Below, piece after piece: positions 1-64,000 of a DNA stretch of 64,000 nucleotides; position 1 is the first letter of the stretch; each line of letters starts with the position of its first letter. The notes below the pieces were generated by a model that saw nothing but the letters and a program-made list of their open reading frames with translations, was not told the DNA's origin and did not search any database. The translations under genes and the position numbers were made by a program. The DNA is from Chiloscyllium plagiosum. Taxonomy: Eukaryota. Location of the stretch: contig NC_057718.1 in NCBI RefSeq assembly GCF_004010195.1, positions 77,667,145-77,731,144 on the forward strand. Reading direction: 5' to 3'.

Positions 1-551
1 CTTTTATTGGTCAGAGTATTGAGTACAGGAGTTGGGAGGTCATGTTGCGGCTGTACAGGACATTGGTTAGGCCACTGTTGGAATATTGCGTTCAATTCTC
101 GTCTCCTTCCTATCTGAAAGATGTTGTCAAACTTGAAAGGGTTCAGAAAAGATTTACAAGGATGTTGCCAGGGTTGGAGGATTTGAGGTATAGGGAGAGG
201 CTGAACAGGCTGGGGCTGTTTTCCCTGGAGCTTCGGAGGCTGAGGGGTGACCTTATGGAGGTTTACAAAATTATGAGGGGCATCGATAGGGTAAATAGAC
301 AAAGTCTTTTCCCTGGGGTGGGGGAATCCAGAACTAGAGGGCATAGGTTTACGGTGAGAGGGGAAAGTGGAGACTGGTACAACTGCAACATTTAAGAGGC
401 ATTTGGATGGGTATATGAATAGGAAGGGTTTGGAGGGATATGGACTGGGTGCTGGCAGGTGAAACTAGATTGGGTTGGGATATCTGGTCGGCATGGAGGG
501 GTTGGACCGAAGGGTCTGTTTCCATGCTGTACATCTCTATGACTCTATGAC
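1..551 (+). mobile_element. CR1-clade LINE 3' end (ORF2 C-terminus plus tail)
   Basis: ORF 42-395 has LVRPLLEYC...LERVQKRFTRMLPGL...RRLRGDL, typical of the CR1 RT C-terminus; ends in (ctctatga)n tail. Confidence 0.92.
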
Positions 552-599
552 TTTGTCTATTTATCCTATCCATGCCCTTCATCATTTTATAAACCTCTC

Positions 600-765
600 C
601 TTTGTCCTATATTGCTGTGCATTCCTCCAGACAAACGATGCTGCACTGATCTGGGTGGTAACCTTCGACCAGGCTGGCATGGTCAGGCATTGTGACCTTT
701 TCTGCTGGTCATGTGAGAAGAGGACATCCCATGTTTGCACCACCTCATCCACTAGGATCTCTCAG
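600..765 (-). mobile_element. Harbinger-type Myb/SANT-like ORF relic
   Basis: Minus strand reads EILVDEVVQTWDVLF...PAWSKVTTQISAASFVWRNAQQYRTK; shares ctggaggaatgcacagcaat with ~13864. Confidence 0.65.
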
Positions 766-1034
766 ACCATATGCACAAAACAAGATGTTTATTTTCCCTT
801 GTCTGCCATGTCCAGCATAAACATCAACAACTGCGCAGGGCAGTTCCAGACTGATGGTGTTCTTCTTGGTCCACAACAAGTTTTAAAGATGGTGCTGACA
901 GCAAGGATGCTAGTCAGTTCCTGGATATCGAGCAGTGATGAGTTGCTCCAGGAATGGCAGGTGGCAGGATGGGGTGAGAATTGTACGAGAGTGGTGTCAT
1001 CATGACTGATTGATAGTTAGCGAGACAAGTTAAT

Positions 1035-1380
1035 GGGGTGGCATGGTGGCTCAGTGGTTAGCACTGCTGCCTCAGCATCAGCTACCCGGGGTTCGATTCT
1101 ACCCTTGGGTGACTGTTTAGAGTTTGCACATTCTCCCCATGTCTTCATTCGTTTTGTGTGGGTACTCCAGTTCCCTCCCACAGTCCAATGATGTGCAGGT
1201 TAGGTGGATTGATCATGCTAAATTGTCCATCGTGTCCAGGTTGGTGGATTAACTGTGGGAAATGCAAGGTTACAGGAATAGGGTAGGGGGCTAGATCTAG
1301 GTGGAATGCTTTTCGGAAGGTCAGTGTGTATTCAATGGTCTGAATGGTCTGCTTCCACACTGTAGGGAACTCTATGATTC
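1035..1380 (+). mobile_element. HE1/V-SINE-type tRNA-derived SINE
   Basis: A box tggctcagtgg, B box ggttcgattct, V-domain-like gagtttgcacattctcccc, CR1-like tail. Confidence 0.88.
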
Positions 1381-3318
1381 TGTGAGATTGGTAATTAGGC
1401 AAAAGTACTCACTGAACCTTGTGAAGAGAAGCACTCCATAAAATTTGAGAAAACTAACAGTTAAAAGCAAACATAAATCTTAACCCTCTATGTTTTTATT
1501 TAATATACCCTCATGCTGTGATAGGGAATATAGTCCATTATCTGCTCAAAAACGGAAAGTAAATACATTGAGGAACAAATACTGGCTCAAAGATAACTTT
1601 TCATTTTATTCGTCTGTCAACATTCTAGAAATGTAATATAACAACTTGCCTGTCCAACCATAATATCAGCATCTCAACTGAGATGTTAACGGGAAGGTTA
1701 ACTAACACCAGAAAAGAACATAGCTGCAAGTTAAAAAGAGCAATTATATCGGAGCTGAGAGTTAGTGTTAACTTTAAAATTATAAGCAATATAACATACT
1801 TTGGAGCACCCACCTTTGTTAGTATGATGAGAAACATATTCAACTCTTCCTCCATCTACTTGGCTCCTTATTTCAAGTAAGTTAAGAATGGCATGAGCAT
1901 AAGCTAAGAGCAAATGCCCTGTCAGTCATGGGTATTTCCTGACATGGGGGAAATCACTGGGAAAAGAAACAGGAAAGGAAGATAGAGAAATTAGCCTAAA
2001 ATCACAGGTAAAATTGTGATGAGTACTGATCGATGTTAAGGTTGAATATATAAATTCACTTTAATTTCTCAGCTGTGTCTGATTAATCTTTCACTCTGAG
2101 CCAGGTCATTCCAACACCAGTGATTAAATCCTTTGCAAATGGTGAGATCTTTCCAGATTGCCAGGTGGTAGCAACCGAGGCATTCTTGACAACTTGCTCG
2201 TTCACTGTCACGTTACTCAAGCTTGTGCTCTTATTTCACAGCTCTGGCATTATTAAAACCAGCTGCAAGCTTATTTAATTAACACCCAGGCACAGCACTG
2301 GGTAGTTAAAGCCAAAATTCCTTGCTACACACCCTTTAATTAAAGAATTTCTGATGTCAACTGAGTTTGTACAGCAAGTGGGGAAAGCAAGAACCTGAAG
2401 CAGGAGGAAAAATATTGATAAACTATACAGCTGCCTAACTCAGGCTACAAAATAACATTACAACTAAAATAAACAGTGTCCATATTGATGCAGCAAGAAC
2501 AACTGTGCCCAAAGGGCATTCAATGTTGAATAGAAAACTGCAGCAAAGAATTAATGACTGAAGCCAGGAACAGTAAATGCAGCAAATTCAGCTGTTTTTA
2601 GATGTTGATTGCTTTTCTACAGATCTCTGGCAATTTTTCTTTCAAATCAAAAAGGCTAGACAGTCCTGCAGCTATTATTACACGTCAATCACCTAGATTT
2701 GCACACAGACCTCAACAACTAATATACTACAATTTCTGTTGCTGTGTGTTCACCCGAATCATTTCTATTTTTATCTCTGTCTGAATCCAGTTTAAGCTCT
2801 AATCATGTTTTGCCTTCTTAAATTTATCATCCTGTGCTCCACATAATCAATGGAACGGTTAACAAGGAGAGACAGCAGCAACGAATTTAATTTTCAAACA
2901 TGACCAGAAGAATCCACGCAAGGAACTTCCTTCATTGTGCTGACAACGCAACCCAAACTCTAAAGAGCCCAAACAATAGAAAATGCCCCATATGCATACA
3001 CACCTACCTTGAAAATGTGCATCTTTGGGTCATTTTTAGGAGCAGATTGACAACAAAGTGGAGCTGCAGAATGAATTTTTAAAAAAAGTCATCCCCAAAT
3101 TTTCACATGGAAATTGCATATTTTTAAGTAGTCTGGCATTCAATGACTTGAGTTTGCAAGACAATTAAAAACTTCATATCTTCTGTTATTTCTAGTAGAT
3201 TGGTTAACAGCTTCTGTCAAATTCTTCTCTGCACTATTTTAATACAGTCATTAACTCTTATTTCAAATGGGGGAATAACTGGCTTGAAATAGTGATAATA
3301 GACACAGTTTAACCAAAG

Positions 3319-4450
3319 GAAGAGCGCCTCATCTTCTGCAACACGACGGTTGGAGGAAGAGCGCCTCATCTTCTGCAACACGACGGCTGGAGGAAGAGCG
3401 CCTCATCTTCTGCACAGTTCATCCACTTTACCAACACCTTCCACTCCGACCTCAAATTCACCTGGACCGTCTCAGACTCCGCCCTCCCCTTTCTAGACCT
3501 TTCCATTTCTATCTTGGGTGACCAAATCGACACGGACATTTACTATAAACCGACCGACTCCCACAGCTACCTAGACTACACCTCCTCCCACCCTGCCCCC
3601 TGTAAAAACGCCATCCCATATTCCCAATTCCTTCGTCTCCGCCACATCTGCTCCCAGGAGGACCAGTTCCAAAACTGTACAACCCAGATGGCTTCCCTCT
3701 TCAAGGACCGCAATTTCCTGCCTGACGTAGTTGACGATACCCTCCACCGCATCTCTTCCACTTCCCGCTCCTCCGCCCTTGAGCCCCGCCCCTCCAACCG
3801 CCACCAGGACAGAACCCCACTGGTCCTCACCTACCACCCCATCAATCTCCATGTACAGCGTATCATCCGCCGTCATTTCCGCCACCTCCAAACGCTTGGA
3901 TATTAGGAAATATGACTGGTAGTAGAAAATTTAAAAAACAATAAAATTAGATCATAAACTAACATTACACAGAGGAAGATCATTTGACCTATTGAGTCTG
4001 CATGACTCTTTCATAAAGCTTTCAGGTCCTTGGACTCCTCCATCGCCAGACCATGGCAACACGACGGTTGGAGGAAGAGCGCCTCATCTTCTGCCTGGGA
4101 ACCCTCCAACCACAAGGGATGAACTCAGATTTCTCCAGTTTCCTCATTTCCCCTCCCCCCACCTTGTCTCAGTCAAATCCCTCGAACTCAGCACCGCCTT
4201 CCTAACCAACAATCTTCTTTCTGACCTCTCCGCCCCCCACCCCACTCCGGCCTATCATCCTCACCTTAACCTCCCTCCACCTATTACAATTCCAACGCCC
4301 CTCCCCCAAGTCCCTCCTCCCTACCTTTTATCTTAGCCTGCAGGACACACTTTCCTCATTCCTGAAGAAGGGCTTATGCCCGAAACGTCAATTCTCCTGC
4401 TCCTTGGATGCTGCTTGACCTGCTGCTCTTTTCCAGCAACACATTTTCAG
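3319..4450 (+). mobile_element. Penelope-like element fragment with pseudo-LTR
   Basis: ORF 3514-3906 has YYKPTDSHSYLDYTSSHP (PLE RT C-terminal region); flanked by 16-bp duplication cacagtttaaccaaag at 3303-3318 and 4451-4466. Confidence 0.9.
4362..4390 (+). ncRNA. Minimal hammerhead ribozyme core in PLE pseudo-LTR
   Basis: CTGAAGA-a-gggc-ttat-gccc-GAAA-cgtc: CUGANGA box, 4-bp stem II, GAAA box, GUC triplet. Confidence 0.8.
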
Positions 4451-6029
4451 CACAGTTTAACCAAAGTAAAGCTCCATTATGACTCTCAAATGGATATTTC
4501 AATTAAATCATCTGGTAGGTATGTTGGGAGTAACCTTGATATACATTTAAGTTAAATTGTGCTTTATAGTTTGAATCCATATTTTCCAAATACAAAATTA
4601 CCCCCCCCCCTTACTGTCTGTTTTCAGTGTCCTTTCACATGTGCTAAATGTAATACAAACTTTCCTACCTAATTCTCAACTGACTAGAAGTAGCAATGAG
4701 AGCAATCTACAGGTGAGCAGACGTGCATCCACATGGAAATTATTCTCTGCCAGTTCATCACTGGGATCTCCAAGGCATACGGATTCATCAAAGACCTTAA
4801 TTTCCAGGCCCTAGGATACACTGAAAAGGTAGGCTAAGACTGGGATAGAATCCAGAGACAATATCTGAGGCTCAAGTTCTGGTGGAGAACACAGTAAGCT
4901 CAAGAAGGTCAAATTCCTAATCCATCAGGTCCATCACCATTAAAATATCATCAACCATATCACAGAGGTGGGGGCAGAATAGAGTAAGGCCTGCTACCTC
5001 TGGAGGTATGTTGGAGGCAGTAACAGAGGCAGATGAATGGCTAGTTGCCAAGCTACAATGTCCACTTCCATTTACTGGGACATTAGCTCACTTTCAATGA
5101 TGAATACCAAGTTCTCACTCACCTCTCACCCCTACCCTTCGTCATCCATTGTACATGCATCCATTCTCTAGCCCCTTTGTGTTCACATGTTTTGTCCATG
5201 CCCCCTCATTAGGGATTTTTTTAAGTGAAAGCTATTGATTTCTTTTTCAGTTTAAACGCTCTCTGCACATTTAAACCACATCAGATTATTGTTCTAGAGA
5301 CTCCAATTACTTCAGTCAAAACATATCAAACCTACAAGATGGCACTTTTGGAGTCAAAGAACCATATGTTTTTCTTCTGCATTTCAGTGACAACCAATAA
5401 AAAAGTTTGAGGAAGTTATTTTTTAGTTCCCCACTTGGGAATAGGAATCACCAGTGATTCCCCGCACCCAGGAATAATATCTGAGAAAGACTATCAAGGA
5501 GAAATAGGGATCTGGGCTCTGTACAAGAAAATGCGTAGCTCAAATTAGTACTAAGGACAGAAAATGAAGGACAAAAAAAAATCATGTTGAGAGGAGAAAT
5601 AAACAAAAAGGTGCTTACAAAGAGTCATCCAGGAGAGAGTTACTGACCTGTTTCTGTCCAGAGAGTTACTGATTCTGTCCAGAGAGCACAGAAATTTGAT
5701 TCCAGCGTCATTAGAATAGTTAAGACTACAGATTACTGAGTAAAAAGCAGCTGAATAGCAGACTCAGACTGTTTTGAATCTAGATGTTCCAAACCTTTGC
5801 TGCAATTGTAATTAAAGAGTGTAAATATCCAAGAGAGAGAGAAACCAGGTTCATCAGCTGATAAAAATGTGTAGGCAGGCTGAGAAACTGTCGACTAAAG
5901 AAACCACTCAGGTGCTCTAGTTACCATCCTACTGAGACTGCAGTATATCAAGGAATTGAGAAAGGCAACATAAAGCTACTCAAAGAAGAAAAAGGAGAGG
6001 CCATGAAGAAGGGCTCTCAGTATCCATTC

Positions 6030-7070
6030 AGAGTCATCAGAAAGCAATCCTCTTCATGGTAAGCTCAGCAAAGAATAGTGTGCATGTCTATAGTGTATGA
6101 AGAAGATGCACACTGAAATCTACCATCTGTTGCAGGCAGACCTCCAGTCCCCTGCAGACAAGGATGCAGTGCCAGTGGCTGTGGGAGTGACGGTGGCCAT
6201 GAACATTTTCACATCAGGTCCTTCTGCGCTGGAGGGATGATATCTCTGACAGTTCACAGTTCAATGTTCACTGTTACAAATAGGTGGAATGGAGACTTTC
6301 TCTCAAGCAAGACCCAGACATAGCAAGATACTGTCAGCATTGCCTGCTAATCTAAAATATATATCGACCCTGAGAACAATGTAGTGCTCATCACTACTGC
6401 TCTATCTGAGAGGTACTCATGACTGATGCACTGCTTGACAGAAGAGGGAAATACTTTGCACACTCTCTAAGAAAGAGATTCATCAGGATAATCACTTCTC
6501 CATGATACAAGGTGCCACTAACCGCATACAAGTTGCTCTGTGGGTGCCAAACCTAAATGCAGGGATGCACTGCAATATTAAATGGCATGTCCTTCCTAAA
6601 AATGCAATTGCTGTGTGACCATATTCACTACATAATGTTGGTCAGTTCTGTCAGCAGACTTGATGCCTTTATTCTGCACCATTTCACTATCTGAGTTCCA
6701 CAGAGGTTGGCTATTGGGCAACAAGTGAAGCTGCCAAGCTGCCTGTACCATGTGGAGTGATTGTAATGAGGTCAACCAGCTAGACTACACAGAATATGAG
6801 TTTTCTGATAGCTGCTGCTAATCTGATCTAATCAGGAAGCCCTGGCTGACATATAAAGAGGGGAGATGATGACAATCTGGCATCTGACTCTGAATGAGGC
6901 TGTCCTAATGTCAAGGACTGTTCATCTGCAAATAAAGGGTGACTTGGTGATGGATATGGCCTCTGTGGAGTTATTTCACCATGATTCCAGTGCACCTTGC
7001 AGGCAGCAAGAGCTGTGCTGACTCAGGAAATATCATCAAGCAGATCACTGGAGTTCTCAACTACAGACGT
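6030..7070 (+). mobile_element. Harbinger (HARBI1-like) DDE transposase relic, interrupted by an LTR-like insert
   Basis: Collinear degenerate motifs VPVAVGVTVAMNIFTSG (6169), FSMIQGATNRIQVALWVP (~6500), QLLCDH (~6605), DAFIL (~6662), GWLLGNK (~6705), RNIIKQITGVL-like (~7025). Confidence 0.75.
6762..6978 (+). mobile_element. Solo LTR-like element (~215 bp)
   Basis: TG...CA ends (tgtaatga / ttatttca), atataaa at 6851, aataaa at 6931; homologous to split copy at 29506-29557 plus 38741-38877. Confidence 0.7.
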
Positions 7071-7339
7071 GTGTGCACTATCAGTATCTAAGATGATGGT
7101 CACAAGTGAGATTTTGTGACGGTATTTTCAGTTTCTTCTTCACCTTTGAATTTCTCATTTTGCATCACTGCCTGACCACGTGGCAGTTCTTGTGTCACAT
7201 CTAACACCTGAACATTCACTTCTTCCACCATAGCGGCAGCAGCATGTGTATTTACAAGATACAACAATTCACCAGGGTCCTTAAAAAGCATCCTTGAAAT
7301 CCACAAACTCTTCCAGGTAGAAGAACAGATGAATCAGGT

Positions 7340-7594
7340 GCTTGGAAACACCACCAAGTTCCCCTCCAAGCCACTCACCAACCTGACTTGGAAATATATC
7401 GCCGTTCCTTCACTGTTACTAGGTCAAAATGCTGGTATTCACTTGCTAAGGGCATTACAGATTTACCTACCGTACATGAACTGCGACAGCTCAAGGAGGC
7501 AGCTCACCACCATCTTCTCAAGGCCAACTAGGTATAGACAATAAATGCTGGCCTAGCCAGTAATGCCCACATCCCATGAGTGAATTAAATAAAA
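7340..7594 (+). mobile_element. LINE/SINE 3' tail (L2-like)
   Basis: Ends ...caataaatgctggcctagccagtaatgcccacatcccatgagtgaattaaataaaa, resembling a common chondrichthyan retroposon tail; recalled, not searched. Confidence 0.6.
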
Positions 7595-8029
7595 GAAATT
7601 CTAAAGAATATGGGGTTACTGAATTTCCAGGACATTTGAGAATGCCTTATGAAGTTGCAACTTTCAGGAAAGATGGACAGGAATATTAGAGTTTAGGCTG
7701 AAACAGACTGGAAAAAGAAGTCTGAGATGTAACCTAATTGCATCTCCAACATTATGGAAGGGCTTGATACAGTATGCGTAATAAAGATGTTTTCATTTAC
7801 CACAAGATCAGAGATAGAGGTCGTAAATAATGATGAGGAAATCCAACAGGAAATTAAGGAGGTACTTCTTTGCTCAACAATGGTTGGTATGAAGGAATTT
7901 TTAATAGATAAACTTGCACCTCTTCTTTTATACTCTAATTCCAATCATTGACTTGAACATGTCCAGGCAAAGCTAAGCCTATGGAAATGGTGGGAATCAG
8001 GGCAAATCACTCTGTGTGAGGCACCTGTC

Positions 8030-8280
8030 CTTCAGGGTTCCTGCCCCTCCCTCAGATTTCCTCTCCCACAGAGCACCCTTTGCTCAGAGCTCAGTGCTGC
8101 CCTCCCTCAGGAGTCCCCTCCTATGGATCTTCCTTCCCTCAGATCTTCACTTCCTAAGATCTCCCCTTCCCTCAGAGCTCCCCCTCTCACAGATCTCCCC
8201 GCCCACAAAGCTTCTCCTCCTTCAGAGCTCCCTCCCTCAGGACCTCCCCTTCCTCAGAGCTCCCCTCCCACAGGACTTTT
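8030..8280. repeat. Degenerate C/T-rich tandem repeat
   Basis: Recurrent cctcagagctccc-like units at roughly 20-bp spacing. Confidence 0.6.
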
Positions 8281-9314
8281 CAGTCTTTTTTCCATTCAGC
8301 AAATGAGTGCCCTTTGGGCCTAAAGTGCCAAAAAGCTCCTTCATATTATTCTCCTTTTGCCCCTTTGAAAATAAACCAGACATAACAAAAATCCCAAATA
8401 CCACTTCCACTTATTCAAAGGCCCCCAAACCCAGCTTCCAGACTTTGGCTTCTCTCAGGTGCCTATGGATCCAGCTCAGGGTCCCCAAAGTCTAGGACTC
8501 TGGGCAGACGTCTCGATTCACCCATCCTAGGGATAGTGCTGTATCCGGGTGTGTAAAAATAGTCAAGACTCGCTCACTCAGTACAATGAGTATCCTTTTA
8601 ACTGTTTATTGTACCACTGATAACTTACAAACGTAATTGCCTTGCTTTAAATTAAATCAATTCATACAAATGCGTTTCTATCAATTTCTAAACCATATCC
8701 ATCCGATAATCACTTGAAAGGGAAGTATGTTCCCATCTGTGCAAATTTTCAGTTCTGCCCAGAACAATCCTTTTAAGTTGCTCCTTTCTTCCTAATCACA
8801 GGCTTCTTTTCATACAAGATACTTCCCCGCTGTGACAATGATTGACACACAAATAACACATTCCCCCAACTCCCATTTGATTATAACATCTTAATTCAAT
8901 ATCAATTTCATGTCCTGTTTTCACGAATAGATCAATAACATGTTAGTATGTTTTTTGATGGGGACTATTCTGGGTTTATCAATACCTTGTGACCAGTGAA
9001 TGAGTCTTGCCATATGAAGTTGTTTTGCTATTCGCATTTCCAAGGCCTATGGGTGCCAATTCAAATGGAATAGAACCATTGGTATTAACTTGCAAATGCT
9101 ACTTTTAGCTTGGCCACAGGAGATCACTGATCGAGACAGTCATTTGAATTTAGACAGACACATACCAGTGTGTAGTCTGATAGCATCAGTTACCTCCTAG
9201 CTATTATATTCATAAAGTCACTTCATCATGTCTGTGCCGCTAAATAACTTAATTTTGTTTCTCAGCTTGTTTTTAAAAGTTCGATTAAAATTCTCATTGG
9301 TTCCTGGTATACAA

Positions 9315-10065
9315 GGAGAAAGTGACAGCTGCAGGTGCTGGAGATCAGATTCAAAAAGTGTGGTGCTGGAAAAGGACAACCAGTCAGACAGCATTGGAGG
9401 ATCAGGAGAATTGACGTTTCCAGCATAAGCTCTTCATCAGGAATGATTTGGAGATGCCGGTGTTGGACGGGGGTGTACAAAGTTAAAAATCACACAACAT
9501 CAGGTTATAGTCTAACAGATGAAGGAGCAGCACTCCGAACACTAGTGTGCTTCCAATTAAACCTGTTAGACTATAACCTGGTGTTGTGTAAGGTGATAGG
9601 TCAGGGAGGAGGGTGGAGCGGTGGGGAGGAAAGGAAAATGGACAGGTAGGACAGTTAAAGAGGGCGGTGCTGAGTTGGACGGTTAGATCTGGGAGAAGGT
9701 CAGGGAAGGGGAGACCAGGAAACTGGTGAAATTGACATTGATCCCGTGTGGTTGGAGTGTCCCAAGGAAGATGATGAGGTGTTCTTCCTGTGGGGGTTGG
9801 GTGGCTACAATTTGGCGGTGGAAGAGGCCCAGGACTTGCATGTCCTTGACGGAGTGGGAGGGGGAGTGGAAGTGTTCAGCCACAGGTGGTGGGGTTGTTT
9901 AGTGCGTGTGACCCAGATATGTTCTCTGAAATATTCCACAAGTTGGCGTTCTGTCTGTACAATGTAGAGGAGACCACATGGAGAGCAACAGACACAGTAG
10001 ATGACGGGTGTGGGGGTGCAAGAAAACCTCTGCCGGATGTGGAAGGATCCTTTGGGATACCAGTT
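9315..10065 (-). mobile_element. Penelope-like element 3' part with a second PLE-type pseudo-LTR nested at ~9445-9590
   Basis: Reverse complement matches the PLE at 18090-18700; flanked by ttcctggt(a/t)tacaa at 9301-9314 and 10066-10079. Confidence 0.85.
9411..9440 (-). ncRNA. Minimal hammerhead core
   Basis: Minus strand CTGATGA-ag-agc-ttat-gct-g-GAAA-cgtc; stem II weakened. Confidence 0.6.
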
Positions 10066-10202
10066 TTCCTGGTTTACAAACTTGGTCCATTTCTGGCTTT
10101 GAGCTTTAATTTGGCTCCTTTAAGTTAAATGCTGAAGGACTGGTTACAATCCCCTTTCACACAGCTTGGTTGAGGCATACAATGTGGGTGCAATTAAAGG
10201 AA

Positions 10203-10461
10203 CAAAAACAGAAGTTGCTGGAAAAGCTCAGCAGATCTGGCAGCATCTGTGAAGAGAAATCACAGTTTATGATTTGGGTCCAGTAACCCTTCCTCAGAAC
10301 TCAACTTCCCTAGGACTCAACTTCCCAATTCTGAGCAAGGTCACTGGACCCCAAACGTTAGCTCTGATTGCTCTTCACAGATGCTGCTAGAGCTGCTGAA
10401 TTTTTCCAGCAACTTCTGTTTTTGATTTACAGCGTCCACAGTTCTTTTGGTTTTTATTTAA
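10203..10461. mobile_element. Palindromic PLE pseudo-LTR-derived short element
   Basis: About 95-bp inverted arms (caaaaacagaagttgctggaaaa... / ...tttttccagcaacttctgtttttg); flanking duplication caattaaaggaa at 10191-10202 and 10462-10473. Confidence 0.75.
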
Positions 10462-11147
10462 CAATTAAAGGAAGATGGGTAAAAGTTTAAGAGAAATATA
10501 AAAGAACTCAATTAAAGAGTGAAATGAAGATTATGGAAGGTGGGTTTAGAGGAAAACTAATTCTAGCATATAGTTGTTAAGCTGAATAAGTTGTTTCTAT
10601 GATTTGTAAGTTTTGCAATATAAATTGTATTTGCTCATTAATATGAACACCAGTTATTTAAAGTCTTTCTTTTTTCTAAAATAACTGTATTGAAATACAT
10701 AAGGTGACATTTAGGGAATAAATGTACCATGTCCGGAGCACAGCTTCTTGTTACTGAGTCAGTGGTCAGTGATCCTCTCATGGAGAACAAATTATGCAAG
10801 TGACAGAACAGATGTGCTGAGTTCTAAGTCTGAATCCCTAAATATAATTGCAAGAAGCTAAGGTCAGGGAGCACTAACCTGCAACAGTTAGCTCTCTTCC
10901 CCACTGACTTGGAAAGATGTCACCTCACCTCACTCCCAAGGCCTACTTTTACTTTATACCAGTGACTCAGAAAATACTTCAGTATGGTTAAGGGGTATGA
11001 GTGTTCCAGAAATGTGCCTGAGAATCAGTGGGGCAGTTGGCACTTTGTTCTATATTTCCTCAATATGTCAAAGCTTTGCCTTTTGTAGAGTTAGTTACTA
11101 ATAGATTTTAGAAACTCTGCCAAGAGAAAAATCTGGTCACAAATTTT

Positions 11148-11478
11148 GCTGGGTTGTGAACAGCAGAACACATGAGCATTCAATTTATGTATAAAATCTT
11201 AGAATCATAGATGATGATGGCACTGAAGGAAGCCAGTTTGTCTGTTGAACCTGTGACAGTCCTGTGCAAGAGCAGTCTAACCAACCTGGCTGTCCACCCT
11301 TTTCCTAAAGCCCTGTAAATTAATTTTCATCACGTATTAATCCAATTCCCTTTTGAAATCTTCAATTGCACAGCCTTCATCACATTCTCAGTCAGTATAG
11401 TCCAGAACTTAATCAGTCACAGAATATAACGTTTTGTCTTATGTCAATGTTGCTTCTATTGCCATCTATCTTTAATCA
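11148..11478 (+). repeat. 331-bp direct duplication, copy 1
   Basis: Near-identical to 12945-13275 with only scattered substitutions. Confidence 0.92.
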
Positions 11479-11529
11479 GTGTTCTCTAATTCATAATCCT
11501 TCTCCCAATGGCAACTGTTTCTCCATTGT

Positions 11530-12330
11530 CTGATCCAGTGCTCCACGAACTGGAACCCACTTCTGCCATACCAGTGTTTGAGCCATGTATTTACTTTACT
11601 AATCTTATGTACCCTCTACTAATTGGCTCATGGGTCAGGCAATAATTTCAAAGATTATTATCCTTGAGGTTCTGCTCTCTAATTTAGTGCCTAGCTCCTC
11701 ATACTAGCTATGCAAAATATCTTTCTTTGTCATGTCTATGTTGTTGGTACCTATATTAACTATGACAACTGGATCCTCCTCCCTCAAACTCCAAGTTACT
11801 ATCCTGCCCTGAACAGATGTCCTGATCCCTGGTACTAGGTCGGCAATGTAGCTTTCTGGACTTACACTGCACAGAACAGTATCATTCCCCCTCACTATAT
11901 TATACCCAATAAATACTACATTTTTTTTGCTCCTTTTTCAAATGACTTCCTGATGGTGAGTTAGCTCATCCATCCTGCAGCCTCCAATCAGAAAGAGCCT
12001 CAAGCCTATTGGACAATTGCAAAACCTTCTCGGTTCCCTTAGCTCATAGTCACACTTTCCTTTCCCTGACCAGTAAACAAATCAAAAGACCCTATCTTAA
12101 GAGGTGTGACCACCACCAAGTACAATATCTTAAGAGGTGTGACCACCTCCTAGTACAAAATACTTAGATAATTTCCCCCCTTCCTGAGGTGTTACAATGC
12201 CTGCAGTTTGGCGTCCAGCTCACAAACTCTGAACAGAAGCTGCCCTAGTTCCATTTGCTTATGTAGACATAATTGCCCTTGTATCCAGCTCCCTCAAATG
12301 CTGTAGCCGTGACATATCATCTGTCCTGCC
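11530..12330 (-). mobile_element. Old CR1 ORF1 (SGNH esterase-like) fragment
   Basis: ORF 11704-11895 contains DPVVIVNIGTNNI (GxND-like block). Confidence 0.65.
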
Positions 12331-12819
12331 ATCCTTAATGTCTATTTTAATTAACTGCTTAAATAAGCTATTCAATTATTTTTCTCATATATATTAACTT
12401 TACCATCAGTCCTTCTATTCTTTAAACTACTGGAACAAAACATACCTTAATCACATGCCAGATGCTCATCAAACAGCGAGCACCTTCCCCTGTAGCTGAG
12501 TAAGAATCAATACAAAACTGCCCACTCTGCTTCTGGGTGCTCCTTTTGCTCATTGTTCTAATTACTTTATTTGTCCAAAAGCATGTTTTATGTATGAGAT
12601 CTGTAAAAATACATTACAGGCCATTTCAACTTGAATATTCCAAACTTTGGAGAACATTTCAACTTGTTCAATTGAGCATGTTCCACTCGATACAATTGTA
12701 TAAATTCAATAATTACAACATGCATTGCATAGCTGATATACAGCCTGAAGACAAAACATTTCAAATTGGAAACAACAGAAAGTTTGATTGATGCAAGTTC
12801 TCTTTTTTTAATAACCTAT

Positions 12820-12933
12820 CTTTCTAATCAATTTGTTCAGAGATATTATTACACATCCCTGGAACAGGTGGGACTTGAAACCAGGACTCCTTATCCAGGA
12901 ATAGGGACACTCCCACTGTGTCACAAGAGGACC
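12820..12933 (-). mobile_element. Short tRNA-derived SINE
   Basis: Minus strand has A-box-like and gtttcaagtccc B-box-like motifs; homologous to 13296-13404 and 39818-39925. Confidence 0.7.
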
Positions 12934-12944
12934 CAATGAATTTG

Positions 12945-13275
12945 GCTGGGTTGTGAACAGCAGAACATATGAGCATTCAATTTATGAATAAAATCTTAGA
13001 ATCATAGATGATGATGGCACTGAAGGAAGCCAGTTTGTCTGCTGAGCCTGTGACAGTCCTGTGCAAGAGCAGTCTAACCAACCTGGCTGTCCACCCTTTT
13101 CCTAAAGCCCTGTAAATTAATTTTCATCATGTATTAATCCAATTCCCTTTTGAAATCTTCAATTGCACAGCCTTCATCACATTCTCAGTCAGTGTAGTCC
13201 AGAACTTAATCAGTCACAGAATATAACGTTTTGTCTTATGTCAATGTTGCTTCTATTACCATCAATCTTTAATCA
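12945..13275 (+). repeat. 331-bp direct duplication, copy 2
   Basis: Near-identical to 11148-11478. Confidence 0.92.
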
Positions 13276-13295
13276 AAATTCATCATTTTTAGTTA

Positions 13296-13404
13296 TTTTC
13301 TGATTAACTTGTTCAGCAATGTTAGTATATACCTCTGGAGCAGGTCGGACTTGAACCTAGGTCTCCAGACTCAGAGGTAGCAACATACCACTATGCCACA
13401 AGAG
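13296..13404 (-). mobile_element. Short tRNA-derived SINE
   Basis: Minus strand tggcatagtgg (A box) and ggttcaagtcc (B box). Confidence 0.75.
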
Positions 13405-13720
13405 TAAGCTTTTTATACACCATGGGATGAACCTTATTTTCCTTTGACTAAGTCCAAGTTGCATTAAATTATTTGAAAGGTTTGTCATCCCGGCTTAGTG
13501 AGCTCAGTGGCTGTATCTTAGCAAACGTGCCTTGTTAATTACCTATCACATTCCTAATGGCATAACTCGTGTCTGATTTCTACCTATTCTTACCACCTGC
13601 CATTCCCTGAACTACTCACCACTCACCAGCATCCCTTGCACCTATACCATCTTTAAAAGAACATTGCATACTTGGACAAATGCCGTTAAGTGTGGAGTTG
13701 CCTTGCACTGTTCCTGACAT

Positions 13721-13933
13721 TTGTCCGAGACATGGCAGACAGGGGAGATTGAAACCCTACTGCTGGTTGGGGTGGTGCAGAGGCAGGACTTCCTCCTCCT
13801 CCAGCTCCAGACTGTGCCAGCCTTGTCTAAGGTTCCTATCCCTGTCAGAGCAGTCTCAGCCATCTGGAGGAATGCACAGCAATGTAGGAAGAAGGTCAGT
13901 ATTCTTCTCCATTTCTCCACTCCACTATCATAG
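13721..13933 (+). mobile_element. Harbinger-type Myb/SANT-like ORF relic
   Basis: ETLLLVGVVQRQDFL...VRAVSAIWRNAQQCRKKV; homologous to 600-765. Confidence 0.65.
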
Positions 13934-14183
13934 GTGCCACCACTTTCTCTCCCATACCTCACACTCATACTCACTGTCTCTGCCACTCTACCTACCCCTC
14001 ACCAAGGCTCATGCTCTACCACTCTCACTATTGTCTGCAACACCTTGCCCACTCACTGTCACCTACTCTAAACTTCCAATACTGCATGCCCTCTGTGTTG
14101 CCTACTCAGTCACTGAGGCCACCTGTACCAAAAGTAATAGCAGTGCCATGTTGGTTGTTTTCATCTAAAACCTGCCCTTATTC

Positions 14184-15066
14184 ATAGGATCATAGAGGTG
14201 TACAGCATGGAAACAGACCCTTCGGTCCAACTCGTCCATGCCGACCACTATCCCAACCCAATCTAGTCCCACCTGCCAGCACCTGGCCCATATCCCTTCA
14301 AACCCTTCCTATTCAAATACCCATCCAAATGCCTCTTAAATGTTGCATTTGTACCAGCCTCCACTACTTCCTCTGGCAACTCATTCCATACACGTACCTC
14401 CCTCTGTGTGAAAAAGTTGCCCCATAGGTCTCTTTTATATCTTTCCCCTTTCACCCTAAACCTATGCCCTCTATTTACCCTATCGATGCCCCTCATAATT
14501 TTGTAAACCTCTACAAGGTCACCCCTCAGCCTCCGACGCTCCAGGGAAAACAGCCCCAGCCTGTTCAGCCTCTCCTTATAGCTCAAATCCTCCAACCCTG
14601 GCAACATCCTTGTAAATCTTTTCTGAACCCTTTCAAGTTTCACAACATCCTGGTCAAGATCCTGTTGTAATCTGAGGTAACCCTCTTTGCTGTCCACTAC
14701 GTTTCCAATTTTGGTGTCATCTGCAAACTCACTAACCGTGCTCATATCCAAATTATTTATATAAATTACAAAAAATAGAGGGCCAAGCACCGATCCTTGT
14801 GGCACTCCACTAGTCACAGGCCTCCAGTCTGAAAAACAACCCTCCACCACCACCCTCTGTCTTCTACCTTTGAGCCAGTTCTGTATCCAAATGGCTAGTT
14901 CTCCCTGTATTCCATGAGACCTAACCTTGCTAACCAATCTCCCATGGGGAACCTTGTCAAAGTCCATATACTGAAGCCTTACTGAAGTCCATATAGATCA
15001 CATCTACTGCTCTGCCCTCATCAATCCTCTTTGTTACTTCTTCAAAAATCTCAATCAAGTTTGTGA
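14184..15066 (-). mobile_element. CR1 LINE 3' part with internal deletions
   Basis: ORF 14263-14967 has DFDKVPHGRL, SGVPQGSVLGP, FADD, then jumps from LQQDLDQ directly to DVVKLERVQ. Confidence 0.93.
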
Positions 15067-15074
15067 AAAAGCAA

Positions 15075-15580
15075 AAATGGCCTTAGTAGAGTGATATGCG
15101 CTTCTTGTCAGATGTGGGAGTTTAAGAAGAGTTTAAGGGTTACTACGGATTATATCTGCAATAAATGCTGTTGCGAATCTTATCAGATCGAATGGATCGG
15201 TTGGAGAGACAGTTAGAGGCAATGAGGAATTTGCATCAGCAACAGTATGTGATGGATGGTAGTTATAGGAAGGGGAAAAGTCGCAGATACAGTCACATAG
15301 ATGGGTTATCACCAGGAAAGGTAAGAGAGGTAGGCACCTTGTGCAGGCGTCTTCTGTGGCTATCCCCATTTCAAACAAGTATGCTGTTTTGGAAAATGTA
15401 GGGGTTGATCGATTCACAGGGGAATGTAGCATGAACAGCCAAGTTTCTAGTATTGAGACTGGCACTAATGCAACAAGGGGTTCGTCAGGTTCCAAGAGAT
15501 CAATTGTGTCAGGGGACTCTGTAGTCCGAGGTACAGACAGATGTTTCTGTGGCCAGCAGCGAAAACGCAGAATGCTGTTC
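15075..15580 (+). mobile_element. CR1 ORF1 fragment (coiled coil plus esterase start)
   Basis: RMDRLERQLEAMR; SNKYAVL; SGDSVVRGTDRCFCG (GDS motif). Confidence 0.8.
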
Positions 15581-15929
15581 CATGAGAAAAACAACCAAAT
15601 TGGGCATAAAGAGTCCATTCGGCTCCTCACTTCTTATGAACAGAAATTCCTGACTTCAATTACTCCAAGTAAGCCCTGGATTCGTATCAGAGGCTTCTCT
15701 TGAATTATTATCTCAGGAACCCCTGAGCAAGAGCTATTCCCCCTCAACTTGACTGAGGCTGGCTGAGAAATGAAAGGTTTCCTGGCTTTGTGTTGGTGCT
15801 AAACAGCAAGATAGCAGTACTGTGAGCCTGATATCTCTGGCTCAGCAGGCAGAGAGCCAAAAGGCAAGACAAGGGAGTGCAAAGCGAGGATGGTGTGACC
15901 ATCCAGATAGACTCAAGGGTGGGTGCCAC

Positions 15930-18785
15930 TGAATGCACTGCTTCTGCTTCCCCCCCCACCCGACCCCATGGTATGCATCACTTCCATTGGTGACGTCAGC
16001 CACGAACCCATAACCACACCCACTCCAGAGACAGTCTCTGTCCCCACTTCCAACTCCAGCCCCACACCAGGTCCTAGACCCCAGCCCTGCTGGTTTTTTA
16101 CCAGCCCCTCACCACTGCACTCCCCTACCCCCTCTCAGACCCACCCCTCACTGAGAATGAACGATCAATCCTTAGTAAAGGTCTCACCTTCATCCCACTA
16201 CGCCCCCAGATCAGCAAATTCAACGCGAGTCGTGACATCAAATTTTTCTTCCGCCATCTCCGCCTCGGTGCTGACTTTTTCCAACAGGACTCCCATCCAC
16301 CCTTCGAGGACCCCTTCTCCCACCTCCAGTATACTCCATCCACTTGGACACCCCATGCTAGTCTGTTACCCGCCCTCGACCTCTTCATCTCCAATTGCTA
16401 CTGTGACATTGACCACCTCAACCTGTCTACCCCTCTCACCCACTCCAACCTCTCACCCTCACAACACGCAGCCCTCCACTCCCTCTGCTCCAACTCTAAC
16501 CTCACCATTAAACCAGTGGACGGGGGTGGAGTGCAGAGGCAGTTTGGCACACAGACCTCTACACTGCTGAAGCCAGGTGCCAACTCGCGGCCACCTCCTC
16601 CCTACTGCCCTCTTGACCATGACCTCACCTCCCATCACCAAACTATCATCTCCCAGATCATACACAACTTCATCACATCAGGGGATCTCCCTTCCACAGC
16701 CTCCAACCTCATAGTACGGGAAGCCCGCACCACCCAGTTCTACGCCTTACCCAAAATTCACAAACCTGACTGTTCCATCATCTCCACCTGCTCCAGTCCC
16801 ACCGAATTTACCTCCTCATACCCATGACACTGTCTTTCACCCTGGGTCCAGGATTTCCCCACATACATTTGGAACACCACGCACTCCCTCCACCTCTTCC
16901 ATCAATTTCAGTGTGCCGGCTCCCAATGCCTCATCTTCATCATAGACGTCCATTCCCTATACGCATCCATCTACCATGATGAAGGTCGAAGGTCTCCAAG
17001 CCCTCCATTTCTTCCTCTCCTGCCGACCCAACCAGAACCCTTCCACCGACACACTCATTCGATTGGCTGAACTGATGCTCACCCTCAACAATTTCTCCTT
17101 TGAATCCTCCCACTTCCTTCAGATCAAAGGAATAGCCATAGGCACCCTGCCTCTTCGTCGGGTACGTGGAACAGTCCATCATCCGCAGCTACACCAGCAC
17201 CATTCCCCACCCTTTCCTCCTTGACATCATCCTCTGCCATTTCTGCCACCTACAGTCAGACCCCACCACCAGATAGTTCCCTCCCCTCCCTTTTCAGCAT
17301 TCCACAGAGACCATTCCCTCTGCAATTCCCTTGTTAGGTCCATGCCCCTCACCAACCCACCCACCACTCCCACCATCCTCCCTTGCTGCCACAAGAGGTG
17401 TAAAACCTGTGCCACCTAGTGCTCTCACGAGAAGGTTGAACAATTCATCAACTTCACGAATACCTTCCACCTGGACTATCTCGGATCTCCCTCCTCTTCC
17501 TGGACCTCTCCATCTCCATTTTCGGTGACCAACTCAACATTTCATTCCCTCAGCTACCTGGATGACACCTCCTCCCACTCCTCCCACCCCATAAAAAAAG
17601 CTATCCCTTACTTCCAATTCATCCGCCTCCGCTGCATCTGCTCCCCGGAGGACCAATTCCACTTCAGATCATCCCAGATGGCCTCCTTCTTCAAGGACTG
17701 CAATTTCCCCTCCCATGTGGTCAACAATGCCCTCCAGTGCATCTCCTCCACTTCCCACACCTCTGCCCTCAAACCCCAGCCCTCTAACCCCACCCCTCTA
17801 ACCACAACAATGACAGAACATCCCAGCCCTCACCTTCCACCCCACCAACCTCCACATACATCACATCATCCTCCGCCATTTCTGCCACCAACAGTCAGAC
17901 CCCACCACCAGAGGTATATTTCCCTCCCCACCCTTTTCAGCATTCCACAGAGACCATTCCCTCTGCAATACCCTTGTTGGGTCCATGCCCCCCACCAACC
18001 CACCCTCCACTCCCACCACCCTCCCTTGCTGCCACAACAGGTGCAAAATCTGCACCCACACCTCCCCCCCTCACCTCCATCCAAGGCCCCAAAGGATCCT
18101 TCCACATCCGGCAGAGATTTTCCTGCACATCCAAAAACGTCATCTACTGCATCCGTTGCTCTCGATGTCATCTCCTCTACATTGGGGAGACAGGATGCCA
18201 ACTTGCGAAACGTTTCAGAGAACGTCTCTGGGACACATGTTCCAATCAACCCATTGCCCTGAGCACTTCAACTCCCCCTTCCACTCTGCCAAGGGCATGC
18301 AAGTACTGGGCCTCCTCCACCGCCAAATCCTGGCCACCCGATGCCTAGAGGAAGAACACCTCATCTTCCATGTGGGCCCCTCCAACCATATGGGATCAAT
18401 GTTGATTTCACCAGTTTCTTCATCTCCCCTCCCTCCCATCTTATCCCAGATCCAACCCTCCAATTCGGCACTACCCTCCTGAATTGTCCTACTTGTCCAT
18501 TTTCATCCCCACCCATCTGCTCTACCCTCCACTCCAACCTAAGACCATCAACTCCCCCATCTTCATCTACCTATCAAATTCCTAGCTACCTTCATCTCAG
18601 CCCCACCCCCTTTCCATTTCTCTCTCAGCCCCCTCATTCCCGATGAAGGGTTTATGCCCAAATCGTTAATTCATTGCTTCTCGGATGCTGCCTGACCTGC
18701 TGTGCTTTTCCAGCATCACACTCTCCACTCTGCTCCTCAGGTGCTGCGTGGCCAGCTGTGCTTTGTGAGTGCCATTCTTTTTGAC
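15930..18785 (+). mobile_element. Long degenerate Penelope-like element (probably Neptune type): RT, Cys linker, GIY-YIG
   Basis: FYALPKIHKP, LTLNNFSF, CHNRCKIC linker, NVIYCIRCSRCHLLYIGETG; decayed hammerhead core at ~18641-18668. Confidence 0.92.
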
Positions 18786-18994
18786 TCAAGGGTAGGTGAG
18801 CACTATGAGAGCAAACAACGATCCATGAGCTTGGTGCTCAGGCACAATGTCCTTGCTGCAGCATTACAATGATGGTTACCAAGGTGCAGCATTCATGTTT
18901 AGAAGCATTCTGTAAGTGAATCAGAGCTGTTTCCCAGAGTGAGGCGCAAATATGGTTTAACTGCATATAAGATGATGGTTCGCGTTTCTGATAT

Positions 18995-19385
18995 CTGTCA
19001 CCTTAAAATTATGCCCTCTAGTTTTGAACTCACCTATTCTGGAATATGTTTGCTGTTAACCTTATCTATGCCCGTCATGATTTTATAACCTCGATAAGAT
19101 CACTCTTCAACCTCCTACACTACAGACCAAAACATCCCAACCTATCCAGACTCTCCTTATAACCCAAACCATCTAGTCCAGAGAAGATTCTTTAATTCTT
19201 TCCTGAATCCTTTCCAATTCAATAATATCCTTCCTACAGCAGGCTAGACAGATACATAAAAAGGAAAGTTTAGAGGGACATGGGCCAAATATAGGAAAAT
19301 GGGACTAATTTAGTTTGTAAAATCGGGTTACCATGGACAACCTGGGACCACAGGGTCTGTTTCTGTGCCATATGACTCTATGACT
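18995..19385. mobile_element. CR1 3' fragment with inverted 5' part
   Basis: About 18995-19242 is CR1 on the minus strand; about 19243-19385 is a CR1 tail on the plus strand ending tatgactctatgac. Confidence 0.7.
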
Positions 19386-19747
19386 TGATGATGTGGAATC
19401 ACTCCTCATCTTGCTTGAGGGAGTTTTAAATTGGGAATACGGAATATAGAGGGTATCGTATGAACGAATGAATTGAATACTTATTTAAATTTATTCAAGC
19501 AGAACCAAATGAAACCTGAGCTGAGAAATTTTATATGAAATACCATTAATGTCATTCAAGATTATTTAAGCTATATGAGTCTTCTGGGCCAGAGCAGCAG
19601 TGGAAAGCATCGCACATTCCAATATGGCTGCAGGGTAGGATGTCCCAGCCACAGCTTGTCTGCTCCAGACATGTCTTTTCTTTTTTTCCTCTTCCTTTTC
19701 TCTTGCTTGTGTTTTTTTTTTGTTCTGTTATTTTCTTCTTCTGCCAA

Positions 19748-20977
19748 TAGAGCAGAGTGGGAGCAGCTGGTAACCCGGAGCAGAGTGGGAGCAGCCGGTA
19801 ACCTGGAGCACAGGGGGAGCAGCCGGTAATCCGGAGTAGAGGGGGAGCAGCCGGTAACCTGGAGCAGAGTGGGAGCAGCCGGTAACCTGGAGCAGAGTGG
19901 GAGCAGCCGGTAATCCGGAGTAGAGTGGGAGCAGCCGGTAACCTGGAGCACAGGGGGAGCAGCCGGTAACCTGGAGCACAGGGGGAGCAGCCGGTAACCT
20001 GGAGCAGAGTGGGAGCAGCTGGTAACCTGGAGCACAGGGGGAGCAGCCGGTAACCCGGAGCAGAGTGGGAGCAGCCGGTAACCCGGAGTAGAGGGGGAGC
20101 AGCCGGTAACCCGGAGCAGAGTGGGAGCAGCCGGTAACCTGGAGCAGAGTGGGAGCAGCTGGTAACCCGGAGTAGAGTGGGAGCAGCCGGTAACCTGGAG
20201 CACAGGGGGAGCAGCCGGTAACCCGGAGTAGAGTGGGAGCAGCCGGTAACCCGGAGTAGAGTGGGAGCAGCCGGTAACCTGGAGCACAGGGGGAGCAGCC
20301 GGTAACCCGGAGTAGAGGGGGAGCAGCCGGTAACCCGGATGAGAGTGGGAGCAGCCGGTAACCTGGAGCACAGGGGGAGCAGCCGGTAACCTGGAGCAGA
20401 GTGGGAGCAGCCCGTAACCCGGAGTAGAGGGGGAGCAGCCGGTAACCTGGAGCAGAGTGGGAGCAGCCGGTAACCTGGAGTAGAAGGGGAGCAGCCGGTA
20501 ACCCGGAGCAGAGTGGGAGCAGCCAGTAACCTAGAGCAGAGTGGGAGCAGCCGGTAACCTGGAGCACAGGGGGAGCAGCCGGTAACCTGGAGAAGAGTGG
20601 GAGCAGCCGGTAACCCGGAGCAGAGTGGGAGCAGCCGGTAACCTGGAGCACAGAGGGAGCAGCCGGTAACCTGGAGCAGAGTGGGATCAGCCGGTAACCT
20701 GGAGCACAGGGGGAGCAGCCGGTAACCCGGAGCAGAGTGGGAGCAGCCAGTAACCTGGAGCACAGGGGGAGCAGCCGGTAACCCGGAGCAGAGTGGGATC
20801 AGCCGGTAACCCGTAGCAGAGTGGGAGCAGCCGGTAACCCGGAGCAGAGTGGGAGCAGCCGGTAACCCGGAGCAGATTGGGAGCAGCCAGTAACCTGGAG
20901 CAGGAGTGAGCAGCCAGTAACCCGGAGCAGAGTGGGAGCAGCCAGTAACCTGGAGCAGGAGTGAGCAGCTGCCCAGA
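19748..20977. repeat. Minisatellite, 28-bp unit, about 44 copies
   Basis: Unit gcagagtgggagcagccggtaacc(t/c)gga; ORF translations show a 28-aa period (3 x 28 bp). Confidence 0.97.
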
Positions 20978-21883
20978 GTGGGAACGGTGGGCACTGGCCT
21001 GGAGCTGAGTGGAGTGGCCAACAGCTTGGAATAAAGACTGCTCCTGTTTGGGAAATTGTAGAGTCTCTGCCTACCTCGACACTGTCCTATCCCCCCTAGT
21101 CCAGGAACTCCCCACATACGTTCGAGACACCACCCACGCCCTCCACCTCCTCCATGACTTCCATTTCCCAGCCCCGAATGCCTCATCTTCACCATGGATA
21201 TCCAATCCCTCTACATCTCCATCCGCCATGACCAGGCCCTCCAAGCCCTCCGTTTTTTCTTCTCCCGACGTCCCCAACAGTACCCTTCCACCGACACACT
21301 CATTCGTTTGGCAGAACTGGTCCTCACACTTAACAATTTCTCCTTCGAATCCTCCCACTTCCTCGAGACCAAAGGGGTAGCCATGGGCACACGTAATGGC
21401 CCCAGCTATGCCTGTCTCTTTGTTGGCTACGTAGTGCAGTCCATCTTCCGTAATTACACTGGCACCACTCCCCACCTTTTCCTCCGCTACATTGATGACT
21501 GCATTGGTGCCACCTCGTGCTCCCGCGAGGAGGTTGAGCAATTCATCAACTTCACCAACATATTCCACCCTGATCTTAGATTTACCTGGACCATTTCTGA
21601 CACCTCCCTCCCCTTCCTGGACCTCTCCATCTCCATTAATGACAACCGACTTGACACTGACATTTTTTTACAAACCCACCGACTCCTACAGCTACCTGGA
21701 TTACACCTCATTCCACCCTACCTCTTGCAAAAATGCCATCCCGTATTCCCAATTCCTCCGCCTCCGCCATGTCTGCTCCCAGGAGGACCAGTTCCACCAC
21801 AGAACACACCAGATGGCCTCCTTCTTTAGAGACCGCAATTTCCCTTCCCACGTGGTTAAAGATGCCCTCCAACACATCTCGTC

Positions 21884-22175
21884 NNNNNNNNNNNNNNNNN
21901 NNNNNNNNNNNNNNNNNNNNNNNNNNNNNNNNNNNNNNNNNNNNNNNNNNNNNNNNNNNNNNNNNNNNNNNNNNNNNNNNNNNNNNNNNNNNNNNNNNNN
22001 NNNNNNNNNNNNNNNNNNNNNNNNNNNNNNNNNNNNNNNNNNNNNNNNNNNNNNNNNNNNNNNNNNNNNNNNNNNNNNNNNNNNNNNNNNNNNNNNNNNN
22101 NNNNNNNNNNNNNNNNNNNNNNNNNNNNNNNNNNNNNNNNNNNNNNNNNNNNNNNNNNNNNNNNNNNNNNNNNNN
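21884..22175. other. Assembly gap (N run)
   Basis: 292 consecutive N. Confidence 1.
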
Positions 22176-22486
22176 CTCCCTCACCACTCAATGCCTGGAG
22201 GAAGAATGCCTCATCTTCCGCCTTGGAACACTTCAACCCCAGGACATCAATGTGGACTTCAACAGTTTCCTCATTTCCCCTTCCCCCACCTCACCCTAGT
22301 TCCAAACTTCCAGCTCAGCACTGTCCCCATGACTTGTCCTACCCATGTAATGTCTATCTTCTTTTCTACCTATCCACTCCATCCTCCCCCCTCCCCCACT
22401 CACCTATTGTACTCTATGCTACTTTCTCCCCACCCCCACCCTCCTCTAGCTTATCTCTCCACGCTTCAGGCTCTCTGCCTGTATTC

Positions 22487-22514
22487 CTGATGAAGGGCTT
22501 TTGCCCGAAATGTC
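22487..22514 (+). ncRNA. Minimal hammerhead core
   Basis: CTGATGA-a-gggc-tttt-gccc-GAAA-tgtc. Confidence 0.75.
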
Positions 22515-22911
22515 GATTTTGCTGCTGCTCGGATGCTGCTGGAAGAGCACCACTAATCCAGAAATTGTAGAGTCCAGTCAGACCACATGGAGGACCTTAT
22601 AGAAAGAATGTAATGTCTATCTTTTTTGCTGTATTTCTTATCCTATATTATGTATATCTATATTGTACCTATATTATGTACATCTGTAATATAGTGTAAG
22701 TGTTTTTCTTTAGTTTCTCTTTTTTCATGCCTAAGATTTGTATCTTAGCTACCTTGTACCTAAGATAGTACTGTGTATTGGCAACATTGTACACTTTTCA
22801 CTGTATTCCTGTTTTTTTTTGTACCTTGAGTACTTGTAACAATAAACCTAATTCTAGTTCTAACAAAACTGCTAGTTTATTCCAGGAAGAAGATTCACAC
22901 TGTGGTTTGGG

Positions 22912-22942
22912 GTGGGGGTGGTGGTGGTGGTGGTGGTGGTGG
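22912..22942 (+). repeat. (GGT)n microsatellite
   Basis: ggtggtggt... run. Confidence 0.9.
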
Positions 22943-23099
22943 AATGTAAGAAATAAGATAATCAATCTGTGTACAATATACAGAAATTATAATTTTATTC
23001 ATTGAGAGAGAATGTTTTTGTAAGTGTTATTTTCCTGGATGACCACTCCTGGTTCCTTGTAGCTTTTGCCACCTTGACCAGTATGTGGTACTGGATAAA

Positions 23100-26000
23100 G
23101 AGTGAAGTGATTTGCTGTCAACAACCATCCTTTGTCTGTGCTTTGCCTTAGCTTATCAAGTGATTAATGATAGACAATACACCATCATGTAGTGTACAGA
23201 GGAAGCATTATTCTTAGATAACAAGATGGCTTATTGCATAATTGTCTAAGGACTATGTCTTTAGGGAGCTGGAAGAGGCATATCTACTCTCTCCAAAAGC
23301 TTGTTGCCATCTATAAATTGTGTGTGACATCAGTGGAATGGGTGGAGCCAATGTAACATGAATATTAAACAAACACAGAGAATGCTGGGGAACTCAGCAA
23401 GTCTGACAGCAACTGTGGAGAGAAATAGAATTTGAGTCCAGTTTGATTCATCTTCAAAACTCTTGAAGACTTTCTGAAGAGTCATATCAGATTTGAAACA
23501 TTAACTCCATTAGATGTTGCCCAGCCCTGTTGTGTTTCTACAGCAGGTTTCTAGCATCTGCGGTATGTTGCTTTTGTAACATGAATATTAACCTCTTCAG
23601 AGCCATTACTTTATAAAGTATCTTCCCTCAACCTTTCTCTCCCATGATTAATAATTTAAACGATAACGTAAAAAGCCAAACTACATTTACCATTTCCCCA
23701 TCTGCCCTCAAGCCTCTGACTTCATAAATGTAGATGGTCTGCATCTTTCACACTTTTCTCTTCAGACTTGGACAAGTGGTAAGTCTTTTGCTCAAGGACT
23801 GTTGAAGCTGATTCTTATCAATGGATCATTTCTCCACTTCAGAAATTGTTATTGTACATCCTTCATGGAGGATGCTGTTCTTTGTTGATATTGTAGTCCA
23901 TTATCTTATTTGGAAGACCCTTAATCTCTTGAATTTCATTCTTCAACAACAGCTGTTGTCTTGAAATAAACACTTTCTTCCATGCAGTAACTTAGATTTC
24001 TGGTTCAGGCAATCCCTTTCACATCAGCAGAAATAGCTTCTTTTCTGCAGTATCCTGAATGCATAGATCAGGCAGTTTCTTCTTCTTGGCTATTAGCTGG
24101 ATCTGAACACTGGTCTGGTTCTAACAGAGTAATGGCGCAGCTTATTGCCCTTGAGTTGTTGATCAGGCTGGACATCTTCAGTCATCCATTGTTTGACTAT
24201 TGAAGTAAATCTTTTCAGATTCTCACTCACAGTTGTTCTTAATCAGCACTATTTCTGTCATTGGCATTGATTATTCTGCTTCAGAATAAGCTTTCCACAA
24301 GTCCTGGGAAGTCTGTGGCTGCCCCTCTGTTGACAATGTTAAGCATTTGTTTTATGCCAATATCAGTGATCTCATTGGATTGTTGTGTTGAATTAGGTTC
24401 CACTGTAAATCTGGGAAGTCCAATGATGTCTTCTACTGATTGAGCTTTAAGTGGTTGGTCAACAATGATTTGTTCCTGGACCAGTTGTTCTCTAGGAAGT
24501 TGCCAATCCCACCAGTTCTTCTGATGAAGTTGAGGCCCAGACATGTGTGGGCTCAGAAGTGAACTTGGTTGATTGCAAACAATGTACACACTTTCAATGC
24601 TCTTATATGCATTTGTGTTATAGTTAAAATTCTAGCCTTTCTTTGCTTCAGATATTTATTCCATCTATACCATGTAGTCTTTTCTCTGTAAACAATAACT
24701 TCTGCCTCTTCAGCAACAATAACTGATTTGATAGAACATTAATACTTGCTACTGTATCAAGTTTAAAATCAACAGGATTTCAGTAGACATAGACTAGTTT
24801 TATCTCTCCTGGCTCATCTGGATACATCCCTTGGAATGCCTCTGGTAACTTTTCCAATTTCATCAAATGTAGGTATCTTTTCCAATGGTGGTGGGTTTCT
24901 ATCATGTGTGACCACCAGTACTTTCAAATTCTGTCATCTCATTTGATTTGATCTGGCTGTAATCATATATACCGAGATAGCGTGAAAAATATTGTTTTGC
25001 ACGTTATCTGCACGTCTTCTAACAGTTTTGCAAAAAGTAGCATTCTGTAGTGATGGTTAGACATTGTCTACATCTGTGAGCCCTTATTGACCCATAGAGT
25101 TGAGAATGGTTTTTGTCTGGTTTTATGTGTATCCTTATCGTGTGCTTCTCAAGAGTGTCCATAGTTTATAAAGTTAATAGACTCAGTTGCCTTCTGTAAG
25201 TAGCTTGGTTTTGTCACAGTACCTGTCTGTGCATCTTTCTGCTTCCTGTTTCCAGTGCAATTTGAATATTTTCTCTAAAGTTAATCTTCATATGACTGTA
25301 TGTAATATGGCAAGTTTCATCCACAATTCCAACACTAATTTATTTCTTATGAATGCTGATCTCAAAGCTACATCTTATCAATTTTCTGCTAATCTGCAGA
25401 TTAATGAGATTGCCTAAGGATTCTCTTAAAAATTGAACTCTTCTCTTAAATCTTGCTCATTCAAGGATTTTATCTGCCTTTAAATTTAAGAAATTATCTA
25501 AAGTTTTTAGAACAAGATCAAAGTGCCTATACTCACTTTGATGCTATTTGTTTATAATATCATCCACAATCAGAGCCATTGAATTTGATTGTACATTATC
25601 CTGTTTAGCTCAGTCTTATGTTCAATTTTGAAGCAATGCCGTATTTTAAGAACTGTTGCATCCATGAATCTGATTTTATGTTTTGCATGTCCCTTTTCTG
25701 ACTGTAAATCTTTTAGGAAGGAATACATCTTTCACATTTCTTCTCAATGTGCTTCTTAATGTAAAGGTATTTTCAATATGGATCAATTCAACATTACATT
25801 AAATCCATCATTTGTTCAGCTTTTATTATTATGTTCACCAATTCTGTTTTAAATTGAGTGACTATGAAACTTGCTAGTTTTGCTATATCACAGCTATGTT
25901 GCAGTATTTCTTTTATTCTCCAGATTGATTTTAACTCTATATTTCCATAAAGTCGCACAGAATTCTTAAATTTTTTTTAAGAATTCTGTAGTAATTTGCA

Positions 26001-27065
26001 GCTTTCAAGCTTTTTAAATCTGTTTCATTGTAACCTTTGTACTGATTACTAGGTTTCTTTTTTATCAGGATTTTCCCTTTTTTTTAAAACAATCAAAATG
26101 ATGGCTACTCATTACTTCTGCAGTTTGCCCACTTTCTGTAGATCAGATGAAGCTTTCCTGTTTCCTCCTGCATGAGATGGATATTTTCACATTCTCCAGA
26201 GTCTAAAAGACCAAGTGCTTTCTTTTACACAAAGTTTGATGTTGTACTTTCTGGCTGTGGCCTTTCGAGACCTTCTCACCAAAACCAAGGTTTATTTATT
26301 GAGTCTCAATCCTTTCAAATCTGTAATATTTCCTGACTTTATTTTCTTCTACTGGACACTTAAACCTGCTTATTTTCTGAGACTTCCGCAGCCTGGTCTA
26401 AATTTCTGTTCTGGTCCTTTCACTGTTCCTTGCAATTGCTTAATGCTGATCATGGTGATGCTCATTGTGAAAGCTGAGAGCTCTCTTTTACACGCTCTTT
26501 CCCTCCCTTCCTCATCTTGTCTTCTTAAAGTGGTAATGTTCTTAATGTAGTAATCACACTTACCTAAATTTTTACTTTCCTTCTGAGTCTTCTGAATTTC
26601 CTCTCCTAATAGTAAGGGTCCCATCACACATTTATGTTGTTTTGCCATTCCCTGATAACCATTCCCTGATAACCTGGTACCTTGTGGCATTTGACACCTC
26701 TACCAATCTGTGATAATGGTTGTTTGACATAGTTCCTGCAACCAATCCTCTTTTGTCTTTGCTTTGCCTTGGACCTACCAGTGATTAGTAGTACAAGATA
26801 CACAAATGTAGGGTATCTCCAGAAGAGGCACTGTTCTTAGATGGCAAGAAATTTGTGGCATATCATAAGGTACCACTACATTTGATCAAGCATAATTACT
26901 AAGAACTTAGGGAGATGGCATACATCTGATCCCTTTGAAATTTACAGAAGAACTCCATGTCTTCAACCATAGACTGCATGTCACATCAGTAAAATGAGTG
27001 GATAAAATGAGTGGAGTCAATGTAATGTGAATGTTAACTCCTTCAGAACTATAATCCTATATAAC
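23100..27065 (-). mobile_element. Decayed Gypsy-like LTR retrotransposon with two diverged LTRs
   Basis: Direct repeats at ~23120-23617 and ~26735-27065 (shared ctttgcctt, ttcttagat, acatcagt, tggag.caatgtaa); minus strand WMQQFLKYGIAS (gag-like, ~25630-25665) and DFKLDTVASINVL (aspartic-protease-like, ~24732-24770). Confidence 0.75.
23368..23574. mobile_element. Palindromic PLE-derived short element inside the left LTR
   Basis: Flanking duplication tgtaacatgaatatta at 23352-23367 and 23575-23590; similar to 10203-10461. Confidence 0.75.
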
Positions 27066-28339
27066 CTGGAATGATGATGATCAAAGAAAAACTTCCAAAA
27101 GCACAGTTCTACTAATGTGTTCCTAACATTCATGGACAGATTATGATCTTGTTTATTGAGGATCAATAACCCTTTAAATAAGGTGAAATTTCATTTTACA
27201 CATGGCAGGGAGAAACTAGAGAACTGAAATGAAGTGCAACAGCAGAATTGCTGAGGCATAGCAAGGGTTTCAAAACAGAATCACAGCAAAGTGATTTCAG
27301 ATTTTCACTGACACAAAACTTGTATAGTGCACATTAGATATTAAGACCAGAACTAATTTCAAACATAAACTTACCCAGAAATAGGGAGCTGGAAGTCCTT
27401 TCAATGGTTGATGTGGTGATGTTATCTACCAGTATGTCCCTATCTGTGCAACAACCCATTTCAAAAGCCAAATAAAATATTATATTTTGAAAGCAAACCA
27501 GTGAAATATTTAAATAAAATCTGATGGTCATTGATGATCGCCTTTCAATTAAACATATAAGCCAGTTTTGAGGTAGAAAAAGCCCAGGACTCAAGGAACA
27601 AGCTTCAAAACTTGGGAAAAAGCTAAAATCACAGTATTTTCAACATAATTCTGTTAACCTTAAACTAATTTTCCATGTAAATTTTTTTAGCAATCAGGAT
27701 TAGAAAAGATAATCTACTAGGACTAAAATGTTAGTTTGCAGAAATTATTTTTCTTGTAGTTGTTACAATTATTTCAATGCAATCTGTGTGATGCTGCCAA
27801 ACTACCAACAAAAGATGGATCATTAAATGGGAGTTACACCCAAAACTAATGGTATTTCTGTTTTCCACATCTTTTAACACTGATTCAAGTTTCAATTCTC
27901 CCAAATCAATTACTGCATATAAAATTGGTCAGTTACACAAGTCAAAGGTGTGAGGTAGTGCTTATCCTGCCACTCAGTAAAGGGGTTCAACATTGCAAAT
28001 ATTTTCTTCAGTACAAGTGCACTAGAAACTTCATTTTAAAATACTTCTGTATTAAAAAATGTGATTTACTCAACAATTGACTGATGTACACGAATGAAGC
28101 ATCATATAGCTTAGTATTGATTTTTTTAAAGAAATTTTCAGAGATATCAAATCAGGTTATTCACAGTGGGATGACTGGACACTTATTAAAAATGTTTATT
28201 TTTGGTAATAAATCCATTTTCAGCTATATTAATAAAACCGCACTAGGTTATCATTCTGAAATACATTGTGGAATACCTCCAAATAGAAGAGGAAAGTGTT
28301 CTATTATCCTGTTTGATTTCTCAGTTTAATAGAAGACCT

Positions 28340-28870
28340 AGGCAAAAACTTTCCCATTTTTGGCTTGTGTGACATTGAGCCAGATTCATGATGTATCATG
28401 GCTGGGCGGAACTTTTCCCACTGTATAATTCTCCATTTTTCTTCTTATTAAATATGCAAAGGCACTCTAGGATGCATTTCCTGTGGTCAGATATCAGGAA
28501 GTGCACATCACTGCTAGGACTTTCTGGTGTTTATGCTACAGCTGCCATATTTGAAGTTTTGGGGCATTTCAGATGCTACAAGCCAAGAATGACCCCTCAC
28601 ACACTAATGCTTAAGGGTCTACATTCATGCCATGAATTAAAGGAAAAGAAAGCTCATTCCTTGCTTCACTGACAACCACCTGGAATGATGGACTTGGTGG
28701 ACGGAGAGGCGGAGCACAGTCCTTTCTCCTACCAAACATCACAGATATCACGCCAAAAGACCAAGCTGACCTGGACACAAATTGCAGTCCAGGTCAAATC
28801 TGTGACCCAGGGGAAGCGGGACGCCCAATAGTATAGGAAGCTCAATAATTTTCTGCCTTCTACAAGGAAG
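28340..28870 (+). mobile_element. Harbinger-type relic (Myb/SANT-like ORF)
   Basis: KTKLTWTQIAVQVKSVTQGKRDAQ*YRK at ~28757-28840. Confidence 0.55.
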
Positions 28871-29370
28871 TAGCTCCATCATTTTCTGCTATCTCACGTT
28901 GACAGGGATACCTTTCACTCAAACTCTGCCACTGCACTCGCCTCTCACCGTGGCACATGGACTAAAACTCTTACTCCCCCAAAATATTAACTCTTCCTGT
29001 CCTCAGCACATGCAACACACATGAGGGAAATCCCACCACCACTCTCATGTGGGCATTAGTAGTAACTGCTCTTGCATTCACTTCCATCATACTCAGTTTC
29101 AACCTTTGTCTCATTCCAGTAAAAAGTAGCCCACCCTGGGACTGATGTCTCCATAGCAATCCTGTAATACCCAGGCTGTTTATACCTTGAACTGCAGGAC
29201 GGATCATGGCCAAATCTCTGGACTGCAAGGACATGGTCCCAAATGCTTGGAGGACCAAGCAACTGACTGACTGTGGCCATGTCTCCAGGACTGAAATAAG
29301 ACAGAGCACCTGAACTGACTGTGGAAGTATCCCCTGACTGACTGTATCCTCCCTTCAGGGAGGATGACTC

Positions 29371-29398
29371 CTGATGAAGGGTGAAGACTGAAAGTTTG
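29371..29398 (+). ncRNA. Hammerhead-like core, isolated
   Basis: CTGATGA-ag-ggt-gaag-act-GAAA-gtt; short stem II. Confidence 0.45.
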
Positions 29399-29505
29399 AG
29401 AACAGACACAAGGATGTGATGAGGCTGGTAGTTTGCTACTGCCATCTTATTGGATGATGGGCTGAGGACATAGGAGGCCAAAGAACATGCAGGGACTGGG
29501 ATAAT

Positions 29506-29557
29506 TGAAATGAGGTCAGCCAGGTGGATCTCACAGAATATGATTTCCCTGATTGGG
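29506..29557 (+). mobile_element. 5' part of LTR-like element (target of the Tx1 cluster)
   Basis: tgaaatgaggtcagccaggtggatctcacagaatatgatttccctgat aligns with 6762-6810. Confidence 0.8.
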
Positions 29558-29572
29558 AACTATATAGAAGTG

Positions 29573-29799
29573 TACGTTAGGGCCCGGGTGTCCATGAAGA
29601 AGGAGCATGCGGTGTCCACCAACACCCTGGGTTGTTCAGGGAGAGTGGGCGCCGCAGGGAGTGGAGTGCATCATTTCTCCCTCCAACTCTATTTTGATTT
29701 AGTCCCTACCCTCCCCTTCACTGTTTTGATCACACAGCACTGCCCTTTGATGTGAAGGGCAGTGTTTGTCACTGGCCACTTGGGTGTTGGCCTATCTTC
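29573..29799 (+). mobile_element. Tx1 3' fragment (copy 1: ORF2 end plus partial 3' UTR)
   Basis: YVRARVSMKKEHAVSTNTL; aligns with 36169-36399. Confidence 0.92.
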
Positions 29800-30504
29800 A
29801 GAGTTGGATCTGTGTGTGTACATATGTGCAAGGACTCTCCTCCTTGAAGGGGACTGTCCCTGGACTAGCTGCCCTGCATCGAGAGAGAGGAAGGAAAGAA
29901 GAAGGAAGAAGAGGAGGAGGCAAAAGCAGAAGGAGGTAAGAACTTTTGTGTCTGGGGCCTACGTTTGGAGCTGCAGCCTGGGCCTCACTCAGGTCAAGGG
30001 AGTGTTGCTGCTGACCTGGGGGCCCACTCCCACTGCTGGTCTCTGGGACCCCGCCCGGACCTGCCTCAACTGTTGCTGCTTGGGGCCCACCTCCACTGCT
30101 ACTGCCTGGGACTCAATTTTGGGGCTGCCTGGGACTTGCCTTGGACACCCTCCCCAACAGGTCTGCCCCCCACCGCTGCTGCAACCAAGGGCCTGCCTAG
30201 GACTTGCCAGAGGCCTGCCTCCACTGCTGCTGTTGCCTGAGGCCTGCCTCCACCACCACTGCCTGGGACTTGCCTTGGGGCCCCTCCCCACAGCCTCCAC
30301 CACTACTGCTGCCTGGGACTTGCCTTGGGGACCCTCCCCAACAGGCCTGCCCCCACCGCTGCAACCAAGGGAATTGCCTAGGACTTGCCAGAGGCCTGCC
30401 TCCACTGCTGCTGCTTGGGCCCCTCCCCACAACCTCCTCCACTGCTGACACCAGGGGCCCACCTCCACCGCTGCTGCCTGGGGCACAACAATATCCAGAA
30501 GAGT

Positions 30505-32750
30505 ATGGCGAGCCCGAAGGTCGAGGGGCCCAGCCGCACCTTCGCCGGGGTAGCCGCTGCCTTAGGCTCGGCTGTCCCAACCCCGGCTGCAACGTTGACT
30601 CCCTTCAGACACCTAACCAAACGCCTGGGGGTAAAGGCCTATCCCCACCCCAATATGACCATCAAGGCCTGCAGCAAGGCCATGGCTAGTGTGGTCGGCC
30701 CACTGGCCATCGTCGCTGCGGCCCGGATGTACGGGAAGGCCGTCTTTTTCCTTAAGACCGAGCAGGCGGTCCACCTGGCCGTGGAGAGGGGGCTCACTGT
30801 GGGCGGGACACAGTTGCCCGTCGACCCTCTGGAGATTACAGCCCAGAGGGTCGTGATCTCTAATGTCCCGCCCTTCATTGCCAACGAGCTCCTTCTCCCC
30901 CACCTCACCACCTTGGGGGAGGTCCGGTCAGGTGTGCAATCGCTCCTGCTCGGTCTTAAGGACCCCGCCCTCTGACACATCTACTCCTTCTGACGCCAGG
31001 TGTTCATTTGCCTGGCTCGGGAGGAGGTCACCGAGGGCTCATTCACCCTCCTCCATGAGGGCACGGCCTACCATGCCTTCTGGTCAGCAGACAGCCTGCG
31101 GTGCCACCTGTGCCGCGAGGTGGGGCACATAAGAAAAAACTGCCCCACCCAGAAGGCTGCCCAGCCCACGCCGATGGCTGGTGGTGGTGCCGCCGCACCC
31201 ACTCCCCCTCCCCCGAAGTCAACACCACAGGCCCCGGCACCGAAGGCTAAGCCAGGGGCTTGCAATGCTCCAGCCTCTGGCAGGGAGAGGGGTGAGCATC
31301 CGGCTGGCCAGAAGGCGCTGAAGAAGACGCGGCGCGTCAAGCCAGTCCACGTGGAGACCATCCTATCCCCTTCACCGGAACCTAGCCCACAACCTGCCCC
31401 GCCCAGGCACGATAATGCCCCTGCGGCCGTGCCAGCGTCGCCCCGGCACGGGAACCCTGACCCCCAAACCCGTACCTGATCCTAACCCCACTGACCCCAC
31501 ATCCACCCCCCACCCCAATGGAGAAACCCCTCGGGCTTCAACGCCTGCCCCTGGCGCCGTGACACCTGGCCCGGGGGCCCCTGAGCCCAAATCCCGCCAC
31601 ACCCTGGCACTAACCTGGGGGGAACCACCGCTGCCCTACCTCCTGCAGCGACCGTGTCTCTGGGCCCCGGAGGGGGAACTGGGCCCCTGCCCCTACCCTC
31701 GCCCTCGCCCTCACCTGATAAACCAGGGGCAGGGCAGGAAGTGACACAGCTGACCCTCCCCACCCTGGCCACGCCCCCTGTCTTCCCCCAGCCAATCGAA
31801 TTCTGGGAAAGGCTGGGGGGGGGGGGGGAATCCTCGGGCCCCATGACCACCAAGGCGGGCGGGGAGGGGAAGGCCCATAAATTCCCCCGGTCTCTCTAGG
31901 GAAGAGGCACCAGCCCTTGGAGAAGAGAGACATTCCAGCAGCGCGCCGGTGGCGCTGCCCCTCTCCAGGGGACGAGCCAACAGTGCCTCTCGACTGTCCC
32001 GCACTGTGGCCCGACCTACCTGAACCCCCAGGGCTACAGCAGGGCCTTCTGCTGCCTCAACTCCTCCGGCCCCTGGGGAGGACTTTAACAACCATATGGG
32101 CCACGATGTGGGCGACGACGGAGGACCCTCTGTTGGGTTGTCGAGCGGTGGAGAGGAGGAGGGTGTTATCCTCGCTCCTCCCTCCCAGACTGTTTTTCCG
32201 TGGGCCTTGGCCCTGGGGGAGGACCTTTTGCCTGAGGAGCTGGGCATCCCGGTGTCGGGAGAGGAGCGGGGCCCCGAGCCTCTGCCGCCCGACGACCCGA
32301 ACTTGGGACGCACCGAGGAAGGTACCGCCGGTGACCCTGGGGGTGGGGTCGCCGGGGGTTTGAGGCCCGTTGGTGGCGTCGGACCAGACCCCATCCTCTC
32401 GGTGGGGGAGGGGTCGGTGACCGAGGGCGACCTCCCGGAGGAGGGTTCGGGATTGGTGGCGGACACCGGGGACGAAGTAGACTCTTTCTGCAGCGACATT
32501 TGAGTCCCAGGTGTCCCCCACCGATCTCCCCCTCATCCCCCTCGAGGAACTCCAGGAATTTGTCGAGGAAACTTGGAGTCGCCGGGATAGAGCCCAACTG
32601 GCGCTCGACCGCTGGAGCTCCTTCGAGAGAGTTTACTGGTCGGCCCACGCTGCTCGCCAGGCGCCTGGGCTCAATGTAAATGAGCGAAAGCGATTCAGGA
32701 ACTTCCTGGGGGCACTCCTGGTGAGGGCGAGGGACTTCTGTGCCCCTCCC
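30505..32750 (+). pseudogene. Tx1 ORF1, disrupted
   Basis: AAARMYGKAVFFL, VVISNVPPFI, CHLCREVGHIRKNC zinc knuckle, Pro-rich linker, C-terminal IPLEELQEF...ALDRW; TGA stops at 30973 and 30991 plus frameshifts. Confidence 0.9.
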
Positions 32751-32755
32751 TCGTC

Positions 32756-35700
32756 CTCAACATCAACGGCAGCAGGGAGTCACAGCGCAGATTCCAGACC
32801 CTCTCAGTCCTCCGGGACGGGAGGTATGCGGTGTGCTTCCTGCAAGAAACCCACACTACCCCGGGAGACGAAGCCACCTGACTCCTGGCGTGGCGAGGGG
32901 GGGGTCTACGTGAGTCACCTCACCCGCAGATCTGGCGGGGTGGCTATCCTGGTGGCCCCACATTTTCAGCCAGAGATCTTGGGGGTCAGGGAGCCTGTGC
33001 CAGACTGTTTGCTTCACCTGACGGTTCGGCTGGGGAGCGCGGTGCTTCACTTGGTGAACGTCTACGCTCCCCTGGCCAGGCTGAGGCAAACGAGCTTCTT
33101 TGAAGAAGTGTCCTCTCATCTCGCTTCCATCGACGAGAACCAGTGCGTCGTCCTCGGGGGAGATTTTAACTGTGTCCTCGAGGGCAGGGACCACGGCGGT
33201 GCCCACACTGGTTGGGCGTCGGAGAGGAGGTTGTGGGACTTGGTCAAGTCCTTCGAACTGGTGGACATCTGGCGGAATCTCCATCCCGACTCCATCGCCT
33301 TCACCTTCGTGAAGCCTGGGGTCGGCGAGTCTAGAATTGACTGCCTGTACGTTGCGCGGGCGTACGCCTCCTGTTTTCCGAAGGCCTCCACGCGGCAGGT
33401 GTCGTGCACGGACCATCACCTGGAGTGGGCGGAACTCCTTCCGTTCGGCGCCAGGCTCTGCTCCGCGTACTGGCACTTTAACAACCTGCTGCTGGAGGAC
33501 GGGCAGTTCCGGGACTCGTTTCGTCGTTTCTGGGCCGGCTGGAGAAGGAAGCGGGGAAGCTTCTCCTCCCTGAGGCTATGGTGGGATGTGGGCAAGGCTC
33601 ACGTCCGTGTCTTCTGTCAGGAGTACGCGAGGGGGTCGATGAGGCGGAAATCCAGGATCCAGGAGTTGGAGAGGGAGATGCTCGACCTGGAGTCACACCT
33701 CGATCAGCCCGACGCGGACCCGGCCCTGCGCGGGGCGTACGAAGAGAAGAAGGCTGCGCTCCGGGACCTGCAGCTCGTCGGGGCTCGGGGCGCGTACGTG
33801 AGGTCGCGGATCCAGCTCCTCCAGGACCTGGACCGCGGCTCCCCCTCCTACTCGCTGGAAAAAAGGTGTGGCACCCGTCAGCAGCTCCTTGTGCTGCTGG
33901 CCGACAAAGGGAGCCTCCGGATCCGAAACGAGGGAATCAGGGCCCATGTCCGAAACTATTACACGTCTCTGTTCTCTCCGGATCCGTCCAGCGAGGATGC
34001 TCGCAGAGTTCTGTGGGAGGACCTGCCGCAGCTCAGCCCGGAGGACGCCGGAAGGCTCGACGCTCCCGTCACCTTAGAGGAGCTGACCGGCGCTCGAGGG
34101 GCAAAACCCCGGGGCTGGACGGGCTGACTGTGGAGTTCTTCAGGGCATTCTGGGTTGTCTTCTCGCCTGGCCTCCGTGCTGGCCCACATGATCCACCCGG
34201 ACCAGTCCTACACGGTCCCGGGCCGGAGGATACACGATAACGTCCACCTGGTCCGGGACCTGATCCATTTCTGTCGATGGGCTGGTCTGCCGAGCGCCTT
34301 CCTGTCTCTCGACCAGGAGAAGGCGTTCGACAGGGTCGATCACGAGTACCTGCTCGGGACTCTGCGGGCATTCGGGTTCGGGGCGCGGTTCGTCGCCCGG
34401 ATCCGACTTTTGTACGCTGCCGCAGAGTGTCTGGTTAAAGTTAGCGGGTCCCTGACGGCGCCCCTTCGCTTCGGGAGAGGAGTGCGTCAAGGCTGCCCCC
34501 TGTCCGGCCAGCTGTATTCCCTGTGCATGGAGCCTTTCTTGCGGAGGAGGTTGTCGGGGCTGGTTCTGCGCGGCGCGGGCACGGGGGTGGTCCTCTCGGC
34601 CTACGCCGATGACGTGCTCCTCACTTTCACCGACCCGGCTGACCTGGGGAGGGTGCGCGAGTGCCAGGCCGTGTACTCGGCAGCGTCTTCTGCCAGGATC
34701 AACTGGGCCAAATATTCCAGACTACTGGTCGGTCTGTGGCGGGTGGACTCTCTGCCGGAGGAGTTACGGGGGTTCAGCTGGGGTACCACCCATCTCCTCT
34801 ACCTGGGGGTCTACCTCAGCCCGGCTGAGGAATCCTGGCCGGCCAACTGGCAGGAGCTGGAGGCCAAAGTTTCGGCTCGCCTAGGCCGCTGGACAGGGCT
34901 GCTCCGAGTGCTATCTTACAGGAGTCGGGTGCTGGTCATAAACCAGCTGGTGGCCGCCATGCTGTGGTACCGGCTGGTCACTTTGGTCCCTCCTCTTGGC
35001 TTTGTCGCTGGCATCCAGAGAACGTTGGTCGATTTCTTCTGGGACAAAAAGATGCACTGGGTCGCCGCGCAGGCTCTGAGTCTCCCTATTGAGGTGGGCG
35101 GTCAGTCGCTGGTGTGCGTCCGCACCCAGGTCGCGGCGTTCCGCCTTCAGACCTTGCGGCGATACCTTTACGTCGAGCCTCCTCCTAGGTGGTGCGCCCT
35201 GGTGACGTATTTTTTCCGCCAGGTGCGTAACCTCAACTACGACACGCAGCTCCTGTTCGTCGACCGTGACGGTTTGGAGGTCGCCCTCAAGACGCTGCCT
35301 GTCTTTTACCAGGACCTGATCACTGTCTGGCACATGGTCGAATCGCGTCGCGCCTACCCTCTGGCTGGAGTAGCGGCTGTCGTCAGGGAGCTGTTGCTCA
35401 GGAATCCGCACCTCCGTACTCGCGGGTTCGAGTGGCTGTCGGAGGGGAGGGCCGTGGCGGCGAGGGTGACCAGGGTCGGGGACGTGCTGGGTGCCGGGGG
35501 CCTGGGCTGGACGCTACCGCAGGACGTAGCGAGCAGGGCAGTGGTAGACGTCCAGTACGTGGCCACCGCCATCCGACGCCTTAAAACGGTGGTGCTCGGA
35601 CCTGACATTGTGCACCAGTTGGAGGACGCTCAGGTGTGCAGTGGGATCCCGTCCGCGCTCACCCCAGCCCGGTCGGAATTTCACATTGGCCCCAAGGTCC

Positions 35701-36300
35701 CGTACTTCCCGCGGGAGCCTGTACCCCTCAACCTGAGCCATCTCCGGAATTTTAATTTTGATCCCTTCCAGGGGGTAAAAAGGAGGGCCCTGTATAGACT
35801 GCTGCTGCACACCGTCCACCTCTTCTTCTCCCTCATCCACCGTCCCCTGCAACCGCAGATTGCCATGGTTCAGACTCCCAGCCCAACTGCTTGTTCTGTG
35901 GCGCTGTGGAGTCCGTGGACCACGTATATATTGGGTGTGGGCATTTGCACTCCCTTTTTGATTTTCTCAAAAACCACCTCCTCTGTTTTTGGTTGCACTT
36001 CAGTCCCACGCTCCTGATCTTCGGGCACCCGGTACGGAGGAGGGAGGGCAGGTCTGAAGACCTCCTCGTGGGTCTGCTCCTGGGCCTGGCCAAACTGGCC
36101 ATCAACAGGTTGAGGCAGCGGGCCGTGGAGGGGGTCGTTAGGGCCGACTGCCTGCCCCTCTTCCGCGGTTACGTTAGAGCCCGGGTGTCCTTGGAGAAGG
36201 GGCACGCGGTGTCCACCAACACCCTGGAGTTGTTCAGGGAGAGGTGGGCGCCGCAGGGAATGGAGTGCATTATTTCCCCCTCCAACTCTATTTTGATTTT
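32756..36300 (+). pseudogene. Tx1 ORF2 (AP endonuclease, RT, C-terminal Cys motif), disrupted
   Basis: LNING, LQETH, NVYAP, GDFN, SRID, TDHH, DQEKAFDRVDH, GVRQGCPLSG, YADD, C..CGAVESVDH; stop at 32879 and deletions near 34155 and 35843. Confidence 0.93.
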
Positions 36301-36496
36301 AGTCCCTACCCTCCCTTTCACTGTTTTGATCACACAGCACTGCCCTTTGATGTGAAGGGCACTGCTTGTCACTGGCCACTCGCGTGTTTTCCTGTCTTCC
36401 TGGTGGTGGAAATTGAATAAAGATTTGTTCACTTTGTGTCTTTCACTGTGTCTCACACCTGCACACACACACCATGGGTGCTGGGGAAAAATAAGC

Positions 36497-36519
36497 ACTA
36501 CCGCACTTAGGCGGTAGTG
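36497..36519 (+). other. Tx1 3'-terminal stem-loop
   Basis: cactaccgc-acttag-gcggtagtg perfect 9-bp stem just before the A tail; recurs at ~37520, ~38087, ~38376 and degenerate at ~38568. Confidence 0.75.
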
Positions 36520-36529
36520 TAAAAAACAA

Positions 36530-37350
36530 TAGACTGCTCTGCACACCGTCCACCTCTTCTCTGTCATCCATCGTCCGGACACGCCTTGGCATGCCCATTT
36601 GCCACGGGGTGGTGGGGATCCCCAGTGGAGGGCTCTCTACGCGGGAGTCCTTCCCCTTTCTCTCGGGGATCTGGGGTGGAGGGTGCTGCACGCAGCAGTC
36701 CCCTGCAACCGCAGATTGCGGTGGTTCACGGACTCCCAGCTCAACTTCTTGTTCTGTGGCGCTGTGGAGTCCGTGGACCATGTATATATTGGGTGTGGGC
36801 ATTTGCACTCCCTTTTTGATTTTCTCAAAAACCTCCTCCTCTGCTTTTGGTTGCACTTCAGTCCCACGCTCCTGATCTTCGGGCACCCGGTACGGAGGAG
36901 GGAGGGCAGGTCTGAAGACCTCCTTGTGGGTCTGCTCCTGGGCCTGGTCAAACTGGCCATCAACAGGTTGAGGCAGTGGGCCGTGGAGGGGGTCGTTAGG
37001 GCCGACTGCCTGCCCCCCTTCCGCGGTTACGTTAGGGCCCGGGTGTCCTTGGAGAAGGAGCATGCGGTGTCAACCAACACCCTGGAGCTGTTCAGGGAGA
37101 GGTGGGCGCCGCAGGGAGTGGAGTGCATCATTTCTCCCTCCAACTCTATTTTGATTTAATCCCTGCCCTCCCCTTCACTGTTTAATCACACAGCATTGTC
37201 CTTTTGTGAAGAGCACTGCTTGTCACTGGCCACTCGGGTGATTTCCTATCTTCCTGGAGGTGGAAATTGAATAAGGATTCATGCGCCTTGTGTCTCTCAC
37301 TGTGTCTCACACCTGCACACGCACACCACGGGTAGAAAAAAAAAATTTAT
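36530..37350 (+). mobile_element. 5'-truncated Tx1 (copy 3)
   Basis: ORF 36599-37159 repeats the ORF2 C-terminus, including the segment deleted in copy 2; A-rich tail. Confidence 0.95.
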
Positions 37351-37361
37351 AAATAAATAGA

Positions 37362-38600
37362 AGTGTTTTGATGTGAAGGGCACTGCTTGGCACTGGCCGC
37401 TCTGGTGTTTCCTTTATTTTCCTGGTGGTGGAAATTGAATAAAGATTTGTGCACCTTGTGTCCCTCACTGTGTCTCACACCTGCACACACACACCATGGG
37501 TGCTGGGGGAAAAAATAAGCACTACTGCAGTTAGGCGGTAGTGTGGGGGTTTATAATAATTAAAAAAAGGAAAAAATAAACAGGAGTGTCAGAGGTTCTG
37601 TTCACTCTGAGAACTGGCTCTGAGGGAGCTGGATCAGTGTGAAGTACTACACAAGTGTAACATCCAAGGAGCAGGAGAATCGATGTTTCGGGCATGAGCC
37701 CTTCTTCAGGAAGCTCCTTGGATGCTGCCTGACCTGCTGCGCTTTTCCAGCAACACATTTTCAGCTCTGATCTCCAGCATCTGTAGTCCTCGCTTTCTCT
37801 GACACATGTGTACATAAAGGGGGACCTGGTGACAGGATACTGGCCTCTGTGGAATTACTAAAAAAAAGAAAAAAGAAACTGGGGTGTCAGCGGTTCTGTT
37901 TACTCTGAGAGGTAGCTCTGAGGAAACCGGATCAGTGTCATAAAAAAAATAGATGTGTCCCTCTGATGTCCCTCTGCACTGCTTGTCCTGGGGGTGGAAA
38001 TTTTGAATAAAGATTTGTGCACCTTGTGTCTCTCACCGAGTCTCACACCTGCACACACACACCATGGGTGCTGGGGAAAAAATAAGCACTACCGCAGTTA
38101 GGTGGTAGTGTGGGGTAAAAAAACACAGGGGTTCTGCTCACTCTAAGGAAAAAAATACACAGGAAATAAATAAGTAAATAAATAAAAGTGTTCCCCTTCA
38201 CTTTTTTGATCACACAGCATCGCCCTTTGGTGTGAAGGGCACTGCTTGTCACTGGCCACTCGAGTGTTTCTTTGCTTCCTGGTGGTGGAAACCGAATAAA
38301 GATTTGTGCACCTTGCGTCTTTTACTGTGTCTCACACCTGCACACACACAACATGGGTGCTGGGGAAAAAATATGCACTACCGCAGTTAGGCGGTAGTGT
38401 GGGGGTGAAAAAAACTAAACAGGAGTGTCCCCCTTCACTGTTTGATCACTCAGCATTGCCCTCTAAGAAGGGCACTGCTTGTCACTGGCCACTTGGGGGT
38501 TTCCTTTCTTCCTGGTGGTGTGCAGGTGTGAGACACACACATCATGGGTGCTGGGGACGATAAGAGCGTTACCGTAGTTAGGCGGTAAGTGTCGGGGTTT
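37362..38600 (+). mobile_element. Four further Tx1 3' UTR copies interleaved with LTR fragments
   Basis: UTR motifs (gggcactgcttg / gaataaagatttg / tgtgtctcacacctgcacac / 3' hairpin) at ~37362, ~37975, ~38187, ~38428. Confidence 0.9.
37661..37800. mobile_element. PLE pseudo-LTR fragment with minus-strand hammerhead core (37682-37709)
   Basis: Minus strand CTGAAGA-a-gggc-tcat-gccc-GAAA-catc; flanked by acaca(a/t)gtgta. Confidence 0.8.
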
Positions 38601-38740
38601 TGTAAAATCAGCAGAGTCTGATTTTTCTCTCAAAGAGCTGGCTCAGAGGGAGCTGGATCAGTGTGAGTGAAGGACTCTGCTCTTTTTTCCCAGTATTAAA
38701 GAGGAGAGGAGACTGATTCTGTTGGTGTCAGCCCCAAGAA

Positions 38741-38877
38741 AATATAAACAGGAGTGTCAGGGGTTCTGTTCACTCTAGGAGCTGGCTCTGTGCTAGCTGG
38801 GTCAGTGTCATATGCTATGCATCTGTAAATAAAGGGCAATTTAAAGACAGCATACCGGTCTTTGGGAAGTTATTTCA
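38741..38877 (+). mobile_element. 3' part of LTR-like element, starting at the TATA box
   Basis: atataaacaggagtgtcag...catctgtaaataaaggg...gttatttca aligns with 6851-6978, best at the 3' end. Confidence 0.8.
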
Positions 38878-39182
38878 GGGACATTGTGAAAATACAGCTT
38901 GTATGATAACAGTCATTCAGCAATTGCAATCAAATGTGTTGAGAATTTGCACTGTCTAGTTTCTCAGGAAAGGAGAAGAGAATTGGAAGTGACATATAAA
39001 TAAGGTAAGTTAAGGCTTTAATGAAACACATGAAAATAAGGTAACTGCCATTCAATGGTATGAAATTCGGAAATTGCCATTTGAGGCTTGAAGGGAAACT
39101 CTGAAAAAAAATTTTCTCAATATTGAGGATCTGATTTTTTTCATTCTCACTGTACTTTCCCACCTTCCTACCCATTGATCTA

Positions 39183-39332
39183 AAGATGTGCAGGTTAGGT
39201 GGCTTGGCCATTGGAAATGTAGGGCAATGGGAATAGGGTGGCTGGGTGGGTCTGATGGGATGCTCTTCAGCAAGTCTCTGTAGACTTGGTAGGCCTAATG
39301 GCCTGCTTGCACACTGTAGGGATTCTATGATT
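39183..39332 (+). mobile_element. HE1-type SINE 3' fragment
   Basis: aaagatgtgcaggttaggtgg...cacactgtagggattctatga. Confidence 0.8.
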
Positions 39333-39817
39333 ATTACACAAAGGGAGAGGAAAATTCATCATGGTGTTTATAATTAAGCACAAGAATTTCAATGGCAACT
39401 TGATATATGATCTAAGCAATGCAATTTCATGGTTATTTTGGGTGACGTTCCTAATCAATAACCAATTTATTTATTTAGATGAACATGTCAGATGTGACAG
39501 AACAGAGCTGTAATGACAGATCAGTTTGAGTAAAAAAATCAAACATTCCTTTGACACCAGTCAATACTGTCGCAATGTTTCAATTACGTAATTAGTTCAA
39601 CCTCGACTGAATTCAGCTGCCTCGCATGACAGAGCTTGTAAGCTGTTTTACTTATGAAGCTATGTACAAAACCATAAGAGATGCTGTTGTAATTCCTGCC
39701 TTGGCTTGAAAAGATTCCCAAATTGAAAGAACGATACAATGTCCAGGAAAAGGCAAAGCAGAAAGAATGCAAATCATTTTAACCAAACACATCAGGCAGG
39801 AACCTGATAGGATTGAT

Positions 39818-39925
39818 ATTTCCTAATTAACTTGTTCAGAGACATTATTACACACCTCCATAGTAGGTGGAACTTGAACCTAGCCCTCCTGGCTTAGATG
39901 TGGGGTCGCTGCACCACAACAGCCC
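39818..39925 (-). mobile_element. Short tRNA-derived SINE
   Basis: Homologous to 13296-13404. Confidence 0.7.
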
Positions 39926-39959
39926 CTGATGAGATTGGTTCAATTAATTCAAAATGAAT

Positions 39960-40920
39960 CAGCTGCAACAGGACATTAATAAACTACCAAAATGGGCAGA
40001 CAATTTGCAGGTTGAATTTAATTCAGAGAAGTGAAATGTGATGCGTTTTGGCAAAAGGAATAGGAAGAAGCAATATATTCTAAACTGCGTGCAGGAATAG
40101 AGGGTTCTGGAGTGTACATTTGTCCTGATCTTTGACAGGAGGAGGAGGAATTGAGAGAGTGGGTAGCAAAATATATGGCATCCTGGACTTCATAAATAGG
40201 CATATTAAATACAAAAGATTTGGAATTATGCTAAACACTTGTGAGTCTCTGGTTAGGCCTAAACAAGAGTGCTGTTCCCCCATATTGTCACTACACTTTA
40301 GAAAAAATGCCAGTATCCTTGAAAAGATGCAGAGAAGATTTACGAGAATGATTCTACAGACCAGATCTTTTAGTTACCGATTATGTTAGAAAGGCAAGAG
40401 TTGTTTTCCTTGGAGCATTAAGGAAGAATTTTATGGAGGTGTACAGAGTCTGATAAGCTTCAATAAGCTGGAGAAGGAAAACCTCTTCCCGTTGGTTGAT
40501 GGTACAAGATCAAGAGGATGCATATTTCAGAATTTGGTAAGAGATGCAGGGAATTGATTGGAAGATATGTTTTACACAATGAATGGTAATATGCTGGAAC
40601 TTTTGGTTCACGAAGGGATGGAAGTGGAGGTAAAAGAGGTAAAGAGGTTCCTGATGAAGGGTTTTTGCCTGAAACGTCGATTTCGAAGCTCCTTGGATGC
40701 TGCCTGAACTGCTGTGCTCTTCCAGCACCACTAATCCAGAATATGGAAGTGAAGGTAATCAATGATTTCAAAAAGAAATTGGACTGCCACTTGAAGAAAA
40801 CAAATTTGCAGGGTTAGAGGAATTGAGTGAGTGAAAAAGGTGAACTGGAGTGCTTCACAGGGAGCCAACATGTGTTTGATGAGTCAAATACCCTCTTTCA
40901 GGGCCATGGATCACTCTGTG
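39960..40920 (+). mobile_element. Old CR1 3' fragment
   Basis: LVRPKQECC...LEKMQRRFTRMI in ORF 40132-40389. Confidence 0.8.
40634..40742 (+). mobile_element. 109-bp PLE pseudo-LTR insert with hammerhead core (40651-40678)
   Basis: CTGATGA-a-gggt-tttt-gcct-GAAA-cgtc; flanking duplication atggaagtg(g/a)aggtaa at 40618-40633 and 40743-40758. Confidence 0.85.
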
Positions 40921-40957
40921 CTAAAAAGAAACAAGTAACTGAGACACAGAAGATTTG

Positions 40958-41083
40958 AAACAAAAACAGTGTTGGTGAAACTCAGCAGATCTGGCGGCAC
41001 CTGTAGAGAGAAACACAGTTAACATTTTGAGTCCAGTGAGGCTTCATCAGTATTGCTGAGTTTCTCCAGCATTTTCCATTTTT
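40958..41083. mobile_element. Palindromic PLE-derived short element, truncated
   Basis: aaactcagcagatctggcggcacctgt... paired with ...tgctgagtttctccagca. Confidence 0.65.
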
Positions 41084-44033
41084 GACCCTGTGCTTACTTG
41101 GCTGGATGGCTGATCTTTCTAATTTCAAAATGTACTTCATTCTTAAAAAAATCCATATACATACACACAGGTATAAACACAATTCGGTTCTGTACAGTAG
41201 CATATCAAGGAAACAAATAAACATTAAAGTTTGACTCTATCCAAACCAACCAAAAGCATCTCTCACTTGAACCAAATTTTATTTATGTACATTGGAAGTG
41301 CCAAGAGGGTCCAATAACTGAACAGACCCCCATTTAACTTTGGCACCAAGACCTGAGAGTGTTCTTGCCCCACTGCCCACTGGCAGCAGCTGTCCTAAGC
41401 TTTCATGCATCTATCTATTTCAAAAATATTTTTTTTTCATAAATATTTTTGTGTATATATACATTGTCACTAATGCAGTTCTGTTCTGCATAGTAGCATA
41501 TCAAGTGAACAAACAAGCCTTGTAATACAGACTGACACAAACAGCAAAAGTTCAATTCCCAGAGTGGCTGGAGTCATTGTGAATGCCCCGCTTTCACAAC
41601 CTCCTCTGAGGAGTGGGGACCCTCTGGTTAAACCCACCACCAGTCATCTCTCTAATGAGAGAGAGCAGCCTATGGTTCTCTGGGAATATGGTGACTTTCA
41701 CTTTCTTGTTTTATTTCACCATACCTCTATAGAAAGTAAAATTGAAGAGTGCATAAAACAGACAACCAATATGACCCCATGGGAATTCCATCAGGTGAGT
41801 GGATTTAAGATGATAAGCTCATAGAGGCTTCAGCACATCTACAGAAGTGCAAACTAAATACACACAGATCAGATGTTGCTTTTTGACTAATCTGAGGGAA
41901 AGAAATTCTAATTTGCTTTACGCATGTTTTGGGGTTAAAAATGAATAGTAGAGAGACCCATTTTGAGTCATAATCTGCCACTGTAATGGCTGACTGAAAA
42001 TAGGAAAATAAGACTCTGCTGCTTGCTTTTGTTTCCTTTTTATTTCTTATTTTGAATTTGCAGCTTAACAACATGGAATTACTTGTGAATGTAACTTCCA
42101 AATGTGAGATATATATACATTCAGAACACCAAAGTGACTAATGCGAGAAAGGCTACAGATCAACATCTATAACAAACAGAGATGGGCAATAGTACAAGCC
42201 CCGTCTCAGCTGTTACTAGGCCCATTCTAATTGTGGCCTGAGGGAATGTAAATCACTTGGCAACATGGTGCAGACACAGTGCAGCAAACTAGCAGGTAGC
42301 AATTCTGCCACAAACAGAATAAACAAAGCTCATGAATTAGCTGAATGCAAAACTTGTTGACACCTTAAGAATAAAACTGTTTCAAATTCTGATATTGTGT
42401 AAGCAAAGATTAATAAAACAAACCCAGTATTCTTCCACAAGATTTATTGAGGAAGAAAATGTTTGTACCTTGTTAGTCAGCACAGTGTAAATTCAAAGAA
42501 TTAAAAGAGAACATTTCCCACGAACACAATCAGTATCATCCACTTTAGCTGCTTTTTATATTGAAGCTACATAGATAGTAATTAAATAGAACTTACAACA
42601 CAGAAATATGCGATTTGGCTGGTCTGACCTCCTCCCACCCCTACTTTGTCAAATCCTATCAGTATATCTTTTTATTTTCTTTCTTCCACATGTACTGATT
42701 GAGATTTCCCATCTAATGTCATCTACTGTATGTGAGAGTGAGTTCAAACCCTAAGCATACTCTGGGTAAAGAAATTTCTCCTGATATCTGTATCGAATTT
42801 ACTGATGATATTAATAATGTTAATTAATCATACTTGCAACCTGACCAAAACTTTGGGCCAGTTTTCAGCTCCTGATGGACAGAGGAAATGAGGACTCTGT
42901 AGTCAATCCAACAATGGGTCCTGGATCAATGTATTATCTCGACCTCATTTGGCAAATCTCGGAAGGGAATCGCAGAAAGTCACATAGCCCAGAAGACATA
43001 CACTGGCTGCAGCCAAGTGGAGCCATGTTGCAGAAATCATAATGACAAATAGGAGAGGGTACTGTTGTTGTTACTGGTTCCACAGAGACTGCAAAACTAT
43101 TCAAATCATTGGGTGATATAGTTGGAAACTCGTTGTTGCTTCCCTTTTGTTATCATCTAGGTCCATGATTCTATTTTTAAAAAGAGGGATACCCTTATGC
43201 TTCCAATTGAGAGAAGGTGGGCTTGTGCGTATGCAGAACAGTAGATGCAACCATGTCGGGGCTAAGGAGAGAGTAAGAATCTGTTCATTCATTGGATGGG
43301 TTTAAAGTCACAATGAGTTTGACTACACACTGCTTTCTTTTAATTGTGTAGAAATAGGTTCAGATTTTCAAACTTCCTGTTTAAAAACTAATGCACTAAC
43401 CAAAATCAAAAGGATATCACCTCTTCAAGACAATACCAACACAGTAGAATATCAAATTGCAAATTTAAATAATCTCTGACAGGAGAATATTCCCAGGAAA
43501 CTTCACAGGAATTGCAAAACAGCATAAAGTCAAGGATCCATCATGGTCATCTACAATTCTGCATCACATGATGAAATGATGATGGTATTATTCACTATAC
43601 ATAGCAATCAATCTTTATTAATTTGACTGTAACAGATCTAAACGCATTGCATGGAACCCCCACTGATAGAGTTTTGGGAAACATAGGGGGTCTAGAGTCA
43701 CTTCTTTCTTTGCAAATATGTTATAGTTGCCATGTTTCAGACTGGGCTTTATGTACCCACACAAGAAAAAGCAGAACTCAAATAAAATAGAGCAGATGTC
43801 CAGCCCCCAGCCCTCCCAGTACTCCCCACACCACCAAGCTCACCATGGTAAGTGGGTATGTGTCAAAATAAACAGACTGGCCACCATATTTAAATAATTA
43901 ATTTAAATAAATAATCAATCTTCTCACCAAGCCACATGACCCTAACAATACATTGTCCATTTCATAATTTAGCTGGCACGGACAAGGAGGCAGCAATAGA
44001 CAAGCACCGTTTAGAAAAAGTTCTTTAAAAGGG

Positions 44034-45375
44034 TGTAAGGAAATGCAATGTGTCAGGTACCATCTTTGGAGAACTGCACACCTTGATGCAACCCCCTGAA
44101 AATAGAACTCTCCCCACTTCCCGACCACATCTGATACAACAAGCAGACAAACAGCCAAACCAAAGTAATCTCTGTATTCATAACACAGTACAATTAAAAC
44201 TTTCAAAGACCCTTGAATAGTCATTTCAATTGTTCCTAACAAGTCTTTTGAATAACGAAAGTTAGCGATTAATCATTTCCAGACACCATTTTTGTTTTGA
44301 ATCTTAAACAAAAGACTTTAGCAATTTATTAAATGCAGAATAACATTAGCAGAGAGAAAGAAAAATTAAAACGCATGGTAAGGATTAATGTCTGTGCTCT
44401 AAACTCAAAACATTTGTTTCCAGCTACCATTCACACGACAGACAGACAGACAAATACAGCTAAGGGATAAGTAAAAGAAAATAACAAAACTGACCAGATT
44501 GCGTAAATAGCTTTCATGATGCATTAGATTTTTTAGATTAGATTACATTACAGTGTGGAAACAGGCCCTTCGGCCCAACAAGTCCACACCGACCCGCCGA
44601 AGCGAACCCACCCATACCCCTACATTTACCCCTTACCTAACACTACGGGCAATTTAGTACGGCCAATTCACCTGGCCCTGCACATCTTTTGGACTGTGGG
44701 AGGAAACCGGAGCACCCGGAGGAAACCCACGCAGACACGGGGAGAACGTGCAAACTCCACACAGTCAGTCGCCTGAGGCGGGAAGTGAACCCGGGTCTCT
44801 GGCGCTGTGAGGCAACAGTGCTAACCACTGTGCCACCGTGCCGCCCACGGCCATTGTTTCACAGGTATAATATGGACCCTTTGGCTTTTTTAAACAAATG
44901 TTGATCAGAGTCAACATTTAAACCTTTTCTGTTCACAGGCAAAGGTAGCAATACTTCTATTGCATTGTTCATCTCTTTGGGCTTCTGGAAGCTGGTGTAT
45001 CAGATCAGGTGAGGAGTTTTCAAATTGTCATACTGCCTTAGCAGCATCCCAGAATCATCTCTCAGAAAATATTACTTAAAAAGACTTTAATTCTGGTTTG
45101 GCTCTGATAGACTGATACACACTTCAGGGGCCTCAAGTACTATTCAACAACCATCATGTGCTTGGACATTGGGTGTCTTTCAGACTTGCTGGAACCAACA
45201 TTCAGGCACTCACTTCACTAATAGGCAACTTCTGCTATTTGTTTAAACATAGTGGTCTTCCCAGAGATTGCTGTGTCTGCTAGAACCTTTGTAATCAAGG
45301 CTTAGCCTGCAATTAGCCCCAGATCTAACCTCACAAACAAACAAAGCTTGTTTGGTCTGCTATTTTCCTTTTACA
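44034..45375 (-). mobile_element. Possible solo LTR containing an HE1 insertion
   Basis: tgtaaggaaat ... attttccttttaca near-inverted ends; minus-strand AATAAA at ~44325; no TSD seen. Confidence 0.3.
44525..44848 (-). mobile_element. HE1-type SINE, full length
   Basis: Reverse complement closely matches 62686-62987; (taatc)n tail. Confidence 0.93.
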
Positions 45376-45597
45376 GTCATAGAGTCATAGAGATGTACAG
45401 CACGGAAACAGACTCTTTGGTCCAACTCGTCCATGCAGACCAGATATCCAAAACTAATCTAGTCCTATTTGCCAGCACTTGGCCTATATCCCTCTAATTC
45501 CTTCCTATTCATATACCCATTCAGGTGCCTTTTAAATGTTGTAATTGTTCCAGCCTCCACCATTTCCTCCAGCAGCTCATTCCATACACGGACCACC
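45376..45597 (-). mobile_element. CR1 3' tail
   Basis: gtcatagagtcatagagatgtacagc... is the reverse complement of the CR1 tail. Confidence 0.9.
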
Positions 45598-46132
45598 TCT
45601 TATCACAAGTTAAGCTTTTAACACGAGCCACCCTGAAGTCAACCAGTTATTTTCAGCTCATACTTCAAATTTGACAAAACCTTAAAATAAAGCTAATGAA
45701 AAATCAACAAATGCTCTAATACATCCTGTCCTATAACGTTCTCCACTTCCTAAACCAGGCACCAATCTGTGAAACATTTCCTTTTCCTCTTCCTAATCAC
45801 AATCTCTCTGACTTGCCTCTCATGATCATAATGTTATCCTCTGAGATATTCCTTCCCCATTTCTTGATCACCACCTCTCTCTTCCAAATCATGTCCCCAA
45901 AGGACTTCCTGGGAATTATACCTCCCTGGCTGTGACTCCCTACTGCTCAATTTGTTCTCACCACCAGCTATGCTGTTTATCTGACAGTGTTCAGTCAGAA
46001 TCTCCCATACCAAGTCTGTCTTCTCATTTAAAAATCAACTTATTTGTATGTCTGGAGTATATTGGACCTCAACCCAGGCTTTCAGGCTCAGAGATAGGAA
46101 CATTACCACAGATGGCGAGAAGAATGACAACA

Positions 46133-46970
46133 AGAGTCATAGAATCATAGAGATGTACATCAGGGAAACAGACCCTTCGGTCCAACTCGTCCATGCTGAC
46201 CAGATATGTTAATCTAATCTAGTCCCATTTGCCACCACTTGGCCCAATACCCTCTAAACCCTTCTTATTCATTTATCCATCCAGATGCCTTTAAATGTTG
46301 TAATTGTACGAGCGTCCACCACTTCCTCTGGCAGATCATTCCATACATGCACCACCCTTTGCATGAAAAAGTTGCCCCTTGGGTCCCTTTTTAATTTTTC
46401 CCCTCTCACCCGAAACCTATGCCCTCTAGTTCTGGACACTCCCACCCCAGGGAAAAGACTTTGTCTATTTACCCTATCCATGCCCCTCATGATCTTATAA
46501 ACCTCTATAAGGTCATCCCTCAGCCTGCGACGCTCCAGGGAAAACAACACCAGCCTATCCAACCTCTCCCTGTAGCTCAAATCCTCCAACCCTGGCAACA
46601 TCCTTGTAAATCTTTTCTGAACCCTTTCAAGTTTCACAACATCTTTCCGATAGGAAGTAGACCAGAATTGCATGCAATATTCCAACAGTGGCCTAACCAA
46701 TGTCCTGTACAGCCGCAACATGACTTCCCAACTTTTATACTCAATGCTCTGTCCAATAAAGGGAATCATACCAAATGCCTTCTTCACTATCCTATCTACC
46801 TGTGACTCCACTTTCAAGGAACTATGAACCTGCACCCCAAGATGTTTTGTTCAGCAACACTCCTGAGGACCTTACCATTAAGATATAAGTCCTGTTCTGA
46901 CTTGCCCTTCCAAAATGGCACACCTCACATTCATCTAAATTAAAAGCCATCTGCCACTCCTCAGCCCATC
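46133..46970 (-). mobile_element. CR1 LINE 3' part
   Basis: ORF 46269-46835 encodes the CR1 RT C-terminus. Confidence 0.93.
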
Positions 46971-47604
46971 CTCTATCGTGAGACAGTCATTTGTTTTCCC
47001 TCAATAATACCAATTGTTTAAGTTTAGAAAGGACTAGATTTTTCTGCGTCTAAAGTTTGCTATTGTCAGCTGTGACTGGGAATGTGTCTGGAAATATAAT
47101 ATGTTTAGAGACTTTTCCACTGTGAGCATCACGGGTCATATATATGCTAATGGAAGGCAGCTAAATGCGTCTGCATTCACTATTCAGCCTCCTGGACATT
47201 GTTCTAATTTGTAACTATAAGCACTTTGTATTAGAGCCCACTGCCATTTGAGACCCGAAGCTATGGGCAGCACTGCCTTATCCTTCCTAAGTAGACCAAG
47301 TAGGGGTTTGTGGTCATGATTATCACAGATTTTCTCCGTCTCCCTAGGACTTCTCCAACACAACTGACACTCAGCAAATAGGAAGAAGGTCAGAATGCCG
47401 GGCAGGTTTTACACAGCAAAGAGGTGTTGATGGCTGAAGGTCAATGCACTGTGAAAATGGTAAATGGTTGAACCAAATGAAACTACTAAAGCAGTGACAG
47501 GGCTGGAGGATAAGGCAGGTAATGGTGTACTCCCATCAGTCCTGCAGTGAGAAGCTATTCTGCTGCTGCATTCAATTTGAGCCTGTTTCCCATCTGTCCA
47601 AGGC

Positions 47605-50600
47605 CCATATTCCAGCCAGTCTTTGGTCTGTATTCCAGCCGGTCATGGGTCTGTGTTCCAGTCAATCATGGATCGTGTTTCAGTCGGTCATGGGTCTGTG
47701 TTACAGCCAGTCATGGGTCTGTATTCCAGCCGGTCATGGGCCTGTGTTCCAGCCAGTCATGGGTCTGTATTCCAGCCGGTCATGGGCCTGTGTTCCAGTC
47801 AGTCATGGGCCTGTATTCCAGCCGGTCATGGATCTGTATTCCAGCCGGTCATGGATCTGTGTTCCAGCCGGTCATGGGTCTGTGTTCCAGCCAGTCTTGG
47901 GTCTGTGTTGCAGACAGTCTTGGGTCTGTGTTCCAGCTGGTATTGGGTCTGTGTTCCAGATGGTCCAGGGGCTTTGTTCCAGCCAGTTATGGTTCTGTGT
48001 TCAGCCGGTCACTGGTCTGTGTTCCAGCCGGTCATGGGTCTGTGTTCCAGCCAGTCTTGGGTCTGTGTTGCAGACAGTCTTGGGTCTGTGTTCTAGCTAG
48101 TCTTGGGTCTGTGTTCCAGCCGGTCATGGGTCTGTGATCCAGCCGGTCATGGGTCTGTGTTCCAGTCAGTCAGGGGTCTGTATTCCAGTCAGTCATGGGC
48201 CTGTATTCCAGTCGGTCATGGATCTGTGTTCCAGTCAATCATGGATCTGTGTTTCAGCCGGTCATGGGTCTGTGTTCCAGCCGGTCATGGGTCTGTGATC
48301 CAGCCGGTCATGGGTCTGTGTTCCAGTCAGTCATTGGTCTATATTCCAGCCAGTTATGGATCTGTGTTCCAGTCGGTCATGGATCTGTGTTCCAGTCAAT
48401 CATTGATCTGTGTTTCAGTCGGTCATGGGTCTGTGTTTCAGTCGGTCATGGATCTGTGTTCCAGCCGGTCATGGATCTGTGTTCCAGCCGGTCATGGGTC
48501 TGTGTTCCAGTCAATCATGGATCGTGTTTCAGTCGGTCATGGGTCTGTGTTACAGCCAGTCATGGGCCTGTATTCCAGCCGGTCATGGATCTGTATTCCA
48601 GCCGGTCATGGATCTGTGTTCCAGCCGGTCATGGGTCTGTGTTCCAGCCGGTCATGGGTCTGTTTTTAGACGGTCATGGGTCTGTATTCCAGCCGGTCAT
48701 GGGTCTGTGTTCCAGTCGGTCATGGGTCTGTGTTCCAGTCAGTCTTGGGTCTGTGTTCCAGCCAGTCATTGGTCTGTGTTTCAGTTAGCCACGGGTCAGT
48801 GTTCCAATCAGTTTTGGGTCTGTGTTCCAGACAGTCTTGGGTCTGTGTTCCAGCTGGTATTGGGTCTGTGTTCCAGATGGTCCAGGGCCATTGTTCCAGC
48901 CGGTCATGGGTCTGTGTTCAGCTGGTCATTGGTCTGTGTTCCAGCCGGTCATGGGTCTGTGTTCTAGCTAGTCTTGGGTCTGTGTTCCAGCCGGTCATGG
49001 GTCTGTGATCCAACCGGCCATGGGTCAGTGTTTCAGCTAGTCATGGGTCTGTGTTCCAGACAGTCTTGGGTCTGTGTTCCAGCTGGTATTGGGTCTGTGT
49101 TCCAGATGGTCCAGGGCCTTTGTTCCAGCCAGTTATGGTTCTGTGTTCAGCTGGTCATTGGTCTGTGTTCCAGCCGGTCATGGGTCTGTGTTCCAGCCAT
49201 TCTTGGGTCTTTGTTGCAGACAGTCTTGGGTCTGTGTTCCAGCCGGTCATGGGTCTGTGATCCAGCCGGTCATGGGTCTGTGTTTCAGTCAGTCATGGGT
49301 CTATATTCCAGCCAGTCGTGGATCTGTGTTCCAGCCGGTCATGGGTCTGTGTTCCAGTCAATCATGAATCGTGTTTCAGTCGGTCATGGGTCTGTATTCC
49401 AGTCAGTCATGGGTCTGTATTCCAGTTGGTCATGGATCTGTGTTCCAGTCAATCATGGATCTGTGTTTCAGTCGGTCATGGGTCTGTGTTTCAGTCGGTC
49501 ATGGGTCTGTGTTCCAGTCAATCATGGATCGTGTTTCAGTCGGTCATGGGTCTGTATTCCAGCCAGTCATGGATCTGTGTTCCAGCCGGTCATGGATCTG
49601 TATTCCAGCCGGTCATGGGTCTGTGTTCCAGCCAGTCATGGGTCTGTGTTCCAGTCGGTCATGGATCTGTGTTCCAGCCAGTCATGGGTCTATATTCCAG
49701 CCGGACATGGACCTTTGTTCCAGTCAGTCATGGGCCTGTATTCCAGTCGGTCATGGATCTCTGTTCCAGCAGGTTATGGATCTGTGTTCCAGCCAGTCAT
49801 AGGTCTGTATTCCAGCCGGTCATGGGTCTGTATTCCAGCCGGTCATGGGCCTGTGTTCCAGCCAGTCATGGGTCTGTGTTCCAGTCGGTCATGGATCTGT
49901 GTTCCAGCAAGTTATGGATCTGTGTTCCAGCCAGTCATGGGTCTGTATTCCAGCCGGTCATGGGCCTGTGTTCCAGTCAGTCATGGGCCTGTATTCCAGC
50001 CGGTCATGGATCTGTATTCCAGCCGGTCATGGATCTGTGTTCCAGCCGGTCATGGGTCTGTGTTCCAGCCGGTTATGGGTCTGTATTCCAGTCAGTCATG
50101 GGCCTGTATTCCAGTCGGTCATGGGTCTGTGTTCCAGCCGGTCATGGATCTGTATTCCAGCCGGTCATGGATCTGTATTCCAGCCGGTCATGGATCTGTA
50201 TTCCAGCCGGTCATGGATCTGTATTCCAGCCGGTCATGGATCTGTATTCCAGCCGGTCATGGGTCTGTGTTCCAGTCAATCATGGATCGTGTTTCAGTCG
50301 GTCATGGGTCTGTATTCCAGTCAGTCATGGGCCTGTATTCCAGTCGGTCATGGATCTGTGTTCCAGTCGGTCATGGGTCTGTGTTCCAGTCAGTCTTGGG
50401 TCTGTGTTCCAGCCAGTCATTGTTCTGTGTTTCAGCTAGCCACGGGTCAGTGTTCCAATCAGTTTTGGGTCTGTGTTCCAGACAGTCTTGGGTCTGTGTT
50501 CCAGCTGGTATTGGGTCTGTGTTCCAGATGGTCCAGGGCCTTTGTTCCAGCCAGTTATGGTTCTGTGTTCAGCCAGTCATGGATCTGTGTTCCAGCCGGT

Positions 50601-52880
50601 CATGGGTCTGTTTTCCAGCCGGTCATGGGCCTGTATTCCAGCCAGTCACGGATCTGTGTTCCAGCCGGTCATGGGTCTGTGTTCCAGTCAATCATGGATC
50701 TGTGTTCCAGTCGGTCATGGGCCTGTATTCCAGTCAGTCATGGGCCTGTATTCCAGTCGGTCATGGATCTGTGTTCCAGTCGGTCATGGGTCTGTGTTCC
50801 AGTCGGTCTTGGGTCTGTGTTCCAGCCAGTCATTGTTCTGTGTTTCAGCTAGCCACGGGTCAGTGTTCCAATCAGTTTTGGGTCTGTGTTCCAGACAGTC
50901 TTGGGTCTGTGTTCCAGCTGGTATTGGGTCTGTGTTCCAGATGGTCCAGGGCCTTTGTTCCAGCCAGTTATGGTTCTGTGTTCAGCTGGTCATTGGTCTG
51001 TGTTCCAGCCGGTCATGGGTCTGTGTTCCAGCCAGTCTTGGGTCTGTGTTGCAGACAGTCTTGGGTCTGTGTTCTAGCTAGCCTTGGGTCTGTGTTCCAG
51101 CATGTATTGGGTCTGTGTTCCAGATGGTCCAGGGCCTTTGTTCCAGCCAGTTATGGTTCTGTATTCAGCTGGTCATTGGTCTGTGTTCCAGCCGGTCATG
51201 GGTCTGTGTTCCAGCCAGTCTTGGGTCTGTGTTGCAGACAGTCTTGGGTCTGTGTTCTAGCTAGTCTTGGGTCTGTGTTCCAGCTGGTATTGGGTCTGTG
51301 TTCCAGATGGTCCAGGGGCTTTGTTCCAGCTAGTTATGGTTCTGTGTTCAGCTGGTCATTGGTCTGTGTTCCAGCCGGTCATGGGTCTGTGTTCCAGCCA
51401 GTCTTGGGTCTGTGTTGCAGACAGTCTTGGGCATGTGTTCTAGCTAGCCTTGGGTCTGTGTTCCAGCTGGTATTGGGTCTGTGTTCCAGATGGTCCAGGG
51501 CCTTTGTTCCAGCCAGTTATGGTTCTGTGTTCAGCTGGTCATTGGTCTGTGTTCCAGCCGGTCATGGGTCTGTGTTCCAGCCAGTCTTGGGTCTGTGTTG
51601 CAGACAGTCTTGGGCATGTGTTCTAGCTAGTCTTGGGTCTGTGATCCAGCCGGTCATGGGTCTGTGTTCCAGTCAGTCATGGGTCTATATTCCAGCCAGT
51701 CATGGATCTGTGTTCCAGCCGGTCATGGGTCTGTTTTCCAGCCGGTCATGGGCCTGTATTCCAGCCGGTCACGGATCTGTGTTCCAGCTGGTCATGGGTC
51801 TGTATTCCAGTCAATCATGGGTCATGTTTCAGTCGGTCATGGGTCTGTATTCCAGTCAGTCATGGACCTGTATTCCAGTCGGTCATGGATCTGTGTTCCA
51901 TTCGGTCATGGGCCTGTATTCCAGTCAGTCATGGGCCTGTATTCCAGTCGGTCATGGATCTGTGTTCCAGTCGGTCATGGGTCTGTATTCCAGTCAGTCA
52001 TGGGCCTGTATTCCAGTCAGTCATGGATCTGTGTTCCGGCAAGTTATGGATCTGTGTTCCAGCCAGTCATGGGTCTGTATTCCAGCCGGTCATGGATCTG
52101 TATTCCAGCCGGTCATGGATCTGTATTCCAGTCAATCATGGATCTGTGTTCCAGCCGGTCATGGGTCTGTGTTCCAGACAGTCATAGGTCTGTATTCCAG
52201 CCGGTAATGGGTCTATTTTCTAGCCGGTCATGGGTCTGTGTTCCAGCCGGTCATGGGTCTGTATTCCAGTCGGTCATGGGTCTGTGTTCCAGCCGGTCAT
52301 GGGTCTGTGTTCCAGTCAGTCATAGGTCTGTATTCCAGCCGGTCATGGGTCTGTTTTCTAGCCGGTCATGGGTCTGTGTTCCAGCCGGTCATGGGTCTGT
52401 ATTCCAGTCGGTCATGGATCTGTGTTCCAGCCAGTTATGGGTCTGTGTTCCAGTCAGTCATGGGTCCGTAATTCAGTCGGTCATGGATCTATAATCCAGC
52501 TGGTCATGGGTCTATGTTCCACAGGTCATGGCTCTATGTTCCAGCCGGTCATGGATCTGTGTTCCATCCGGTCACGGGTCTGTGTTCCAACCAGTCTTGG
52601 GTCTATGTTCCAGCCATTCTGGCGCCGTGTTCCGACCAGTCTTAGGGTTGTGTTCCAGTCAGTATTGGGGTTATGTTCCCGCCAGTATTGGTTCTGTGTT
52701 CCGACCAGTCTTGGGGCTGTGTTCCGACCAGTCTTGGGGCTGTGTTCCAGCCAGTATTGGGTCTGTGTTCCAGCCAGTCATGGGGCTGTGTTTCAGCCAG
52801 TCATGTGTCTGTGTTCTAGCCAGCTATGGGTCTGTGTTCCAACCGGTTATGGGTCTGTGTTCCAGTCAGTCCTGGGTCTA
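47605..52880. repeat. Large minisatellite, 23-bp unit, about 230 copies, with higher-order structure
   Basis: Unit ccagccggtcatgg(g/a)tctgt(g/a)tt; ORF translations show a 23-aa period. Confidence 0.98.
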
Positions 52881-53244
52881 AGCTAATGTCAGATGAGGTT
52901 GGAGTGGGTTGTTCCTTGGTCTGCTGTCAACCCAAAGTTAGGCAAGCTTTGTCCAGGGCTTTTCTATTCTGAGCCTGCGCATGTATGAGTTTAATCTAGA
53001 GTCTGATGAGGCAGAGGAAATGGTTACAAAGATAGGGGCAATTGGGTGGTCAGCCTAGAATTAGAAGCTGAGACTGGGAATGGTCAAGGATCATTGAGGT
53101 GGAGTTCCCCTCAATCTTGGGGGAGGGAGAGGGCAGAGATGGTGGAGGCACAGAAAGCCAGGAGAGGGGAGGGGCAGGAGTATTTTACAAAATTCAATGT
53201 TGGTTATATGGTCACCATTAGGCTAGCTTTCTATCTGAGACTTT

Positions 53245-53365
53245 TTAAAATTTAATTCAAGCTTCACCTTTCATCATAATGAGGTTCAAACCCATAACTC
53301 CAGAACATTAGCAAGGAGCTCTGGATTAGTAGTCCAATGACATGATGATTGGACTACCACCTCCT
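53245..53365 (-). mobile_element. tRNA-derived SINE head, degenerate
   Basis: Minus strand ggactactaatccagag...atgggtttgaacc. Confidence 0.5.
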
Positions 53366-53409
53366 CATGTACTCAGAGGAAGCCCTCTTCTGAATAGTAC
53401 CACGTAATC

Positions 53410-54700
53410 ACAAAACTGTAATGGTGCAGAAGAACGCCATTCTGCCCATTCAGTCTGTATTGGCTCCATGTGCATTTTAAATTACTGCCAAGCTCCTGTT
53501 TTTTTTCCCCCTATAACCATGGACATTTCCCCTTTAAATAATCATCCAATTCCCTCTTGAAGGATCAGTTGAAACTGCCTTCACCACATTTCCAGGCAGT
53601 GCAATCCAAATCTGGACCATGAAAAACTTTATCTTCCATTGGATTTCCTACTTTACAAAACACATTGAAACTGTTCCCTTTGGTTCTCAATCTATTCACA
53701 AACTGGAACACTTTTTCTCCCTATCCAGATCCTTAATGACTTTAAAAGCTTCTATCAAATTTTCCCTCCACCTTTTCCATTCAAAGGAAATCAATCCCAA
53801 CTGCTCCAAACCTTCCTCATAATTAACATACTCACTTCCTTTCCAATGTGTGGTATCTAGAATTGTGCACAATATTTCAGCTGAAGTCTACCCAGTGTAT
53901 TATATAAGTTTATCATAACTCCGTAATGAAGCACAAATCTCTGTTTGCTTCTTGAGCAGGTTTTTACCTGTCCTACCACCATTAACGATTAATATATGTA
54001 TATACCCAAGTCTCTCAGCTCCTGACACTCTTTAGAATTGTACCTTTTATTTTATACTTTAATTTCATGTTCTTTGGATCAAAGTGTAGTACCTCATACA
54101 TCCCTGCACTGAACTTGATCTGCCACATATCCACCCACCCCATTAATTTGTCAACGTTCTTTTGAAGCTTTACGCTGTCCTCCTCACAGTTCCGAATTCT
54201 TTAACTTAAGTGTCATCAGCAAAACTTGAAATTGTCCCCTGCACACAAAGATCTGGATCATTTAATATATATCAACAAAAGGTTCCATCATAAGCAATGG
54301 TTTCATTACTGACCCCTAGCATATTCACCATGAGCATTTTCCCAGACCAAATAACTATCCGTAGACCATTAGTCTGTTTCCTACCATTCATTCAATTTTG
54401 TATCTGCATTACTACAGTCTCTTTTATTTGATTACCTATCATTGTATCACAGGCCTGTTTTGTGATATTGTATTAGAAACCTTTTGGAAGGCCAGGTACA
54501 CCACATCAACAACCTTGTCCTTATCAACCCTCTCTGTTAACTCTTCAAAACCTCTAACAAGCTAGTCAGACATGATTTTCCCTTAACAAATCCATGCTGA
54601 CTCTTCTGAATCAACTCACATTTTCCATGGGACAAATTGTTTGATCCAAAATAATTGTTGCAGGATGTTTTCCCATCATTGAAGAGTCCAGGAATTTTCC
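53410..54700 (-). mobile_element. Old CR1 ORF2 fragment
   Basis: SQHGFVKGKSCLTSLLE in ORF 54537-54788; downstream FADD-like and tail sequence. Confidence 0.8.
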
Positions 54701-54959
54701 TGGCTTGCAGGAAACAAAGAGATGTCTGGATGACCTTTAAAATATTGCACCCAACCTTTGATCCTGCAAGCTCCCAGTAGGGGCCCATTTTTCTGTCTGC
54801 GTGTCACATGTGATTCACCTTTTAACTCACACTCCAAGTTGCTTGCCTATAAGGCAAAAAGAAAAGCAAATAATTTGTGAAAAACCTACCACTTGCCACA
54901 ATATAGTTGGTACCACTAAGACATCCACCACCATACTTCAACTCAAAGTATGGCTATTC

Positions 54960-55780
54960 TCAGCTATTGTAAACAGTCCAACCAGGGAAAAGGCTATACT
55001 GGACCTGGTCTTTGGAAAGGAACCCAGCCAGGTGAGTGAGGTTTCGATGGGGGAGCATTTTTGAAGTAGTGACCATAATATTGTGAGTTTTAAGATACTC
55101 ATGGATAGGAATGATAGTACTCCTCAGGTGAAGGTGTTAAACTGGGAGAAGGCAAACAACAACAATATTAGGCTGGAACTAGAGAATTTTGATTGGAGGC
55201 AGCTGTTTGAGGGTAAATCTCCATCAGACATGTATGAGCCTTTCAAAAGGCTGTTGGTAAGAGTTCAGGAGTGTTACGTTCCTGAGAGAATGAAGGAAAG
55301 GTATGGCAAGTTATGTGGACCTTGAATGACCAGGCAGGTTATGACCTTGGTCAGAAAGAAAAAGGAAGCATAAATAAGGTCTAGGAAGATGGGAACTGAT
55401 GAAGCCCTTGAAGTATATATGGAAAGTAAGAACTTAAACAAGGACTTAGAAGGGCTAAAATGGATCATGAAAAGTCATTAGCAAACATGATTAAGGAGAA
55501 TCCCATGGCTCTTTACACATATATAAAAAGCAAGAGTGTAGCCAAGAGAAGGTTTGGCCACTCAAGGGCAAAGGAGGGAATTTATTTGTAGATCCAGAAG
55601 AGCTAGGTGAGGTCCTAAACAAATAATTTGCATCAGTATTCACTAAAGAGAAGGAATTGGTGGAGGGTGATCTCTGGGAAGGGAGTGTCGAGTTTTTAAG
55701 CCAAGTTGCTATTAAAAAAGAAATGGTGTTGTGCATCTTAAAATGTATTAAGGTGGATAAGTCCCCAGGGCCTGATGGGA
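54960..55780 (+). mobile_element. CR1 ORF2 endonuclease-linker fragment
   Basis: PTREKAILDLV, SDHN (agtgaccataat), DKSPGPDG. Confidence 0.85.
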
Positions 55781-56714
55781 TTAGCAGAAGGTGGAGGCAG
55801 CAGCGTCACATGCCCACAGTTCACTGACAGAACTTGTGAAGATCCAAATGAGAACAATGAAAGGAGACCTACTGGGAATTTTGAGATACAGTCCCAACTT
55901 GTTTCCTACCCTGGAAGGAAATACTTGCCCCCAATATTATAACTATTTTCCTGTAAGGACATGCCCAAGGGTATGATCTGACAAAATTTGATACTGAGCT
56001 AAAGAAAAATATGTGAGAATAATTGATCGAAAGCTTGGTAAGGGAGGGGACTCCAAGAAGGGTGGTGCAGAGGTATAGGAAGGGATTCACAGAGGGTGAA
56101 GGCACAAGTTTTTGTGACTTCACTAGTTTTTAACAGGGAGAATTGACGCAGAAACTGCTATTTTGCTTATATTGAAAAAAATGCAAACTTGTACAAGCTG
56201 AGGTTACAGATCAGCAAAGCAGAAATGTAGTTATGTGAATTCACAACAGCTGAGGATGAGTTCTCTTTGTGTTTGTTTCAGATTAGATACATCTTGTAAT
56301 TTGTTTCTTTTGACTGTCAATCACAGAACTGTTACATTGTTGAAGCAGGCCATGCAGCCCATCATGTTTCTCCCAGCTCCCTGAATGAGCATTGCGTTAG
56401 AGAAGGGATTTATGTAAGAATAAGCAGCATTTATCTAAGTGGACTTTCTTTGTGCAGTTAGCAATAAACCTAATAAAAGTTTGCATTATTTTAAAATCAT
56501 CCAGACGTAGCTATTTTACATTAATGTAAAACAACCTTAGGGTAATAAAGATGTTTATTTTAGGTTGTCACAATAATAATTATCCTGGAGTACATTGACA
56601 TAAATGATTATTAGAGTGTAGACAGCAAGTTAACAGGGGAGATGATTTTCTTCAAGACATGACACAAAACTGTCAACTCACATCTTCATCCAAAAGATGT
56701 ATTTAGAAAGGATT

Positions 56715-57950
56715 AGGGATAGTTAGCATGGCTTTATGCATGGAAAATCATGTCTCACGAACTTGATTGAGTTTTTTGAAGAAGCAACAAAGAGGATTGA
56801 TGAGGGCAGAGTGATAGACATGATCTATATGGACTTCAGTAAGGTTCAATCTCCTCATGGTAGACTGGTTAGCAAGGTTAGATCTCATGAATGCAGGGAG
56901 AAATAGCCATTTGAATACAGAACTGGCTCGAAGAGAGAAGACGGAGTGTGGTGATGGAGGGCTAGAGGCCTATGACCAGTGGTGTGCTGCAAGGCTCGGT
57001 GCTGGGTCCACTGCGTTTCGTCATTTATATAAATGAATTGGATGTGAATATCAGAGGTATAGTTAGTAGGTTTGCTTTGATACCAAAATTGGATGTGTAG
57101 TGGACAGCCAAGGAGGTTACCTCAGAGTACAACAGGATCTTGATCGGATGAGCCAATAGGCTGAGGAGTGGCAGATGGAACTTAATTTAGATAAATGTGA
57201 GCTGCTGCATGTTGGAAAAGCAAATCATGGCAGGACTTATACACTTAATAGTAAGGACCTGGGGACTGTTGCTGAACAAAGAGACCTTGGAGTGTAGGTT
57301 CATAGCTCCTTGAAAGTAGAGCTGCAGCTAGGTTGGTTAGTGAAGAAGGCGTTTGGTATGCTTTCCTTTAGTGGGGTTGGGAGATGATGTTGTGGCTGTT
57401 AGGCCACTGTTGGTATATTGATTGCAATTCTGGTCTCCTTTGTATCGGAAGGATGTTGTGAAACTTGAAAGGGTTCAGAAAAGATTTACAAGAATTTTGC
57501 CAGGTTGGAGGATTTGAGCTATAGGGAGAGACTGAATAGGCTGGGGCTGTTTTCCCTGGAGTGTCGGAGGCTAAGGGATGACCTTGTAGAGGTTTATAAA
57601 ATCACGAGGGTCCTGGATAGGATAAATAGTTAAGGTCTTTTCCCTGGGGTGGGTGAATGCAGAACTACAGATCATAGGCTTAGGGTGAGAGGGGAAAGAT
57701 ATAAAAGGAACCTAAGGGGCAATATTTTTGCATAGAGGGTGGTGCATGTATGGAATGAGCTGCCAGAGGAAGTAGTGGAGGCTGGTATAATTACAGTATT
57801 TAAAAGGCATCTGGATGGATATATAAGTTGGAATGGTTGAGAGGGATATGGGCCATGTGCTGGCAAATGGGACTAGATTAGGTTAGGATATCTGATGAGT
57901 TGGACCGAAGGGTCTGTTTCCGTGCTGTCCATCTCTATGACGCTATGACT
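56715..57950 (+). mobile_element. CR1 LINE RT region to 3' tail
   Basis: Degenerate HGF, SCLTNLIEFF, QGSVLGP motifs; ctctatgacgctatgac tail. Confidence 0.92.
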
Positions 57951-59189
57951 ACATCTGGCAATGCCACAAATGCTTATTTTATAATGATTGCATTTCTACA
58001 GCTCTTGAAAGAAGTCACCTTCAATTTACTAAAATTACAGATGTGTTATTATGTTACTTTCATATAAAGTGCACCAGACTGCCACTTCGGTCCCCAGTTT
58101 TAACCAAGGGTAAGCAGTCAGGAAGTCCTCATAACATGGCCTCAACAAATTCGTTCTCGTTCCAAAAAGAAAAGTCACCGTCTAAAGTCAAGACAAGTAT
58201 GAAATATGGTAATAAGCAACAAAATTTGAAATAAATAGCAAAAATTGAAATTGACAACACAATTTTAATCATTATGAGTTGTAGAGAGCCATTTTTGTTA
58301 GGCATCATTGGACGCTGTGACATGGTAATATTCAGCGTGGAAATGGCAACTTCCCGCAATATCTTTCAGGGTATGTCGTTATTACACTGGAATCTCATTT
58401 GGACAATGAAATTTGAAAATCTTTCAACCTGAACTTGATCTTTGAAAGGCTGATCTAATTTAACAATTGTGTCTTACTTCGATAAAGTGTCAAGCCTTAT
58501 CATAAACCTTTAGACTCTTAAAGCAAATGCAATGAGTAAATTAGAATCATTGGGAAACCAAACTCAATGAGTAAAATCTTATTGAGCAGTCTTGAGTAGG
58601 AAATGTAAGCTTTGTCATGGCTCCTTAACTCAGACATTTCATTTATTGCCCATTTCCAGGGTCCCCAGAAACATTCACAAAGGAACACCAGACACATTCC
58701 AAGGATGGCAGGACTCTCCTATAAGAGAGGTTGGGCAAACTGGACCCTCACCCTCTACCGTGTCGAAGAATGAGAGGTGATCTCATTTAAACCTACAAAA
58801 TACTTAAAGAAATTGACAGGGTAGATACAGCTTAGACATTTTTCTAATTGGGGAGTATAATATCAAGGTTATAACTTAAAAATAAGGGAGATGCCTTTAG
58901 GACCGAAATGAGGAGATTTGTTTTGACTTAGGTAGTGAAACATTGCATCATATACAATTTATGACTTTATGGTGCATGGGTCAGTTAGACAAGGAGGGCC
59001 ATAAAAATGATTCATCTCAGCACTGTGACATTGAACCCTATGCCAATGAATGTGGCACAGTCATGTAACAAAAAGATATTAAGCAAGTGTCAGTGCTGCA
59101 TGAGTACTAAGCCCTTCTCCTCCCAGACCTATATCACTCAGGGAAGGCACCACTGCATATAAGAGGGTTTTGCATTATATTTACAATTC

Positions 59190-59382
59190 AGCTCAGTCGG
59201 TCTGGCAGCATCTGTGAAGAGAGATCAAAGTTAACGTTTTCGGTTCAGTTCTGAGGAAGGGTCACCGGACTTCAAACATTAACTCTGATTTCTCTTCACA
59301 GATGCTGCCAGACCTGCTGAGCTTTTCCAGCAACTGCTGTTTTTGTTTCTGATTTATAGCACCCACAGTTCTTTCAGATTTT
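59190..59382. mobile_element. Palindromic PLE-derived short element
   Basis: ggtctggcagcatctgtgaagag / ctcttcacagatgctgccagacc inverted arms; decayed ctgagga core at 59251. Confidence 0.75.
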
Positions 59383-60289
59383 ATGATGATTTGTTCATGA
59401 ATGCTTTCAACCTGTGCTCTGCCTGTGATGTAATTGCCCCTTTGAAGAGCCTTCTGTTTCTCAGAAATGGAGTCCACACTTTTGATGAGCAAACAAACAA
59501 ACTCTACCACTCCAGGCAAGATCACAGCCATTTCCATTTGAGGGTACCATTTAGCACTCGACAATTCGTGGAAGGCAATGCAGTTTGCATTCGACATTGT
59601 GAGTACCAAGCTCAGCCTGGTCATCCCATCTGGTCCTCCAAGTGCCTTTCTACACGGGAGTCAGTGGACAGCCCATATTTCCTGAACACCCACTTGTTCT
59701 CAGTCACCACCTTGAACTGAGACTTCAATTCTCATCCTTACCCCTTCAGCACCATCACTGTGGTTTGGTCATTCCACCATTATGCTCCACAGTTCCCCTG
59801 TCGAAGCCATGGTAGTTTTGCCTACCTATCACCCAACATTCCCTCAAATTATTCCCACTGTGGTGCAGAAGTCTGAGGTCCATGCTCCCACTGTAGTCCT
59901 CTGAAAATGGAAGTAAATGCCATGAACTGAGTCAGCCGTCAATTGGCACGAGTGAAACATACAAACCATTGCATGGCCATGTGCAGCTTAAAACGAACAT
60001 TGTCCAACAACTACCCCCCCCACCGTATCCCATGTCCTCTCATTCACTACTGTCTCCCCCTTTATATGTCAAATTTCTCCCTTTCACTGCCTTTGTATCC
60101 TCTGCCTTCAAGGCTGCTGCCTCCAGCCCCCTACTGTTGTGTCTCCCAAGGTCCTACTTTCCCGGGACTTTAGGCTCCATCAGATTACTTCTCTGCTTGC
60201 TCCAGTTGTGCAAGGGATAGCAAGTGGGATTATGTACAGTAGACTGCAAGCCTTCACCAGACTGATCCAATCATCACAATCTCACTTTC

Positions 60290-60848
60290 AGGAAAATTGA
60301 AGGGATTGAAGGTGGATAAATCCCCAGGGCCCCAGAGTTCTTAAAGAAGTGGCTCTAAAAATAATGGAGGGCAATGCAGATTACATTGGTGGTCATCTTC
60401 CAAGAACCTACTGACTCTGGAAGAATGTCTGCAGGTTGAAGGGGAGCTAATGTTACACTAATATTCAGAAAGGGAGGTAGAGAGAAATCAGGGTAGATAC
60501 AGAGAAGATGTTCCCATTGGTGAGTGCGTCCAGAACCAGAGGTTACAGTTTGAGGATTTGGGATGGACCATTTAGGATGAGATAAGGAAACATTTCTTCA
60601 CCCAAAGAGTGGTGAGCCTGTGGAATTTATTACACAGAAAGTATTTGATGCCAAAGCATTGAATGTATTCAAGGGGCAGCTAGATATATCTTTGGGGCAA
60701 ATGGGACCAAAGATTATGGGGAGAAAGCAGGATTAGGCTATTGAGTTGGATGATCAGCTATAATCGTGATGAATAGCAGAACAGGCTTGAAGAGCCAAAT
60801 GGCCTCCTCCTGCTCCTATCTTTTATGATTCTATGTTTCAATGTTTCT
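60290..60848 (+). mobile_element. CR1 fragments
   Basis: DKSPGP-like piece joined to a 3' tail of a second CR1 family. Confidence 0.75.
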
Positions 60849-61074
60849 AAGAGTCTCCCCAACTACCAATCCATGTCATTCAGTCCGCTGACTCTCCCCC
60901 AAACTCTGCCTGCTTCAACCAACTTGGACAGAGACGCCCCAATAATGATGACCAGAACCCTGACTGATTTGCATGCATTTCCTCAACAAGACAACCCACT
61001 AATCCCCTGACTGGCTGCACTAGACATGCACGACTGATTGTGGCCCACTCCCCGGACTAGGGAGTCTCCCTGCT

Positions 61075-61895
61075 ATAGGAAGGCTGTTGCAAAACTTGTA
61101 AGGATTCAGAAAAGGATGTTACCAGGATTAGAGTTTTGAGCTATAGGGAGAGGCTGAATATGCTGGGGCTGGTTTTGCTGGACCATCTGAGGCTGAGAGG
61201 TGACCTTGTAGAGGTTTATAAAATCACGAGGGGCAAGGAGAGGGGGAATTGAACCTTGGACCCTGGTGCTGGTTAGCACTGCTGCCTCACAGAACCAGGG
61301 TCCCAGGTTCGATTCCAGCCTCGGGCAACTGTCTTTGTGGAATTTGCACGTTCTCCCTGTGTCTATGTGGATTTCCTCCAGGTGCTCCGGTTTCCTCCCA
61401 CAGTCCAAAGATGTGCAGGTCAGGTGAATTGGCCATGCTAAATTGCCCATAGTGTTAGATGCATTAGTCAGAGGGAAATGGATCTGGGTGGGTTGCTCTT
61501 CGTAGGGTCAGTGTGGACTTGTTGGGCCGAAGGGCCTGTTTCCACACTGTAAGGAATCTAATCTAAGCTAATCTAATCTAATCTTTTCCTCAGGGTAGCA
61601 GAGTCCAAAACTAAAGGGCAAAAGTTTAAAGTGCGAGGAGAGAGATTTAAAAGGGACGTAAAGGGTAACTTTTTCACGCAGAAGATGGTGCGTGTATGGA
61701 ATGAGCTGCCAAAGCAAGAGGTGGAGGCCTAGTTGCAACATTTAAATGGCATCTGGATGGGTATTTGAATAGGAAGAGTTTGGTGGGATATGGGCCAAGT
61801 GCTGGCAAATGGGACTAGATTTGGATATCTGTTCAGCATGGATGAGTTGGACTGAAGGGTCTGTTGCCAAGTTGTACAGCTCTGTAACTCTGACT
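61075..61895 (+). mobile_element. CR1 3' part interrupted by HE1 SINE (~61245-61582)
   Basis: CR1 homology on both sides of the SINE; (taatc)n SINE tail. Confidence 0.88.
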
Positions 61896-61944
61896 ACGGT
61901 GAGATGGACTCCCTGACCAGACTATGCCAAGTAGATGTCTGAGC

Positions 61945-63222
61945 TTAACCCAGTGGATGTTATCTACCTATACTTCCAAAAGGCCTTTGATAAGGTGCCA
62001 CACGGGAGGCTGCTGAGCAAGGTGAGGGCCCATGGTGTTCGAGGTGAGCTACTGGTATGGATTGAGGATTGGCTGTCTGCAGAAGGATCTAGACAGTTTG
62101 GAAGAGTGGTCCAGGAAATGGCTGATGGAATTCAATGTGAGCAAATGCGAGGTCTTGCACTTTGGAAAAAAGAATACAAACATGGACTACTTTCTAAACG
62201 GTGAGAAATATTGTAAAGCCAAAGTACAGAGGGATCTGGGAGTGCTAGTTGAGGATTCTCTAAAGGTAAACATGCAGGTTGAGTCCGTGATTAAGAAAAC
62301 AAATGCAATGTTGTCAATTATCTCAAGAAGGTTGGAATATAAAAGCACTGTTGTGCTACTGAGACTTTATAAAGCTCTGGTTAGGCCCCATTTGGAGTAC
62401 TGTGTCCAGTTTTGGTCCCCACACCTCAGGAAGGACATACTGGCACTGGAGTGTGTCCAGCGGAGATTCACACGGATGATCCCTGGAATGGTAGGTCTAA
62501 CATATGAGGAACGGCTGAGGATCCTGGCATTGTATTCATTGGAGTTTAGAAGATTAAGGAGAGATCTAATAGAAACTTACAAGATAATACATGGCTTGGA
62601 GAGGGAGGACGCTAGGAAATTGTTTCCGTTAGGCGAGGAGACTAGGACCCGTGGACACAGCCTCAGAATTAGAGGGGGTAAATTGTGGGCGGCACAGTGG
62701 CACAGTGGTTAGCACTGCTGCCTCACAGCGCCAGAGAACCGGGTTCAATTCCCGACTCAGGCGACTGACTGTGTGGAGTTTGCACATTCTCCCCGTGTCT
62801 GCGTGGGTTTCCTCCGGGTGCTCCGGTTTCCTCCCACAGTCCAAAGATGTGCGGGTCAGGTGAATTGGCCATGCTAAATTGCCCGTAGTGTTAGGTTGTA
62901 GGGGTATGGGTGGGTTGCGCTTCGGTGGGTCGGTGTGGACTTGTTGGGCCGAAGGGCCTGTTTCCACACTGCAAGTAATCTAATCTAAATTCAGAACAGA
63001 AATGCGGAGACATTTCTTCAGCCACAGAGTGCAGTGGAGGCTAGGACGCTAAATGTCTTCAAGGCAGAAATTGATAAGTTCTTGATGTCACAAGGAATTA
63101 AGGGCTACGGGGAGAATGCAGGTAAGTGGAGTTGAAATGCCCATCAGCCATGATTGAATGGCGGAGTGGACTCGATGGGCCGAATGGCCTTACTTCCGCT
63201 CCTATGTCTTATGGTCTTATGG
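61945..63222 (+). mobile_element. CR1 LINE 3' part interrupted by HE1
   Basis: FQKAFDKVPHGRL; ORF 62032-62712 LYKALVRPHLEYCVQFWSP; tcttatggtcttatgg tail. Confidence 0.93.
62685..62985 (+). mobile_element. HE1-type SINE, full length
   Basis: A box tggcacagtgg, B box ggttcaattcc, V domain, (taatc)n tail, taaatt duplication. Confidence 0.93.
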
Positions 63223-63619
63223 ACAAATCCCTGGACTATCTGAAGACACTGGCCTTGTCTGTACTGGGACCCCCTGACTGACCATAGGCCTCCTTGAGGT
63301 AACTAAGGACTACAACTTCCAACTTTGTTTCAACTTTGACATGTGACAATTTGCAGTGTCCTTATCTCACAGGGAGTGTTGATTCAGCTCACAGCTAAAC
63401 TGAGGTAACGCAGGAGTACTGTGTTCCTTTAAATTGTGGCTGAAGTGACAAAAAGGCATCACAAGGCAGGAGTGCTCTGAGCATGCTAGTTGAGTGAGCG
63501 CTAAGACAGCAAGTGTGCATCCCTGATATACAGCCTTGTATAATCCAGGAGTTAGGACCCTGTCTGTGCAGCAAAATGACCTTTCAGCAGTTTCCGATGA
63601 AAAGTGCAAAATTCACAGA

Positions 63620-64000
63620 GACATAGATTCATACAACTTAGAAGTGGACCCCTCAGTCTAACTCATCTGCCCTAACCAGACATCCCAATCTGACCTAGTC
63701 CCATTTGCCAGCATTTGTCCCTTCACACTCGAAACCCTTCCTATTCATGTACTCATCCAGGTGCCTTTTAAGTGTTGTGATTATACCAGCCTCCACCAAG
63801 GCCTCTGTCAGCTCGTTCCTTATATGCACCACCCTCTGCATGAAAAACATTACCCCTCAGGTTCTTTTTAAATTTTTCTCTCGTGTTAAACCCATACCTT
63901 CTAGTTTTGGACTCCCCCACCCTAGGAAAAAGACCTTGGCTATTCACCCTATCCAGCCCCTTCAAGTTTTTATAAACCTCTAAATGGTCACCTCTCAGCC
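63620..64000 (-). mobile_element. CR1 3' part
   Basis: Reverse complement of the CR1 tail and ORF2 end; runs off the window. Confidence 0.88.

Follow-up and report, generated by a model that had tools for sequence, protein, structure and literature searches.

Insertions of a Tx1-clade LINE family at one site in the TATA region of an LTR in Chiloscyllium plagiosum

The window analyzed here, a stretch of 64,000 nucleotides from contig NC_057718.1 of Chiloscyllium plagiosum, contains at 29506-38877 a nest of one near-full-length, broken LINE and five 5'-truncated copies, all in a single orientation, flanked by and interspersed with pieces of an LTR of about 235 bp. This arrangement raises the question of whether the LINE family recognizes the LTR as its insertion target. 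A preliminary description had proposed that a Tx1 family targets the TATA region of the LTR, and the site, orientation and duplications seen genome-wide agree with that proposal. We put at roughly 90% the probability that a Tx1-clade LINE family colonized a single site within the LTR of an older family of LTR retrotransposons. The nest was delineated by self-BLAST of 29400-39000 against the 64-kb window and by direct reading of the letters.

All features of the window described below lie on the + strand. An intact, unoccupied LTR is present at 6762-6978, as previously noted, and belongs to a divergent subfamily (TG...CA ends, TATA, AATAAA; 72% identity over 197 nt to the natural copy L033). 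The earlier statement that Tx1 is absent from the rest of the window also held, with no match outside the nest by self-BLAST and LTR/Tx1 comparison. The nest opens with an LTR 5' part, already recognized at 29506-29557 (80% identical to 6760-6809 and 88% to a natural LTR copy), that lacks about 40 bp internally and extends to 29572, where it ends in its own TATA variant and target site, TATATAGAAGTGT (junction ...gaagtgt followed by ACGTTAGGG). The Tx1 start point at the 29572/29573 junction is identical in locus L011 and lies two bases upstream in L029. The full-length copy comprises a 5' leader (29573-29799), the body with 5'UTR, ORF1, ORF2 and 3'UTR (29800-36520, from ORF reading, Pfam and protein comparisons) and a short A-rich tail (36521-36528). 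Piece 2 (36529-37333) holds the ORF2 C-terminus and most of the 3'UTR, and is followed at 37334-37366 by an A/T-rich tail and a second local target variant, AAATAGAAGTGT, which matches 29561-29572. Piece 3 (37367-37574; 3'UTR at 37367-37550, then a tail) runs into an LTR 3' half that begins with ATAAACAGGAGTGTCAG and carries a SINE-like repeat inserted at 37661-37800 (37575-37857). An A-run and a truncated LTR 3' half (37866-37942) with the variant site GAAACTGGGGTGTCAG occupy 37858-37942, ahead of piece 4, a 3'UTR end (37983-38115). At 38116-38191 a tail is succeeded by the short LTR fragment CAGGGGTTCTGCTCACTC, a second tail rich in (TAAA) and an incomplete site; next come the 3'UTR of piece 5 (38192-38400), a tail with the site copy CTAAACAGGAGTGT (38401-38429) and the 3'UTR of piece 6 (38430-38598), which has a small internal inversion near 38521-38536. 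The nest closes with a diverged LTR 3'-half-like piece (about 38599-38740; 38625-38678 at 80-82% identity to LTR copies) and an LTR 3' half running from ATATAAACAGGAGTGTCAG to ...TTATTTCA (38741-38877; 87% identical to a natural LTR copy, in line with its earlier identification), the last of four LTR 3'-half pieces in the nest. Tx1 pieces were delimited by self-BLAST (piece 6 by sequence reading as well), LTR pieces by comparison with LTR copies, together with self-BLAST at 37575-37942, and tails by reading.

The target motif had been described as directly following Tx1 tails at four positions. This is correct at 37575 and 38417, but at 37877 the motif stands behind an A-run after an LTR 3' half, and at 38741 it follows an LTR-like piece. 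Similarly, both a 5' and a 3' part of an LTR are present, as had been reported, but their origin from a single split copy is not demonstrable as one simple insertion because their site variants differ: TATATAGAAGTGT is seen again at 37356-37366 and is absent at 38741. The window nest is in this respect an unclean case of targeting.

The leader at 29573-29799 duplicates the end of ORF2 together with the beginning of the 3'UTR (about 36170-36399, 92% identity by self-BLAST). In all 29 sampled 5'UTR copies from outside the window, a leader of 55 to about 620 bp, copied from the last part of ORF2 and the first part of the 3'UTR of the element itself, was fused at the identical point. The segment is therefore the leader of the full-length copy and not a separate insertion, so that the seven Tx1 3' ends counted earlier become six pieces, although their common orientation and the near-full length of one of them stand. 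Derivation of the Tx1 5'UTR start from the R region of the LTR was considered and rejected, as local alignments scored 22-31 against shuffled maxima of 23-31, which is not significant.

By protein similarity, the LINE of the nest is a member of the Tx1 clade of non-LTR retrotransposons, a placement made by similarity ranking rather than from a tree. The reverse transcriptase half of ORF2 matched YTX2_XENLA, the founding Tx1L ORF2, at E 4e-168 (579 bits, 51% identity, 90% of the query), whereas human L1 ORF2p scored 84 bits and R2 proteins no more than 45 bits. Other named reverse transcriptase matches were 'Transposon TX1...', 'YTX2 protein' and 'pol-like protein' entries of Tetraodon and Danio, and no LINE-1-named entry was among the 240 matches listed for the ORF2 protein. 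An APE-type endonuclease N-terminal to the reverse transcriptase is 41% identical to Tx1L residues 48-464 (418 aa), and the endonuclease half matched L1 endonuclease structures at E 1e-8 to 3e-6. Pfam found RVT_1 in the Tx1 ORFs, with a weak Exo_endo_phos match (20.1 bits, below the cutoff of 24.5). Internal repeats occupy 30030-30490 in the 5'UTR. ORF1 (30382-31479) contains in-frame stops and a putative CCHC knuckle with a weak zf-CCHC match (E 6e-4; its 20.2 bits fall short of the 20.8-bit cutoff). ORF2 runs from 32481 to about 36300, with a stop codon at 34125-34127, and the 3'UTR is at about 36300-36520. In the window copy the endonuclease N-terminus (the first ~47 residues) is out of frame, and about 121 bp near 35845, retained in piece 2, are missing, which results in a frameshift.

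Judged from its sequence, the target is a true LTR of a Ty3/gypsy-like or retrovirus-like LTR retrotransposon. Natural copies run from TGTAGTGATTG to ...TTATTTCA, with TG..CA ends and CCAAT, TATA and AATAAA motifs, and a first look at the genome returned at least 2928 candidates for the LTR 3' half and at least 833 for the 5' half. About 1.4 kb of internal sequence was common to six of 29 LTR loci outside the window, at 64-75% identity, and decayed reverse transcriptase, RNase H and integrase sequences adjoin some LTR copies. Four long ORF pieces of the internal region gave nothing in Pfam at E 0.01 and one weak match at E 10. When all 35 pieces of at least 45 aa from the extended locus L091 were scanned against Pfam, matches appeared in the order RVT_1 (E 4e-7), RT_RNaseH (E 5e-6) and rve (E 8e-6, below cutoff). 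Sampled Tx1 3'UTR copies were 95-96% identical to the window copy and sampled LTR copies 82-88% identical to their queries, which indicates that the LINE is younger than its target.

Genome-wide, Tx1 copies were found in sense orientation at GATA^TAAACAGGAGTGT^CAG of the LTR TATA box. They share the orientation of the LTR, with a target-site duplication of 14-15 bp on either side whose sequence follows each LTR copy's own variant: TTAAACAGGAGATTC at L012, CAAATAGGAGTGTC at L015, ATAAAAAGTGGAGCA at L014, TAAAAGAGGAGTATC at L022 and ATAA(A)CAAGAGGTC at L076. Since the duplications carry local LTR variants, the motif originates from the target and not from the LINE. One-orientation Tx1 arrays between LTR 5' and 3' halves were observed at L011, L012, L014, L015, L018, L022 and L029. 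Eighteen of 20 interrupted LTR 5' halves, scored by script, were broken at positions 10-22, counted from the G of GATATAAAC, and in 15 of these 18 a sense Tx1 lay directly at the break. With one mismatch allowed, the core motif followed 37 of 72 Tx1 3' ends, where shuffled flanks predict 5.2, and was found on the reverse complement of none of the 72 flanks. The 3' flanks are in this sense homogeneous enough for the targeting proposal to survive a test for heterogeneity. Among focal 3' ends outside the window the motif was present at 12 of 27 (1.7 expected); it is recognizable at only 12-14 of these 27 ends partly because the LTR copies have diverged. Specificity for the LTR site is incomplete. 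At L004, L013, L020 and L024, which are four of the 27 focal ends, the first 140 nt downstream gave no Tx1 or LTR match, although at L024 an LTR 3' half follows after about 1 kb more, and the copies at L085 and L064 start in non-LTR DNA.

Occupancy of the site was about 15% of sampled LTR copies, the samples being the 40 best-scoring matches per query and not a census. Among 39 LTR copies chosen via the 5' half and read on 81-nt stretches, Tx1 was at the site in six, 30 were continuous, and three (L098, L116 and L122) were broken at the site by sequence matching neither reference. A Tx1 tail preceded four of 29 copies chosen via the 3' half, with 24 continuous and one broken by other sequence. 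Some arrays look amplified via duplication and not by repeated insertion: the L016 array repeats about every 510 bp and its tails are near-identical, and at L015 one junction is repeated identically.

Such near-identical units and exact junction repeats are what would be expected if the Tx1 pieces were passengers, with a few Tx1-bearing LTRs amplified by LTR retrotransposition or arrays grown by unequal crossing-over, and the same hitchhiking question was raised for SINEU-3 (Kojima 2015). As a general explanation this is improbable. Truncation points differ at nearly every LTR junction, ranging in window coordinates from about 35950 to 36520, tails vary among loci, duplicated sites bear local variants that arose after divergence, and the Tx1 3'UTR copies are more alike than the LTR copies that would have carried them. 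It is very improbable that TAAACAGGAG(TGT) and the LTR-like 3' sequence are instead a fixed LINE 3' end or 3' read-through. Many Tx1 tails do finish in ...TAAATAAACAGGAG, and two LTR 3' halves in the window are followed by an A-run and a new site (37857/37866 and 38740/38741), which would fit occasional 3' transduction; but the motif differs between loci and equals the variant upstream in the same LTR copy, it is in place in intact LTRs free of Tx1 (24 of 29 and 30 of 39), and the arrays are preceded by LTR 5' halves. The earlier view that the LTR-like sequence is not part of the LINE is thereby sustained.

A lack of true sequence specificity, in which an L1-like endonuclease favoring T-rich/A junctions struck an abundant LTR TATA box by chance, can hardly account for the data. 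The bottom-strand nick in TTTA/TATC would resemble the L1 consensus TTTT/AA, and a few insertions do lie in unrelated A/T-rich DNA. Against this, the breakpoints in 18 of 20 interrupted LTRs gather around one site, to within about 12 nt, and the orientation never varies, the motif is enriched seven-fold over shuffled flanks with none on the opposite strand, and about 15% of the copies sampled from a single repeat family were struck at the same place.

By analogy with Tx1L and L1 biochemistry, colonization of the LTR site may have proceeded as follows. The LINE has an ORF1 with a putative CCHC knuckle and an ORF2 encoding an APE-type endonuclease and a reverse transcriptase. The endonuclease, which we infer carries the specificity itself, would nick the bottom strand within the TATA box (GATA^TAAACAGGAGTGT^CAG in top-strand terms), and target-primed reverse transcription of the LINE RNA would start from this nick at the RNA's 3' tail, which is A-rich and often (TAAA)n, with the top strand cut 13-16 bp downstream. 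As the resulting duplication leaves a site copy on both sides, later insertions into either would build the tandem arrays observed, which are enclosed by an LTR 5' half and an LTR 3' half and in which most copies are severely 5'-truncated.

The preliminary description also stated that the family targets another transposon's promoter. This holds for the location at the TATA box, while use of the promoter we only infer. By position and orientation, the insert begins 13-16 bp past the TATA box in sense. It is conceivable, though on balance doubtful, that the LINE is a promoter parasite which, by landing in sense downstream of the TATA box but ahead of the transcription start, takes the U3 promoter and severs the LTR element from it, with the leader as an expendable buffer for transcripts starting a few bases inside the insert. 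In a poly(A) single-cell RNA run, Tx1 3' ends were covered with a strong strand bias (depth 145 versus 4.8) and the ORFs almost not at all; oligo-dT priming on genomic A-rich tails within other transcripts would mimic this pattern, so the reads are no evidence for autonomous expression, and the 3' bias of the run makes it uninformative on transcription starts.

The target list of the Tx1 clade thus gains a well-resolved case, with a 14-15-bp target-site duplication, insertion in a defined orientation and occupancy of about 15% of the targets sampled, in which the core promoter of one retrotransposon family serves another as a safe place to land. Keno, Kibi, Koshi, R1 and R2 are LINEs specific for multicopy genes or microsatellites, and the R2 endonuclease is restriction-like. 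They share with the present family site-specific, target-primed insertion into multicopy sequence, but they insert into host RNA genes or microsatellites, whereas here the target is another retrotransposon's promoter. R2 depends on transcription of its target (PMC4494074). In crocodilians, Tx1-Mar and SINEU-3 insert into Mariner-N4_AMi, and their tandem copies sandwiching the duplication were read as sequential insertions, with transcription from the flanking target suggested (PMC4494074). Like the present family they have their defined site within an older transposon of high abundance, theirs with a duplication of about 16 bp; unlike it they have a DNA transposon target and snRNA-derived heads, where the present head comes from the element's own 3' region.

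The crocodilian families Tx1-8_Crp and Tx1-4_AMi are described as preferring LTR retrotransposons (Kojima 2015), so the earlier remark that the target is not recognized from described families was overstated: the targeting habit is already known for the Tx1 group, of which the present family is a clear new example. The main text of that report does not state the insertion position within the LTR elements, and the comparison is by description only. Both families cluster there with Keno, whereas the best named match of the present family is Tx1L. Beyond that statement, full-text literature searches found no description of a LINE targeting an LTR TATA box, although the family may already be in Repbase or Dfam.

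The closest named protein is that of Tx1L from Xenopus laevis, at 51% identity in the reverse transcriptase half and 41% in the endonuclease half. Tx1D, the Tx1L target in that species, is a non-autonomous piggyBac-type DNA transposon. The two LINEs are alike in their two-ORF layout and in insertion at one sequence inside another transposon; they differ in host (Chiloscyllium plagiosum versus X. laevis) and in target, a DNA transposon for Tx1L and an LTR retrotransposon TATA box here. The Tx1L endonuclease is described as nicking its own target specifically in vitro (PMC1950540). The beta-hairpin loop of the present endonuclease (FTFVKP---GVGESRID, versus FTYVRVRDGHVSQSRID in Tx1L) is three residues shorter and without the RDGH tip. 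A putative APE-type endonuclease that recognizes about 15-20 bp and differs from Tx1L in its hairpin loop would be a useful comparator for DNA reading by these enzymes and could inform site-directed insertion tools.

The nest at 29506-38877 is built from a single LINE family, with every copy on the + strand and with pieces of a short LTR on its flanks, as seen from a self-BLAST of 29400-39000 against the window, an ORF listing and direct reading. A + strand LTR 5' part (29506-29572), about 40 bp shorter than most copies and terminating in its own TATA variant TATATAGAAGTGT, is followed by a long LINE copy of 6.95 kb (29573-36520) and by five 5'-truncated copies (36529-37333, 37367-37550, 37983-38115, 38192-38400 and 38430-38598), each of which runs into an A-rich tail and then usually into a motif resembling TAAACAGGAGTGT. 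Scattered among the LINE copies are four + strand pieces of the LTR 3' half (37575-37857, 37866-37942, ~38599-38740 and 38741-38877), and an unoccupied divergent LTR lies at 6762-6978. The self-BLAST returned no Tx1 sequence in the rest of the 64-kb window, as the preliminary description had stated.

Several other features of the window were recorded. The first LTR 3'-half piece contains a SINE-like repeat (37661-37800) with further copies at 4359-4451, 9316-9394, 10214-10247, 18676-18735, 40641-40731 and 59301-59334; its depth in the RNA run was very high on both strands (138 and 123), with many opposite-strand joints at 37661/37725. At 37857-37877 and 38599-38741, an A-run or an A-rich segment stands behind each of two LTR 3'-half pieces, with a fresh copy of the site after it; this arrangement would fit 3' transduction, in which a Tx1 transcript extends into an LTR half and is then re-inserted. 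A run of 292 Ns at 21884-22175 marks a gap in the assembly or sequence that was withheld, and strong strand asymmetry was seen at 16001-18000 (GC skew -0.54) and at 48001-52000 (AT skew -0.42 to -0.45, with 53% GC).

Searches of the 3.56-Gb genome gave at least 2928 first-look candidates for the LTR 3' half and at least 833 for the 5' half. Natural LTR copies are about 235 bp long and span TGTAGTGATTG...TTATTTCA. Within them lie a CCAAT box, then GATATAAAC some 100 bp from the start, and AATAAA. Several are followed by an identical GTGGTGATGAGAG... sequence, and about 1.4 kb of internal sequence is common to six of the 29 non-window LTR loci at 64-75% identity. One of these, when extended, gave decayed matches to RVT_1, RT_RNaseH and rve, in this order. 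Judged from this domain order and the common internal sequence, the target element is classed as an old LTR retrotransposon with a pol order of Ty3/gypsy or retrovirus type.

The Tx1 3'UTR (36300-36520) yielded at least 1107 candidates, the best 40 of which were scored; most of these showed 95-96% identity with the copy in the window. Tails at 30 returned loci were GGTAGTGTGGGGG, TTAAA or A-rich, often (TAAA)n, and most led into (A)TAAACAGGAG(TGT), followed by a further 5'-truncated Tx1 piece or by the LTR 3' half. With at most one mismatch allowed, the core motif stood behind 37 of 72 Tx1 3' ends, where shuffling of the flanks predicted 5.2, and behind none of the 72 on the opposite strand. 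Among the 3' ends by which the non-window loci had been picked, the motif followed 12 of 27 (1.7 expected); Tx1 or LTR sequence lay within 140 nt downstream of 23, and unrelated DNA followed the other four. The 3' flanks of the genomic 3'UTR matches are not heterogeneous, and LTR 5' halves lie upstream of the Tx1 arrays and 3' halves downstream, all in shared orientation.

In six sampled loci, the site found on both sides of the insert was the local variant of that particular LTR copy: TTAAACAGGAGATTC in L012, CAAATAGGAGTGTC in L015, ATAAAAAGTGGAGCA in L014, TAAAAGAGGAGTATC in L022, ATAAACAGGAGTGT in L011 and ATAA(A)CAAGAGGTC in L076. This observation is decisive in identifying the motif as a target-site duplication of 14-15 bp and no part of the LINE. 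Breakpoints were located with a script anchored on the LTR 5' half, which found 40 halves in long loci, 20 continuous and 20 interrupted. With numbering from the G of GATATAAAC, 18 of the interrupted halves have their break at positions 10-22, and in 15 of these sense Tx1 sequence stands directly at the break. Inspection by eye placed the ends of 21 junctions from 15/16 to 20, with 12 at 17 or 18; two further junctions, in L003 and L024, were left out, as their LTR variant could not be aligned. The clustered breaks and the local LTR variants carried by the duplications support targeting of the LTR TATA site by Tx1, and with it the earlier proposal that the family targets another transposon's promoter region.

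Occupancy was estimated from 39 LTR copies chosen by 5'-half similarity, so that sampling was blind to downstream sequence. Tx1 was present at the site in six, other sequence broke three, and 30 were continuous. In the 3'-half sample, a Tx1 tail preceded four of 29 copies, 24 were continuous and one was broken by other sequence; both samples comprise best matches and are no census. The three 5'-half copies broken by other sequence (L098, L116 and L122; 81-nt stretches) are interrupted by sequence matching neither the window Tx1 copy nor the LTR. Separately, the end of another poly(A) retroposon (...TGTAAACTGT...TTTGTTTAATAAAAT plus an A-run) abuts the same AAACAGGAG-type site at three loci, in the upstream flank of L056 (2778-2909) and upstream of the Tx1 leader in L073 and L082. 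It may belong to another family that shares the target, or to a non-autonomous partner.

In their anatomy, the inserts agree with target-primed reverse transcription. The bottom strand would be nicked within the TATA box and primed on the tail, A-rich or (TAAA)n, and the top strand would be nicked 13-16 bp downstream. Every insertion would thereby duplicate the site to both sides and, since a copy is left on each side, repeated insertion would explain the arrays; Kojima likewise reads tandem SINEU-3 copies as repeated insertion (PMC4494074). Plain duplication is also visible in some arrays (L016 and L015). In L016 (~1500-3223), Tx1 3' ends whose long tails are almost identical are repeated with a period of about 510 bp, and this array resembles a small satellite derived from tandem duplication. 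The LTR promoter may drive the LINE; on this point the one RNA run, with its 3' bias, is ambiguous.

ORF2 of the window copy occupies 32481-34127 and 34128-36017 in the same frame, with one stop between. About 121 bp retained in the neighboring piece (36577-36697) are absent near 35845, and the frame shifts thereafter because of this loss. Pfam searches matched RVT_1 in ORF2 (E 6e-24), with a weak Exo_endo_phos match, and weakly a CCHC knuckle in ORF1. Xenopus Tx1L ORF2 (YTX2_XENLA), the founding member, matched the reverse transcriptase half with 579 bits (51% identity; 90% query coverage), versus 84 bits for human L1 ORF2p, and matched the endonuclease half at 41% identity, starting at Tx1L residue 48. 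Among the matches listed, the closest unnamed relatives came from sea turtles. Based upon this protein similarity, the window LINE is assigned to the Tx1 clade, as first described. The copy itself is dead: in-frame stops interrupt ORF1 and ORF2 alike, there is a frameshift, and the N-terminus of the endonuclease is out of frame. The GC-rich region that covers its 5'UTR and the N-terminal part of ORF1 contains internal direct repeats at 30030-30490 (up to 91% identity over 110 bp).

Each of the 29 sampled non-window copies of the 5'UTR start (29800-30100; loci L062-L090) is preceded, at one fusion point, by a leader in which the end of the element's own ORF2 and the first ~100 nt of its 3'UTR are duplicated. 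Consequently, 29573-29799 belongs to the full-length window copy; of the seven Tx1 pieces originally counted, the shared orientation and the one near-full-length copy stand, but only five truncated copies remain. Leaders vary at their 5' ends and range from 55 to ~620 bp. The two longest (L076 and L085) share a start base, one after an LTR site and the other in unrelated DNA. Most simply, the leader may go back to a single template switch that occurred once in a master copy.

Target preference is familiar in the Tx1 clade, with Tx1L inserting into Tx1D, Keno into U2 genes, and Kibi and Koshi into microsatellites. Kojima further describes Tx1-Mar, directed at a Mariner family, and Tx1-9_AMi, directed at Harbinger elements, and reports a preference for LTR retrotransposons in the crocodilian Tx1 families Tx1-8_Crp and Tx1-4_AMi (PMC4494074). 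Repanas et al. report grafting of the Tx1L beta-hairpin loop into L1-EN (PMC1950540); compared with Tx1L, the corresponding endonuclease loop of the present family is three residues shorter and lacks the RDGH tip. By analogy with Tx1L, the endonuclease is likely to be the reader of the target site. Full-text searches of the literature turned up no LINE described as inserting at the TATA box of an LTR. Target-specific Tx1 insertion is already known as a kind, and the present family adds a member to it, distinguished by a site between the TATA box and the transcription start and by a self-derived 5' leader.

What the first reader, a model, noticed from the sequence alone, without database searches (positions are those of the whole stretch)
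37575..38740. Divergent LTR 3' halves carried behind Tx1 tails (3' transduction of the target)
Seen: LTR downstream sequence recurs at ~37575-37858, ~37878-37940, ~38126-38148, ~38417-38429 and ~38625-38680. The pieces differ from each other and from the resident 38741 copy, and several end in A runs. The longest extends past the poly(A)-signal position (cataaa) and is then followed by aaaaaaagaaaaa. Inference: Tx1 transcripts read into the host LTR at other loci, sometimes used its poly(A) signal, and delivered a fresh target site with each insertion. That would make the array self-seeding.
Basis: partly seen in the sequence, partly recalled or inferred. Interest (0 to 1): 0.7.

Follow-up and report, generated by a model that had tools for sequence, protein, structure and literature searches.

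The report
LINE carries its own target along
A jumping gene that keeps landing at one spot in another repeat has also brought in pieces of that repeat from elsewhere in the genome, most likely as read-through RNA; this joins two well-known transposon habits and is not shown to drive the pile-up.

Summary
The pieces are real but of three kinds. A solo LTR (29497-38877, GGGAC on both sides) is split at its TATA box by seven Tx1-clade units (RT region 51% identical to Xenopus Tx1L). Three pieces (37577-37859, 37875-37941, 38604-38682) are not copies of the local LTR half: the two longest differ from it by 24% against 8% between neighbouring Tx1 tails, and they lack most of its private changes. 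They follow Tx1 tails, begin upstream of the LTR's likely transcription start and end in A-runs. The two longest lie between two copies of a locally mutated 13-nt target, which fits partnered 3' transduction, probably in two rounds. One short-read contig confirms 37830-38022. Piece 38416-38429 is only the target-site duplication; 38126-38148 is undecided. 'Self-seeding by imported targets' is not supported: 0 of 3 imported targets was hit, and ordinary target duplication explains the array. No source locus or read-through molecule was shown, because no genome is held. L1 transduction, LTR-preferring Tx1 and TSD-built tandem arrays are all published. The scan noted this Tx1-LTR targeting at many other loci of this genome; none of the listed note summaries mentions transduction of the target.

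The parts
29497..29573 (+). 5' half of the resident solo LTR, ending in the first target copy (29561-29573, variant type); left flanking repeat GGGAC at 29492-29496
   Evidence: 44 of 57 letters match the intact copy at 6753-6809; flanking repeat
29574..29799 (+). Tx1 unit A, cut at both ends
   Evidence: 92% to 36170-36399
29800..36520 (+). Tx1 unit B, near full length, ORFs broken; zinc knuckle, APE endonuclease, reverse transcriptase
   Evidence: Pfam RVT_1 E 6e-24; zf-CCHC and Exo_endo_phos weak, below cut-off; 51% identity over 90% of the RT-region ORF to Xenopus Tx1L ORF2, E 4e-168
36529..37335 (+). Tx1 unit C, 5'-truncated; 5' junction ambiguous (shared ATAGA)
   Evidence: 93% to B over 640 nt; junction
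37354..37366 (+). Local target copy, variant type; shares 17 nt (1 mismatch) with the copy ending at 38191
37367..37550 (+). Tx1 unit D (3' UTR only), followed by an A-rich tail to 37576
37577..37859 (+). Piece 1: imported LTR 3' half from the target 13-mer to about 3 nt short of the LTR end; A-run 37860-37874
   Evidence: 25 of 105 letters differ from the resident; in the last 54 columns 11 side with the 6.8-kb copy against the resident, 2 side with the resident
37661..37799 (.). Multi-copy repeat inserted in piece 1, two inverted parts, flanked by a 12-nt repeat (10 of 12 alike); Penelope-like with a hammerhead-type core on the minus strand (label recalled)
   Evidence: 11 other matches in the window; contigs skip it (joints 37640 to 37808/37814); flanks; hairpin seen; no Rfam match
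37875..37941 (+). Piece 2: imported LTR piece, diverged target 13-mer plus 54 nt; A-run 37942-37949
   Evidence: 12 of 51 letters differ from the resident, 8 of 51 from piece 1; bridged by one contig
37946..37958 (+). Local target copy, variant type; closes the D + piece 1 + piece 2 block
   Evidence: 12 nt shared with 37354-37366 allowing 1 mismatch
37959..38116 (+). Tx1 unit E, 5'-truncated
38126..38148 (+). Piece 3: 23 nt of LTR without an intact target 13-mer; A-run 38149-38155; origin undecided
   Evidence: 20 of 23 to the resident, 19 to piece 1, 18 to piece 2
38179..38191 (+). Local target copy, variant type
38192..38407 (+). Tx1 unit F, 5'-truncated; variant target on its left, unmutated target on its right
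38416..38429 (+).
   Evidence: 14 of 14
38430..38598 (+). Tx1 unit G, 5'-truncated, internally deleted, the most diverged unit
38604..38682 (+). Piece 5: diverged LTR-like piece with a degenerate target
   Evidence: 46 matches, 16 mismatches, 4 gaps to the resident, 0 of 1000 shuffles; sides with pieces 1 and 2 at 4 of 5 resident-private columns
38683..38735 (+). Unassigned 53 nt behind piece 5, repeated elsewhere in the genome; short A-run 38736-38742
   Evidence: no significant match to either LTR copy; 8 (X1) and 12 (X9) contigs show another letter at 38692
38743..38877 (+). Resident LTR 3' half: TATAAA 38743, target 13-mer 38745-38757, initiator-like TCACTCT with A at 38772, AATAAA 38828, ends CA; right flanking repeat GGGAC 38878-38882
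   Evidence: contig 38784-38987 with 1 difference; promoter labels are inferred from consensus
6753..6978 (+). Second, unsplit solo LTR of the same family, used as outside reference; CCATG on both sides

Best explanation
A Tx1-clade LINE cuts at one 13-nt site starting inside the TATA box of this LTR family and duplicates the site at each insertion, so units stack head to tail (stacking and duplications shown; the enzyme's specificity inferred). Because source copies sit in other LTRs of the family, their transcripts sometimes run past the LINE's weak 3' end into the host LTR and are polyadenylated there. Reverse transcription then copies the A-tail, the foreign LTR piece and a short Tx1 tail before stopping: a partnered 3' transduction (inferred). 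Here D + piece 1 + piece 2 most likely arrived as one RNA between two copies of the locally mutated target. Its internal A-run records an earlier RNA-mediated step at an intermediate locus. G + piece 5 arrived likewise between two unmutated target copies. The imported targets are passengers; the array grew on its own duplicated site.
For: (1) Divergence: piece 1 vs resident 25 of 105 and piece 2 12 of 51, against 38 of 487 for unit D vs B, E, F (Fisher p 1e-5 and 1e-3). Without CpG sites p is 4e-7 and 7e-4, and 0.003 for piece 1 even against the most diverged unit G. These p values treat pooled pairwise columns as independent. (2) At 5 columns where pieces 1 and 2 agree against the resident, piece 5 sides with them at 4. 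In the 3' segment piece 1 sides with the distant 6.8-kb copy at 11 columns and with the resident at 2. (3) Two target lineages: the copies before units A, D, E and F all carry T at column 5 and A at column 8 (4 of 4); those of piece 1, piece 2, G and the resident carry C and G (4 of 4). B has no target copy and C's junction is ambiguous; both were left out of this count. Pieces 1 and 2 thus lie inside a local duplication yet carry the other target type. (4) Pieces 1 and 2 contain the 14 nt between the target and the initiator-like A, 29 nt after TATAAA, which an LTR-started RNA would lack (inference from consensus spacing). (5) Source-type loci exist: an X1 joint links a Tx1 tail directly to LTR (38121 to 38739, depth 92.8) and an X9 contig runs 37521-37620 with 16 differences. 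(6) In RNA run X21 (5095 of 12,955,460 reads laid) Tx1 tails and LTR pieces are read in the sense direction: 345 vs 5.7 at 37462-37522, 57 vs 8.8 at 37584-37644, 20 vs 0 at 38743-38803 (strand read from the tool's stated convention). (7) Tx1 3' ends vary (C ends about 45 nt before B; D, E, F, G end a few nt after B), as expected for a weak end signal.
Against: No source locus was identified (no genome held; collection scans empty). No read spanning Tx1 tail into LTR is listed; the joint table shows 15 rows with 926 hidden, and run X22 laid 0 reads. Sense LTR reads could come from LTR promoters or introns. Piece 1's A-run is 41 nt after a non-canonical hexamer, piece 2 has no hexamer before its A-run, and piece 5's A-run is weak. 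Piece 3 is marginally closest to the resident. The target geometry cannot separate co-insertion with D from later stand-alone insertions that joined by homology at the 13-mer.
Confidence: 0.55

Rival explanations
1. Stand-alone (orphan) insertions: Tx1 proteins reverse-transcribed RNAs ending in LTR sequence (Tx1 read-through, LTR-retrotransposon 3' ends or host RNA) at the local target, and each cDNA joined by pairing at the shared 13-mer. The pieces would then have arrived separately from D and G.
For: Each piece begins exactly at the target motif and ends in an A-run. Orphan transductions are a standard class for L1 (PMC13009371).
Against: Both pieces 1 and 2 would need the incoming target type to replace the local variant on the left copy. 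Piece 2 does not end at the LTR's hexamer.
Confidence: 0.22
2. DNA-level exchange (ectopic gene conversion or unequal crossover) between this array and another Tx1-LTR array imported the segments.
For: Tx1 tails are about 90% alike (296 differences in 2918 pooled columns) and such arrays are many in this genome (earlier notes; unchecked). This would also give foreign LTR pieces behind tails.
Against: An A-run replacing the LTR end in piece 1 still needs an RNA step somewhere. The right border of the D to piece 2 block is a 12-nt local target copy with no long homology. The junction contig has single-copy depth (18.6 vs 20.6-21 for flank contigs), so no near-identical donor is evident.
Confidence: 0.13
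3. Local DNA duplication: long target duplications or slippage copied the resident LTR half.
For: True for 38416-38429 (14 of 14) and possible for piece 3 (20 of 23). Piece 2 ends at a second AGTGTC motif and shares CATA with the resident.
Against: Pieces 1, 2 and 5 lack the resident's private changes and are three to four times more diverged from it than the Tx1 tails are from each other.
Confidence: 0.06
4. Misassembly that stitched reads from several arrays together.
For: The region is repetitive; no listed contig spans the whole stretch, and the junctions around pieces 3 and 5 and D/piece 1 are not bridged in the 16 pieces shown (154,764 hidden).
Against: X1 contig of 193 nt covers 37830-38022 with 1 difference and no gap at single-copy depth (X1 may be the assembly's own sample, but the contig is independent of the assembler). 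Matching flanking repeats 9.4 kb apart and the ordered target lineages are unlikely from a chimera.
Confidence: 0.04

Closest known systems
L1 3' transduction, partnered, orphan and multigenerational (PMC13009371; passages and section 10 read)
   Same: Flanking DNA copied behind a 5'-truncated LINE tail, ending in an A-run, inside one target duplication; two stacked tags from two rounds; ends that do not always follow a strong signal.
   Different: Tx1 clade instead of L1; the flank is the element's own target repeat, so the cargo includes another copy of the insertion site; no source element identified here.
Tx1-8_Crp and Tx1-4_AMi, crocodilian Tx1 families preferring LTR retrotransposons; Tx1-Mar with SINEU-3 (PMC4494074; passages read; supplements not opened)
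   Same: Tx1-clade LINE preferring another transposon; tandem insertions sandwiching a TSD, explained by sequential insertion.
   Different: The passages read describe no 3' transduction of target sequence (the one use of 'transduction' concerns 5' extensions). Which LTRs and sites they hit may be in supplementary figures S3-S4, which I did not see.
Tx1L of Xenopus laevis in Tx1D (Christensen et al. 2000, seen only as cited in PMC4494074; protein P0005)
   Same: Closest named protein: 51% identity over 90% of the RT-region ORF; targets another mobile element.
   Different: Its target is a non-autonomous piggyBac DNA transposon, not an LTR.
R1 and other tandem arrays formed by double insertion (McGurk and Barbash, bioRxiv 10.1101/158386; passages read)
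   Same: An element with a preferred site and a TSD keeps its target and makes a new one, giving head-to-tail arrays with differing 5' truncations.
   Different: Those junctions hold only the TSD; here three junctions also hold longer foreign target pieces.
R2Ol read-through RNA with downstream 28S target sequence (PMC6795142; passages read)
   Same: A site-specific LINE RNA that carries downstream target sequence.
   Different: There the target sequence is reported to aid integration by annealing; here it was copied into the genome with an A-run. Any guiding role here is untested.

Membership tests
Tx1 clade LINE | ORF2 with APE endonuclease and RT, closest to Tx1L | tested here: met
   RVT_1 E 6e-24, Exo_endo_phos weak; best full-length named hit Tx1L ORF2, 51% over 90%; no tree built
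Tx1 clade LINE | ORF1 with CCHC zinc knuckle | tested here: inconclusive
   zf-CCHC 20.2 bits, just under the 20.8 cut-off, at 30994-31476; frame broken
Target-specific Tx1 | Repeated insertion at one site of a multicopy target with TSD | tested here: met
   5 of 7 units start right after a copy of the 13-mer; B has none, C is ambiguous; contig joints show the same junctions at other loci
Target-specific Tx1 | More than 20% of family copies flanked by the target (criterion in PMC4494074) | not testable with these tools
   no genome held
Solo LTR | TG..CA ends and a short flanking repeat | tested here: met
   two copies, each with its own 5-bp repeat at aligned ends
Gypsy LTR | Linked internal region with Gypsy-type gag-pol | not tested
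   both copies in the window are solo; the Gypsy label comes only from earlier notes
Partnered 3' transduction | Extra sequence lies between the LINE tail and a second A-run | tested here: met
   pieces 1, 2, 3 clearly; piece 5 with a weak A-run
Partnered 3' transduction | One TSD pair encloses LINE plus extra sequence | tested here: met
   variant target copies at 37354 and 37946 enclose D + pieces 1 and 2; identical copies at 38416 and 38745 enclose G + piece 5. Separate orphan insertions could give the same picture.
Partnered 3' transduction | Extra sequence is foreign to the insertion locus | tested here: met
   met for pieces 1, 2, 5; undecided for piece 3; not met for piece 4
Partnered 3' transduction | Extra sequence matches the 3' flank of an identifiable source element | not testable with these tools
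   no genome; scans empty; contig letters mostly hidden
Partnered 3' transduction | Poly(A) signal 10-30 nt before the second A-run | tested here: not met
   41 nt after CATAAA for piece 1; none for piece 2. Exceptions are reported for L1 too, so this lowers the 'uses the LTR signal' claim more than the transduction claim.
Partnered 3' transduction | Read-through RNA observed | tested here: inconclusive
   sense reads on both sides of the junction in X21, no spanning molecule listed; X22 no test
Penelope-like element (insert in piece 1) | Minimal hammerhead ribozyme core | tested here: inconclusive
   core-like motif with a 4-bp stem on the minus strand (motif recalled; minimal hammerheads in PLEs per PMC6155905); Rfam no match

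The most novel reading that the evidence does not exclude
This Tx1 family routinely exports its own landing site. A-tail plus TAAA at a 3' junction can form AATAAA (seen at 37575) and the LTR offers a second signal, so read-through RNAs end inside the target. When such an RNA lands anywhere, it plants a working target that later copies reuse, and the carried target sequence may also guide integration by pairing, as reported for R2Ol. The LINE would then multiply its own niche independently of the LTR retrotransposon.
Probability: 0.15. Interest if true: 0.6.

Novelty: new variant of a known kind. Interest (0 to 1): 0.3.

Why it matters
If the reading holds, imported LTR pieces are lineage tags: each can be traced to a source Tx1 copy, giving source-to-offspring chains for a site-specific LINE, as is done for human L1. 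It also warns annotators that LTR 3' halves next to Tx1 tails are not separate LTR insertions. The larger claim, that a site-specific LINE spreads its own target, would be of real interest for how such elements outlast a dying host family, but this locus gives no example of reuse. My searches for such a report (open-licence library only, listings read) found none for Tx1.

Tried and rejected
Exact-motif scans for the Tx1 tail and the LTR in viral and metagenome collections: 0 hits in 4 scans. Run search: no RNA holder listed as such; four runs were laid; X22 laid 0 of 8,328,510 reads and is no test. Rfam on 37300-39000: 2 matches at E 0.26 and 0.82, both far below gathering score, treated as chance. 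ESM Atlas gave RVT_1/zf-RVT clusters with no clade name. Tested whether 38683-38736 is a forward or inverted LTR piece: not significant (27 to 955 of 1000 shuffles). One search had an offset error for piece 1, corrected; only figures are used for it. Dating units by private changes (F 6, E 4, B 3, D 2 in 121 columns) fits the order F, E, D inferred from target copies but is too weak to count. Earlier-findings look-ups by sequence returned nothing. Rejected: piece 4 as a transduced fragment; local duplication for pieces 1, 2, 5; LTR-promoter transcripts as the sole template; imported targets as the driver of this array.

Full report
Setting. The window looks like a shark or ray genome (my recall of its repeats and earlier notes; not tested by a call). 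No genome is held, so the work rests on the window, one lay of public contigs and reads, one protein search and papers.

The LTR is real. A copy at 6753-6978 runs TG..CA with CCATG on both sides. Its first 57 nt align to 29497-29553 (44 matches) and its end to the resident half ending at 38877. GGGAC lies at 29492-29496 and 38878-38882. So one solo LTR has been pushed 9.2 kb apart. Its class was not tested; 'Gypsy' comes from earlier notes only.

The insert is a Tx1 array. Seven head-to-tail units, A to G, share the same 3' end. Unit B (about 29800-36520) carries RT (E 6e-24) and weak endonuclease and zinc-knuckle matches; the RT-region ORF is 51% identical over 90% to Xenopus Tx1L ORF2. Five of seven units begin right after a copy of the 13-mer that starts inside the LTR's TATAAA; B has no such copy and C's junction is ambiguous.

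The five pieces. All are more like the resident half than chance (0 of 1000 shuffles; piece 4 is 14 of 14). Piece 4 is just the target duplication. Piece 3 (23 nt) matches the resident at 20, piece 1 at 19 and piece 2 at 18 positions: undecided. Pieces 1, 2 and 5 are foreign. Piece 1 differs from the resident at 25 of 105 and piece 2 at 12 of 51 positions, while unit D differs from B, E and F at 38 of 487 (Fisher p 1e-5 and 1e-3). Leaving out CpG sites strengthens this, and piece 1 still exceeds the most diverged unit G (p 0.003); pooled pairwise columns are not independent, so the p values are guides only. At 5 columns where pieces 1 and 2 agree against the resident, piece 5 agrees with them at 4. 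In the last 54 columns piece 1 sides with the far 6.8-kb copy 11 times and with the resident twice. Piece 1 also holds a 139-nt multi-copy insert that family contigs skip; it looks Penelope-like (recalled; no Rfam match). Whether it came with the piece or later is unknown.

Target lineages give the geometry. The copies before A, D, E and F share two changes (4 of 4); those of piece 1, piece 2, G and the resident do not (4 of 4). The copies ending at 37366 and 38191 share 17 nt with one mismatch. The simplest history (inferred): F inserted early; its left target copy mutated; later units inserted at that variant and duplicated it; G inserted at the unmutated right copy. D, piece 1 and piece 2 then sit inside one pair of variant copies although pieces 1 and 2 begin with the other type. 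They also include the 14 nt between the target and the initiator-like A that lies 29 nt after TATAAA, which neither a TSD nor an LTR-started RNA would supply. That is the pattern of partnered 3' transduction as defined for L1 (PMC13009371, passages), and the internal A-run matches the two-generation case in that paper (section 10). The geometry does not exclude separate orphan insertions joined by pairing at the 13-mer, which is the main rival.

Poly(A) signal. Piece 1 has CATAAA where both other copies have AATAAA, and its A-run starts 41 nt later, about 3 nt short of the LTR end. Piece 2 has no hexamer before its A-run. Piece 5 is followed by 53 unassigned nt and AAGAAAA.

Reads. Four of 24 listed runs were laid on 37340-39150 at 85% likeness. 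One X1 contig covers 37830-38022 with 1 difference at depth 18.6, like the flank contigs (21 and 20.6), so the piece 1/A-run/piece 2/A-run/E junctions are real and single-copy. Other junctions are not bridged in the 16 pieces shown (154,764 hidden). Joints 38121 to 38739 and 38756 to 38002 (depth 92.8) and an X9 contig over 37521-37620 show Tx1-LTR junctions at other loci. RNA run X21 laid 5095 of 12,955,460 reads, sense-biased on Tx1 tails (345 vs 5.7) and on LTR pieces (57 vs 8.8; 20 vs 0). Depth is 78 at 37552, 65 at 37560 and 56 sense at 37613, which is compatible with read-through but does not show it; no spanning molecule is listed. X22 laid 0 reads.

Self-seeding. None of the three imported target copies (37577, 37875, 38604) is followed by a Tx1 unit, though the one at 37577 is identical to the resident's. 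Power is low because D may be the latest arrival. An element with a preferred site and a TSD preserves its target anyway (bioRxiv 10.1101/158386, passages), and tandem SINEU-3 copies sandwiching a TSD are described for the Tx1-Mar system (PMC4494074, passages). The array needs no imported sites.

Comparison and novelty. Tx1 families preferring LTR retrotransposons are published (Tx1-8_Crp, Tx1-4_AMi; supplements unseen and may bear on the site). Earlier notes record this targeting at many loci of this genome (unchecked); the one note returned for 'transduction' in this genome concerns a Penelope element. I found no report of a Tx1 element carrying its own target as 3' cargo (listings of an open-licence library). 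It is, however, what two known behaviours predict together. Verdict: observation partly confirmed; transduction likely (0.55 partnered, about 0.75 for any RNA-borne import); self-seeding unsupported; new variant of a known kind; interest 0.3.

Noticed in passing
window 29800-29845: The 45 nt just before unit B's leader resemble the LTR and piece 5 (30 matches, 6 mismatches, 9 gaps; 2 of 1000 shuffles). Either an LTR-derived head of this Tx1 family or the remnant of another imported piece behind unit A.
   Followed up: partly
window 38867-39150 (X9 record 16): An organism B contig fits the right flank with 8 differences in 284 nt, but its first 38 letters do not fit the LTR end. The match begins where the 11 letters left of the left flanking repeat would also fit (6 of 11), so B may lack the LTR here; the letters are not shown, and this sits oddly with the divergence inside the array.
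   Followed up: partly
window 29554-29560 vs 6810-6853: The resident's 5' half is about 37 nt shorter than the 6.8-kb copy just upstream of the TATA box.
   Followed up: no
window 37575-37580: A Tx1 A-tail followed by the target's TAAA forms AATAAA at the 3' junction, a possible ready-made poly(A) signal for read-through RNA.
   Followed up: no
window 38156-38178: A partial target-like TACACAGG and a TAAA-type repeat lie between piece 3's A-run and the next target copy; possibly one more very short insertion.
   Followed up: no
window 36510-36520, 38105-38112, 38748-38757: The Tx1 3' terminus ends in GGTAGTGT, like the target's GGAGTGT, which could allow RNA-target pairing.
   Followed up: no
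window 4359-4451, 9316-9443, 10214-10413, 18676-18735, 22484-22535, 40641-40731, 59301-59334: Further fragments of the repeat inserted in piece 1, several as inverted pairs; heavily represented in RNA run X21 in both directions.
   Followed up: partly
window 47515-about 52900 and 19610-about 21200: Long tandem arrays with 23-nt and 28-nt periods.
   Followed up: no
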